A DNA stretch of 64,000 nt from Malacoraja senta (lineage: Eukaryota). Of this stretch, positions 1 through 64,000 are shown one piece after another. Under the pieces are notes generated by a model. That model worked only from the letters and a program-made list of their open reading frames with translations, had not been told where the DNA came from and did no database searches. The stretch spans positions 10,604,001-10,668,000 of the forward strand of contig CM075990.1 of NCBI GenBank assembly GCA_038087875.1, given 5' to 3'. Position 1 is the stretch's first letter; each line of letters begins with the position of its first letter. The translations under genes were made by a program, and so were the position numbers.

Positions 1-345
1 AGTGATGGAGGGAGTGACTGAGGGTAAGGGAAAGGAGAGGGAGGGAGAGCTGAGGGAGGGAGTGGGAGAGGGAGGAGGAGAAGGGAAAGAAGAGGGAGGG
101 TGAAGAGGAGGGGGAGGGAGTGCTGGGGATGAGGGGGAATGGAGGATAGGGGTAGGAAGAGGGATGGCGAGGCGCAGTTGGGGAGGGTTGCTGTGACTCG
201 CGTCACAACGGGGATCCCTGGCGTCACAACAGGAAACCATCAGCCACGCCTGCGCAGTTGGGGGCTATGGGTGAGTGGTGGAATATTGCATTCGGGGACC
301 AGCCCTCCCGAGTGACATGGACCCAACGGGTCCCACTTGGTCTAG
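1..345 (+). mobile_element. Non-autonomous Helitron, 3' part (cut by window start)
   Basis: GA-rich tract, then terminal hairpin GGACCC-AAC-GGGTCC (319-333) followed by CACTTGGT-CTAG (342-345) and T, the canonical Helitron 3' end. Confidence 0.8.
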
Positions 346-1008
346 TATATATATTACTCTCATCTTGTTTGTTATTATGTCTGTGATTCTATCTGTCTGT
401 CTGTCCATATGCTCCCGGAACTAAGCCAAAAAGGTACACGATAGTGCTACAATATTTGGACCACCTTACTTACCATTGTCCTGTGGTGTGTTTTCAACAA
501 GTCTCGTTCAGATTGATGGTATATTTTACAAGTTATACACATTTTAAACTTCACAACACTCCACTTTGAGAAAATTCACTTGCATCTGCACTGACAGCAG
601 CTTATGATGTCACAATGGGATCCCGAATTTCATTTACATAAAAGATCGCTCTTTTAAAAAAAAAATCCGTTACAATGTTAACAAGGACAGGACTCCCAGT
701 GCAATGAGAGATTTGTTACATTATTGTAAGGAGAGAGAGGGAGTGGGGCGAGGATTGTTGTTTAATGTTATTTAAACAGATAGAGGGAGAGGAGGGAGGT
801 AAGGAGGGGAGAGGGTTTATGGAGGGAGGGTAGGGGAAAGGAGAGGGAAGGGAGGAGGAGAGGGGAAAGAAGAGGGAGGGTGAAGAGGAGGGGTGGGAGT
901 GCTGGGGGATGAGGGGAAATGAGCCAAGTTGGGGGCTATGGGTAGTGGTGGAATATTGCGTTGGGGGAACAGGACTCAACGGGGCCCAATGGGTCCCACT
1001 TGTTCTAG
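346..1008 (+). mobile_element. Non-autonomous Helitron, head-to-tail with the preceding copy
   Basis: 5' sequence resembles the 5' arms at 15838 and 27860(-); ends with hairpin GGGGCCC-AAT-GGGTCCC and CTAG (1005-1008) then T. Confidence 0.75.
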
Positions 1009-1751
1009 TATATACTAAAAATGTAGGCCAACCAAGGGTGATGTGTAGTTAACATCTAACTTAATCATTCCCACATAGAGAAGATGCCTGCAGTCCCACA
1101 AATCCAGTCACAAATCCATTCCACCGGTCTCCCAAATGCTTGTTCCTATGTATGGGCTGTATGTAAGTCAGGTGTTTGTAACCCGGGGAGCACGTGTACA
1201 ATGTTCACAGTTGTCATGCTCTGTTCAGATCAAATTTAAAGTTTGTCATATTTTTCTCAGTGTCCAAGTCAGGAGAGTTTATTATTGGGTCATACATTCT
1301 ACCTTTATTTTCTAGATGGTTCTTTCCTGCAAACTGATATATTAGTGGCCTGCAGGAGTTTGTGCAGACATAAGCAGAGGTCTCTGAGATACTAAGCAAT
1401 AAGTTGTAAGATTTATTAAAACTCTGTGGATGGAACAATCTGGGTTGTAGCTTTGATAAGAATGACTCTACATGTAGCCTATCCAGATGAATATCCTGAG
1501 GATCAATATTAGCCAGCACCTGCATTGATGTAGATTTCAGGTTCTGGCAATAGCACATTTTGAGCATCCACAAATTTGGAACGAGTACCAGATGTCCAGC
1601 CTGGTGTTTAGTATTTTGTTGTTTAAGAGACCAAAGACACAGGCACGTTGTGGCGTACTCCCATTGTGATACCATAAGCTCTTATTTCACACTATCTTCA
1701 TCTAGCTCTTTAGGTTTTCAGTTTTTGGAGATGACCCCAAATGTCAGAGTA

Positions 1752-1851
1752 GGCAGAGTCTGAAGTAGGGTTTCGGCCCGAAACGTTGCCTATTTCCTTC
1801 GCTCTATAGATGCTGCTGCACCCTGCTGATTTTCTCCAGCACTTTTGTCTA
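1752..1851 (+). mobile_element. Short retroposed repeat with minimal hammerhead-like motif (Penelope-like-element-related)
   Basis: CTGAAGT-AGGG-TTTCGG-CCC-GAAACGTT near the 5' end; perfect 15-bp TSD CCAAATGTCAGAGTA at 1737-1751 and 1852-1866. Confidence 0.7.
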
Positions 1852-3180
1852 CCAAATGTCAGAGTAACTGAACACCCAATTGCTTCACTTTCCAAATATC
1901 TTTTGTGTAGCTAGGTATGATATTTTTGTTTGATATCGTTTCTACTAAGTTCCTTATGATATTTTTGCTTTAGTGGTGCTATGACAATGGAAGCTGTTAT
2001 TAGTGTAATAGAGTGTCACATGTACACTCTCGTGTCAAAACCAGGGTATTGGATCCAGTGAAACATGAGGCAAAAACATGAAAAACAAAACACACTTCCA
2101 CAAATGTTGTTATAATCACAATAGTTTGGTGTCAAAGGAAATGGAGTTGAATTGGTGATTAGCCAGGATCTAATTAAGTGGCTGTGCAGAGGTTTTGGGA
2201 CTCAATAACCCACTTCTGCTTCTTATGCTTAGATGCTAGAAACATTTGCTGGTAGTTCGACTACTGTTTCAAATTGACAACAGTTGGCCACTATTCAAAG
2301 CAAATCTCCAATCCACAATGGTATATCCAAGATGATAATTTATATATAAATCTTTTGCAAAGGAAACAATTAGTTCTTTAGGAAGAGAATTTTAAAATTA
2401 ATACATTCAACTGGCCTATTATTAGAAACAATTTAAACTCTGAGAACGACAGCATGTGATGAAAAAGCTTTGAAAATCACGTCCCTTTATCCAGCTGTCT
2501 TTCTTTTACTCTTTACATTGATTATCTTATTTCATTGGGTTTTGGCCAAAGATGAAGACCTCCTTAAGTATTTTCATGTCTGGAGGAAATATATTTCTGA
2601 CTTGGTGGCAATAAAAAAAAAAATCCACCATAGTGGAAAAAAGTTTTGGTTCTGCTTGTTATTTTCTGTTCACAATATGCTGTTTATTGTTCCATTGTAT
2701 CATTCACAAAATGATAAAGTGTTTTTGCAAGTAAAGTAAATGTATGTACATGCAGTCAAAACTTTGATAATCTGCTGCCTCCATTGTTTGGAAATTGCCT
2801 TGGTGTCCCATGCTTCTTCTAACATACTGGGGCACAGCCTCCACCCACCTTCTAACACCCTAGGAGCATGGAAACCAAGCTCCCTCCAACACACCATGGG
2901 ACTGGTTCTTGCAGTCTCTTAAAACTCGCTGAGCCTGGGTTACCATGCTTCTCAAGCTCACAGTGGCTTTGGTTCCCATGCTCTTTAAGCAATATCAGTG
3001 TCCAGATTCCCATGCTCCCTTTAAAATCAATTGTGACCTATTCCCTGTTCTCCATTAAAATTCACCTGGTTCTGTTTCCTGTGCACACTTGAAACTCACA
3101 TGGTTCATTGGAAAACTATTATACAACCATACGGTGTAACATTAAACAAAAATAAAAGTATGGTGGTGTTTTAAATGAAA

Positions 3181-4120
3181 CTAGACCAAGTGCAGACCCG
3201 TTGGGTCTGGTCCCCGAACGTGCTTCAGACTTCGGGGTCTGGTTCCCGAACGTGCTTCAGCGTCTTGACGGCGTAGACAGCGTCTGGAAGGCCGTATGCA
3301 GCGTCCTGACATCGTACGCAGCGTCTTGACGTTGTACGTAGCGTCTTGACAGCGTACGCAGCGTGTTGACGGCGTAGGCGGCGTACGCCGTCAAGATGCT
3401 GCGTATTACGTCGAGACGCTGCGTACGGCTGTCGAGACCCTGCGTACGCCCTCAATGGGGCTGCGGGCCGACAGGCCGTTGACACGCCGGCTCTGCGACG
3501 CTGGCTGAAGGCAAAGATGGGTTGTTTCGCCGCTGCTTTTCGGCGTCCTCGGAAAGAGGACGGCAAAAAGCAGAGGGGGAAGAGCCGATGTTTGGCTTGA
3601 GCCAGCGTGAGAGAGCCGGCCCGGGGGGGGGGGGTAGTGGAGGAGAGCCGGGCGGCAGCAGTGAAAATCGCCAGCGAAAAAATTAAAATGTCGGCGTTTT
3701 TGGAGAAGAGCCGTGTGCTTGAGCCAGTGTGAGAGAGCTGGCGCAAGGGGGGTGGGGGGGGGTAGTGGAGGAGAGGCGGGCGGCATCAGCAAAAATCGCT
3801 AGTGAAAGAAAAAAATGTCAGCGTTTTTGGAGCAGAGCCGGGCGGCAGCAGCCGTTATGCTTGCTGGCCAGCAGGAGGCGACAAAATGAGTGAGGGGGGG
3901 GGGGGGGGAGGTGGATTTTATTTTTAAATGTGTACATAAAAATGTCAAAATCTAATAAGGAGTGTGTTAGGGTATGTAAAAGTGTAATGTCTAGCGAAAT
4001 GGAATAAAATCTCAGAGTTTTCGCGTGTGGTTTTCGGCGGACCAAGGAATCATAGGCCAAATGTGACACCCACAAATAAACACACACACCCACACACACA
4101 GAGTTTTAAAAGTATATAGA
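3181..4120 (-). mobile_element. Complete non-autonomous Helitron
   Basis: Minus strand: A|TCTATATACTTTTAAAACTC start at 4120; end CAGACCC-AAC-GGGTCTG hairpin then CACTTGGTCTAG|T at 3181; inserted between A and T; internal minisatellite and ~120-bp duplications. Confidence 0.85.
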
Positions 4121-4284
4121 TAACATACAATAATGTGGAAAAATACAGTTCCTAACATGTTGGATTCATAGTTTTACTGTACTCTGAAATATTTTTGTTA
4201 CTGCTGTATTTTATTTTTGAGAACAACACAATCTGTGCACAAATTAAGAAAATGATTTATATTCACAATTTGTAATAAGACTAT

Positions 4285-4689
4285 AAACCTGTACAAATGA
4301 CATATGGATGACTAATGACATCACATGGTGCGCGTGATGTCATTAGAATACCTTGCGGCGCGCGGCGACATATGATTACGCACGGTGACGTAACCATGCG
4401 TCACCACGCGATACACGTGAGACGTCGGGACGCCAGCATGCGACACCAATGCGTCAGCGTGCGTACCCAATGCGTCAGTGTGCGTATGCAATACGTCAAG
4501 CAGATGGCGCGCAAGGATTTAGTGCATCACGAAATCCTGGAGCGCCGCGCGATACCGCGCGCAACTCCACACTCCTCCATGCGCCCATCCCGCGCTACCC
4601 ACACGCTACCCGTGCGTCACAACGCGACAACCACATTTTTGGACGTCGCATAAATGGCGCGCAAATGGCGACAAAGTGGGACAGGCCCT
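4285..4689. mobile_element. PIF/Harbinger-type MITE (left TIR degenerate)
   Basis: Right TIR GTGGGACAGGCCCT followed by TAA, same terminal motif as the other MITEs here; CpG-rich repetitive interior. Confidence 0.55.
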
Positions 4690-5597
4690 TAAATATATTG
4701 TCTGCTAACCTTGTGAGATTAATGCTTGGAAATTCAGATTAACAACTCATTTATGAGACTAAACTGTTGAAATAATTACATCACATTTAAGAATAAAAAC
4801 AGGGAAGACAAAGCAAAGCAAGGAAGACATTTATTTCCCAGAGAGAATACAAATGTTAATCACTTAGTATAAAACTGACACAACTGATTTGAGGAATTAT
4901 GTTGCACTCACCGAGGAGTTAAATATGATATTTTATCTAAATCTGTGTCCACTCGACACTTAATGTTAAAATTATGAATGTGGAAAATGAATTGCAACAG
5001 CTGCATAGTGAAACAGAAACTGGCATTTGTAGAGAGGCAAGAAGGTGGAGATTCTAATAAATTCTGAAGATAATAACAAGAACAATATAGTCAGCTGTGT
5101 AATAATAATGTTTGATATTTATCAGAAGAAAATACTTTATCATAATGGGATGTGCATGAGGTGAGAGAATCATGGTTCCTAGAAGTAGGATTGTGGTCAA
5201 GGGTAAATTGTATTCCGTTTAGGGATTCTGGCCAAAGAAGAGGGTTATGGCCAGGGTGTTAAATATGAGGGACAGGGCGAGATAGTGGTTAGATGGTAAG
5301 AGATGATAATAGTTGAGCATGGAGATTGTGGTTGAAGGAATGAGGGCTAGGTGAGTAAAATTTTGTTTATACTGCACGGATCTGGTCGAGGGTCGAGATG
5401 AAGGTGGTTGGAGTGGACATTAAAGGAACCTAGAGTTCTTGAGGGTTTCAGTTATCATTTGCATTTCAGTAGAAAGGAGTGTAATTTAGGATTGAGAGGC
5501 TGAATTACATAGATACTTTCTGCGTGTCATCATTGTTTATAATAATTCTCAAGTACTGACTTCAGAAATTGGATTTCACCCTTTTGCGATATGCTAA

Positions 5598-6201
5598 AGG
5601 CTCTGTCTTACCTGTTTGCGGTCATCGGCGATGAAGCGCGGCGTCGCCGGTAGCGGGGACCGTGCGGCAACGGCGAGAGCGGCGAGCCTATCCACCGGAG
5701 TGCCGCACGGATGCTGCGCGGGGGCCGAGTAATTCAAACACGGCGGGTCCCACGTGCTTGCGGTAAGTAAAAAAAAGGGCGGGCCGATTGCGATGACGTC
5801 GGCCCACCGCACGTGACTCACTAGCGGCGGCTGTGGCGGCGGCCATCCTGATCGCGGCGCTGTAGCGGTGGCTGTGCCTGCGGCTGTGCAGCACACGTGC
5901 CTCACTGGCGGAGGCACGTGCGTCACTGGCGGAGGCTGTGGCAGTGGAGGTTTGACGCACGGCGCTCGAGCCACACTGGCGGCGGCCCGTGCGGGCGGCC
6001 GTGCCGCACTCGTGCATCACTGGTGGAGGTTGTGCGGTGAGTATAAATTTTTCGACATTGTTGATTTTATTTTAGCACCGTGCGGTATTGGGAACACCGC
6101 TGCACGGCCCCGGAATTGTACGTTCTCACGAGTGCGCGGTCTATGGCGGCAGATTCTTCCCGTTTCGCCGCCAATGACCGCAGACTCGTGAGACAGGCCT
6201 T
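5598..6201. mobile_element. PIF/Harbinger-type MITE
   Basis: Imperfect TIRs AGGCTCTGTCTTAC..GCGGTCATCGGCG / CGCCAATGACCGC..GTGAGACAGGCCTT; TAA TSD at 5595-5597 and 6202-6204; same family as 42711-43277. Confidence 0.85.
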
Positions 6202-6964
6202 TAAGATGTTTAATGTTTAGCACTTATGTCCAATCAAGTTGATCAAATATATGTTTAAAACAGTGTTTATAAGGTTTATACACAGAAATGTACACTAAAA
6301 CAGTCTTCAGGAAAGGTGTCAGGGAAGAGTGCCGGGCAGGATACCATTCAGGACTGCCATTCGTAGAGTCTCGCAGGAAGTGGCAAGTGGCTGGAGTGGT
6401 GCCAGCAAAGAATGAGAATCCATGAAATAAGAAGGAAAATTACAAGAAATTTCAGATATGAGTGTCTGCAGGTACTTTGCTCAGTCCCCTAATGATCTTC
6501 TAACACACACGTTCACGACACAAGTTCATATCACACCATGAAATGACAGCATAACACTCTGACAGCATGCTCACCTGCATTCCACACCAAACAATCATAT
6601 CCTGTTCCCTGATTTGACCCAGAGCAGCAATCTGAAGAGAACTCTTCAAGGGCTATGTAGACGTAATAGGAAAAGCAGTCATCTTTCACCATTCAGCTGC
6701 AAGGGATCAGTGATAAGGCATGAGGACCTGAAAACGCACATATAATGTAGTGAAACGGGAAAAACTCTGGTACGTTAACAATTAGACCAAATTTTTATTA
6801 TTATTTAATATTACATTATGTTTTTTGTTGGTTTATATTATTCTGAATATTAGACCAGCATTATTCAAATGCTTTCTATTTAAAATAAATCACAACCTTC
6901 ATTATACAGAGATAAGTGACACTGGGATGTGGTAGCTGCTGGTATTACTACAGCCCTTGTCACA

Positions 6965-7555
6965 CATAAAGTCATACTGCACGGAAAAAGGCCCTTCGAC
7001 CCAACTCAGCCATACTTCCCAAGAGGCCCATATCCCTCTGAACCTTTCTTATCCATGTACATGTCCAAGAGTCTTTTAAATGCTGCTAAAATACCTGCCT
7101 CAATTACCTCCTCTGGCAGCTCATTCCATGTACCCACCATCCTCTGTGTGACAAACTTGGCCCTCAGGTTCCTATTAAATCTTACTCCTTTCACCTTTAT
7201 TCTATGTCCTCTGGTTTTAATTCCCCTACCCTGAGTAAAAGTGTGCATTCACACTGTGTTCCCCTCATCTAATGGGGAGAAGGCAGGCACGGGTTACTGA
7301 TTGTGGATGATCAGCCATGATCACAATGAATGGTGGTGCTGGCTCGAAAGGCCAAATGGCCTCCTCCTGCACCTATTTTCAATGATTTTATACACCTCTA
7401 TCAGATAACCCCTTAGCCTCCAAGGAATGAAGTCCTTGGCTGCCCAACCTCCGCGTAAATCTTCTCTGTACTATTTCCAGCTAACGACATCCTTCCTATA
7501 GCAGTGTGACCAAAACTGAACACTGTATTCCAAATATGTCCACACCAACGTACCT
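6965..7555 (-). mobile_element. CR1 LINE 3' fragment, with a second short CR1 3' end (+, ~7270-7380) inserted
   Basis: ORF 7006-7248(-) TRGHRIKVKGVRFNRNLRAKFVTQRMVGTWNELPEEVIEA is a typical CR1 ORF2 C-terminus. Confidence 0.8.
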
Positions 7556-8743
7556 TACCTTGAATGATTGTTAATGAAGCAGTTTCCTCGGTGAATGGGT
7601 ATGTCAGCAGCTAAATGCTCAAAAACACACCAACATTAATAATAGAGTGCTCCGTTGACTTTGACAGTGTTTATAGTAAAACTTGAAGCTGCCCAGTTAG
7701 TTTCCCATTTTTGCTTCATATAATAAAAGTAACACAAGAGCATTCCTCAATAGTTGTAGGTTGCTTCTTTGTGCAATGTATTTTGATAAGGGGGGGAAGC
7801 ATGTGTTTCAGAAATAGAGACTTCATTCAGCACACCTCAGATACATTGGATAAATTAGGTTTGCACACTTTGTACATGCAGTAATCAAACTCATTTCAAG
7901 GATCTGAATTGTACTATCGGGTCTCCGCTCTTGCAAACAAGCCTTCATTGTTAAAAATGGAATTGTTAAATCAGACAAGTATAAGAAAGTATATATATAT
8001 CAATAGAAAAATATGTTTTCCATGAAAAACAGTTTCAGAAAACAGCCATGTTTTCACAAGTGATGTGAAAAAAACAAGAGTGTTGTATCAATATCAATCA
8101 ATAAGTGAAAAAATACATGACCTGAATCATTTCTGGAGTTGCAACAGGCAAACACTGATTCTAACCAGTACTGCATTTAAATTGAAAGATTTTAGGTTAC
8201 TTGTGACAAACAGTTATTAATTAATCAATCTTACTGTTTTACGCTTTCGAAATGTTCCAATCGCTGATCAAGGGAGCTATCTGGCACTTTGCTTCACTGT
8301 GTACCTACATTTCTCTCATGGCCCTCGGCACATAGTGGAATTGAGCAAACCAGTGAAGCGGATAGAAGTCAGTCGGAAAGGAAATTGGACAGAATATCCA
8401 AAAGGCACCTGATCATTTATCAAAACATTTGCATCAATTTGTTAGATTCCAATTTAATCCTATTGGAACATGCTCAGAGCAGTCTGTGGTTAATTTAATG
8501 CAGAATAATTAAATCCGACTGTTTTCTTGCATTCAGGTTTCTTAGAGGTTATTATTGTTAACCTCTATTTTGTCTTATTTCTACTGCATCTTGGAAGATA
8601 ACAAATTAAGTGTAAAGAGTTACAACATTATTGTACATTGTACAGTGTAGATGGCACCAAAGGATAATAGTTGCAAGTTTCAGAATATAATCACTCAATA
8701 CTTAAAGTTTATAATGCCATCTGACCAACACCAATATCCTATA

Positions 8744-8818
8744 GCCTGAAGAAGGGTCTCGACCTGACATATCACCCATTCCTGCCTGTCCCGCTGAGTT
8801 ACCCCAGCAATTTGTGTC
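8744..8818 (+). mobile_element. Short hammerhead-headed repeat (decayed)
   Basis: CTGAAGAAGGGTCTCGACC...; TSD TATCCTATA at 8735-8743 and 8819-8827. Confidence 0.6.
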
Positions 8819-9499
8819 TATCCTATAACCTACAAATGCCATGTAATGTATTTTGTTTCAAATTGATAACGTTTAGATGCAGATTCGGATTAGGTACAGA
8901 TTAGTTTATTGTCATAGACACCAAAGGGCAATGAAATTCCTTACTCATAAGAAGCTCATAGAATACACATGACAATGATAGACACAAAATAAATACAATG
9001 ATGAATGTCAACGAGCAGAATGATGCAAAGATTGTAGTACAATCAGAAGCAGTGCAAAAACAATAAAATGCAATAACAAAATAATGAAATGATCTAGAGT
9101 TAAGAGTATGTGGCAGTACCTCTTGGAAGGCAGTGTCAAAGTGGTGATTGGGTCAAGAATTGGATAGCAGTGGGGAAGAAGCTTTTATGTCTGAAAATCC
9201 AGACTTTCAAGCTCTTGTATCTTCTCCCAGAAGATAGAAGAGAGAAAAGAAAATGATTTATAAAATAAGGCATTCGTGACAATTATTTCAGCCTTCCTGA
9301 TGCAATACACTGAAGATGGACTAGATGGAAGGAAGTGATGAGCCTGTGATGGACTGAGTTGAGTTCACCACGTTCTGCAGCTGAAGATGGTCAAGAGCAG
9401 AGCACCAGAGGGATTGGTGGTAATGCAAGAGTATAGATCAAAGAATTATTAATTCACATAATACAGTCAGTAGGAATAATGGTGTAATTTTCACATAGG

Positions 9500-9860
9500 A
9501 ATCAGTGACTATTGAGGTACTGAAGTGATTTCTTTAGGGGTCACAATCTACATCAAGAATTTTGATTAATAATTCAAATATAACATATCCAAGTCTATTG
9601 ACAATTCTAAGCTTGGTGGAGGTGTCAGAGGCTTCTAGGGAATTAAGAGAGTCTAAGAAGCTATACTTGCCAGAGGATATTGCATCTTTGGAAAGCTGTA
9701 GATACTTGTGTATATTCAAGGAACAGATTGCTAAGTTTTTTTGGATATGTCAAGAAATATGGGTTAATGCAAGAAGGTGATACTGAGGAAAAAGATCATT
9801 GTGATCTGATTGAATACCAAATTAGGTGAAAGGGGCTGTATAGCATACACCTGCTTTTAT
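9500..9860 (+). mobile_element. Degraded CR1 fragment
   Basis: Similarity to the CR1 RT (KLGG region) and CR1 3' UTR seen at 17597-19450. Confidence 0.45.
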
Positions 9861-10389
9861 TTGTTAAATTCCAATAATTGCCATATTTAAAACTTATGTC
9901 CTTCATGTCTCCTGGAACTAAAATTTCCATGTAGCAGGAAATGAAAATAGTACTTTTATACAATGACCTACTAAAAAGGAAATTGCAACTGTATGTAATT
10001 TCTGAGAATAACTTTCTTAACCAAATCCCTAGTTAGAAGGAATAAGACATTTTGAAAGAGAACTTTCATATAATAATTGAAAAGAATGACAAATCAATAA
10101 CAAACTGAGCCAAATAAACCAGACTGGTGTGTTGGCTTAATACTTTTACCCTAGTCTGAGAAAAAGAAAATAACGTTCTAGACTACTAATTTTACAAGCC
10201 TTACATTGCAGTAATCAGAGTGCAATAGGTGATAACCACTTAAATATCAAAAATTACAGATTGCAAGCCAATAAAAATAATATGAAGTTAGCCATAAAGT
10301 AAATCCATGTTCAATTACAGTTTCATTTCCTCCACATGACTCTTCCATTTCCGAAATTTGTCCATCTCATGAGGAATATGTTTATCACA

Positions 10390-10660
10390 TGAATGAACAT
10401 GGCACAGTACAGCACAAGAACAGGCTCTTTGGCACACATGACAATCACATCTATCTGCACATAACCCATATCCCTCCATTCCTTGCATATGCATATGCTT
10501 ATCCAAAGGCCATTTAAATGCCATTAACATATCTGCTTCAACCATGGGCAGGACGTTCCTGGCACTCACAACCTACTGTGTGAAAAAAATTGCCCTGCCA
10601 ATCTACTTTAAACTTTGTCGCTCTCACCTTAAAGCTATGCCCTTCAGAATTAGATTTTTC
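10390..10660 (-). mobile_element. CR1 3' end fragment
   Basis: ORF pieces GHSFKVRATKFKVDWQGNFF and LPMVEADMLMAFK. Confidence 0.6.
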
Positions 10661-10663
10661 CAT

Positions 10664-10831
10664 CCTGTATGTCTTTGGAGTGTGGGAGGAAACCAGAGCA
10701 CCTAGAGAATACCCACGCAGGTCACAGGGAGAACGTACAAACTCCGTACAGACAATGGCAGTAAACAGGATCGAACCCGGGTCTCTGGCGCTGTAAGTCA
10801 GCAACTCTACCACTGCATCACTGTGCCACCC
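10664..10831 (-). mobile_element. tRNA-derived SINE, 5' part
   Basis: Minus strand GGGTGGCACAGTGATGCAGTGGTAGAG (A box) ... GGTTCGATCC (B box); same family at 22716-22955 and 51679-52001. Confidence 0.75.
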
Positions 10832-10869
10832 CTGAAACAATCTTAAAACCTATAGACAAAAGGATGGGG

Positions 10870-11008
10870 TGGAAGATTGCAACCTTCACGTGGTCCGCCC
10901 TGTTTCGACTAATGCAATCAACTCGACGTGCACAAACGGAAGATCAAATAGAACAAGTTGTCCAACAACTTTTTGCTGTGCATGCCACACGAAAGAAGAA
11001 GAAGAAGA
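10870..11008 (+). mobile_element. Short SINE-like element with RTEX-type tail
   Basis: Ends CACACGAAAGAAGAAGAAGAAG, same tail as the RTEX element ending near 12819. Confidence 0.45.
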
Positions 11009-11119
11009 CTAAAGGATACAAAGTGCTGGAATAACTCAGCAGGTCAGGCAGCATCCCTGGAGAACATGGACAGGCGATGTTTCATATCGACACCCTTCTA
11101 CATAGTTGTAATCACTATC

Positions 11120-11720
11120 CCCAAAATGCTCTTCCACTTAAACATTGGTCATCTGGCCAGGCTCATTTTCCAATATAAGTACTTTCCAATATATGTTCCC
11201 TTCTGTGGTTAGACTATCCACGTACTGTTTCAAGAAACCTTCTTGGATACACCTCACAATTCTGCCCCGTCTAAGCCTTTGGCACTGAGCAAGTCCCTGT
11301 CAATACTGGGAGAGTTAAAATCACCCACGAAGGCAACCCTGTTGCTTTGGCATCTTTCAGTAATCTGTATCCATATCAGTTCCTCTATCTCCATCTTTCT
11401 ATTGGAAGGGGTCTACTGTACAATCCTACTATAGTGCTTGTACCATTCTCATTTCTAAGCTCCCCCCAAACTGTCCAGTATCTCCTCTCTGAGTGCTGCC
11501 CTGACAGTCTCCCTGATCAGTTGTGCAACTCCTCCACCTCTTTTGCCTCCCTCGTCTGATCACGTCTGAAACATCTACACCCTGGAACATTGAGCTACCA
11601 CCAGTCATGTCCCTCACGCAGCAATGTTTTCACAATGGGCGCATCATCATAGTCCCAAGCATCGCATGGGCTCTAGATTCATCAGCTTTCTTCACAATAC
11701 ACCTTGCTCCAACTTGAACC
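11120..11720 (-). mobile_element. Degraded CR1-like APE endonuclease fragment
   Basis: Minus-strand translation contains VAFVGDFNSPSID. Confidence 0.55.
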
Positions 11721-11829
11721 ACTTATGCCATTTTGACAGAAAATGTTTTAATGCCACAGACTCACTTGGAAGAATCCTATAATCAGCTTTGTGGATACTC
11801 ATTTAAATCTGGGCAGTGTGTCATGGTGA

Positions 11830-12819
11830 CATAAGACATCACAGTCATTCTCGTTGCAGACCTTTCCAATCAGATTAAATCCCCTCGGCATTGATGGACA
11901 TCACTGTCATCGTCCGTCCTGAAAAGGACGCAGGCTTCTGGCGACAATCAATGGGAGCCATCACTTGTTAAGACTTGGTAGGCTGGTGGTTGTAGCTTTG
12001 CAGGAGTTGGTACAATAGATACAGTAGATGATGATGGTAGCAGAATTAGCTCAGGAATCAATTCCAGTTTCAGGCCCCGCGACGTGGACACTTCTGCTAT
12101 GGTGTGTATCCACATTGCGATCGACTGCTCTTGTGCTGTGCTACTCTGTTGCAGAGTATGGTTGTCCTGTTTGGGAGAGATCATCTCATGCAAAGAATGT
12201 TGATGCCGCCCTCATAGATAGCTGCAGAAGCATCACTGGCTGCCTAAAACCAACGGATGTGGATAGCTTGCATGTCTTGGCCGGTATTGCTCCACTAGGA
12301 ATCTGCAGATTAGTTGCCGGTAGAACTGAACGTAGTAGGCAAGTTGGGGACACCCCCCATTCCTGTCACTCCCATCACCCAGCCCCAATTCGGCTGAAGT
12401 CGAGGAAGAGCTTCCTTCACACAGTCCAGCCACTGTCACAGTCTCCTCAAGCAACCAGACTAGCCTTGTGGGAAATGAAATGCAGTGAAAACCACCACTA
12501 CATAAAGATGCCAATCCCAACCAAGGAACAGCTACCACCTGGTCACAGGTGTGACTGGAAGACCTGGAAGTCCCTCAATAGGCTTCATACAGGGATGGGC
12601 TGATGCAAGATCAACATGAGCAAATGAGGCAATGCAGATGGGGCAGACACAGAATGTGAACGTGGAACATCTGTACAATCCATGCCACACCTACTAAGAT
12701 GCCCACTTCTTGGTGAACAATGCTGCCTGGAAGATCTAGCGGTGGCAAACAAGAAGGCTGTCCACTGTGCAAGAGCCTGGCTGAACATTTGAAACATAGT
12801 TGATGGACACGAAAGAAGA
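11830..12819 (+). mobile_element. RTEX-like LINE insertion with inverted 5' segment
   Basis: 12104-12819(+) encodes an RTEX-like C-terminus (LRSTALVLCYSVAEYGCPVWERSSHAKNVD) and has a GAA tail; 11830-12103(-) is 5' UTR plus APE start (TVMSINAEG..ENDCDVL); TSD AGTGYGTCATGKTGA at 11815-11829 and 12820-12834 (13/15). Confidence 0.7.
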
Positions 12820-12852
12820 AGTGCGTCATGTTGATTCCAAGTTCTATTTTTC

Positions 12853-12988
12853 AAAGACGTACAGGTTTGGTAAATGTAAAAATTGTCGCTAGTGGATGTA
12901 GGATGGTGTTAATGTGCGGGGATCGCTGGTCGGCACGGACCCGGTGGGCCGAAGGGCCTGTTTCCATGCTGTATCTCTAAACTAAAAA
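12853..12988 (+). mobile_element. tRNA-derived SINE, 3' part
   Basis: Ends GGGCCGAAGGGCCTGTTTCCATGCTGTATCTCTAAACTAAA, matching the tail of 51679-52001. Confidence 0.7.
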
Positions 12989-14144
12989 AATGTATCCATA
13001 TGCGCATTCGTTCATCTTAATATTTTGGTTAACACCTCTCTGTTTCAACAATGCTATTTCATTTGTTGAAAATAATCTGATCAGTATTTCAAAATCTTCC
13101 TGAAGTGCAACTTCATAGCATAACTTGCAATGTCATATTTATTTCCTAGTATTTTGCTTCCACATAGTGTTCCATTTAGAATGTTGCACTGAGAAAGAGA
13201 TTCATCTAAATGAGAAAGAGCGATTGAGTGACAGGCAGTGCTGGGACTCAAAATTAAAGTCAACTGCTGAAGTATTTGGATCATTCACCAATTGCTATTT
13301 TAATTTTTGAAAAACACATCCATCATTGTTATATTACATTATGATCCCTTCATGATATTCAATGGTTTTATTTTCTGCTAATTTTTGAAATAATTCTCAA
13401 CACGTGTTTACACAATGCCCACAAATTATTCACATTGCCCAAATTATCTACATTGCCCTACATTTCTTGTTTCTGAATGAAAGCAAAAATCATATTATGC
13501 ATTAGAAATATTTATCTATTAATATCTTAAATATCATGAATATCTTACTTTTTGAATGTACTTTTGTCTCAGATGTTTGCTTGGAATTTTAGAAATCAGG
13601 TTATTATTTTTCCTTATTCATAGAATACAGGTAATTTATGGAAATGAATGGTAACAAAATCATTTAATAACCAACCCAAGAATGATAACTGAAAAATGAT
13701 GTGCATGATTTAATTACCCAAATAACGGCAGATATTTGGAATTATCTATATGTTCTTATAAACAAAACAAAAAGGATATTAATTTCCTTTTGTAGAAAAT
13801 AGATGGACTCTTTCAAGTCTATCTACTTGAATTGGGGCAATACTGAAAACAGTGCATGGATCTGAAGCAATGTTTTATCCAAAGAAAGATTGCAAAAATC
13901 TATAATTACACGCTGTGTGATGTTTTAACATAACTAGCAATCTAGAAAACATGGTTCCATTATTTTTGGTATGTGTTTAATGCTAATGTTTATTTGTGTC
14001 TCCTGCAAAAAAAATTATAAAAGTGACTAAAAAGATGTTTGAAACAATTTGGTCTAGGCTGCACCCGCAAACATATACAAAACCAAGATGTGTGAGGTTC
14101 CTGACAGGACTAGACTCAAATGTTTTCAGTGTTGTTACAGCTAA

Positions 14145-14474
14145 TAGCCCTGGCCCACGATACGAGTTCATTCCAAGAGCTCTCCCGAGTTTTAAAAAAA
14201 TCAAACTCGTGGTAAGCACGGAGAATGAACATAGCGGGTACGACGGAGCTCGGGGACGTCTCTTAGCGGCTCGTGATGCTAACGGCAGGTACTCGGGAAG
14301 ACTCGCTAACAGCAGGTAAGCACGGGAAGACTCGTGAAGATTTTTCAACATGTTGAAAAATGTCCATGAGAGCCCCGAGTACCAATGAGTGGCCATTACC
14401 GTAAATCTCCGAGTTCAAATCAGGGCAAACTCGGGAGAGCTCTTGGAATGAACTCGTACCATGGGACAGGGCTT
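14145..14474. mobile_element. PIF/Harbinger-type MITE
   Basis: ~48-bp TIRs (TAGCCCTGGCCCACGATACGAGTTCATTCCAAGAGCTCTCCCGAGTTT and its near reverse complement); TAA TSD at 14142-14144 and 14475-14477. Confidence 0.9.
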
Positions 14475-15837
14475 TAAATCTGCCAAATGAAAATGTGAAA
14501 AGGACAGCAACCCTTAAAGATATATAGTATCCCCCCACCCCCACCCTCTACTACCCCACCTCCCCTCCCCTCCCCACCTCACCCCCACCAAGGCAGCAAT
14601 AGAACAGCAATACACAACTACAGCAGCCAAGAAGGAAGGAGAAAAAATTACTGAGAGTGGATTTCAAGACGAGTTTGGTGAAATCAATGTGATGCCAGAA
14701 GATGGGCAATGGGAGAGGGATATGGTGACAGATGGTGCAGCCGCCTGCCAGACAGGATTATGATTTGAAGAACCCGGTTGGAGAGGTCATCTCCAAAAGT
14801 AAGCATCCGTAAACAACAGAAACAAATTGTAAAAATTTTCTCATCAAATAAATTAAGATGAATTGTTCACCATTGAAAAGAATATTCTCTCAAGTACTGA
14901 TATAAGCAACTGCCAGTGCAAGTACGCACACATGCATAAATTTCTTAATCACGCAAGCTGTTATTCCATTCATCCTCCCACATACACCACCTCTTCTCCA
15001 CCACCCTTCATCTCATGCATTACTGGGATATTAATATTCCAGCCCTTTCAACATATTCAAAGCATCAAGTCTGCAAATGAGGAATAATACAAAGATCATG
15101 CAATGAAATTGATTAGCTCCTTGATTTACTGTAACTCAGGCATTAAGGGTGCATGGAAACTATTCATAGCTCAGTGCTTCGGTGAGGCCATCAAACAGCG
15201 CCATTGTGTTATATCATTGTTTAAGATGGGCTGCAAAGTGCTCCTTGCGACCGAGCTCAATCTTGATGAAATTACCTAAAATTAGAAAATCTTTGTTTTT
15301 GCTCCTTCTGTGCCATCAGAGAGTTGACACATGAACCAATAGGCAGTGTGCAAGAGGATGAATTATTGCTGAACGAAACAATGTGTAGTTGACAGTTGGA
15401 GCTGGTGATTCATCTGCTGTGCCCCAATGTGCATCTTGATCAATTGGTTCAAGATTCTAAAAGGCCTCTCATTTGAGTCTCATAAAGGCTGTTTGATTAT
15501 GAACTTTATTAGTTGAAATGATAGCCTAGAAAAGCCATTGAGGCTGATCAATGTCATGTTCTGTACATTGCCTCAATGGCGGTGACAACATTAATGTCTA
15601 ACCACCATTGATGTTAAGCTCCAAAACCAAAATACTACAATCTTTTTTATTCATTAGTGGGATGTGGGCTTCGCAGGCTGAATGAAGCAACATTTAACAG
15701 CAATTTATCTAAATGCAGCAGGTCCACAAGCTTAATGCCCCAGTATGAGTTTTCAAGATAAAGGCAAAACACATCAGAGAGGATTGAGCTGCAGCATCCA
15801 TTGAGGTATCCATTGAGGTTATTGGGTGACCTTAGAA

Positions 15838-17183
15838 TCTATACATAACTAAAACTCTGATCTTATGCTCTTCCAGTTTGCGCATTATCCATTTGCGCAA
15901 AAACAGTACGCGATAGCACTACTTTTTCGTCAGCTCACTCACCGTTCTCCTGTGCTGCGAGTGCAACAAGTTTCGTTCCAATCGGTAGTATATTGTAAAA
16001 GTTATCGAGGTTTAAAAATCGTAAAAACCACGCATGCGCAGATCGATCTCCTTTCCTGCCAGTCAGCGCTGCGTGGATTGGTCTCTTCTCCTGTCACTCC
16101 CTGGGACGGTCCGCCCCTTCCTGCGCCATCACGTCTTAACTGCAGCTGAAGATGGCCTCCAGAGGTCTCCAACCGGACACAATTTTCGGAGGGACCGGAA
16201 GCGGCCTGGCCAGGCAGGGCAAGGCTCGGCACGCGCGGAGTTGGAGATGTCGCCTAACGGAAAGCGTAGAGTCTGATCCCGGCGGAGGAGAGCATCCAGT
16301 GCCCGCTGTGAGTCCCAAACGCACCACCATCGCAACGCCCCACAGCTCCAGCCCCTTCCCATCTGGTCCCCCTCGCTGGCTCATGCCCCCCTCCTCCGTG
16401 ATAACACCCTCTCCCCCATGGCTCTTCCCCTGGCTTTTCTCCGAGCTCCTTCCCCCAACCCCCGCCCACAGGCTGGCGCAGGTGCTTCTGGGCCGAGTCG
16501 AGGATCTGGGGCCTGGCTCTAAGGGCGCCGACGGCTGATGCTGCTCCGGGGCACGCAAGAAGGGAGAGGAGCGGCAACCTTGAGATCCTGGGGAGGGGAG
16601 GAGGGTGTGTGGGGGAAGAGAGGGGATACAGGGAGAGGGGTGTAGGAAAGGGAGAGATGGAGGGAGGGAGTGACTGAGGGTAGGGAGAAGGAGAGGGAGA
16701 GAGAGATGAGGGAGGGATTGGGGGAGGGTAAGAGGAGAGGGAAAAGAAGAGGGAGGAGGTGAGGAGGGACAGTCGGGGAGGAGGGGGAATAGAGGGAGAG
16801 GAGGGGGGAGTCGAGGAGGGGGAAGTGGGGGAGGCAGGGAGTGGGGAATAGAGAGAGAGGAGGGAAGTGGGGGTGGTGAGGAGGGAAGTAGGGTAGGGAG
16901 AGGAGTTATGGAGGGAGGGATGGGGTGACTGAGGGTAGGGAAAGGAAGAGGTGAGGGGGGGATTGGGGGAGGGTAGGAGGAGAAATGTGAAGGAGGGATT
17001 GGGGGAGGGGAGGAGGAGAGGGGAAAGAAGAGGGAGGGTGAAGTGGAGGGGGAGAGAGTGCTAGGGATGAGGGGAAATGAGCTGTGCCTGTGCAGTTGGG
17101 GGCTATGGGTGAGTGGTGTAATATTGCGTTGGAGGACCAAGCCTCCTGTGTGACAGGAACCCAATGGGTCCTACTTCGTCGAG
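15838..17183 (+). mobile_element. Complete non-autonomous Helitron with CpG-rich core
   Basis: A|TCTATACATAACTAAAACTC start; end AGGAACCC-AAT-GGGTCCT hairpin then CGAG|T (decayed CTAG); GA-rich tract at 16580-17080. Confidence 0.8.
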
Positions 17184-17596
17184 TACTAAACTATACGGCA
17201 ACATTTTTCTTGTGGCTCTTCAATATTCTCTGATGTTTTGGAAGTTCCCTGGAAAATGGATCAAATCCTCAAAAATTGTTGGTGCACAAAAACTTTCTTT
17301 ATTTGGTCGTTTTTGGCAAAGCTCATGATTTAAGCTGCCCTTTGCCTCCAACCCAATAAGCTGTTCACTAGACCAATCATATTACCTCAATCTGTTGCTA
17401 TTCACATACTCAAATACTTTACCTGTAGAGGATAGTTGCCTTGGAAGAAGTTCCAATCTTGGACAGTGAACCACAAATCTAACAACCACCTCTGTTTCTT
17501 GAGGTGCTGAACTCAATGCTCAGGTAAGATTTGTTGAAATCAAGATGCATTTTCAGAAGAACAAAGAAAAGTCTGACTGGCATATTCAAAGAGCCT

Positions 17597-19450
17597 AATA
17601 GACAATGGACAAGAGGTGCAGGAGTAGGCCATTCGGCCATTCGAGCCAGCATCTCCATTCAATGTGATCATGGCTGATCAATCCACAATCAGTACCCCGT
17701 TCCTGCCTTCTCCCCATATCCCCCGACTCCACTTTTTTAAAGATCTCTATCTAACTCTCTCTTGAAAGCATCCAGAGAACCGGCCTCGACCGCCTTCTGA
17801 GGCAGAGAATTCCAGACTCACAACTCTCTGTGTGAAAAAGTTTTTCCTCATCTCCGTCCTAAATGGCTGACCCCTTATTCTTAAACTGTGGCCCCTGGTT
17901 CTGGATTGCCCCAACATCGCAAACATCCTGCCTCTAGCATGTCCGAACACTGAATAATCTTATATGTTTCAATAAGATTCCCTCTCATCCTTCTAAATTC
18001 CAGAGTATACAAGCCGAGCCACTCCATTCTATCAACATATGACAGTGCCGCCATCCCAGGAATTAACCTGGTGAACCTATGCTGTACCCCCTCAATAGCA
18101 AATGTCCATCCTCAAATTTGGAGACCAAAACTGCACACAATACTCCAGGTGTGATCTCACTAGGGCCCTGTACAACTGCTGAATGACCTCTTTGCGCCTA
18201 TACTCAACTCCTCTTGTTATGAAGGCCAACATGCCATTCGCTTTCTTCACTGCCTGCTGTACCTGCATGCTTACTTTCAGTGACTGATGAACAAGGACCC
18301 CCCAGATCCCGTTGTACTTCCCCTTTTCCCAACTTGACACATTTAGATAATAATCTGCCTTCCTGTTTTTGTCACCAAAGTGGATAACCTCACATTTATC
18401 CACATGAAACTGCATCTGCCATGCATCTGACCACTCACCCAATCTGTCCAAGTCACCCTGCATCCTCAGCATCCTCTTCACAGTTCACACTGCCACCCAG
18501 CTTTGTGTCATCTGCAAATTTGCTAATTTTACTTTTAATCCCTTCATCAAGATTAATGTATATTGTAAATAGCTGCGGTCCCAGCACCGAGCCTTGCGGT
18601 ACCCCACTAGTCACTGCTTGCCATTCTGAAAGGGACCTGTTAATCCCTACCCTTTGTTTCCTGTCTGCCAACCACTTCTCTATCCATGTCAGCACCCTAC
18701 CCCCAATGCCATGTGCTCTAATTTTACCCACTAATCCCCTAGGTGGGACCTTATCAAATGCTTTCTGAAAGTCCACGTACACTACATCCACTTGCTCCCC
18801 CTTGTTCATTTTCCTAGTTATTACATTCTCAAAAAATTCCAGAAGATTAGTCAAGCATGATTTCCCCTTTGTAAATCCATGCTGACTCAGACCGATCCTG
18901 CTACTGCTATCCAAATGTGCCGCTATTTCATCTTTTATAATTGACTCTAGCATCTTCCCCACCACCGATGTCAGGCTAACTGGTCTATAATTCCCTGTTT
19001 TCTCTCTTTCTTAAAAAGTGGAATAACATTAGCCACAGGAACTGATCCTGAATCTATAGAACATTGGAAAATGATCACCAATGCATCCACGATTTCCAGA
19101 GCTACCTCCTTAAGTACCATGGGATGCAGACCATTAGGCCCTGGGGATTAATCAGTCTTCAGTCCCATCAGTCCACCCAACACCATTTCCTAGCTAATGT
19201 GCATTTCCTTCAGTTCCTCCGTCACCCTAGATCCTCTGGCCACTAGTACATCAGGGAGATTGTTTGTGTCTTCCTTAGTGACGACGGATCCATAGTACCC
19301 GTTCAACTCGATTGCCATTTCCTTGTTCCCCATATAAATTCACCTTTTTCAATCTTCTATGGTCCAACTTTGGTCTTAACTATTTTTTTCCTCTTCACAT
19401 ACCTAAAGAAGCTTTTACAATCCTCATTTATATTCTTGGATAGCTTACCT
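17597..19450 (-). mobile_element. 5'-truncated CR1 LINE (RT pseudogene)
   Basis: [68 protein letters not shown]; frameshifted. Confidence 0.95.
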
Positions 19451-22312
19451 TTATCTACTTTAAGTGGGTGCCTTTGTGCTCCCGAAACCTAACCATTCAT
19501 ACAAATCTTTAATCAAAAATACATGCATGGCTAAGATTATAGAACCAAATTGCAAACCATCTGATGATATGCCTAAAATCGATCAAGATTTTGAAAATTA
19601 AGTCAAATATATCTTTTATGTATGGAATTTTACTTTCAGATGTAAACTATGCACATTAATACTTAAAATAAAATTTAGCATCGATTGCCTTGAATTTGGT
19701 CAACTAAAATGGAGATACCTGTATCATACAAACATACTGTAGAGATTAGTCTTCAATGTTAATTACCCAGTTCAACAATCCAATATTTGTCATATTTTTC
19801 TTTAGATTTTATTTATTCACTTCAAGAAAACCAACATAGTTTATCAGCGGACAGTGTGAGATTACTGAAGTACATTCTGTGAACGGCTTATTTGGAATTT
19901 AGTACAATGAAACACCGGGATTACTGATGAACATCTTAAATAAATCGCACTGAAAGAAAACACACATACTGAAAATAAATGCTAGAAGGTATTGGTTTTA
20001 ATATACATTAAACAATGCTTCAAAATTATCAACATACACTTTTGGAAATACAATACTGTATCTGTTATGATTTAGAACAAAATGCAGTTTAAAGATAATT
20101 TTGCTTCGTAATCCTATACATCTAATAATCCAACGCGTGTGTATGTTGGAAATCCTTTTAACAAATATTGTATTGTTGAATAATTCATGATTCATTAATG
20201 TTACCTTTTTGTAAATACCTGAGATTTCACTGATGCACTGATTGAGATTAAGCTAGATTGTTAAAATAATGTAATAACTTTGTACTGGAAACAGGGCACT
20301 GCTAGCTAACCTTACAGTAACTATCGTTAATATATTGTAAGTAGTTTTACATACCAATAAATATTGAAAATATAATAGATTCCTTCTGCGTTATCTTCAG
20401 GAATAACCTGATCTATAAAGAGTTAATGATATATTTTTAATAGTTAGTCAAACCAGAGCAAAATACTGATGCTGTATCATTTGATAGGAAGAGGAAATGC
20501 TACAAATTTCCTGGGGCTAGTATCTGAGCCAAGTTTAAATGCCAACGCTAAAAATAACAACTAGAATTAATGTGATAGCGGCTCCAGTTTATTTTTACCG
20601 TGGAAACTGCGTGAATGAAACCTGATAGGCTTCAGGAAACTTCGCTTCTCTTTAATGCCTTATTTTGTTCAGGATCACATAAATTTAGTTGGATTATCAT
20701 ATGCACCACATGGAAGTATTGATTCACTGTCACATCTATTTTAGCTCAGCAGTAATGCCAAAATATTGAGACTCCTGTTGATAATCCTATTTAGTCCATT
20801 TCATAACAACGTTGCTGTTGAGTATTGCCAACCAGTATTAGGTCTTTGAAAATGTATTTTAATTCATCCTCGTGATTGATCTGTGGGTGGCAAAGCTAGC
20901 ATTAACATGAGAAGATATTAACAATCCTTTATTTTGATCGCTGCAGTCCACCTGATGAAGGTGGGGAATAACATAATTAACTGATGATATAGAGACAATT
21001 TTACCTGTTCAAGTTGAAATGGTCATGAACTGGAAGAACTTAGATGTAGTGATGCTCCTATGCAGTTCAAACATGTTCTTCTAGATGATCCTATTGCAGA
21101 TAATAGTAATTTAGGAAATGGACATGAAAAATGGGGGATGAAGTTCTGACCAAGCAGACTGCTTTGTCCTGAATAACACCAAGTTTTTGTATATTATCAT
21201 ATCTACACCTAACGAGGCCGGTTAGAGTATGTCATTGCATTCTTAACTTGATCTTTGCCAATAGTGGTGGTCAGTGACAGTCAAGAAGTGAGTTACTTGC
21301 CAATTCTCAAGACCACATGAGGTAGAGAATGGCAGCGGTTGCAAATGCTCATTATTTTATACTTGTTCTTTGATGTTGTTCAGATATTGACATATGTGGG
21401 CATGGAATACTAGATACATGAGGTGATACTGGATCAGATATTTTAAAAGATATAATGAGGAAATGTAAAAATTAGGTTCATAACGCAAGTGATGATAAAT
21501 CTACATTCTCCAAATAAGTATGTCTTATCAGAAATGGAATGGTGCACAGGGAGGACCTACGTAACCTATATTACAGTAACCCCTTGTGTCTTTCTGACAG
21601 CAGTAGCAGTTATTATAATTCTTATGAGTTCAGGCACCAGAAGCAACAAGTATTCCTTATTTTTTGTTGTATGGAGATCATAAAATAGCTGAAACCTAAA
21701 GGAGACAAGTACTATTGTCTATAAAGCTGTATCATTATTTTGAAATATGTCAGTAAGCTGCTCCATAATCCACTTGTGATTCTGAAAGAGGAAGTGAAAT
21801 ACTGCATGGCGGCTTTCTTGGTAATGGAGCACATTGGGCATCTCAGGCAATCTGCCCAACAAGAATACCATGATGTGCCAAACATTAACAGCATTAGCAA
21901 CATACCATAACGAATGAAAAAAATAACCTACGCAGGAAAAGTTTCTTGGGTGTTCACATACTAACACTGAGTGAGGATAAAATCTTGCAACTTCTATTGG
22001 AGAAAATAAAATTGAGTTTTTGACTGCTCTAACTTTGTGCAAATTGTTTCCCTGCTTTTTCTTTCTTATTCACTCACTTGGGGCAAACAGTAGACTTTAG
22101 TATGTCACTCTTCTCATTTGTAGTTACATGTTAAGATGTCTAATAAAAACATTTAAAAATCTATCTCCTCTTTTTTCTCTAATTGTGACAGAAAAAAAAA
22201 TCAAGATTGTGATGCCCAACCTGTCAGTATTATTTCCCAAGCAATATTCACTTTTCTCAACCTACTAAATACCTCTTAAAGTCAATATCACAATATCACG
22301 ATATCTGTTATT

Positions 22313-22445
22313 GTATAGGAAGGAACTACAGATGCTGGTGTACACTGAAGATAGACACAGAATGCTGGAGTAACTCAGTGCGTCAGGCAGCATCTCTGGA
22401 GAAAATTAATAGGTGACGTTTCTGGTTGAAACACTTCTTCAGACA
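22313..22445 (-). mobile_element. Short hammerhead-headed repeat
   Basis: Minus strand CTGAAGAAGTGTTTCAACCAGAAACGTC at the 5' end; TSD ATCTGTTATT at 22303-22312 and 22446-22455. Confidence 0.65.
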
Positions 22446-22715
22446 ATCTGTTATTCCTCTGTTTAGGTTTCCTTTCCTGATCTTGCTGCTCCATTCATTA
22501 CAACCCCGACCATCTCTTTTGGAATTCAGTCATTCAGTTAAGATGCACAGCTATGTTATTCTGCAGCTAGTGGTCAGTGGGAGAGAAAATTTTATTGTAT
22601 TACATCTAGTTTACAGTAAAATGCTATATTACTAATATGAGTGGTTTCATCAGTGAATCTTTGAATAACCACCAGAGTCAGGACTTGTGTGAATTTCATA
22701 GAAATAAGCAATGTT

Positions 22716-22955
22716 TTAGTTTACTTTAGTTTTGTTTAGAGATACAGCATGGAAACAGGCCCTTCAGCCCACTGAGTCCACATTGACCAGTAATCCCCTT
22801 GGAGAGTTAGAGGCAACCGGAATTCTCCGAGAAAACCCATGCAAGTGACGGGGAGAATGTAGAAATTTCGTACATTCAGCATTTGTAGTCAGGATCGAGC
22901 CCGGGTCTCGGATGCTGTAAGGCAGCAACCCTACCGCCGCGCCATCATGCCACCC
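22716..22955 (-). mobile_element. tRNA-derived SINE
   Basis: A/B-box-like head and CTGTATCTCTAAAC tail; internal deletion relative to 51679-52001. Confidence 0.75.
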
Positions 22956-24929
22956 AATGTTCTACCAATAGAGTACTTTGATTTTGAATGACAAGCCACC
23001 AATCAGCTGCAAACCTTCTTGTAAATAACAGACTACAAGTGTGCTGTTCATCCACCAATGCTGTTTGTCCGAGTAGCTCCGATGTCACAGGTATTATGAC
23101 ATTTCCATGGAAAAAGTCAATGTTATTTGATTTTCCAAACTAGCTCTGGTTCCACAGCTTCTAATCACTTTATAGCACAAGTAATAATTAAAGAGGATCA
23201 AAATGGTTTACAATTGTTGGCCTTGAAAGTCTAGAAAGAAACAATTTCCTGAGACAAGTAACAGATGCAAAAGGATGGGCCAGTTGACAGCAGGTAGGCC
23301 AAGACCGTGTGTACAGAGGTGCTGAACTGAAACCAGCAAATGTCTAGCCTCAGCTTCTCTTGTAACAAGTGATCACCACCTATTGGGTAAATGCAAAACT
23401 AGTGAAATAAGAGTTTCAAAACTGTAGAAGTGTCCAAGAGGCCAAAGAAAACACACAAAAAGACCAGGAGAGACTACGTTACTCACCCTGGTCAAGATTC
23501 TTTCTGCTGTGGGTGCAATATCTTTAATATGAGGGAGTTAGTATTGGGTGTCAGGCCTAATTTGGCTCATATGTTGAGGATGTTTCTGCATGAGATCTCC
23601 AAGCCTCTTATCATCCAATTCGTCCTTGAATTGTATGTGAAAAACTGAACATAGTGTTGATTTGTTGCATTATTACTACTGCTTGGGCATAAATGGAACA
23701 TCACTAATCATTATTCCAGTAATAGGCACTGCAGATGAAGACGGGAGTTGCCAAAGTGAATCAAAGACAAAGGGAATAGGTAAATAATAATCATTTCTTT
23801 ATCTTCCCATTGCCGTTCCCAAGTATTCTGTATTGCTTCTGTACTAAATGGTCCTGAAACCGTTGGTGCTTATGACCTGTTTAACCTCTTGGTGCCCCAA
23901 CTGACTGAACTCAATAACTGAATTAACATAGGAGAATTCTGTGCTCTCCCTCTGCTGGTTGTTTTCTGCAATTATATTTTACACCAAAGTTGCAAAAGAG
24001 GAAATTTGGGACCCAGATGTTACCCAATAGTTGACAGGTTTTGTTGTGCCCTCAGCCTGCAATGAATTAAGATGAACAGAATTAAGCTGTTTAATATTAC
24101 TAATTTCCAATGTAAGCACCAACACTGATTGTAACTAAAGAGATAATGATTGTGCTCGCCACAAATAAGATAAACACTTGAGGTAAATACTAACAGAAAC
24201 ATCCTAAAGTCACTTGATAATCAGAAATTTTATTAAAAGACAAAGATAATGTTCTAAGTATTTTTGAATTAGCCTGTGGAACCATTTCCCCCTGTTCACA
24301 TAGTAAATTCAATTGGCCAATAATCATCATGAATTGGCAGTATCAAAACAGAACTTTTGTAATCATAGTCTTGAAGATGCTTCTTACACTTGGGGAATAT
24401 TTTATCAACAACTAAACCATGTTTAGATGTGATCACAGACTAGACACACAAAAAAGGGGTTAAAAACAGTTACACAGCATTTTTAGGCTAGATCATTGAG
24501 AGTATTTAAATAGAAAAATAAATAATTTTTTGGAAGATCTGCGAAATAGGAAAAAGCACAAAAAGAGGTGAATACTGGGATGGATCAACCAAGGCTGAGG
24601 GGTCTACTGTTTTTGTCCTTGGGACCTAACAGTTAACATAAAAGTAACTAAATATTATCTCTTTTGCTTTATTGTAAATACCCATTGTAAAGATTCAGTC
24701 AAGATACTTGTCCCTGCATAAGCATGTGGCAGTAAGCTCTACGACATGTAATTAAATTAGCAACATTGATTCCACTAAGTCTGGATTCATTCACAAATGT
24801 TTTTAGAAATTTTAATGCAGGTCATTGCAGGAATAATGCCCATTTGTCAACTTTTCAGAATACTGATAAATCCACAACATTTTGCTTGAAAATATCTTTG
24901 TGTGACACAGTTGATCATCCAAACTGGAA

Positions 24930-25870
24930 CACTGGAGGTTATAGAGAGACTTGAAAGAAGTATATAAAATTATGAGAGGCATAGATAATAATAATAATAA
25001 TAATAAGTTTATTTATATAGCACATTTTCCCAATTGAATTAAATCAAAAGCCAAAGTGCTTTACAGTTAACTAACCATACAAATAATAAAAAGAGGATAG
25101 AAAAAATGACAACACACTATAAGAGATTTTACACAAACACGAACATCCCCCCCACAGTAGAATCTACACTCTCCACTGTGAGGGAAGGCACTAAAATGTC
25201 CTGTCCTCCTCCTCCTCGTAGTCCACCCGAGGTCGGGGCCAGTCTGAGATAGGGTAGGCAGTCAAAATCTTCTTCCAGGATGGGGTAATTTTAAGGTGAG
25301 AAGAGCAACGTTTAAAGCAGATGTGTGGGAAGAGTTTATAAAAACACAGAGGATAGTGGGTGCCTGGATCATACTGCCAGGGGTGGTAAATGAGGCATAT
25401 ACGTACTCTCTCTTGAAAGCATCCAGAGAATTGGCCTCCACTGCCTTCTGAGGCAGGGAATTCCACAGATTCACAACTCTCTGGGTGAAGCATGATCAAG
25501 AATGAGTCGCACCCTGGCCACTCCCACTTCTCCCCTGTCCCATCGTGCAAAAGGTATATAACTGTGTAACTACCTAAGTGTGTAAATGCAAACTTCCAGA
25601 TTCAGGGATAGTTTCTTCCCAGCTGTTAACAGCAACTGAACCATCCTTCCACAACTAGAGAGCAGTCCTGAACCACTATCCACCTTATTTGGAGATTCTC
25701 AGACTATCTTTGATCGGACTTCACTGGCTTTATCTTGCACTAAACATTATTCCCTTATCATGTATCTGCACACTGTGAATGCATCGATTGTAATCATGTA
25801 TTGATTTTCTGCACGCAACAAAAGCTTTTCGCAAAGTACAAGTGACAATAAACTAAACGAAACTAAAACT
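24930..25870. mobile_element. Cluster of LINE/SINE fragments (CR1 in both orientations, an ATT-tailed short element, a Rex1/L2-like 3' end)
   Basis: NLWNSLPQKAVEANSLDAFKRE at 25474(-); (AAT)n tail at 24987-25005; 3' UTR ending CAATAAACTAAAC. Confidence 0.5.
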
Positions 25871-26939
25871 CGAAAGACCTATCTAGGAAATCAGGTACAT
25901 GATGTGGTTTCTTTCAACATTACACATTGAACTTTGCTAGGTAATTTACATTCAACATCATGAGGACGCCAATAAATCCTTTTTTCCTCTCAAGGAAATT
26001 TTGGTGCTTCAAATGTGCCATACCCCAATCTCAAAGTCAAGTCATCTGTTGCTTACATTATTAGGATGCTATGAAACAATGAAAATGAGAAACCATTCAA
26101 TGAAGTAGTTTCAATATTCTGCCAAGTCATAATAAGAGTTGATGATCAGCACAAGATACTCAATATCATTGGACTTTACACAGCTGTAACACTCTTTGAT
26201 GTTGTGAACCAGATATTTATGGTCTTTAGATCAGGAGAATACAATCAATCTAGACATGACATAATTTCCTGAAGTTGGCAATATGAAGCATTAATGTGTC
26301 CTCTGATAAAATATAAAAGTATTTGCAGAGCTCAGAACATAACCAAAATAGGTCAACGGAAATCACATTGGTGGATAAAGATGCATGAGCTTATTCTCCT
26401 TTGAAACTTTTAAAATAAACCAGCATAACAGGGCAAGCAGAAATATGTTTTTTTTTATTGAGTTCAGTCTATTGTCACATGTACCGAGGTACAGTGAAAA
26501 GCTTTAGTTGCGTGCTAACATTTAATGAGGAAATTGAGAGCAACAGAATACTGGAAAATTCATGATAAAAATAAAAAGGAAAACCACTATCCTTCTAATG
26601 CACCTTCCAATAATATTGTCTGGCTCTTTATACCAATGCTATGTTTGAACTGTAATGCCTAAAAGTTCCAGATTGTGGCACAAGAGAGGCTTCCTTTCAA
26701 ATAGGAGAAAGCGTGCAGTGCAATGATTTTTAATTTGTGCTGGATACTCAATTTGCACCAATGGGAGAGACGAGGTTTAAAAGGGTGATTCACCATCACC
26801 TTTCGAAAGGTAATTTGGGACAGAAATTGGTCTTGCCAGCAATGCCAACATTGCTAAAAATTTATTTGATCAATTTGGTATAAATTCAATTCCAAATTCT
26901 GCAAACATATCAAATGAAACCTAATTCCCTGAATCAGGC

Positions 26940-27860
26940 TCCTCCCACCTCCCTCCCCCCTTCCCCTGCCCGTGTCACTGCCATAATCCGCCATGATTTT
27001 CCATCTGTGGCATCTGTGGTTCCCTGAATTCCGCCTCATCCCCCAGCAACCCCTCCTCCTCCACTTCACCCTCCATCTTCCTTCCACTCTCCTCCTCACC
27101 TCCCCACTCCCTCCCCTCTCCCTCCCTCTCCTTTCCCCTACCCTCAGTCACTCCCTCCCTACCCCTCCTCTTTCCCTCTATCTCCCTGCTGCCCACTCAC
27201 ATCCTCCCTATCCCACTCCCCCACTCTCTCTTCTCACCTCCCCATTCCATAAGTTCCCCACTCCCCCCTGCTCTTCCTCTATCCCCTCCTCCACCCCCAC
27301 TCTCCCTCCTCACCTCCCCCACTTTCCCCTTCCTCTCCCCTCCCTACCCCCTCCTCTCCTTCTATCCCCCTGCACACCCACTCCTCACCTCCCCCCCTAT
27401 CCCAACCCCAACAATGATAATCGCGATGTTTTTTAAAAATGACCCCCCCCCATCCGACCCCCCCCCCACACACAATTCTGAATGAAAATCGTGTTTTATC
27501 TTTAAAATAACCTAAACACAATGTTAGCAGTTAATGAAAATGGAAAAATTTGATTTAAACCGTTTTTTTTAAATCGCAATTTTTTATGTAAATGGTTCCC
27601 ATTATGACATCATTGTGACGTCGAACGCAGCTGACAGAGCAAGAGGAAAAGTGGTTTAAAAAGTGTGTTTTGTAAAGTTTTAAATGTCAATAATTTGAAA
27701 AATATAACATCAATCTGAATGAAACTTGCTATGTACATCACAGGACAATGGTGAGTAAGGTGGGCCAAAAATTGTAGTGCGATCGCATACCGTTTTGGCC
27801 TGGTTTCCGGAACTAACGCACACGCAAACAAACAAGATGAGAGTTTTAGTTATATATATA
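26940..27860 (-). mobile_element. Non-autonomous Helitron (3' end not found)
   Basis: 5' arm TATATAACTAAAACTCTCATCTTGTTTG similar to 346-1008; 27481-27560 resembles 61850-61920; CT-rich tract. Confidence 0.7.
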
Positions 27861-27879
27861 CTGGTTATATATATTTAGT

Positions 27880-27923
<44 letters not shown>

Positions 27924-27924
27924 T

Positions 27925-27960
<36 letters not shown>

Positions 27961-28107
27961 ATATATATATATGTGTGTATATATGTGTGTTTGTGTGTGC
28001 GCGTAGATATATATACACACACACATATATATACACACACATACACACATATATATATACACATATATATACACATATATATATATATACACACATATAT
28101 ATACACA

Positions 28108-28151
<44 letters not shown>

Positions 28152-28163
28152 CACACACACACA
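27861..28163. repeat. Compound (TA)n/(CA)n/(TG)n microsatellite
   Basis: Direct reading. Confidence 0.95.
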
Positions 28164-28760
28164 CTAAACCAGGTGCGGACCCATTGGGGTCGTCCCCAAG
28201 GCAATATTCCACCAATGAACCCAACTGCGTAGGCGCGGCAAATGGCTTCCCGTTGTGACGCCAGAGAACCCCGTTGTGACGCAAATCACGGCAACCCTCC
28301 CCAACTATGCAGGCGCGGCCGACAAGTGGGAGCGCGACTGCGATATTTTTAAAGTTCAAAATGGGAATAACCTGTAAAATATAAGATCAATGTGAATGCA
28401 TCTCACTCTCCCTCATCAGTCCCCTATTCCCGTCCTCCATTATCCTCCCTCTCCCCACCGTCCACCAAACCTCCTCTGCTTCCTCTCCTCACCCCCTCGC
28501 TCCCCTCCTCCCTCCTCCCTATTCCCCCTCCCCTCCTCTATTACCTCACCATCCCTCTTCCTACCCCTAACCTCCTCCATTCCCCCTCATCCCCCAATGC
28601 TCCCTCCCCTCACACTACCTCTTTCTCATCTCCTCCCTCCCCCACTACCTCCCTCACCTCTCCCTCCCTCTCCTTTCCCCTACCCTCAGTAGTATCCCTC
28701 CCTCCCTCCATAACCCCTCTCCCCTCCCTACCCCCTCCTCTCCCTAAAAAATATTTTTAA
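28164..28760 (-). mobile_element. Non-autonomous Helitron, 3' part
   Basis: Minus strand ends CCCCAATGGGTCCGCACCTGGTTTAG; shares the GCGTCACAACGGG block with 171-345. Confidence 0.7.
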
Positions 28761-29278
28761 ACGAAAGTTTCCAAATTTTATCTCCTAGATTAGCCAAATA
28801 TTTCTGTCAAAAACTGCAGTTAACAGAAAACCATATAATTTTCTCCTTCTCTCCTCTTAAATCACTTTATCTTTTGGTCAATGTGTGGCATGGCATTATC
28901 CTGTTCATGTGTCGTTTATTTCTTAACCCAGTAAATAACTACACCTAATCAATTGGGGCTAGAAGAACAAAAGAAACATATTATTTAAAAAGAAAATACA
29001 CAATTTTAACTTGATAAATGCGTTCAAGATTGGAAAAGAAAAACCCTTCCGATTATCCTATAACCCCTGTCTCACGGTGCGAACTGACCCACGAGGTACC
29101 CCGAGCTTAAAACAAATTTAACTCGTGGTAATCACTTACGATTAACGTAGTGGGAACGTCGGAACTCGTGGACGCAACTTAGCGACTCGTGGCGCTAACG
29201 GCAGGTACCCATGAAACTTGTTAACTCTTGAAAAAGTTCAAACATGTTTAAAGTTTTCCACGAGCAAAATGTACTCTT

Positions 29279-30078
29279 TTTTTTTTTAATTTTTATTTAT
29301 TAGAAGTACATTACATTACAACCACATACATTAGTACTCGTCACTTATATCTTCTTACAATTAATGTACTCCATTTGTTTTTTACACTAGTAAAAGGAAA
29401 AGATTGAAAGAAAGAAGAAAGTGAAGGAAAAAGTGAGAGTGTAGAAAATGTGACAACAAAAAAGGACGAAGACCCTATAAGAACAAAATTAAAAACAAAA
29501 GAAAAAGAGTTAAGAAATAGACCCTAGAAAAGAAGAAGAGAAAGAGGAAAGAGAAACAAATATTTTTATGAGCATTACGCAAATGGGACATACCAACTCT
29601 TCAACTATCATCCCCCCTTACCTAACCTCAATTTTTTTTTTTAAGGTACCTTTGCACCCTATATTTGTAATAATTCTATAAATGCAGACCACGTCAGGTG
29701 GAAGTGATCTGGTTTACCTGCTAGGAGGAGTCTTATCTCTTCTAGGTGTAATGTTTTGAATATATTTGAAATCCACATGTTTATAGTTGGTATTGGAGCC
29801 TTCTTCCAAAATTTTAGAATTAGCTTTTTTCCAGTTATTAACCCATAGTCTATTAGTTTCTTTTGAAACACATTTAGTTCTGGACCATCTTCCGTTATTC
29901 CGAAGATAATCCATTCTGCTTTGGGTATCAGTCTTATTTTAAATAATTTTGTAAAGATTTCGAAAATTTCATTCCAAAATGTTTGAATTTTTGTACAGAA
30001 AACGAATGAGTGCGCTATAGTAGCTTCTTGGGATTGACATTTATCACAAATAGATGATACATTTGGGAACATTTTATC
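29279..30078 (-). mobile_element. 5'-truncated L1 inserted in the Harbinger left arm
   Basis: ORF 29659-30072(-) (CDKCQ..H..C, KKLILKFWK) homologous to the L1 ORF2 C-terminus at 40050-40491; poly-T at 29277-29287; TSD approximately AAATKTACTCTT. Confidence 0.9.
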
Positions 30079-33000
30079 AAATTTACTCTTGAGGTTAAAA
30101 ATTGAAACATTTAAACTCGTTGTAAGAACTTGGTGGCCCTTGAGTTAAACTTAGTGACTCTTGAGTCTACCGTGTTGGATTAACGTTTCGAGTGCGATCT
30201 TTCATCAGAGCCCCGTTTAATTAATAAATCCAGCCACGGTATTTTGACATCAGTTACAATTTCTTCCGGAATATGATCTATTTTGCTTTAATTCATAAAA
30301 TGTCAAATATAATTATAATCTCACCCACTTTCCTCATTCTTTGCCGCGAATATAGATCAATTAAAAAAAAGTCTCAAACCTTTGTACGTATGGAGTAAAT
30401 TGATAATGATCTCCTTGCAAAGCTTTCTCACAGTTGCACTAATCTAATGTGGTAAATAATGATAAGATTACCGCTGAAATGTTGTTAAAGGCAGCAAGTT
30501 TCAACTTTGATTTATGTCGAGTCTCAAAGTTTGAAAGGAATTGTGAGACTAGTCAAGCATAAAGCAGTCCAAAGAGAAGGCAAGCCGAAAACCAACCAAG
30601 AAAGTTTCTCATAAACCATGAATTTAAAATCTTCAGATTAGCAATGATTCCTCGAGACAGCTGCAGTTTTAAGAGGCTATATATTTCATTTTCCATGGTT
30701 ATTTTCATGTATTCCAACATCGTTTTCTCGTCGGATCAACAACTTTGTTGATAGTTGCTTCTTGTAACTCAGATAAATATTTCATGAACAAGTTCTCTTG
30801 TGATTTAAGACGTCTTAATGCTCTCTAAATTGGACGACACCGTCAAAATCTTTTGTCCCCTGCAGCATTAGTTGGTTGAAAGGAATCAACATTTCAGTGA
30901 TTATATTGTGAACGTTTCATTTCCATTCCTTATGCTAATTACGAGAACCCCTTCCCTTGTCACTGCACAAGTAAAGGGTCAGCTGCCCTCGCCAGAACTA
31001 ATAAACAGTTATTTTGCAAGTTTAAGGGATTTAATAGTTAGTATCAGAACACAGTCTTTTACTATATGTCTCAAAATGAGAAATAAAATCTTATAGGATA
31101 TATTATTTTACAAAGACCAGGTCTCCCACCATTGACTCCATTTACACTCCACGCTGCCTCAAAACATATTAAATCAAAGACTTGTCCCATCCCGGTCATT
31201 TCTTCTTCTCCTTGCTCCCGTCCGGCGGGCGGTACAGAAGTTTGATAGCGCGCACTCCCAGCCTCGGGAACAGCTTCTTCCCCTCTATTATCAGGTTTCT
31301 TTAAGGTCTTTCAATAACCGAAGGTACTGTCCGATTCACCTCTGCCTCATTACGGACATTTGGACTCTCTGTGCAACTGGTGCGGTGCAATGCTGAGAAC
31401 TGTATTCTGCACTCTGTATACTGCACTTCGATTCGTACTTGAGTTTGACTTCATTATAATTAAGTATAATATTATTTGATCTCATAGAGTCAGTCATACA
31501 ACACGGAAACAGCTTATTTGGTCCAATTTCTCCATGCCGAACATGGCGCCCCACATGCCAGCGTATGGCCCATATACTTCCAAACCGATGCTATCCATCT
31601 GATAAGATAGTATGCAAAACAAAGCTTTTCACTCGGTACACGTGACAATGATGAAATAATAAACACATTTTTCTATAATTTATTTTGAATCGTTGCTGTA
31701 TTTTATTGCTAACCTAAATTTAGCAAGCAAGTTTAAGCCATTCCCTGGCAATATAACTACATTTCACTTGCTATTTTAATTATTTCCGAACAAAATTCCA
31801 CAGCAAGAGTGACATTTGTAAAATATATAACGTATACACTCTTTTTTTTGATAAATATATGTAGAGTAGTAATATATTTTTGCCAGCAGATGTTAAAAAG
31901 TGACATAATCCTGCATATTTCCTTTAGTTTTTTTTTTACCAATAGTTTAATACATTAGACCACAGTTATAAAAATAAATAGTTAAAGACTATAAACTGTA
32001 GCCAAAGGAACAATATTTTGAGAGTTTGCTATATTTGTAGAATCGAGCATTGCAATGTACTTTCTCGTGAATTAACGGGGTGCTTTCTATTTTGATTGAA
32101 AAGCAAGAATCCAGTCACTGATTATAGGGAGCAGGTAATATTAAACTGCGCACCCCCTGTTTCTGCAACGGATATTGGCAAAGGTTCTGCTTCACCTGGA
32201 AAACTCGTTATCAATTCATAGGATATCATATGAAGGAGAAACTAGATTTGAGACACCAAATCAGCCGTGATCTACCTGTACGGCGGAGAAGACTCAAGGA
32301 TTGCTTACTCCAGCTTAAATTTATTACGTCCTTATTAACGGCCAGTATTTGAAAGGTTATCCTTTAAATGAAATAGTTATTGCCATTCCTAAAGGCTTTT
32401 GCGAAAACTTAAACCGTGGTTTATTATTAAGATACTTGAGAATGTTGTTTCATTAACAAATGCTCCTGCAGTTACTGAGATCAATTTAAAAACACAACAG
32501 TGCCTTCAGTGGATTTATTTCTCAAAAAAAAACTTTATTCATAAAAAGATGTACAGGATATGCAATACACCAAGCCATGTGTAATTTCAAAATAATCTTT
32601 CTCCTGAATAAAAATATGTATAAAACAAAAACCGTGCGAAATCTTTTCATAGATTCTCAGTGGTTAATGCCTTCGGTATTTTTCTAAAATAAACTTTACT
32701 CAGAATAAGAAATGTGCACAAAACAAAAGCAGTGCAATGCATTATCAGTGTCTATACATTCAATAGTGTCAGGACTGTTTCCATCTATATTTAAACAAAA
32801 CTCTTTTGTCGCTATGTGCCCCTTGGGGTGATATCCTACCCTTGTCTGACGGGTGTCCCCATTTCAATATCCTGCAGCGGAAGGGCCATAGACTGTGGTC
32901 CAAATGAACTGCACGTAAATGCAATGCAGATACAAATATTCTGCGTCTGTGTCTGCCATTTCCGTCTTTATGGCTTTCATGTCACGATTGCCAGTTCAAT

Positions 33001-33267
33001 GAGTAATTTGGCTTAATTCAGATTTTATATGCGGATGCGAATAGTTTAATTATAAAGTTTAAATTCTATTAAATATGTTACAGGGAAAAACGTCCAGCAA
33101 TGAAAAGACATCCCTGTATTTAAATAGCGCCCATCACAAACTCAGGAGGTTCCAACGTCTATTACAGTAAAGGAAGTACAGTGAACGTACTTGGATACAA
33201 ATAATGTTGAGCATGAATATTGTTTTGTTTAAAAACGGTGGTAACAAGGCTTGTAAATATGCAAAGG

Positions 33268-33358
33268 CAGACAAAAAATGCTGGAGAAACTCAGCGGGTG
33301 AGGCAGCACCCACGGAGAGAAGAGATATGCGACGTTTCGGGTCGAAACCCTTCTTCAG
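33268..33358 (-). mobile_element. Short repeat with intact minimal hammerhead-like core
   Basis: Minus strand 33358-33331: CTGAAGA-A-GGGT-TTCG-ACCC-GAAA-C-GTC. Confidence 0.65.
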
Positions 33359-34578
33359 TAACACTGTTGCTTATTGAAACAGACTTCATTCACGTTTGGC
33401 TCAAGAGTACCTCGGGAGAGGAACTTGATAACTCGGGAGACGAACTTGGAACATCGCAGAAATGACAAGTTAACGGCAAACATAGTCATACCATGGGAAC
33501 TCGGTTAAAACCTTGATCATACACTTGGAATCTCGTACACAACCACGAGTCTTTCACTCGGGGTACCTCGTGGGTCAACTCGCACCATGAGACAGGGCTT
33601 TATGGCAGAAGAAAACAAAAGATACACCAACATGTGCAGAAAAATGGATTTGTACACTTGTACCTTGCTGCATACAAGATCTGTAGAAAGGGTGTGATCA
33701 ATGATTTTTTAAAGAAAATTGGAGATATAAACTTACCGGGCTATACAGGTAGACCAAAGGAATGGCGCTGAACTTCTCAACAGACTGTGAAATGGACTCA
33801 AAAGGCAGAATAATATTCATACTGTACCATAATTACTCTAAATTTTCCTGCAATGAAATATCACAGCAATTTAAAAAAAAAAATTATCTAAGGAATACCT
33901 GAAGCCTTTTACTTTAACTTTAATAGTGAATCACTTTCACCCATTGTCATCTGTAATTAATACTCAAGTATTAAGGGCCTGTTCCACGGGCGGGCGATTT
34001 CATGCGGCAAGCGCGACCTCCCCGGAAGCGGTTGCCGCGCGGGGGCCGAGTGATCACCGTACGGCCTGTCCCACGGGCATGCGCTTCCATGCGGCGAGCG
34101 CGACCTTACTGGAAGCGGGTGCCACGCGGAGGCCGAGTGATCACCGTATGGCCTGTCCCACGGGCATGCGCTTCCATGCGGCGAGCGCGACCTTACCGGA
34201 AGCGGGGGGTGAGCGGACGTCCAGTTCGAGCAAAGTCCGTTGGAAGCTCGAGCGGTTTTTATGTAGGTGAACACGGGTAGGTGATGTTTCGGGTTTTATG
34301 TAGGTGAACACGGGTAGGCGATGTTCGGATCGAGACCCTTCCTTAGACCATAGAAGACTGCAGAAGGGTTCAGTCCGAAGAAGGTGTCTCGACCCGAAAT
34401 GTCACCTATTCCTTTTCTCCAGACTTCCGGTGGCGCTATGGAGGCTTGAGCCCAGCGTCAACTAGCTCCGCGCTGAAAAATCCGAAAACGGGAGAAAAAT
34501 CGGGACCTACCTGAGGCGATTGCGAATTGAACGGCTGCCTGCTGCGAGTGACGTCATCAGGCGCGCGACTTTGCCGGT

Positions 34579-35641
34579 ATGTCGATACAACATACCCCCC
34601 CCCGGGTGACAAAAAAGCGGTAAAGCGAGACAACCGACGGAAGAGGTAGGCCCAACCGAGGCCTCGGCCTCAGGTACAACGATGCTCCAGGAAGACCCAT
34701 CGAAGAAACCAAAACAAAAAAAATCTGAAATGGAAGAACTTAAAAACTTTATTTCCAATGAGATAAAAAATATTCAAACACAGCTGAAAACCTTTGAAGG
34801 AAAGCTGAATTTTAAAGAGGAACTTAAAGAGGAACTTAACTCTTTTAAGGTAGATTTTAAAGCAGAAATGCTCTCTACCGTTCAGGATATATTGGAAATC
34901 TGGAGAGGTCGAGGGACGACGAGGTCAAGATCAGATGGAAGAGGTGGAAGGCAGGATCGCTTTGGTGGAATCGAGCCTTAAGGGAGAGATTGACCTATCC
35001 TTCAGACACTGAAGCAACATATTATAGCGATAACTGAACTTGAGAAATGTGTGGCGACAAGTGCGGAAACGGTAAATCGACTCCTTACCGAAAATCAACG
35101 CCTCTCCGAAATGGTGGCTAAATTAAGTGGAAAGTGTATCGACCTGGAGGGGCGTCAAAGACGCCAGAACCTAAGAATTGTAGGGGTGAAAGAAGGAAGT
35201 GAGAGGGCTATGGGCACTCGGGATTTTGTGGCAGATCTACTACAAAAATCCTTAAAGTTGGATCAAAAACCTGTACTTGGTCGAGCACATAGAGCGCAGG
35301 GGCGTCGTACACGAGATGATGCCTACCCAAGACAAATTATAGTAAAGGTGCAACTTGATCATGAATTTGACGAGATAATGAAGAAAATTGTCCGTACCAG
35401 AGACCTCTCTTTTGAAGGAGTGAGGATCAGTATCTACAGAGACTACCCGGCGGAGGTCTTCAAGAAAAGAGCGCTGTTTACTGAAACAAAAAGAATACTG
35501 AAGAATATATCGAATTTGAGATACGGCTTGCTTTATCCCGCAACATTAAGCGTCACCTACATGAGCAAGGAACAATTTTTTACAGACCATGAAAAAGCAC
35601 TGGAATTTGCCAAAGGTATCGGGAATGTGACCACAGACTGA
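34579..35641 (+). pseudogene. L1 ORF1p (coiled coil plus Transposase_22-type RRM/CTD), frameshifted
   Basis: DLEGRQRRQNLRIVGVKEG, RAHRA, PRQIIVK, ISIYRDYP, GLLYPATL. Confidence 0.9.
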
Positions 35642-36692
35642 AGAATATACATTACTCCTCAGGAGTCAAGGAATAACGGGACCTCGCCAGGTCTAAAAGG
35701 ATCTTTAAAGTACTTTTAAGAGCTTTAAAGACGTTTGAAAATTGAAATGGACATTGGAGAAAACTTGGGTTTTTTTGATTCTCGGGTTTTTTATTTTTTA
35801 TTTTTTAATTTCTCCTAATATCTCTACATTTTTTTTTTAATTATTCATTCTTCGCGTTTAGTATAAATTCTAAGAACAATAATATCACAATTATCAAGTG
35901 TTACTAATCACTATTATTATTTAGTATTTTCATATTTAACCATACATGTAACTACTAATACTTATTAAATATCATTATTACTATTAAAATTACTAAATCT
36001 ATATTATTCATAAATATTTTTACCATGTATGAATAATAACAATGATTAATAACTAATAGTTTCTGGTTAACGTAGAAATAGATTACATACATATATTCCA
36101 TAGGAATATAAGTAAGAGGTAATTTAGCCCATGTATTAATAAGGGTTGATGGTTTTCCTCTTTATCTTTCAATTAAAAATTAAAAATACATACTTAAAGA
36201 AGATATTAATATGGTATTTAGAGAATAATAACGTTGTTAACTTTTACTGTTGTTTACCTTTTTTGGGTCTTTGAAAAGAAAACAAAAATTTTGCAACTCC
36301 AAAGAAGTTATTTGATTGTTAGAAATATCATCCTTTTTAAAAAAATTTTTTTTAGCACGGAGCTAGGATTTTTTTTTCTTTTACAAAGGCTACGGAAGTC
36401 TTTAGAATTCTAGCCATGCTAGTGTGGCTAACACTAACTACACTAATAGTAGTTGTAGTTTTTTTTCTTTCACCCTATACTAATCATCTATATCACTTTT
36501 TTCACTTTAATTATTGTTATAATTTTAAGTTTGAATGGAATTACAAGGTTAATTCAAGGAGATGTGTTCGGAAGAGCGATGTATATTATTTAAAATTCAT
36601 CTATTTGAGGTTCGGGAGCAGGGTCAGGTTTTATGTGTTGTACCTTCTGCTCGGCTATAGACCACCCTAGAAACAATATGTAAGATGGTAAT

Positions 36693-39600
36693 ATGACAAG
36701 AGGGGGTGAGGGAATAACATTTTGTAGTTGGAATGTTAAGGGAATCAATGAACCAATTAAGAGAGGTAAAGTTTTGGCACATTTAAATTCAATCAAAACA
36801 GATATAATATTCCTTCAAGAAACACACCTTAAAAAGGAATCTCAACATAGACTTAAAGCTAAGTGGATTGCTGAATCGTATCATGCCTCTTTTTCACACA
36901 AGTCCAGAGGAGTTGCAATATTAATTCGTAAAGGAATACCTTTTACACATTCATCAACAATAGCGGATATAGATGGTAGATATATTATATTAGTTGGAGA
37001 GTTAAATGGGATAAAAGTGATTCTTCTTAATGTATATGGACCTAATTTTGATAATCCTATGTTTTTTAATAAAACATTTAATATAATTCCTGAATTTACA
37101 CAATATAAATTAATAATTGGAGGAGATTTCAATTGTACATTAGACTCTTATTTAGATAGATCATCAAGGCAAAAAAAAGTAAAATCTCAATCAAGTGTAT
37201 TTTTAAATTCATTTATTAATACCACTAATATTAAGGATGTCTGGAGAATTGAAAACCCAACTGGACGGGAATACTCATTTTACTCACCGGTACATAAAAC
37301 ATACTCAAGAATAGATTATTTTTTAGTCGACTCCACGGTTATCCCATTTACTTATAACTCAAAATACCATAATATTATAATCTCAGACCATGCACCGGTA
37401 ACATTTATGATTAAATTAAATGGAATGTCCAAGAAACAAACATATTGGAGATTTAACCCACAAATATTGAATGAAAGATCATGTCAGGAATATCTTATTA
37501 AACAGATGCAAACATTCTTTGAGGCAAACGACAACCCTGACACATCAGCCTCTCTTATTTGGGAAACATTTAAAGCGTTTGTCCGAGGCGCATTAATTTC
37601 TGCCCAAGTATTTTATAACAAAGAGAGCCGGATTAAACAACAAACACTGGAAAGGGAAATAAAGCAACTAGATATAGAAAATGCGAGAATGCCAACTACG
37701 TTAAAACATAACAAAATTGCTGTACTGAAATATAAACTAAACAAAATGTATTCAGAACAAGTAATAAAACTTTATCAACATACTAAACAATTACATTTTG
37801 AGTTTGGAGACAAACCACAAAAACTATTAGCACGTCAGCTACGAAAAATGGAGGGGGAGAAAATAATTCATAAAATTAGAGCAGATACAGGAGAATTATT
37901 AAAATTGCCCAAGGATATAAACGAGAGATTTCTCCAATACTATCATAATCTTTACTCAACTAAAACTGTAGTACAACCAGAAGGAATAGCAGATTTTTAC
38001 AAAAATGTAATTTAAAAGGTTTAGATTCAAAAGATAGAGAATTATTAGAAGCGGAGATTACGATAAAAGATATTGAAGAGTCTATTGGATCTTTAAAAAA
38101 TGGTAAAGCAGTAGGACCAGATGGTTTAGGCTCGGAATTCTATAAAAAAATTTATGATTTGCTTTCTCCACGTTTACAAAAGCTGTATGAACATATTTAT
38201 ACTCAACAGAAACTTCCAGATACCTTAAATGAATCTATAATAACACTTATTCCTAAAGCTGATAAGGATCCGGAAGACCCAGGATCATATAGAGCAATTG
38301 CACTTTTAAATACAGATCAGAAAATACTAACAAAAATTTTAGCGCACAGATTAAGTACAGTGATGAATAAACTAATACACCCTGACCAAACAGGTTTTAT
38401 TCAGAAGCGGTATTCATATTACAATCTAAGAAGATTATTTAATATTATATATTCTAAGAGAAATATTAATGAAGATTTAGCAATAATCTCACTTGACGCT
38501 GAAAAAGCTTTTGATCAGGTGGAATGGCCCTATTTATTTTCGGTGATGGAAAAATTGCAGCTGGGCGAGAAATTTTGTGCATGGATAAAACTGTTATATA
38601 CAAACCCTACGGCTAGAATATTAACAAACCAAAGGTTATCATCTAAATTTAACCTATCTAGAGGGTGTAGACAAGGATGCCCGTTGTCTCCATTATTATT
38701 TGCGCTTGTTATAGAGCCACTCGCAGAAAGAGTCAGGACCCATCCGGAAATATATGGGTATAACACAAAGGATACAGTGAATAAAATTTCTTTATACGCA
38801 GATGATGTATTAATTTACATTACAAAACCAGAAATTAGTATTCCAAATTTATTAAAGCTGATAACCCAATTTGGTTCACTCTCAGGATACAGAATAAATT
38901 GGAATAAAAGTGAAATTATGCCAATAAGGGAACATAATAAACATATAATACAACAATTTCCATTTAAAATAGTAAATGAAAAATTTAAATACCTAGGCAT
39001 TTATGTTACTAAGATATATACATCATTATTTAAAGCAAACTTTCCCCCATTACTGAATAAACTACATAAGAATATTCAGTATTGGAAAACACTTCCTATT
39101 TCAATGGTTGGCAAAATTAATGCCATAAAAATGATTTTCTTACCGCAAATATTATACCTTTTTCAAACAATTCCGATATATCTGTCAAAAAACGTTTTTA
39201 AAAAGTTAGATTCCATTGTCAGTGACTTTATCTGGGATTATAAGAATCATAGGATAAGCAAAAAACATCTGTGCAAATCAAAAATAAATGGAGGTTTGGT
39301 TTTACCAAACTTTTTGTTTTATTTTTGGGCAGTTAACATTAAAAATATGAATTTTTGGTTGGAAGAAATAGATCAACAACCAGATTGGTTAAAAATGGAA
39401 AAGGAAGATTGCTCACCTTTTGAAATCGGCTCGATACTATTTGCTACTTCTAAATTAAATTAAAAAAATTATAGGGAAAATCCGATAATATATAGTACTA
39501 TGCGAATTTGGAAACAATTAAAAAAGACATTACAACTAGATAATTTATCACTTTTTCTTCCAATTGCGAATAACCCTTTGTTTAAGCCCTCATGGTTGGA

Positions 39601-40491
39601 CAAGGGTTTCACACAATGGAAAAACTATGGAATTAAAAAGATGGGACACCTTTATAAGGAAGGCACTTTTCTTTCATTTCAGGAGTTGCAACAGATTTAT
39701 GGACTTCAAGTAAATGATTTTTTCAGATATCTCCAACTTAGAGATTACGTAAAAGCAAATACTCTAAATTTTAGAATTAGAAATTCAGAAATTTTTGACG
39801 ACTGTTGGAATAAACATCCTAATACAGAAAAACTAATATCTTATATATATAATATTTTATTAGACAGCGATATCCCATTGACGGACTTACACAGACAAAC
39901 TTGGGAAAAAGAACTAAATCAAATAATAACGAAAGATACTTGGGAAGAAAGTTTACAACACATACATCAATGTTCATTAAATGCCAGACATTCTCTAATA
40001 CAATTCAAAGTAATACATAGGTTACATTATTCTAAAACAAAATTAAATAAAATCTTCCCACATATCTCACCAATATGTGATAAATGTCAACATTTAGAAG
40101 CTAACTTATCTCATATGTTTGCAAATTGCATAAAAATTAAAATTTCTGGGTAAATATTTTCACAATAATATCTAAAGTGACTAGCATTCAATTGGACCCG
40201 GATCCAAAATTGATAATACTTGGAACATTAGAACTAAATCAAACATTTACAACAACTCAAAGAAACTTTATTGATTATAGCATAATAACTGGGAAAAAAT
40301 TAATTCTAAAATTTTGGAAAGGCCCTATAACCCCCACAATTAAAATGTGGATTATAGAAATGACGGAGACCTTACACTTGGAAAGAATTAGACTTGTCCT
40401 GTTGGACAAACAGGAACTATTCGTCGGAACATGGTCTCCCTTTATTGACTATTTAAAGGGTCAGAATGGTTCAGCACAGGAACCTGACTAA
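36693..40491 (+). pseudogene. L1 ORF2p (APE endonuclease, RT, C-terminal Cys region), split by frameshifts
   Basis: SWNVKG, FLQETH, NVYGPN, GGDFN, SRIDYF, SDH; LDAEKAFD, RQGCPLSPLLF, LYADD; four ORF pieces. Confidence 0.95.
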
Positions 40492-42710
40492 CACCCGTGC
40501 CAAGGAATAGATGAAAGGTTATACTCTGAAATGTACGAATATATCTCGAATGAAGTTTTTTATCGTAGTAAATTATTCCATTCTTCTTTATTATCTTTTT
40601 TTTTTTGTTTTTGTTTTTGTTTTTGGTTGGGTTTTTTTGTGGGTTTTTTTTCTTGTTTCTTCTCTTTTCTCTCTTTCTTTCTTTATTTCATCTATATCTT
40701 TTTAGTTCTATTTAGTTTAAAAAAGAAAAGAAAAAAGTATTGGAGACATTGTAATAATAATGGACAATATTTGTAATTTAAAAATGTAAGACTGGTATCG
40801 ATTTTAATATGATATGTATCTACCTCCAATAAAAAATATCTTTAAAAAAAAAATAAAAAAAAAGAAGGTAGCAGATTTTCACGTGGAATTTCACTGGAAC
40901 CATTGTTCCATTACCATTTATTTTATCCTTTAATGGTGGTTCTAGTTCTATTATATGTTATGCCCTGCATGTATACACTGCAGTCTGCAATGAAGTACAA
41001 AAATAATCATGAATTGCCTCTGCAGACATATAAATAAAATCTCACTGATTAATTAATAACTAAAAAAAAACAAATAAAATAAAAATATTCCTTTTCTCCA
41101 GAGATGCTGTCTAACATGCTGAGTTACTACAGCTTTTTGTGTCTATAAGATTAATTCCAAAATAGCTGAGCAACTACTGAGTTCAAAGGCAAGAGGAAGA
41201 GACTGGGCAGGCTGGGACTTATACAAGAGAGTGGTACTATCTTTCATTATCAACATCAATGAAGTTAACAAATTCAATGTACCAAATTAAGGAGTTTGGA
41301 GACCTATCAGGGTGCTTTCCAAAGCAAGTATGTGTCATCTTAGCCAAGGGAAAATAGTGTATAAAATCAGCTGAAACTCATGGAAATAAAATTACATTTG
41401 TGTAAGCTGGTGGAAACGTTGATATTCCTTTTGGGGAAATTTACAACATGAGAGTCCTGAATGCATTATCATTATAAATTAGAACGATCTGGACCAGTAA
41501 GCTTGAAGGTTTAAATGTGCAGTAGGTAATTATATATGGAGCCGAAATGAACAATTATAAACTGAAACATTTCGCCAACGCTATTGTGTACGTACGGATG
41601 AAAAGAGGCATTTAATTCCGTTTTCTACTTCTCCCTTCTTCATGATATAATTTTTTTCAGCAAGTGAAACCTATTTACTGTTTAAAACTGAAAGTAATGT
41701 TTTTACACACTTCATTCTTATGTGTCATAAGTATGAATGAAGATTCAAAGCACCTTACTGATCAAGCAACACAACAAATATCATTTGTAAAATTTGGATT
41801 GATTTGGTATTCACACTTTACCACCAACATCATTTGACCAAATAAGGGGACATTTAAAATATTGTCTAATAAATATGCTCTTGTGATTAAGATGTATTTT
41901 AAACTGCAAATGGTTTACCAAAGGTATCAAGGAATTATTCGAGCAGAATTTTATACTTGGATCCCAAAGCACATGTTTAATTAAATACATTAACTACTTT
42001 TCTTTAACCATGAATATTTGATGATGTTTTCACAATAACATATATCTGCTTCTCACTTCTTCGGTGTAAATGGGCATCTGCAGTTCCTTCCTTCACAACA
42101 ATTCCAGAGTTGACGGAGACGGTGCACGCGGCGTCGAGGCGGTGCGCGCAGCCTCGATGCGGCAGCGGGGCGGCAGGCCGTTGCCGCAGGAGATTTTTGG
42201 ACAATGTCACTTTTTCACAGCCCCGCGCGGTGTCGGGACCAACTCCATACGGCTCCGGCGATCTACGTGGGACCGACCCCGCGACCAACGTGCGGTCCTC
42301 GGGCGGCCCCCGCTTCCTGTTAGGTCGCGCTTGCCGCATGAAATCGCCCGCCCATGGGACAGGCCCTTTACATTGATTACGGTCTGAAATAAGGTTTTGG
42401 TTTATGGACTATGGTTTATGTTACAAACATAATTACAACTGCAAGTGACCTCTGATACATCTAGTAGAATAATCTGTTGGCTGATGATTCTTATAAGGAT
42501 CACATTACAGCTTAAGATCAAATTTCAGCTCATGCTTTGAACTTGATCTTAAAAATGTTCTGCCGTAACAGAGTAACATAGTTTTTTTGCATCATGTTGA
42601 TGTACCTGACACCAAAGATACTAGAAGATACCAAAGATACTCAGTCTTTGCCTGACACTACAGGAGTGTTATACCTAGTGTTTTACTTTAACATCTTCTA
42701 TCCTCAGTAA

Positions 42711-43277
42711 TGGCCCTGACCCACGGGCAGGCGGTTACTGGCGGTGAAGCGCGGCGGCGCCGGAAGCGGGGACTGCGCGGCTACTGCGAGAGCACCGCAT
42801 GTATGCCGCGGGAGCGCCGCACGGATGACGCGCGGGGGCCGAGTGATCTCCGTACGGCCGGTCCCACGAGCTTGCGGTAAGTAAAAAAAATTAAACCTTA
42901 CCGGAAGCTGTTGCCGCGCATATGCCGGGTGATCACCGCACGGCCTGTCCCACGAGCGCGGCGTCGGGTGATGACCACATCGCGCAACGCAATGCGCTAC
43001 GTGATGACGTAAATTCGGCTCACGGCGCTGTGGCGGTGCTAGTGGTGCTCACGGCGCACTGGCGGCGGCTGTGCGGTAGGACAACATTTTTGAACGTTGT
43101 CGACTTTTTGTAAAGTCGGGACCGTGGGACCGTGGGACCAACACCGCACGGTCCCGGCGGTGTACGTGGGACCGACCCCGCGGGCCATGCGCGGTCTCTG
43201 GCGGTCCACGAGCGGTCCCAACTTCCTGCTTCACCACCAGTAACCGCCAGTAACCGCATACCCGTGAGACAGGCCTT
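42711..43277. mobile_element. PIF/Harbinger-type MITE
   Basis: TIRs TGGCCCTGACCCACGGGCAGGCGGTTACTGGCGGT / ACCGCCAGTAACCGCATACCCGTGAGACAGGCCTT; TAA TSD at 42708-42710 and 43278-43280. Confidence 0.85.
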
Positions 43278-46200
43278 TAACTGTTCAGGGTATGGAGAAT
43301 GGCTGTTTTTTATACATGGCAATCACAACAATGACTCACAATTGCTTCAAATGAACATAAACAAGAACACAGCCATGCAGAGGAATAGTAACAAATTGGG
43401 ATTCTTGTGGTCTTTAGAGAGTCAAAAACAGTCAATAATATTAAAGTGATATTGTTATTTAAATTCCAAGGGCATATTAAAGATGTGATGTAATATTCTG
43501 TCAGAATTTACTTTCTTCAAAACATGGACTACTATTTGGTTTTGAGGTATCATTACTTCATTGCAATTGATTTGTTTAAACCAGACCTCACAGTTCAAAT
43601 GGATCCACCATGCAATGACAGCAAGCAAAAATATAAGAAATGGCATTCCTACTGTTAGCCTGGAGCCAAGCATCTTGGACAAGCTAATATGGATCTATAT
43701 TTGGAACTATTTCAAAAGATGTTTATCCCAAGTTAAGCCAGTCGGCTTTAGGCTTGATGTCCTCAGGTTTACATATTGATATGCTGCTAAAATTTCCAGT
43801 CAATATTAATTGTTCATCCCACTCATATTCTGCTCTTGCTCAGTTACTTTGCTTCTCAAATTAAACCTGAAGAACAATTTTTCATTTTGGTATATTGCAG
43901 CCTTCTGGAGTCAGTGTGAGATTACAAAAAAAAGTTAACAATATTATTATTCTCATTTATATTTATTCTGGAGTTAACTTGAATTTTTATTTCACCAGTT
44001 CTTTTCCCTTTATGCCATCATCGTCTTTTTTTGTTTCATCTTCAACAGATGATCCGTTTTCTTTTCTTCCCTAACCAATCCTATCACCACTCAACCAACC
44101 TTTTGGAAAAGTTATTGACCTTAGATATAATTTCTGTTTCTCTCTTTGTAGGTAATTACTGAACTGTTGAGTACTTCCAGTCATTTTTGCTTTGTAATTT
44201 TTCTTGACAGCTGCTGGAGCACACTGCAAAAAGGAAAATAAAAAATAAATGTTTGAAGCATCTGGGCAGTGTTAACTGGGGTGTTTATTGAACATTTTAT
44301 TTTAAAAATGATAAATAAATAAGCGATGCAAGGAACTGCAATTGTTGGTTTATGAAAAAAGACAGAAAGTAACTCAGCAGGTCAGGCAACATCGCTGGAG
44401 AACGTTTGTGACGTTTCAGGTCAGGACCCTTCTTCACTCTTTTATTGAACAATTAAGGTACATGAGCAGGCACCTTGATTTTCTTATACAATAGAAATGA
44501 TGAAATGCATCGCTAAGGACTCAAGGTGAAAAAATGGTTCATAATGTAACAAATATAGGAGGCATTGATGAGACTGGAAACAAATTGGAAACCCTAACTT
44601 AGGAAAAAGGGGTATTATAGTTTCATAGTTGTGGCATTTTCTAGAGTCATAATAGGTCTCTGGGTAAAAACCTGACAAATGGAATTTAATGTTGAGAAGT
44701 ACAAGGTTATTCAATTAGGTAAGTAGAATAAAAAGTCAAATTTAAATTTATAAATAAGGAGATTTTGTTACAGTTCCATAAGATGTTGGTGAGATGACAC
44801 CCGACATTCTGTACACTGTTTTGGTTCCCTTACCTAAAATAAGGATATGATAGCATTGGAGATAGTCCAAAGAAGATTGGTCAAGCTAATTGATGGGATA
44901 GAAGGGTTTTCCTATCACAGAAAACTGGAATTTATGATTTTTATTTCTTGGAGAATGACGGATTCACCTGATTAATCTGTTGGAATTCTTTGCGGAAGTA
45001 ACAATCAGGATTGACAAAGAAGAGTCAGTGGATGAATAAACAAAGAACGGTAGATGCTGATTAATACACAAAAGGATAAAAAGAACTGGAGTAATGCAGC
45101 AGGTCTGGCAGCATCTCTGGAGAACATGGATAAGTGACGTTTCGGACCTCATCTCCCTCCATCTACCCTTCTCCACACAAATCAGCATTGATTAACAAGG
45201 ATTCACCCTCACTCTTAAATAATTCAGTCATGTGGAAAATATTGGTCACAACCCTTACACAGATATTTCCTTTGTTCCCTCCACCCCTCCTCTTCTTTAC
45301 AACTTAGGGCAGGCTTTTCTTCACACACTTGATATTGGGTTGGTATTACCATGTTATTATTGTCACATGTACTGAGATATAGTGAAAAACGTTTGTTTGC
45401 GTGCTATCCAGTCAAATCAAATCATAATAAACATCAAGCCATACATAAGTACAAGAGGTGGACCTTGGAGAGCAATAATGGTGGTAGAGGGAACAGAAAA
45501 ATGCAGGTAAAATATGGAACTTTTCCATCAGAGTTCTACTCTGGCATTGTAATGGGAAGGCTGAAGAAACTGCAGATGCTAAAATCTTGAGCAGGAAACA
45601 AAGTGCTCGAGGAACTCAGCAGGTCAAGTAGCATCTGTAGAGTGAAAAGGACAGACCCTTCTTCAGTCTGTAAAGACTTACTTGTTCCATAAGGGCCCAA
45701 TGATGGTTGGTTCTAGGATAACTTAGTCTAAATCATGCATTGTTGCGGCAGGATACAACTGAACATAATTAAGAAAGGGTGCAATGGTGAAATGTGTGGA
45801 TGTACCTCTGAAGAGATCTGAAATGAATGGTCGTTACTACTTTTCACTCAATTTTCATTTAATCACTCAATGCCTCAATCTGAATCCTACCCCACTGTCA
45901 ATCACCCATGCTGAATGTCTCGCCAATCCCCAGGTGCCAATCTACACAGCTGGCTCTCCAGGCACAATGCTTCCCCTTCCACCACTCCTGATCCTCAATA
46001 AGAATGTCTGTTGCTTTCCTCCCGATATCCAGCAGATCTTAACCCATTGTCCTGAGTAAAATTTCCAATCGCAAAGTAATTATCCTGCCTTCAATTCCAT
46101 TCTCCATCCCCCACACGCTTTCCATGTAGCCTTTCTTTCCCCGCCCCATCATGACCATCGTCCTGCCCTGATGAAGCATGAAGCAAACCTCTCCAGCCAT

Positions 46201-46358
46201 GTCTTGGGATTGGACAAAGTTGCATTTTTTTTGCCCACAAATGTCAGTTCGATTGTGAATTGAAATGAGTTTTAATAGATTGGTATAGCAATCAAAATGA
46301 TAATTGTGGCATTCTTGCATACCTTTGAGGAGGCATTGAACTTTTTCGGGATAGACTG

Positions 46359-49300
46359 CTTGTCGTGGCTATCCCTCGAGGTCGAGGATGATGGTCTACG
46401 TTCCGTTGTTTTTATGGACTCTCAGGTGGTTTATGAGTCCAATCCTGGCTTTGAAAGTTCTTTGGCATTCAGAACAAATGCCAAGATGATTCCAGATGGC
46501 AGATCGGGCTTTCCTTCTCTTTTCTTTTAATTTTGCACATCTGTTGGCTTCAAAGGTCGCTGTTCCTTCTTGGATGAAGGTTCACCAGAGTTTCCTGTCC
46601 TTGGCATTGGTTTCCCAGTTATCAATGTCGATTTCACATTTCTTCATGCTGGCTTTTAAGACGTCTTTGAATCTCTTCTTTTGTCCGCCTCTTTTATGTT
46701 TGCCTTCTTTAAGCTGGGAGTAGGTTTGCTTTGGTAGATGCTCGTCTTCCATCCGAACAACATGACCGACTATCTTAGTTGGTTCTTGATGACGAAGGCT
46801 TTGATGCTAGATATTTTTGCTTCATTCAGCATGCTGACGTTGGTTCTCCTGTCTTCCCAGCTGATATTTAAGCTGCTTCGATGACATCGTTGATGGAACT
46901 TTTCAAGTGTTTTCAGATGGCGTTGTTCAGGTTTCTGATGCATACAGGAGCGTTGGAATCACCACTGCTTTGTACACTAACATTTTGGTGTCTGTTCGGA
47001 TGTCACAGTTCTGAAAGACTCTCGTTAGAAGATGTTGGAGGACAGGTGACTTCCAAGGTACGGAAAGTGATCCACATTTTCCAGGCTTGTTTCACCAAGT
47101 TAAATTGATGGTTCTTTCCGATTTGTCTCAGTTGGTGACAAATGGTAGATAACCTGAGTCTTCTTGGAGTTGATGGTAAGTCCAAGTTTCGTGTATGTAC
47201 TGTTGAAGGCAGTCAGGATCTGTTGAGGATGATTTTCTGAGAGAGCTGCAACACAGTTGTCATCTGCGTATTGGAACTCGATGAGGGAGCTGATAGATGT
47301 CTTAGTTTTGGACTTGAGATGGGCAAGATTGAAAAGTCTGCCATCTGTTCTGTAGACGATTTCGATTCCTGGGGGTAGGTCAACTTTGCTGAAGTGGATG
47401 GTTGACACAATGAAGATGGTGTTGGGCAATCACGCATCCCTTATTTACTCCTGATCTGACTTGAAACGGCTCACAGTTGCAGTTGCTGGCCATGACTGTG
47501 GCAAGCATGTCATCGTGGAGGAGTCTCAGGATTCAAATGTACTTTTCAGGACATCCATAGATGGATAGGACGTCCCATAAGAGTTCCCTTGATACCGAAT
47601 CGAAGGCCTTAATGAGGTCGATGAATGCCATGTACAAAGGTTGAAGTTGTTCACAACATTTTTCTTGTAGTTAGCGCATTGTGAAGATCATGTCGGCTGT
47701 TCCACGTGATGGTCTAAACCCGACTTGTGTCTCCGGAAGGATCTTCTTGGCTAAAGGCTTGAGTCGGTTGTTCATGATGCGGGTGAGGACCTTGCCTGCT
47801 GTTGCTAACAGGGAAATTCCACGAACGTTTCCTCAGTCAGATCAATCGCCTTTCCTTTTGTAGATGGTAACGATTGCTGAAGTCTAAAGGCTCCTGGTAC
47901 ATCTTCATTCATCCAGATCTTGTTGAGAAGTTGATGCAGTTGGTAATGGGGCAGGTTACCTTCAATTTTGTAGACCTCTGTGGTATTCCGTCGAGTCCAG
48001 CTGCCTTGTTGTTTTTCAAGGTTTTGATGGCTTCCTTGACTTTTTCAAGTGATAGTATTCTGCTTAAGGAGTCGTCAACGGGCTGCTTTGGAAAGTTGTT
48101 GATCACATTCCTGTCAAATGAGGCGGTTTGATTTAGAAGATCTTTAAAATGTTCCCTCCATCTAGAATTGATGTCAGCATTGCTCTTCAGGATGGTTGAC
48201 CCATCTTTGCTTTTGAGAGGGGCTTGACCGTGAGTGGATGGACCAAGAATGGCTTTGGTTGCATTGAAAAAGTCTTGAGTGTCCTTGGCATCTGCTAGTT
48301 ATTGGATGTCCTGAGCTTTCTCCCTCCACCATTGTTTTTTCAGGTTTCAGGTGCTCTTCTGGACTGCAGCCTTGCATTCCTAATAGCACTTCCTGTTGGT
48401 AGCCGACTGTTGGTAATTTTGTACGGTGATGAAAACTTTGTTTGTCATTATCGTCGAACCAACCCTGATGTTTTATTTTACTTGGACCCAATTGTTTCCT
48501 TGCGGGAGGCGATGATAGTGTTCTTCAATAGATTCCAGTGCTCTTCGACAGATGGTGGGATTTGTTGAGGCAGTTGTTGAAACTTCGGTATATGGTCGAT
48601 GTCTTGAAAGACATCAACATTGAATTTCTTGATGGTGTTCTGGTTTTGATGTTTCCTTTTGGGCCGAATCTTCATTCTCATGGTGGACGAGATGAGACGA
48701 TGGTCTGTCCAGCACTCATCGGCACCAGAATCGGCTCTTGTTTTCAGTACATCCTGTTGGTCACAGGATCGTACGATGATGCAGTCATTGAGGTGCCAGT
48801 GTTTGGAATGTGCCAGGAGACTTTGTGCCTGTTTTTCTGGAGAAATAAAGTGTTTGTAATCACCAGGTTGTGTTCAGCACATTTGGTCTTCTTTTAGTGT
48901 CCATCTTGTTATAAATGTTGACCTCGCTGTCATCGTCTGTCCTGAAAAGGACGCAAGCCTCCGGCGACAATCAGTGGAAGCCATCACTTGTCGCAATAGA
49001 TGATGGTGGTAGCTGAATTAGCTCAGGATACTTCCGGTTTCCAGTCCCGCGATGTGGACGCTTCTGCTATGGGCCCGCACATTTGTTGAGGAGTGTTCCA
49101 TTGGCGTTGACCTTGCCAACCCCTTCCTTGCCAATTGTTCCAGTCCAGAGCCTATGATCTTTCCCGACTCTGGCATTGAAGTCTCCTAAGAAAATGATCT
49201 TGTTGTCATTGGGAACAGAATAAAGGACGTCGTCAAGTTGGGCGTAGAAATTCTCCTTTACTTCGTCTTCAGTGTCCAGAGTTGGAGCAAAGGTGCTGAT

Positions 49301-50021
49301 GATGGTGGTGTATTGGTTCTTGACAAGCTGGATTCGTAGACTCATATGATGTTCATTGATTCCCACTGGTTGCTCTGTCAGCTTCTAAAGTAGGCTGTTT
49401 CGAATGGCAAAACCCACTCCGTGGATCCTCGGTTGTTCAGGATCAAGACCTTTCCAGAAAAAGGTGTATTGACCTTGTTCTTCCTTCAGTTGCCCTTCTC
49501 TAGCTCTGCGGGTATCACTCAGAGCAACGATGTCAAAGCTGAATTTTTGGAGTTCCCGAGCAACAAAGGCGGTTCTTTTCTCTGGTCGGTCTGAGTTTGG
49601 TTGTCCATCAGAGTTCGTATATTCCAAGTTCCAAGTTTCATAGTTTCGCTTCTTGATGGCTTTCGACTGCCTGATGGTGATCCCTCTGGACGCAGCTTTC
49701 CAGACAGGACGAGTCGAAGCAGACGGTCCTTCACAAAACAATCAATTAATTCCAATGGCAAGGGAACCAAGACGATTAGAGCTGATAGATCTGTTGCAGC
49801 CTTCATCCGCCTTCATAGTCGTTGAGTTCAAGATAACTTTGTTCGCCTGGTCCGCCTTTGAGGTCTTGTAGATTGGATCGTTCTTATTCTGGACCCTCAT
49901 CCTCGATCTTTCCGCTATGGGTGACCCAACCAGAAGCTAGGTGCTTCCGACGGCATCGCTTTCGGAATCGTGGGGGAACGCAAGCCTCTTCACCATGGCA
50001 AGGTAAACGATCCGAAGAGGA
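46359..50021 (-). mobile_element. Near full-length RTE-clade LINE, decayed
   Basis: MKLGTWNIRTLMD, VARELQKFSFDIVALSDTR, FLGDFNARVG, NNKAAGLDGIP, EFQYADD; probable TSD GAYAGACTG at 46350-46358 and 50022-50030. Confidence 0.9.
48886..49076 (-). mobile_element. ~190-bp bipartite RTEX-derived non-autonomous element inserted in the RTE
   Basis: Head matches 11900-12103; tail GATGGACACTAAAAGAAGA matches 12802-12819; TSD GCACATTTG at 48877-48885 and 49077-49085. Confidence 0.75.
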
Positions 50022-50664
50022 GACAGACTGATTTTAAAAGGAATCACAATTTTAACTTTTGGACAATGCTGACCTCTAGTGTAAGACAATATATTTTCTT
50101 TAAATCATTGAAAACTCAAGTTGTTGGTTGAGCAGAGGACAGTGAATTGGTGATTACAGAATTTTTTTCCAACTTGTTTTTTTCATCATTCATTTTATAT
50201 AGATACATAGCAATGCGGAAGTGTACACAATACAAAGAGCATCATGATATTCCACAAAGGTGCAGTCTTTATCATAAATAATTGTGTAAAATAATTAAAT
50301 CAGTTACTCTGTTGAATCTTTTTAGCTTTTTGTAAGCCTCAAATTTCACAAGAATTCAAGCCCTACCCTTCTAAAAATACAGGAGTTAAAACACTGTAGA
50401 GTTATTTTAAAGAAAGGAAATTTTATTCTATGAATTCTTATAAGTTTCTGTTGTTCATGCATTTCAGAATTTCAATGTTTAATGTTTAATGTTTTATTTA
50501 ATTTCAATGTTTAAGACTAGGCAGACCACTTTCTGCCTAGGTTTACCAAATCTTTTTCTTACACTCAAACTATTACATTCAAAAATAAATTATGTTGCAG
50601 CCCTTGAAGGGTATTGACGTGTTAGTTTCTTTGTCCTTTGACGGTTGACTTCAAGACCCTCAAC

Positions 50665-51570
50665 AGCATTGATATAGAGGGATCTTGGGGTCCAGGTCTG
50701 TAGCTCCCTGAAGGTGGCAACACAAGTAGATAGAGTGGTAAATAAGGCATATGGTATGCCTGCCTTCATTGGTTAGGGCATTGAGTATTAAGTGTCAGGA
50801 TGTCATGATGCAGCTCAATAAGACTTTGGTTAGGCTGCATTTGGAGTATTGCATATAGTTGTGGTCACCACATTACAGGAAGATGTGGAGGCTTTGGAGA
50901 GTGTTGAGAAGAGATTTGCAAGAATGCTGCCTAGATTAAGGGGTATTAATTACAAGGAGAGGTCGGACAAACTTGGATTGTTTACTTTAGAATACTGGAG
51001 TTTCTTCCTCTTCACATACCTAAAGAAGCTTATACTATCCTTTATATTCTTGACTAGCTTACCTTCATACCTCATCTTTCCTCCCAGTATTGCCTTTTTA
51101 GTTATCTTCTGTTGCGCTTTAAAAGTTTCCCAATCCTCCGGCTTCACGATCATCTTTGCTATGTTTATACTGTCGCTGACTTCCCTTGTCAGCCACAGTC
51201 GCCCCTTACTCCCCTTGGAAACTTTCTTCCTCTTTGGAATGAACTGATCTTGCACCTTCTGAATTATTCCCAGAAATACCTGCCATTGTTGTTCCACTGT
51301 CCCCTGCTGAGGTATCTTTCCAGTCAACTTTGGCCAGCTCCTCCCTCATGGCTCCATAGTCCCCTTTGTTCAATTGTAATACTGACACTCCTGATTTTCC
51401 CTTCTCCCTCTCAAATTGTAGATTAAAAATTATCATATTATGGTCACTACCTCCTAATGGCTCCTTTACATCGATTTCACTTATCAAATCAGGTTCATTA
51501 CACAACACTAAATCCAGAATTGCCTTCTCCCTGGTAGGCTCTAGTACAAGCTGCTCTAAGAATCCATCCA
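50665..51570. mobile_element. Two CR1 fragments, (+) 50665-51000 and (-) 51000-51570
   Basis: EDVEALESVEKRFARMLP (+); EPTREKAILDLVLCNEPDLI..LGGSDHNMI (-). Confidence 0.85.
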
Positions 51571-51678
51571 GTTGCAGTTGGAGCACCAAGTTCAAGTTCC
51601 AGATATTTAGGGATGAACTTATTCAGTATTTAGTATTAATAGCTGAGCTGTGGTCAATGAATAGCATCATGGCACAGG

Positions 51679-52001
51679 TTTGGTTTAGTTTAGTTTAGAG
51701 ATACAGCGCGAAAATAGGTCCTTCGGCCCACCGAGTCCGCGCCGACCAGCGATCCCCACACATTAACATTATCCTACACACACCAGGGGCATTTTACACA
51801 TACACCAAGCCAAATAACCTACATACCTGTACGTCTTTGGAGTGTGGGAGGAAATCGAAGATCTCTGAGAAATCCCATGCAGTCGTGGGGAGAACGTACA
51901 AACTCCGTACAGACTGCACCCGTAATCAGGATTGAACCCGGATCTCCGGCGCTGCAAGCGCTGTAAGGCAGCAACTCTACCACTGTGCGACTATGCCACC
52001 C
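51679..52001 (-). mobile_element. Full-length tRNA-derived SINE
   Basis: GGGTGGCATAGTCGCACAGTGGTAGAG head, GGTTCAATCC B box, CTGTATCTCTAAACTAAACTAAAC tail. Confidence 0.85.
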
Positions 52002-52625
52002 TGGTGTTCTTATGTCCTGGTGAACACTGTGGTGTTCTTATTATCAAGCTGATCCAGAGTTGAATGTACTACAAGAGAGATGAGACCCTCTCTCGACCTA
52101 TTTTATTTCATGCAAATTACAAATTATAGATTGTCCGGAAGACAGGTTAAAAATGGGGTCCATTTCCAATCTTTCAAAGCACTTCATTGTGGGTGATGAT
52201 AGACCTACTAGATGGTATAGGCTGTGGGCCGAGCATCAAAAATGTGTCTAGAAATAGATTTTCGTGACCCACGTCACCGAACTACATGAAATTTTCCACA
52301 GATTTAGATGAAATATAATTGAGAAGGAAGTCATAACTCGTCATTGCCAAAAGCTGCACATTAATTAATTAAACTAATTAGAAAATAAGATCGGGAAAGT
52401 AAGCGCCATCTAGTGGCCAATGCCCATATTACACCATGGGCAGCCTATTTCCGTGTTGCAGTCCATTTAAACTATATAGGATTACACCTATATATATATA
52501 GTGGGGGTATAGGTATATATATATATCTTGTAAATATGACTGTAATCATATATAATTAAGTATAATTATATTATATAAAATTAATATGATGAATATAATT
52601 GTGAGTGTTTTTTTAATGACAGTCG

Positions 52626-52986
52626 CAGAGGTCCTGCTCCTGAACCAGCCTAATTAATGGGTGAGGGCAGTTCTTGTGGGTTCCTCCCTTTACTGAACCC
52701 CACTGACTGCCAGTGTGCAGAGTGGGGGTCACGGCCATAGTGGGACTGGGGCAGTTCCAGGCTGGGGGACAGTCCTGCAACGCATCTTCCAGTCGCTTTA
52801 ATAGGAAATGTAATGAGACTGCAGCAGAGGTCCCAGGTTTTAAGAGCTCATGAACCTGCCTAATTAAAGGACAGATCCTCTGGGTTCCCCCTTTTACTGA
52901 ACCCCACTGACTGCCATAGTGGGGAGAGTGGGGGTAACGGCCATAGTGGGACTGGGGCAGTGCCAGGCTGGGTGGCAGTCCTGTAA
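52626..52986. repeat. Diverged tandem duplication (~200-bp period)
   Basis: TTTACTGAACCCCACTGACTGCCA and ACGGCCATAGTGGGACTGGGGCAG each occur twice. Confidence 0.85.
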
Positions 52987-53209
52987 GAGACCTGTCTTAT
53001 TTCTGATGTAAATGTCACATCCTAACCAAGAATCGAATGCTCTGAAGTTTACTCGATGAGTATTCATTTGAAGCTACAATGTGCCTATATTTATGTTAGA
53101 GACCCCCCCCCCCCCCCGATGGTGCCTTTGCAAATGAGGGCTATTACCTTTAACCTAATTGTTGCATTGTTTGAGTATCTGTAGTTTGGGTTTCTGTGTA
53201 TACCTGTCA

Positions 53210-53440
53210 AACGTGTATCTGTGGATGTGTGGATGTAAGTGTTTATGTATGTGTGGATGGATGGATGTGTGTGGATGTATGTGTGTGGATGTATGTGTGT
53301 GCATGGATGTGTACATGTATGTCTGCGTGCGGATGGATGTGTGTGTGTGTGTAAGCGGATGTATGTGTGTGTGTGTGCATGCATGGAAGTGTGCGTACGG
53401 ATGGATGTGTGTGTGGATGTGTGTATGTATGTGTGGATGG
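53210..53440. repeat. Degenerate TG/GATG microsatellite
   Basis: Direct reading. Confidence 0.9.
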
Positions 53441-54133
53441 ACTTTCGCACTGTCATTCACCAGCACGCCATTATCATAAGTAATTCACTCATTGTTTAAA
53501 TAATTTGACCAAATAAACAGTGAAACGATCGACACTAAAATAAAACTTTATGTTAGACGCTTCCCCCCCTGGTGAATGCTATGTACTGACCTTTCTCTGT
53601 TTCTTTCCCGAGTGCAGGCCTTGTGGATGTGAGTCTGGAAGCAAAGGGTTAAAAGGCTCCTGTACCCGATTGGCCAAGCTGCATCAGGTGACGGGTGACT
53701 CATCTGAAGCTTAAATTCCAGAGCTCCCAGAATTCTCTCTCTTCTTCACCGACCCTGACTTGTGAGCTGACTGCTGGAGTGAACTGCAGAAGGCCTGGCC
53801 ACATGGCATAGAACTCTGTGTACTTTCACAATTAATTAGTAACAAACATTGAATTGGGACGGATAAGGGCTGACCTTAGTGTTTTCGTGTATTTTGTTTC
53901 AGGGTTATATATCTTTAGGCAGGTTAGAGTCTCTGGTTCGACGGTCCATCACGTGGCTGGCTGGAGCACCGTTAAATTGTTTGTCAGTCCATCCATATCC
54001 CTGACTGGGTTGTTTGAATCAGGTTTGGGTTTTGTGTTCCATTGATTAATTAAACATTTTTTTGAACTTGAACCTGGTTTTTGACTTATGTTACGTGGCT
54101 CTGAAGTACCTGCATTTGGGAGCCGTAACAAAA

Positions 54134-54146
54134 TGGGGGCTCGTCC
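54134..54146 (+). promoter_or_regulatory. Primer binding site, tRNA-Pro
   Basis: TGGGGGCTCGTCC 3 nt after the 5' LTR, complementary to the tRNA-Pro 3' end. Confidence 0.85.
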
Positions 54147-54298
54147 TAAGTTTTGAGGACCCTAGACGTTTTTTTGGGGGGGGGGTTTGGTAGGCTTCTG
54201 ACTAAGGAATTCTGTGTTGTGAGGGAAATGTTTTCTTCTCTGTTTGTGATAGCATTGGTGCCCAGGGTTTTAGCTGGTGGTTTGGAGTTACATTTGAA

Positions 54299-57200
54299 AT
54301 GGAATTTAAGGTGGAAGAGTTTGTTGAGACTCCTAGCCTAGAGATGTTTCATCAATGTACTAAGGCAAATTTAGTGTTGCTTGCAGATAAATATGGCGTT
54401 TCTATTAATAAACTGGCACACAAACTGTCAATTAAGACGTTGTTATGGACTGCTTTGGTTGACCAAGAGGTGTTGCCTAGTAGTCCTGACAGTCATAAAT
54501 CTATACAGCCAGTTCAGAACATGGAGGCCGTCATTAAACTGAAGGAGATGGAGCTTGAGTCACAGAGAATGGAGCTCATGCATGTTCTTGAAATGAAACG
54601 GCTTGAGGAGGAAACCAAAAGGGCTGAATTTCAGCTGCGGGAGAAAGAATGAGATATTTCCCGGTTCTCTTCTAGAGAGCATGAGTTTGATGTGAGCAGA
54701 AATATTCGTTTGGTTCCACCATTCAGTGAAAAAGATGTTGATAAATATTTCACTTTGTTTGAGCGTGTGGCTATATCACTGAAGTGGCCTAGGGACGTGT
54801 GGACCTTGCTATTGCAGTGTGTCCTTGTGGGTAAAGCACGGGAGGTGTACTCGTCTTTGTCTGTTGAAAGTAGTCTGGACTATGAGTGTGTGAAGTCTAC
54901 AGTATTAAGGGCTTATGAATTAGTTCCAGAGGCGTACCGGCAGAAATTCCGGCGCTTTAGGAAGTTTGATAGTCAGGCTTATGTGGAGTTTGCTAGGGAG
55001 AAGGAGGCACTTTTTGACATGTGGTGCGCTTCTCAAGGAGTGAAGGATATTGGGCAACTGCGGGCCTTGGTGATTATGGAAGACTTTAAGAACTGTCTCC
55101 CTGAGAGGGTTACTACTTACCTTAATGAGCAGAAGGTGAATGAGGTGTCTAAGGCAGATGAGTATGTATTGACTCATAAAACTGATTTTGTTGGGCGCTC
55201 CTATAGTTTTGGTGCACGGACGGTTGATCGTGGTGGTGTCGCTGGTGGCAGTGTCAAAGGTGTTTCTGTGCCTGCAAGTGGCAGCACGTTGATACAGGGG
55301 GAGGTCCGAGCTGATAAGGTAGACGGAAATTTGAGGACTAACGAAGGTCCTGTGTGCTACTATTGTAGAGGGAGAGGGCACATGTTAAAGGCGTGTCCCA
55401 TTCTGAAGCAGAAAAATGCAAAGCCTGTGGCTTTGGTGGGTACACAGAAGGCACCTGTGGTACCTGAGGTGCCTGAGTCTGAGGAGTGTAGGAATTATTC
55501 TGCGTTCATCATGAATGGTTTTGTTTCTCTGGAGGATGGGGGTGATAAAGTTCCAGTATCCATCTTGCGTGATACTGGTGCTACTCAGTCCTTTATATTG
55601 GAGAGTGTACTGCCGTTTTCTGGTGAATCATCGGTTGGGTCAAGTGTCCCTGTGGTAGGATTCGGGATGGATGACATGGTAGTGCCTTTGCATACCGTGA
55701 GTCTCGAGTCTGAGTTGGTTTCAGGCCGGGTAACTGTTGGGTTACGGCCGTGTTTTCCCGTTGGGGGAGTTTCTGTAGTTTTGGGGAATGACTTGGCAGG
55801 AGGTCGAGTTTTGGTTACTCCTGAGGTGACGGCTGTTCCGATGGTGCAGATTGCTGATAGATTGGCTATGCAGCATCCGAGGGTCTTCGCAGCTTGTGCT
55901 GTCACGAGGGCTATGGCTAAGCGCCAAGCGAAGTTTGAGGATGTAGTGGACCTGAGTGAGAGCATTTTTGGGGATCAGGATGAGGGATCCTGTGTTGTGA
56001 AGGGTGTTTCTACATCTCAAGATGGGATAGTGTCTGAAAATGGGCCGGTGTCGCTGTCACGTGACCGGCTGGTTGAGGAGCAAAAGAGTGATCCAGGTTT
56101 ATCTGATCTGTTCGACTGCGCGGTGCCTGAGGGGGATATGGATTCCACAGAAAAGGGTTATTTCCTAAGGGAGGGCTTACTGATGCGAAAGTGGTCTCCC
56201 TTGGATATATCTGGGCATGATGATTGGAGCGTGGTTGATCAGATTGTGATACCTCGTCGGTATAGGGACGAGATACTCGGTTTGGCTCATGATGGTCCTC
56301 TGGGTGGACATTTGGGGGTCAATAAGACGTATGACCGTATCTTACGGAATTTTTTTTGGCCAGGGTTGAAAAGGGACGTGAAAAGTGCAGGTGTTGTCAC
56401 ATTTGCCAGGTGGCAGGAAAGCCGAACCAATCGATTGTTCCTGCGCCATTATATCCAATCCCTGTGGTCGGTGATCCGTTTGAGTGGATTCTAGTTGATT
56501 GTGTGGGTCCTCTAGCTCGGACAAAGATGGGCAACAAGTTTTTATTGACAATTATGTGTGCGTCTACCCGCTTTCCGGAGGTGGTCCCTTTGCGTAGAAT
56601 TACTGCCCCTACCATTGTGAAGTCACTCACTACGTTTTTTTCGTTGTTCGGTTTGCCCAAGGTTGTGCAGAGTGACCAAGGTTCCAACTTCATGTCGAAG
56701 GTTTTTGGTCAGGTAATGAAGTTGTTAGATATTAAGAATTGTTACTCCAGTGCGTATCACCTTGAGAGCCAGGGAGCTCTCGAGAGGTTTCACCAGAATC
56801 TGAAATCTATGTTGAGGACTTACTGCCTGGAGTTTGAAAAAGACTGGGATGAGGGGGTTCATCTAGTTATGTTTGCGGTGCGTGAGGTCGTGCAGGAGTC
56901 TTTAGGGTTCAGTCCTGCTGACCTGGTGTTCGCGCATACTGTATGTGGGCCGTTGAGGGTCCTAAAGGAGAAATGGTTGCAGGAGGATACAAAACGTAGT
57001 ATTTTAGACCACGTCTGTACCTTTCGGTCTAGACCGAAGAGGGCATGCGAACTGGCAATGGGTAATCTTGCTTCTGCTCAGTCTAGGATGAAGGGGTGGT
57101 TCGACAGGAAGACTTCTAGTAGGAATTTTTCTCCAGGTGACAAGGTCCTGGTGTTTTTGCCTATTCCTGGTTCCAGTCTGCAGGATCGGTATAGTGGTCC

Positions 57201-58837
57201 CTATCAGGTGGTTAAGAAGGTTGGTGAAAGGGATTATGTTATTGGTACCCCAGATCGAAGGCGTAAGACTCAGCTCTGTCATGTCAACATGATGAAGCAG
57301 TACCATGAGCAGGAGCCTGTGGAGGTTGATGGGGAGGTGCTGTGTCCTTCGGTTTCGTCTAAGCCTGTTTTGGCTGCAGTGGTGCTGCCCCCTGACACGG
57401 GTGGTGCTGTGGGTGAGGCACGGTTGTCGGTGGCAGTGACGCAGGGAAGGCTGTGTAACTCTGAGGCTTTGGAGTCGCTTCCCTTGCGGCTGTCGCATTT
57501 GACTGAAAGTCAGCGGGGTGATCTGCTTGCTTTGGTGAAGTCAAATGGGTCACTGTTCTCGGATGTGCCTTCTCAGACATCTGTGCTGCAGCATGACATT
57601 GACGTGGCCGGTGCTGCGCCAATTAAACAGCATCCGTATCGGGTCAACCCTGACAGGCATCATCGTCTAGGGAGTCAGGTTGAATATATGCTGCGGCATG
57701 GTATTGCTGAACCTAGTTGTAGTCCGTGGAGTTCTCCGTGTCTACTGGCTATGAAGGCTAATGGGGAGGACAGGTTTTGCACGGACTTTCGGAAAGTGAA
57801 TGGGGTAACTAAGCCGGATTGCTATCCTCTCCCACGAATGGAGGATTGCGTGGATCGTGTGGGAAGTGCATCTTTTGTGTCTAAATTGGACTTGTTAAAA
57901 GGGTATTGGCAAGTTCCCTTGACTAGGCGGGCGAGGGAGATCTCTGCGTTCGTTACGCCTGATAACTTTCTGCAGTATACAGTAATAGCATTTGGGATGC
58001 GCAATGCGCCGGCAACCTTCCAACGGTTGGTGAACATTGTATTGTCTGGTTTGTCCTTCTGTGAGGCATACCTTGATAATTTGGTTGTGTGCTCCAGGTC
58101 GTGGATCGAACACATCTGAAGGAGGTATTTCATCGTCTAGCGGAGGCAAAGCTAACTATCAATCCGGGGAAGTGTGAGTTTGGCCAGGCCACGGTAACGT
58201 ATCTGGGTAAGGTGGTGGGCCGGGGTCAGGTTCGCACTCTCAAGGAAAAGGTGGAGCATATTGTCGCATTTCCTGCTCCAACCTCGAGGACTGAACTCCG
58301 TGGGTATCTGGCTATGGTTGGGTACTATAGGGGATTCTGTCCAAACTTCTCTGCGGTGGCTGCCTCTTTGACGGATCTGCTGAGTCCGAAGGTAGCTTTT
58401 GTGTGGTCCGCTGAGTGTCAACAAGCCTTTGATCATACTAAAAGTCTTCTGGTGCGCGCACCTGTGCTTGCGGCACCTGACTTTGAGCATCCATTTAAGC
58501 TGGCAGTGGATGCTAGTGATCGTGGGGTTGGGGGAGTTCTTCTACAGGATGATTCAGATGGGGTGGAGCATCCAGTTTCGTACTTCTCTAAGAAGTTTAA
58601 TCGGCATCAGAAGTGGTACTCCACCATTGAGAAAGAAGCCCTTGCTATTTTGTTGTCTCTGGATCATTTCAAGGTTTATGTTGGCTCCTCGAATGTCCGT
58701 TGGTATTTTTGCATAGTATGAAGAATAAGAACCGGCGGTTAATGAGCTGGAGTTTGCAGCTGCAAGACTACAACCTGGAGGTCAGGCATATCCGTGGCAA
58801 GGATAATGTCTTGGCTGACGCCTTGTCGCGCCAGTAG
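54299..58837 (+). pseudogene. gag-pol polyprotein: Gag (SCAN-like capsid, CCHC), protease, integrase, RT, RNase H
   Basis: CYYCRGRGHMLKAC; LRDTGA; GGHLG..CHIC, VDCVGP, SDQGSNF, LERFH, GPY; LDLLKGYWQ, YLDN; VDASDRGVG, ADALSR; in-frame TGA at 54650-54652 and several frameshifts. Confidence 0.92.
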
Positions 58838-60197
58838 AGTTTTAGCTCCTGAATAGTTTCTGGGAATTGGTGGTGTTTTTTCTCTCTGCTTCCGAAACTT
58901 ATTCAGTATCTTTGGGTGGGGGTGTTAGGCGCTTCCCCCCCTGGTGAATGCTATGTACTGACCTTTCTCTGTTTCTTTCCCGAGTGCAGGCCTTGTGGAT
59001 GTGAGTCTGGAAGCAAAGGGTTAAAAGGCTCCTGTACCCGATTGGCCAAGCTGCGTCAGGTGACGGGTGACTCATCTGAAGCTTAAATACCAGAGCTCCC
59101 AGAATTCTCTCTCTTCTTCGCCGACCCTGACTTGTGAGCTGACTGCTGGAGTGAACTGCAGAAGGCCTGGCCACATGGCATAGAACTCTGTGTACTTTCA
59201 CAATTAATTAGTAACAAATATTGAATTGGGACGGATAAGGGCTGACCTTAGTGTTTTCGTGTATTTTGTTTCAGGGTTATATATCTTTAGGCAGGTTAGA
59301 GTCTCTGGTTCGACGGTCCATCACGTGGCTGGCTGGAGGACCGTTAAATTGTTTGTCAGTCCATCCATATCCCTGACTGGGTTGTTTGAACCAGGTTTGG
59401 GTTTTGTGTTCCATTGATTAATTAAACATTTTTTTGAACTTGAACCTGGTTTTTGACTTATGTTACGCGGCTCTGAAGTACCTGCATTTGGGAGCCATAA
59501 CACTTTATATAATCATTTATTTCCCCAATTTATTTGTTTACATTACATCTGATCTTCATCTGAATATTCTTCATCAGATTCCAAGTCTTTTGATAAGTTT
59601 TGATAAGTCCATTGATAAGTTAGTTCAAGTTTAAGTGGAGGGTCAGGCAGAGGCTACAAAAAAAAACATCTCGGTCATTAAGTCTGCATGCAATTCATAA
59701 AATTTAAACCTCTTCTTAATGTTAATGAGAATAACACTGTTACTACCATAGATAAATTAGTTCAAGTTCAAGTTCACATACACCAATTCATTTCTGCATA
59801 AACATCAGCCATTTCTGACCATTTCTCACTCCAATGGAAGCCTATAGAGTGCGATCAATATTCCTCCGTTTTTCTCCCGTGGTCGGGGCCTGGAAACGGC
59901 CGCTACCGACGGCACTATGTACAGCCTCCCCCCCCCCCCCGCCGCCCGCGGAGATGATCCAAAAACACTCCGCGGCTCCGCTTTCGCGAATCGGCCGCTT
60001 CTTGATTGAGACCGCGGCTTCACTATGTTAAGTACATAGGCCCTGCGATCGGAGCACTTGTACTCGGTAAGTTATCGCAGGCAGCTCCGAGATTAGAGGT
60101 TAAAGACTTATTAGACTACAACAAGCAGGCATTAGTGACAATGTTTAATTTACCTTGGATTTAACTATGGATACACATAGTTTAGGCCCTCAACTTC

Positions 60198-60314
60198 ATG
60201 AATGAATGAATGAGTGAATGAATGAGTGAGTGAATGAATGAGTGAATGAGTGAGTGGGTGAATGAGTGAGTGATGAATGAATGAGTGAATGAATGAGTGA
60301 ATGAATGAGTGAAT
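60198..60314. repeat. (TGAA/TGAG)n microsatellite
   Basis: Direct reading. Confidence 0.95.
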
Positions 60315-60415
60315 GTACAGCCTCCAAATCTCATTTTTTCACATTATAAAGGTGCAATTAAATTAATTAAAGTGCATACAGATTAATTTTCATAAATTCA
60401 GACTTTAGATCTTAC

Positions 60416-60642
60416 CTTTTCAGTTCGTTGATTCACAAAGTTTGACTGCAGCACCTCAGGCAGGGACATTGCTTTCAAGACTTTCTTCCACTTAGCTGCA
60501 CATTCTTCAGACTTCTTCATGCTTTTCTCACTAAATTTAATTACCCTGCTGCAAGTTTCCACGACATGTATTCCACAGAACTAGAAAGAATCTTCATCGG
60601 AATCTCCAGTAAATCAGGCATTAGTGAAGCCCTCTCAGCCAT
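60416..60642 (-). pseudogene. Possible decayed first exon of the Academ-like transposase
   Basis: ATG at 60642; reading FCGIHVVETCSRVIKFSEKSMKKSEECAAKWKK..SNFVNQRTEK then GTAAG donor; needs a frameshift and passes one stop. Confidence 0.4.
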
Positions 60643-60914
60643 GTTGTGTGCTAGCCTGAAACAAAGCACGTGATTGGCCAACTGGCATATAACTCAATGT
60701 TAAACGTGCTTTAATTGGACTAAAAATACCCTAAAATTTTCCGGTTTTTCTCTAATTTAATAAAAAAAATGTGCAAGTCTTGTTCATGACGAGTTTCAGG
60801 GGTGATTTATATAATTTTTTTACACAATATGTGAAAATTTCATGTAGTTCGGTGACTTGGGTCACGAAACACTGGAATAAAGCTCCTCGGCCCACAGCCT
60901 AGTAGTCATTGAGA

Positions 60915-61075
60915 CAGGTTACTCTATTTTTCTTCGGGATTGGCATGATGGAGGCTTCCTTGAAACAGATGGGGACAGTAGAGAGTGGAAGTGGTAGGTC
61001 AAAGATATGTGTAAAGACTGTGGCCAATTGATTAGCGCATAATTTCAAAGCCTTCCAGGGAATTCATCCAGGCTG
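60915..61075 (-). mobile_element. Rex1/Babar-like RT fragment
   Basis: KALKLCANQLATVFTHIFDL..VPICFKEASIMPIPKK. Confidence 0.6.
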
Positions 61076-61099
61076 ACCATGAGGAATTGAAATAACTAA

Positions 61100-61822
61100 G
61101 TATTATAACAAAATGGTATTAGAGAAATTGATAAGCTTGAAAGGTGACGAATCTCAAGGACCAAAAAAGGTGGCCCTAGAAATAGTGGATGGTCTGGTTA
61201 TCAACTTCTAAAAGTTCTGTAAACCCTCAAATTGCATGTGTGGATTGGAGAGTAGCTAATGTGATTTCATTGTTTAATAAAAGAGAGAATAAAATAGGAA
61301 TTTGTCAAACTGTTAAGCTAACGTCAGTGTAAAAAGTCTTATTGCATATATATATAGGGCTTTGATGAGACTGTATACTTGGAATATTGTGCAGTTTGAT
61401 CACAATTATCTAAGAAAGGTTATAGAGTGAGTGCAGTGAAGATTCGCTCGCCATGGCTCCATGCGTATCAGGATTGCCCTGTGAAGAGAGTCTAATGAGG
61501 CTGGGACTTCAGTCTTTAAAATTTAGAAGAATGAAACAAGATTTCATCTCAACAATATATTTTTAAAGATTTCTCAGAATAGATGAAGGGAATACATTTC
61601 TGCTGGTTGAATCGACTTCGATCAAGCAGCAGAGTTTCAGAAGAAGGCCATTTAGGATTGAGATAAGAAGACATTTCTTCATTCAGAGGGTGGTGAACAT
61701 TTGGAATTTTATCCCTCTACCTCTAAGAGTAGTGGAGAGTCAGTTATTGTGTTCATTTAAAATAGAGATTGATAGATTTCTAGACCTTAAGGAAATCGAG
61801 GGATATGGGCATTGTGCTAGTA
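61100..61822 (+). mobile_element. Old degraded CR1 fragment
   Basis: DWRVANVISLFNK, EYCAV, FRIEIRRHFFIQRVVNIWN-like remnants. Confidence 0.7.
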
Positions 61823-61849
61823 ATGCAGTTTTCATTTTTTCAAAGTCCA

Positions 61850-64000
61850 TTTAATCAAATTCATCAGTTCATTAACAACTAACATTGTCTTTAGGCAATT
61901 TTTAAAAAGCGGTTTTCATTTTTTTTTAAACGTTTTAATCAAATTCAACAATGTTCATTTTTAAAGAAAAAATGGGAGTTCTGAGGGATGAGGGGGAATG
62001 GAGGAAGATAGGGGTAAGAAGAGGGAAGGTCTTTGCACCGTCTGCCGTGGCTTGATGAAGTGAGTAAGCCAAGACCACAACATTTTGACAGATTTGTGCA
62101 AGCTCAAATATCAGACCCGCATGTAGATCCTGAGCTGCATGAATTGGTACTGAAGCACATGATTCATGGACCGTACTGCAACCACACCTCTCCATGTTGG
62201 AACAAAGGAAGATGCAGTAAGAGATTCCCAAAGCCATTTTTCGAGAGCACATGGTGTGGAGATGATTCATATCCTCTGTACATGAGAAGATCTCCAGATA
62301 TGGGAGGATTTCAGGGACATCAAGAGAGACGCCGGGATCGACCTATTACTTCTGATTGGGTGATGCCTTATAATGCTCAACTATTGAAGTTGTTCAAAAG
62401 TCACATCAATGTTGAGATATGCTCCTCTGTAAAGTCGGTCAAATATGTGATCAAGTACACCTTGAAGGGGAGTGATCAAGCAGTTTTTGGAGTTAACAGG
62501 GATGACGAAATTACACAGTACTTGAGTGGCATTGGTCCATCAAAAGCAGTGGCATAAATCCTTGGATTTCCGACTCATGAGAGTCCCTGCTGTCTTTTGA
62601 CTCAAGGTACATCTACCACAAGAACAACGAGTCGTCATCAGTCGATGCTGTTCAGCAGGTGATAAATCATGATAACACGTGAACAACTTTAACTGAATTC
62701 ATGGCATTGTGCTCTCGAGAGTCATTTGCAAGAACACTGTACTACGCTGATGTTCCCCGATTTTACACATGGAACAAGAGGAGATAGCAAAGAAGGAAGA
62801 TTGAGAAGAGAATGGAAGATCTTCCAGGTATTTTTGAAGCCAACGTTCTGGGACGAGTGTATACCGTGTCTCCAAGATGTGATGACCAGTACTACCTGAG
62901 ACTGCTTCTCCATCACGTAAAAGGGCCAGTATCCTTTGATTCATTGAAGACACATGATGGAGAAATTCATCCTTCCTTCAAATACGTCTGTAGAGAAAAA
63001 GGTTTGATGCAGACTGACGACCATCGGCAACACACAATGGAAGATGCTAAGAGGACGACTCCCCAGTGCAATGAGAGATTTGTTTGTTATTTTGCTGACG
63101 AATACTGAGATCAACAATCCTCGACAATTATGGGATCGTAATTTACCTTGAAAGAGAATGGAGAACAATCAGTGATCCTAATATCATAATTGATGACAGG
63201 CATCATTATCAGGCTCTGTTGTATATTTAGGACAAGCTTAAGAATCACAACAAAACAATGGAATGCTTTAATTTGCCATGACCAATAAATGAAAAGAGGC
63301 ACCTTGATGGTGACAATCCAGAATTACTACAGGAATTGCAATACAATAGAACTGAACAACAGCAATTTGTTGAAGAGAATGAGCCTTTGTTGAATGCTGA
63401 GCAGAGAGCAGTGTATGGCCAGGTGTGCAACTGCTTGAAAAGGAATCTTCCTTCAGTGTTTTTCATTGATTCACCAGGAGGAACAGGAAAGACATTTATC
63501 ACCAATTTGATCCTCTCCAAAGTTAGAGGTCAAGGTGTTGTTGCTATTGCTGTAGCATCCTCTGTGATAGCCGCTACATTAATGCCTGGTGGAAGAACTG
63601 CACATTCTTGATTCAAGATACCCATCCAAGTGACCAAGGATACATTCTGCAATATTGAGAAGAACTCCAACACGGCAGGTTTGATGAGGCAAGTGAAACT
63701 CATTGTTTGGGATGAGTGCCCGATGATTAGCAGGGAGAGTTTTGAAGTGGTGGACAAAATTCTTCTAGATGTATGTGGCAAGACTAAGTCTATTGGCGGG
63801 ATTCGTACCATTTGTTGTGGTGATTTTCGACAGCTCCTTCCTGTAGTGAAAAGGGGAAATGATGCTGATGTTGAAATTTCCTGCATCAAGAAATCCTACT
63901 TGAGGGGACTTTTCATCAAGTTTCAATTGGAGAGGAATATGCGATTGAGAGCGGGAGAAGGCGACTATTCTCAATTTTTGTTGAAAGTTGGAGAAGACAG
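61850..64000 (+). pseudogene. Helitron Rep/PIF1-helicase remnant (runs off window end)
   Basis: MIHGPYC..CSKRFPK, MPYNAQLL..SHINVEIC, catalytic KYVIKY; helicase FFIDSPGGTGKTF, GGRTAHS, IVWDECPM, GDFRQLLPV; multiple stops and frameshifts. Confidence 0.92.

What the first reader, a model, noticed from the sequence alone, without database searches (positions are those of the whole stretch)
29062..33600. Pack-type Harbinger element: MITE arms enclose ~3.2 kb of genomic DNA with unusually well-preserved CpGs
Seen: matching ~44-bp TIRs 4.5 kb apart with TAT on both flanks. The left arm is homologous to the 330-bp MITE at 14145. The interior (~30180-33395) has no recognisable transposase ORF and contains ordinary host-type repeats. 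Although AT-rich, it is visibly richer in CpG than flanking DNA such as 23000-26900, and its embedded repeats keep CpGs (31190-31270, 33331-33345) that are decayed in outside copies. Known: TIR elements can capture and move host DNA (Pack-MULE/Pack-TIR). Inference: the cargo was copied from a germline-hypomethylated locus such as a CpG-island shore.
Basis: partly seen in the sequence, partly recalled or inferred. Interest (0 to 1): 0.7.

Follow-up and report, generated by a model that had tools for sequence, protein, structure and literature searches.

The report
Transposon carrying multiplied host DNA
A small cut-and-paste transposon picked up about 3,200 bases of ordinary non-coding host DNA and spread it to dozens of copies in one animal lineage; such capture is known in animals, but usually involves much shorter pieces and single copies.

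Summary
29062-33600 is a non-autonomous PIF/Harbinger-type element: 44-bp TIRs (40/44 identical) and a TAT target duplication. Contigs of two related organisms (B, D) show the empty site, so it is an insertion. The 3.2-kb interior (30178-~33396) lies in those relatives at single-copy depth, about 5% diverged like the flanks, with no TIR arm at its left edge: a host donor locus. In the run matching the window's own flanks, cargo depth implies about 17-28 copies where least covered and up to about 60-118 near one end, with internal-deletion joints. A further unnamed run is also multicopy. No coding remnant was found. A truncated L1-like LINE later inserted in the left arm. CpG o/e is 0.79 at 36.5% GC against 0.21-0.35 in old background DNA. 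This fits a germline-unmethylated donor, but it is not a classical CpG island and methylation was not measured. Pack-TIRs, including Pack-Harbingers, are known in animals; the 21 published PIF-Harbinger rows carry 104-804 bp, and only four multicopy Pack-TIR cases were reported in that survey's reference genomes. Verdict: a large, amplified variant of a known kind.

The parts
29059..29061 (.). left target-site duplication TAT
   Evidence: empty site with a single TAT in organism B (X7 record 25)
29062..29105 (+). left terminal inverted repeat (44 bp)
   Evidence: 40 of 44 identical to the right TIR
29062..29278 (+). outer left arm, high-copy MITE sequence, ~74% identical to the MITE at 14145-14474
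   Evidence: depth about 1e5 in X1, X7, X13 (table 2)
29279..30090 (-). 5'-truncated L1-like LINE (end of ORF2, 3' UTR, poly-A) inserted in the left arm; near-identical 12-bp flanking repeats at 29267-29278 and 30079-30090 (likely TSD; 5' junction ambiguous)
   Evidence: ORF 29659-30144; weak zf-RVT E 0.011; aligns with the ORF2 C-terminus of the L1 at 39464-40400; flanks printed; bin 29272-29445 has depth 330,167 in X1 but 0, 0 and 4 in X3, X7, X13
30091..30177 (+). inner left arm with ~21-bp subterminal repeats
   Evidence: tandem repeat 30127-30166; donor contigs stop matching at 30178
30178..33396 (.). captured host DNA (cargo), ~3.2 kb, non-coding, AT-rich, CpG o/e 0.79; left edge exact, right edge known only to about 33360-33400
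   Evidence: single-copy-depth contigs in organisms B and D begin matching at 30178 and carry 333 and 317 further non-matching letters (table 8, records 28 and 10)
31166..31295 (+). old interspersed repeat inside the cargo (recalled as a LINE 3' end; that label comes from no call), CpG-rich
   Evidence: nhmmer relatives at 25492 and 9274; about 3000 copies' depth in B and D
33266..33358 (+). SINE fragment inside the cargo, 19% from the majority of window copies, CpGs kept
   Evidence: donor contigs in B and D end inside it (33291, 33295)
33397..33600 (+). right arm, high-copy MITE sequence ending in the TIR 33557-33600; inner edge approximate
   Evidence: depth 53,922-315,482 in X1, X7, X13
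33601..33603 (.). right target-site duplication TAT

Best explanation
A non-autonomous PIF/Harbinger-type element acquired ~3.2 kb of single-copy non-coding host DNA between its arms and was then moved repeatedly by a transposase acting in trans (a multicopy Pack-Harbinger). Shown: TIRs, TSD, empty site in two relatives, cargo at single-copy depth without the left arm in those relatives, high cargo depth in the run that matches the window. Inferred: (1) capture by template switching during repair or replication of the element (gap filling or FoSTeST), after the split from B and D; a TTGG stands both at the end of the left arm and just before the right arm and may be the microhomology; (2) amplification by transposition, with internal deletions that spare the ends; (3) later L1 insertion; (4) the CpG content is inherited from a donor that was unmethylated in the germline, an AT-rich non-methylated island of the fish type, not a classical CpG island. 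The copies are most likely neutral passengers.
For:: X7 record 25 joins 28897-29058 to 33601-33957 with no gap; X13 record 9 joins 28750-29061 to 33613-33957. Cargo contigs have depth 24.6-33.2 in X7 and 25.9-28.1 in X13, equal to flank depth (22.6-30.4), and both break at exactly 30178. Cargo divergence from B and D is 5.3% (167/3156) and 4.8% (150/3134); flanks are 5.5% (36/658) and 4.7% (31/657). X1 has flank contigs with 0 substitutions in 558 bp (one gap) at depth ~3, and cargo contigs at depth 88.6, 92.1 and 193.6 with 6 differences in 836 bp. Single-copy depth calibrated on shared repeats is 3.5-5.2, giving 17-28 copies at the least-covered long contig and up to 62-118 at 32588-32729. 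Joints 30500>30960 and 31587>32484 (depth ~165, 2-3 ambiguous letters) occur only in X1. X3 cargo depth is 7-37 against an implied single-copy depth of 0.5-1.2. All 5 TIR elements in the window have perfect 3-bp TSDs (TAA, TAA, TAT, TTA, TAA). Longest stop-free run in the cargo is 86 codons, below the simulated median of 107. CpG o/e is 0.76 even without the embedded repeats; TpG+CpA o/e is 1.14 against 1.25-1.35 in five old background stretches.
Against: The flanks of the other copies were not seen, so it is inferred, not shown, that they are TIR-flanked and dispersed. Contig depth is summed over contigs and the tool warns it is no copy number; X1 coverage is low and its library type is not on record. 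The letters beyond 30178 in B and D were not displayed, and the right edge of the donor is hidden by the SINE. No joint from left arm to right arm (an empty parent element) was among the 15 joints shown (400 were not shown). The two deletion joints have only 25-27 letters on the shorter side. TAT is not the canonical TAA/TTA. No transposase partner could be searched (no genome held). Methylation was not measured.
Confidence: 0.82

Rival explanations
1. The cargo is not host DNA but the interior of another, unrecognised low-copy transposon or other foreign insertion, young enough to keep its CpGs, that sits once in B and D.
For: Young transposons in this window are also CpG-rich (o/e 0.62-0.68). 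The donor's wider context was not seen.
Against: No coding trace. It holds old host repeats, one 19% from its family majority, which are also present in the B and D copies.
Confidence: 0.08
2. This copy is a one-off Pack element, and the high depth in X1 comes from tandem or segmental amplification of the donor, or from a depth artefact.
For: No second TIR-cargo junction with different flanks was displayed; X1 has low coverage and an unknown library.
Against: Depth is lower in the middle and higher toward the cargo ends, with deletion joints, as expected for a TIR deletion series. A second run (X3), which lacks the L1 3' end and so differs from X1, shows the same excess. Shared repeats calibrate X1 consistently at 3.5-5.2.
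Confidence: 0.07
3. Composite capture: two MITEs inserted on either side of the donor segment and were moved together by their outer TIRs (the Catoni/Gisby neighbouring-insertion model), instead of template switching. The end product is the same; only the birth differs.
For: The right arm is not homologous to the 14145 MITE beyond the TIR, and no empty-parent joint was displayed. The model is described for Pack-PIF in maize (PMC8903248).
Against: No inner TIR remnants were found at either cargo edge. The possible TTGG microhomology suits template switching.
Confidence: 0.2
4. Two independent half-MITEs around syntenic DNA, or a decayed autonomous Harbinger.
For: None found.
Against: Empty site in B and D; no DDE_Tnp_4 or Myb/MADF-type Pfam hit at E up to 1 in six frames.
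Confidence: 0.01

Closest known systems
Animal Pack-TIRs (Tan et al. 2021, PMC8277862; seen: abstract, sections 7, 9, 10, 14, passages, searched rows of Supplementary Data 1 and 2)
   Same: Host sequence between the two ends of one TIR element, with a parental copy not tied to the element. 21 of the 370 rows are PIF-Harbinger (frogs, alligator). Multicopy cases lack an orthologous element in outgroups, as here.
   Different: The 21 PIF-Harbinger parental segments are 104-804 bp, median 207; median for all is 224 bp. Only four multicopy cases were found in reference genomes, the illustrated one with three copies. The largest human case is 3,585 bp and may be a retrocopy. Elephant shark had 0. 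Here: ~3.2 kb, tens of copies, a deletion series.
Plant Pack-PIF / Pack-TYPE elements (Gisby and Catoni 2022, PMC8903248; seen: passages and section 9)
   Same: PIF TIRs, TAA/TTA-type TSD, captured host DNA amplified to tens of copies (72 in maize cluster 18 group B).
   Different: Plant case; its cargo is a 163-bp gene fragment. Here the cargo is about 20 times longer and no gene fragment was detected.
Rice Pack-MULEs drawn from low-methylation regions (Wang et al. 2016, PMC4858842; seen: abstract and passages)
   Same: Parental sequences come preferentially from low-methylation regions, as inferred here.
   Different: MULE superfamily; GC-rich genic cargo, against AT-rich (36.5% GC) non-coding cargo here.
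Non-methylated islands of cold-blooded vertebrates (Long et al. 2013, PMC3583005; seen: passages)
   Same: In zebrafish, NMI CpG o/e is high while GC content is near background, the cargo's profile.
   Different: NMIs are defined by measured methylation; here only sequence composition is available.

Membership tests
PIF/Harbinger superfamily | 3-bp target-site duplication, typically TAA/TTA | tested here: met
   3-bp TAT duplication with a single TAT at the empty site; 4 of 4 sister elements in the window have TAA or TTA. TAA/TTA rule from PMC3014272 and PMC8903248. TAT itself is one base off.
PIF/Harbinger superfamily | terminal inverted repeats | tested here: met
   44-bp TIR, 40 of 44; longer than the 14-25 bp quoted in PMC3014272. 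Purine-purine termini fit Harbinger and not the CAC start of Chapaev3, which also makes TWA; the RR rule is recalled.
PIF/Harbinger superfamily | DDE transposase and Myb/SANT protein of the Harbinger type, in the element or in an autonomous partner with the same TIRs | not testable with these tools
   None in the element, as expected for a non-autonomous copy; no genome is held to look for a partner. The assignment rests on TSD and termini.
Kolobok / piggyBac (TTAA-target elements) | TTAA target-site duplication | tested here: not met
   Flanks would read TATA/TTAT; the empty site holds only TAT.
Pack-TIR (Tan et al. 2021) | internal non-transposon sequence of 100-5000 bp between two ends of the same TIR element | tested here: met
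   ~3.2 kb, non-coding, matching TIRs.
Pack-TIR (Tan et al. 2021) | a parental copy not associated with the TIR element | tested here: inconclusive
   Met on the left side in relatives B and D (single-copy depth, 317-333 non-arm letters beyond 30178). The right side, and the donor in the window's own genome, were not seen.
Multicopy Pack-TIR | several copies, each with its own TSD | tested here: inconclusive
   Depth implies tens of copies; only this copy's TSD was seen.
Classical CpG island | GC above 50% with CpG o/e above 0.6 over a sustained stretch | tested here: not met
   0 windows of 500 bp pass; 52 windows of 200 bp pass, all starting at 31147-31222 inside an embedded repeat.
Non-methylated island | measured absence of methylation in germline or tissues | not testable with these tools
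   Only indirect signs: CpG o/e 0.79 and reduced TpG/CpA excess.

The most novel reading that the evidence does not exclude
The transposon has mobilised a whole non-methylated regulatory island, and the dispersed copies stay unmethylated in the germline despite lying inside a transposon. Tens of promoter-like or Polycomb-nucleating islands would then have been seeded across one vertebrate genome. Hint: only 1 of 17 displayed substitutions private to this copy is a CpG loss, where about 6 are expected at a tenfold CpG rate (p 0.006; p 0.09 at fivefold). Those 17 come from a filtered table (40 of 683 rows) that may under-represent CpG sites.
Probability: 0.25. Interest if true: 0.8.

Novelty: new variant of a known kind. 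Interest (0 to 1): 0.52.

Why it matters
In the one broad animal survey found, Pack-TIRs are short, nearly all single-copy and mostly born without transposition. A multi-kilobase cargo amplified to tens of copies shows that plant-like Pack transposition also operates in a vertebrate lineage. The family is a natural experiment: the same CpG-rich, AT-rich host segment sits at its native locus and at dozens of new ones, so one long-read methylome would show whether the unmethylated state is encoded in the sequence or overridden by transposon silencing. The copies and deletion types are also ready phylogenetic markers. If the copies are methylated and inert, it is a good but ordinary example.

Tried and rejected
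Alternative genetic code: the stops in the fairly open frames at 30340-31100 are a mix of TAA, TAG and TGA, so no ciliate-type reading. Exhaustive HMMER search of the + frame 30443-31105 over 1.84 billion representatives gave 1 hit, P0001 (E 4e-39), an artefact: a 27-residue match (31 bits) summed over 22 tandem repeats of an insect mucin/peritrophin. Word-index searches found nothing: the - frame 30331-31107 (longer proteins only) and one + frame of 31641-33263. These cover 3 partial frames only, so a short exon is not excluded. Six frames against PDB sequences: only asparaginase at E 0.04-0.1, over a repeat. Rfam: 0 matches in the window. Metagenome scans with a TIR and a cargo pattern: 0 and 0. 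No RNA holder listed, which says nothing on expression. TTAA-target superfamilies rejected by the empty site. The joint 31633>33274 (X1, X7, X13) was set aside as a probable repeat-to-repeat artefact. Four look-ups of earlier findings returned nothing. Literature: 'Pack-TIR' occurs in 3 held papers; searches for skate or chondrichthyan Harbinger and DNA transposons (listings only) showed no description of this family. Subscription papers and Repbase/Dfam were not searchable, so the family may already be catalogued as an unnamed Harbinger-N consensus.
Full report
Setting. The window is repeat-rich animal DNA: LINEs, SINEs, a Gypsy element and several TIR elements. I recognise the SINE and LINE-tail motifs as those of cartilaginous fishes (skates or rays); this is recalled and comes from no call. 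No genome is held, so comparative evidence comes from one laying of public contigs from 4 of the 21 runs listed.

Observation. The ends 29062-29105 and 33557-33600 are 40 of 44 identical inverted repeats, with TAT on both sides. The left arm is ~74% identical to the MITE at 14145-14474; the right arm shares only the TIR with it. All 5 TIR elements I could pair in the window have exact 3-bp duplications: TAA, TAA, TAT, TTA, TAA. TAA/TTA is the Harbinger signature (PMC3014272, passages; PMC8903248, passages). An ~800-bp 5'-truncated L1-like LINE lies in the left arm on the minus strand. Without it the element is ~3.7 kb: ~300 bp left arm, ~3.2 kb interior, ~200 bp right arm.

It is an insertion. 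In organism B a contig runs from 28897-29058 straight into 33601-33957, leaving one TAT. In organism D a contig joins 28750-29061 to 33613-33957 with 8 letters between (table 8, records 25 and 9). This removes the 'two half-MITEs' reading and the TTAA-target superfamilies.

The interior is host DNA. In B and D, 30178 to ~33295 is covered by contigs at depth 24.6-33.2, the same as the flanks (22.6-30.4). In both, the match starts at exactly 30178 and the contig carries 333 (B) or 317 (D) further letters that do not fit the arm. Divergence from the window is 5.3% and 4.8% in the cargo, and 5.5% and 4.7% in the flanks (Fisher p 0.94). So capture dates from about or after the split, and the cargo is on average no more conserved than neutral flank. 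The contigs end inside the SINE at 33266-33358, so the right edge is only bracketed (33360-33400). No coding trace was found: Pfam and PDB in six frames, one exhaustive and two word-index protein searches on parts (the single hit is a tandem-repeat artefact), and a longest open run of 86 codons against a simulated median of 107.

It is a family. Run X1 matches the window's flanks with 0 substitutions in 558 bp (one gap), including the left junction, at depth ~3; shared repeats calibrate its single-copy depth at 3.5-5.2. Its cargo contigs have depth 88.6, 92.1 and 193.6 and differ from the window at 6 of 836 bases. Using 3.2-5.2 as single-copy depth, 17 listed sites give 10-118 copies: 17-28 at the long central contig, 62-118 at 32588-32729. 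Two joints seen only in X1 (30500>30960 and 31587>32484, depth ~165) indicate internally deleted derivatives. Run X3 lacks the L1 3' end, so it is a different organism by inference; it shows cargo depth 7-37 against an implied 0.5-1.2 and is 4% from the window on average, so amplification is not confined to one sample. Against this: contig depth is a rough proxy, the library type of X1 is not on record, the joints have short sides, and no other copy's flanks were displayed.

CpG. The cargo has CpG o/e 0.79 (0.76 without its repeats) at 36.5% GC; five old background stretches have 0.21-0.35, and TpG+CpA o/e is 1.14 against 1.25-1.35. Two mixed stretches give 0.37 and 0.44, and young transposons 0.62-0.68, so the figure is informative only because the cargo is old host DNA. 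Elephant shark DNA, transposons included, is globally methylated, with fewer than a tenth of sites unmethylated (PMC5437953, passages). Fish non-methylated islands have high CpG o/e at background GC (PMC3583005, passages). A germline-unmethylated donor is therefore the best reading (my estimate about 70%), but it is not a classical island and nothing was measured. The embedded-repeat argument is weak on its own (3 of 3 against 11 of 21). Of 17 displayed substitutions private to this copy, 1 is a CpG loss, a weak hint that copies are not decaying at methylated rates; the table is filtered and the tenfold rate is recalled.

Mechanism. Most likely, an element of this MITE clan switched template onto the donor during repair or replication and took up 3.2 kb (inferred; TTGG stands at the end of the left arm and just before the right arm, but no parent was seen). 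The product kept both TIRs and was moved repeatedly by a trans-acting Harbinger transposase (inferred; insertion shown for this copy), shedding internal segments. Capture by two neighbouring MITEs (PMC8903248, section 9) remains a rival for the birth step.

Known systems. Tan et al. 2021 (PMC8277862; abstract, sections 7, 9, 10, 14, passages, searched supplement rows) list 370 animal Pack-TIRs, 21 of them PIF-Harbinger with 104-804 bp parental segments, four multicopy cases in reference genomes, and none in elephant shark. Rice MULEs capture from low-methylation regions (PMC4858842). So both the kind and the methylation bias have precedent; the size and copy number in a vertebrate are unusual. 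Searches showed no description of this family, but Repbase, Dfam and subscription papers were not searchable.

Verdict. A real, well-supported multicopy Pack-Harbinger with an unusually long non-coding cargo: a new variant of a known kind, interest 0.52. The open and testable question is whether the copies carry an unmethylated state with them.

Noticed in passing
window 33974-42367: A second Harbinger-type element (TSD TTA/TTA) is stretched to 8.4 kb by a long L1-like LINE with ORF1-like, endonuclease and RT frames at 34994-40400.
   Followed up: partly
window 5598-6201, 14145-14474, 42711-43277: Three further MITEs of the same clan, all with TAA/TAA duplications; a further terminus at 4689 was left unpaired.
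   Followed up: partly
window 54206-58721: Gypsy-type LTR retrotransposon with a SCAN domain and the integrase placed before RT and RNase H; this order is recalled as Gmr1-like. Split over several frames.
   Followed up: partly
window 62018-62557: Open frame that looks like a Helitron Rep/helicase fragment by eye (recalled); no Pfam hit at E 0.001.
   Followed up: no
window 29272-29619: The L1 3' end has depth above 3e5 in X1 but is absent or scarce in X3, X7 and X13: a very large lineage-specific L1 burst.
   Followed up: no
window 32578-32925: Depth is 7- to 70-fold above single copy in B and D: a low-copy repeat inside the cargo with no relative in the window.
   Followed up: no
window 27866-28151: Long (TA)n-type microsatellite, 143 units, source of most inverted-repeat hits.
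   Followed up: no
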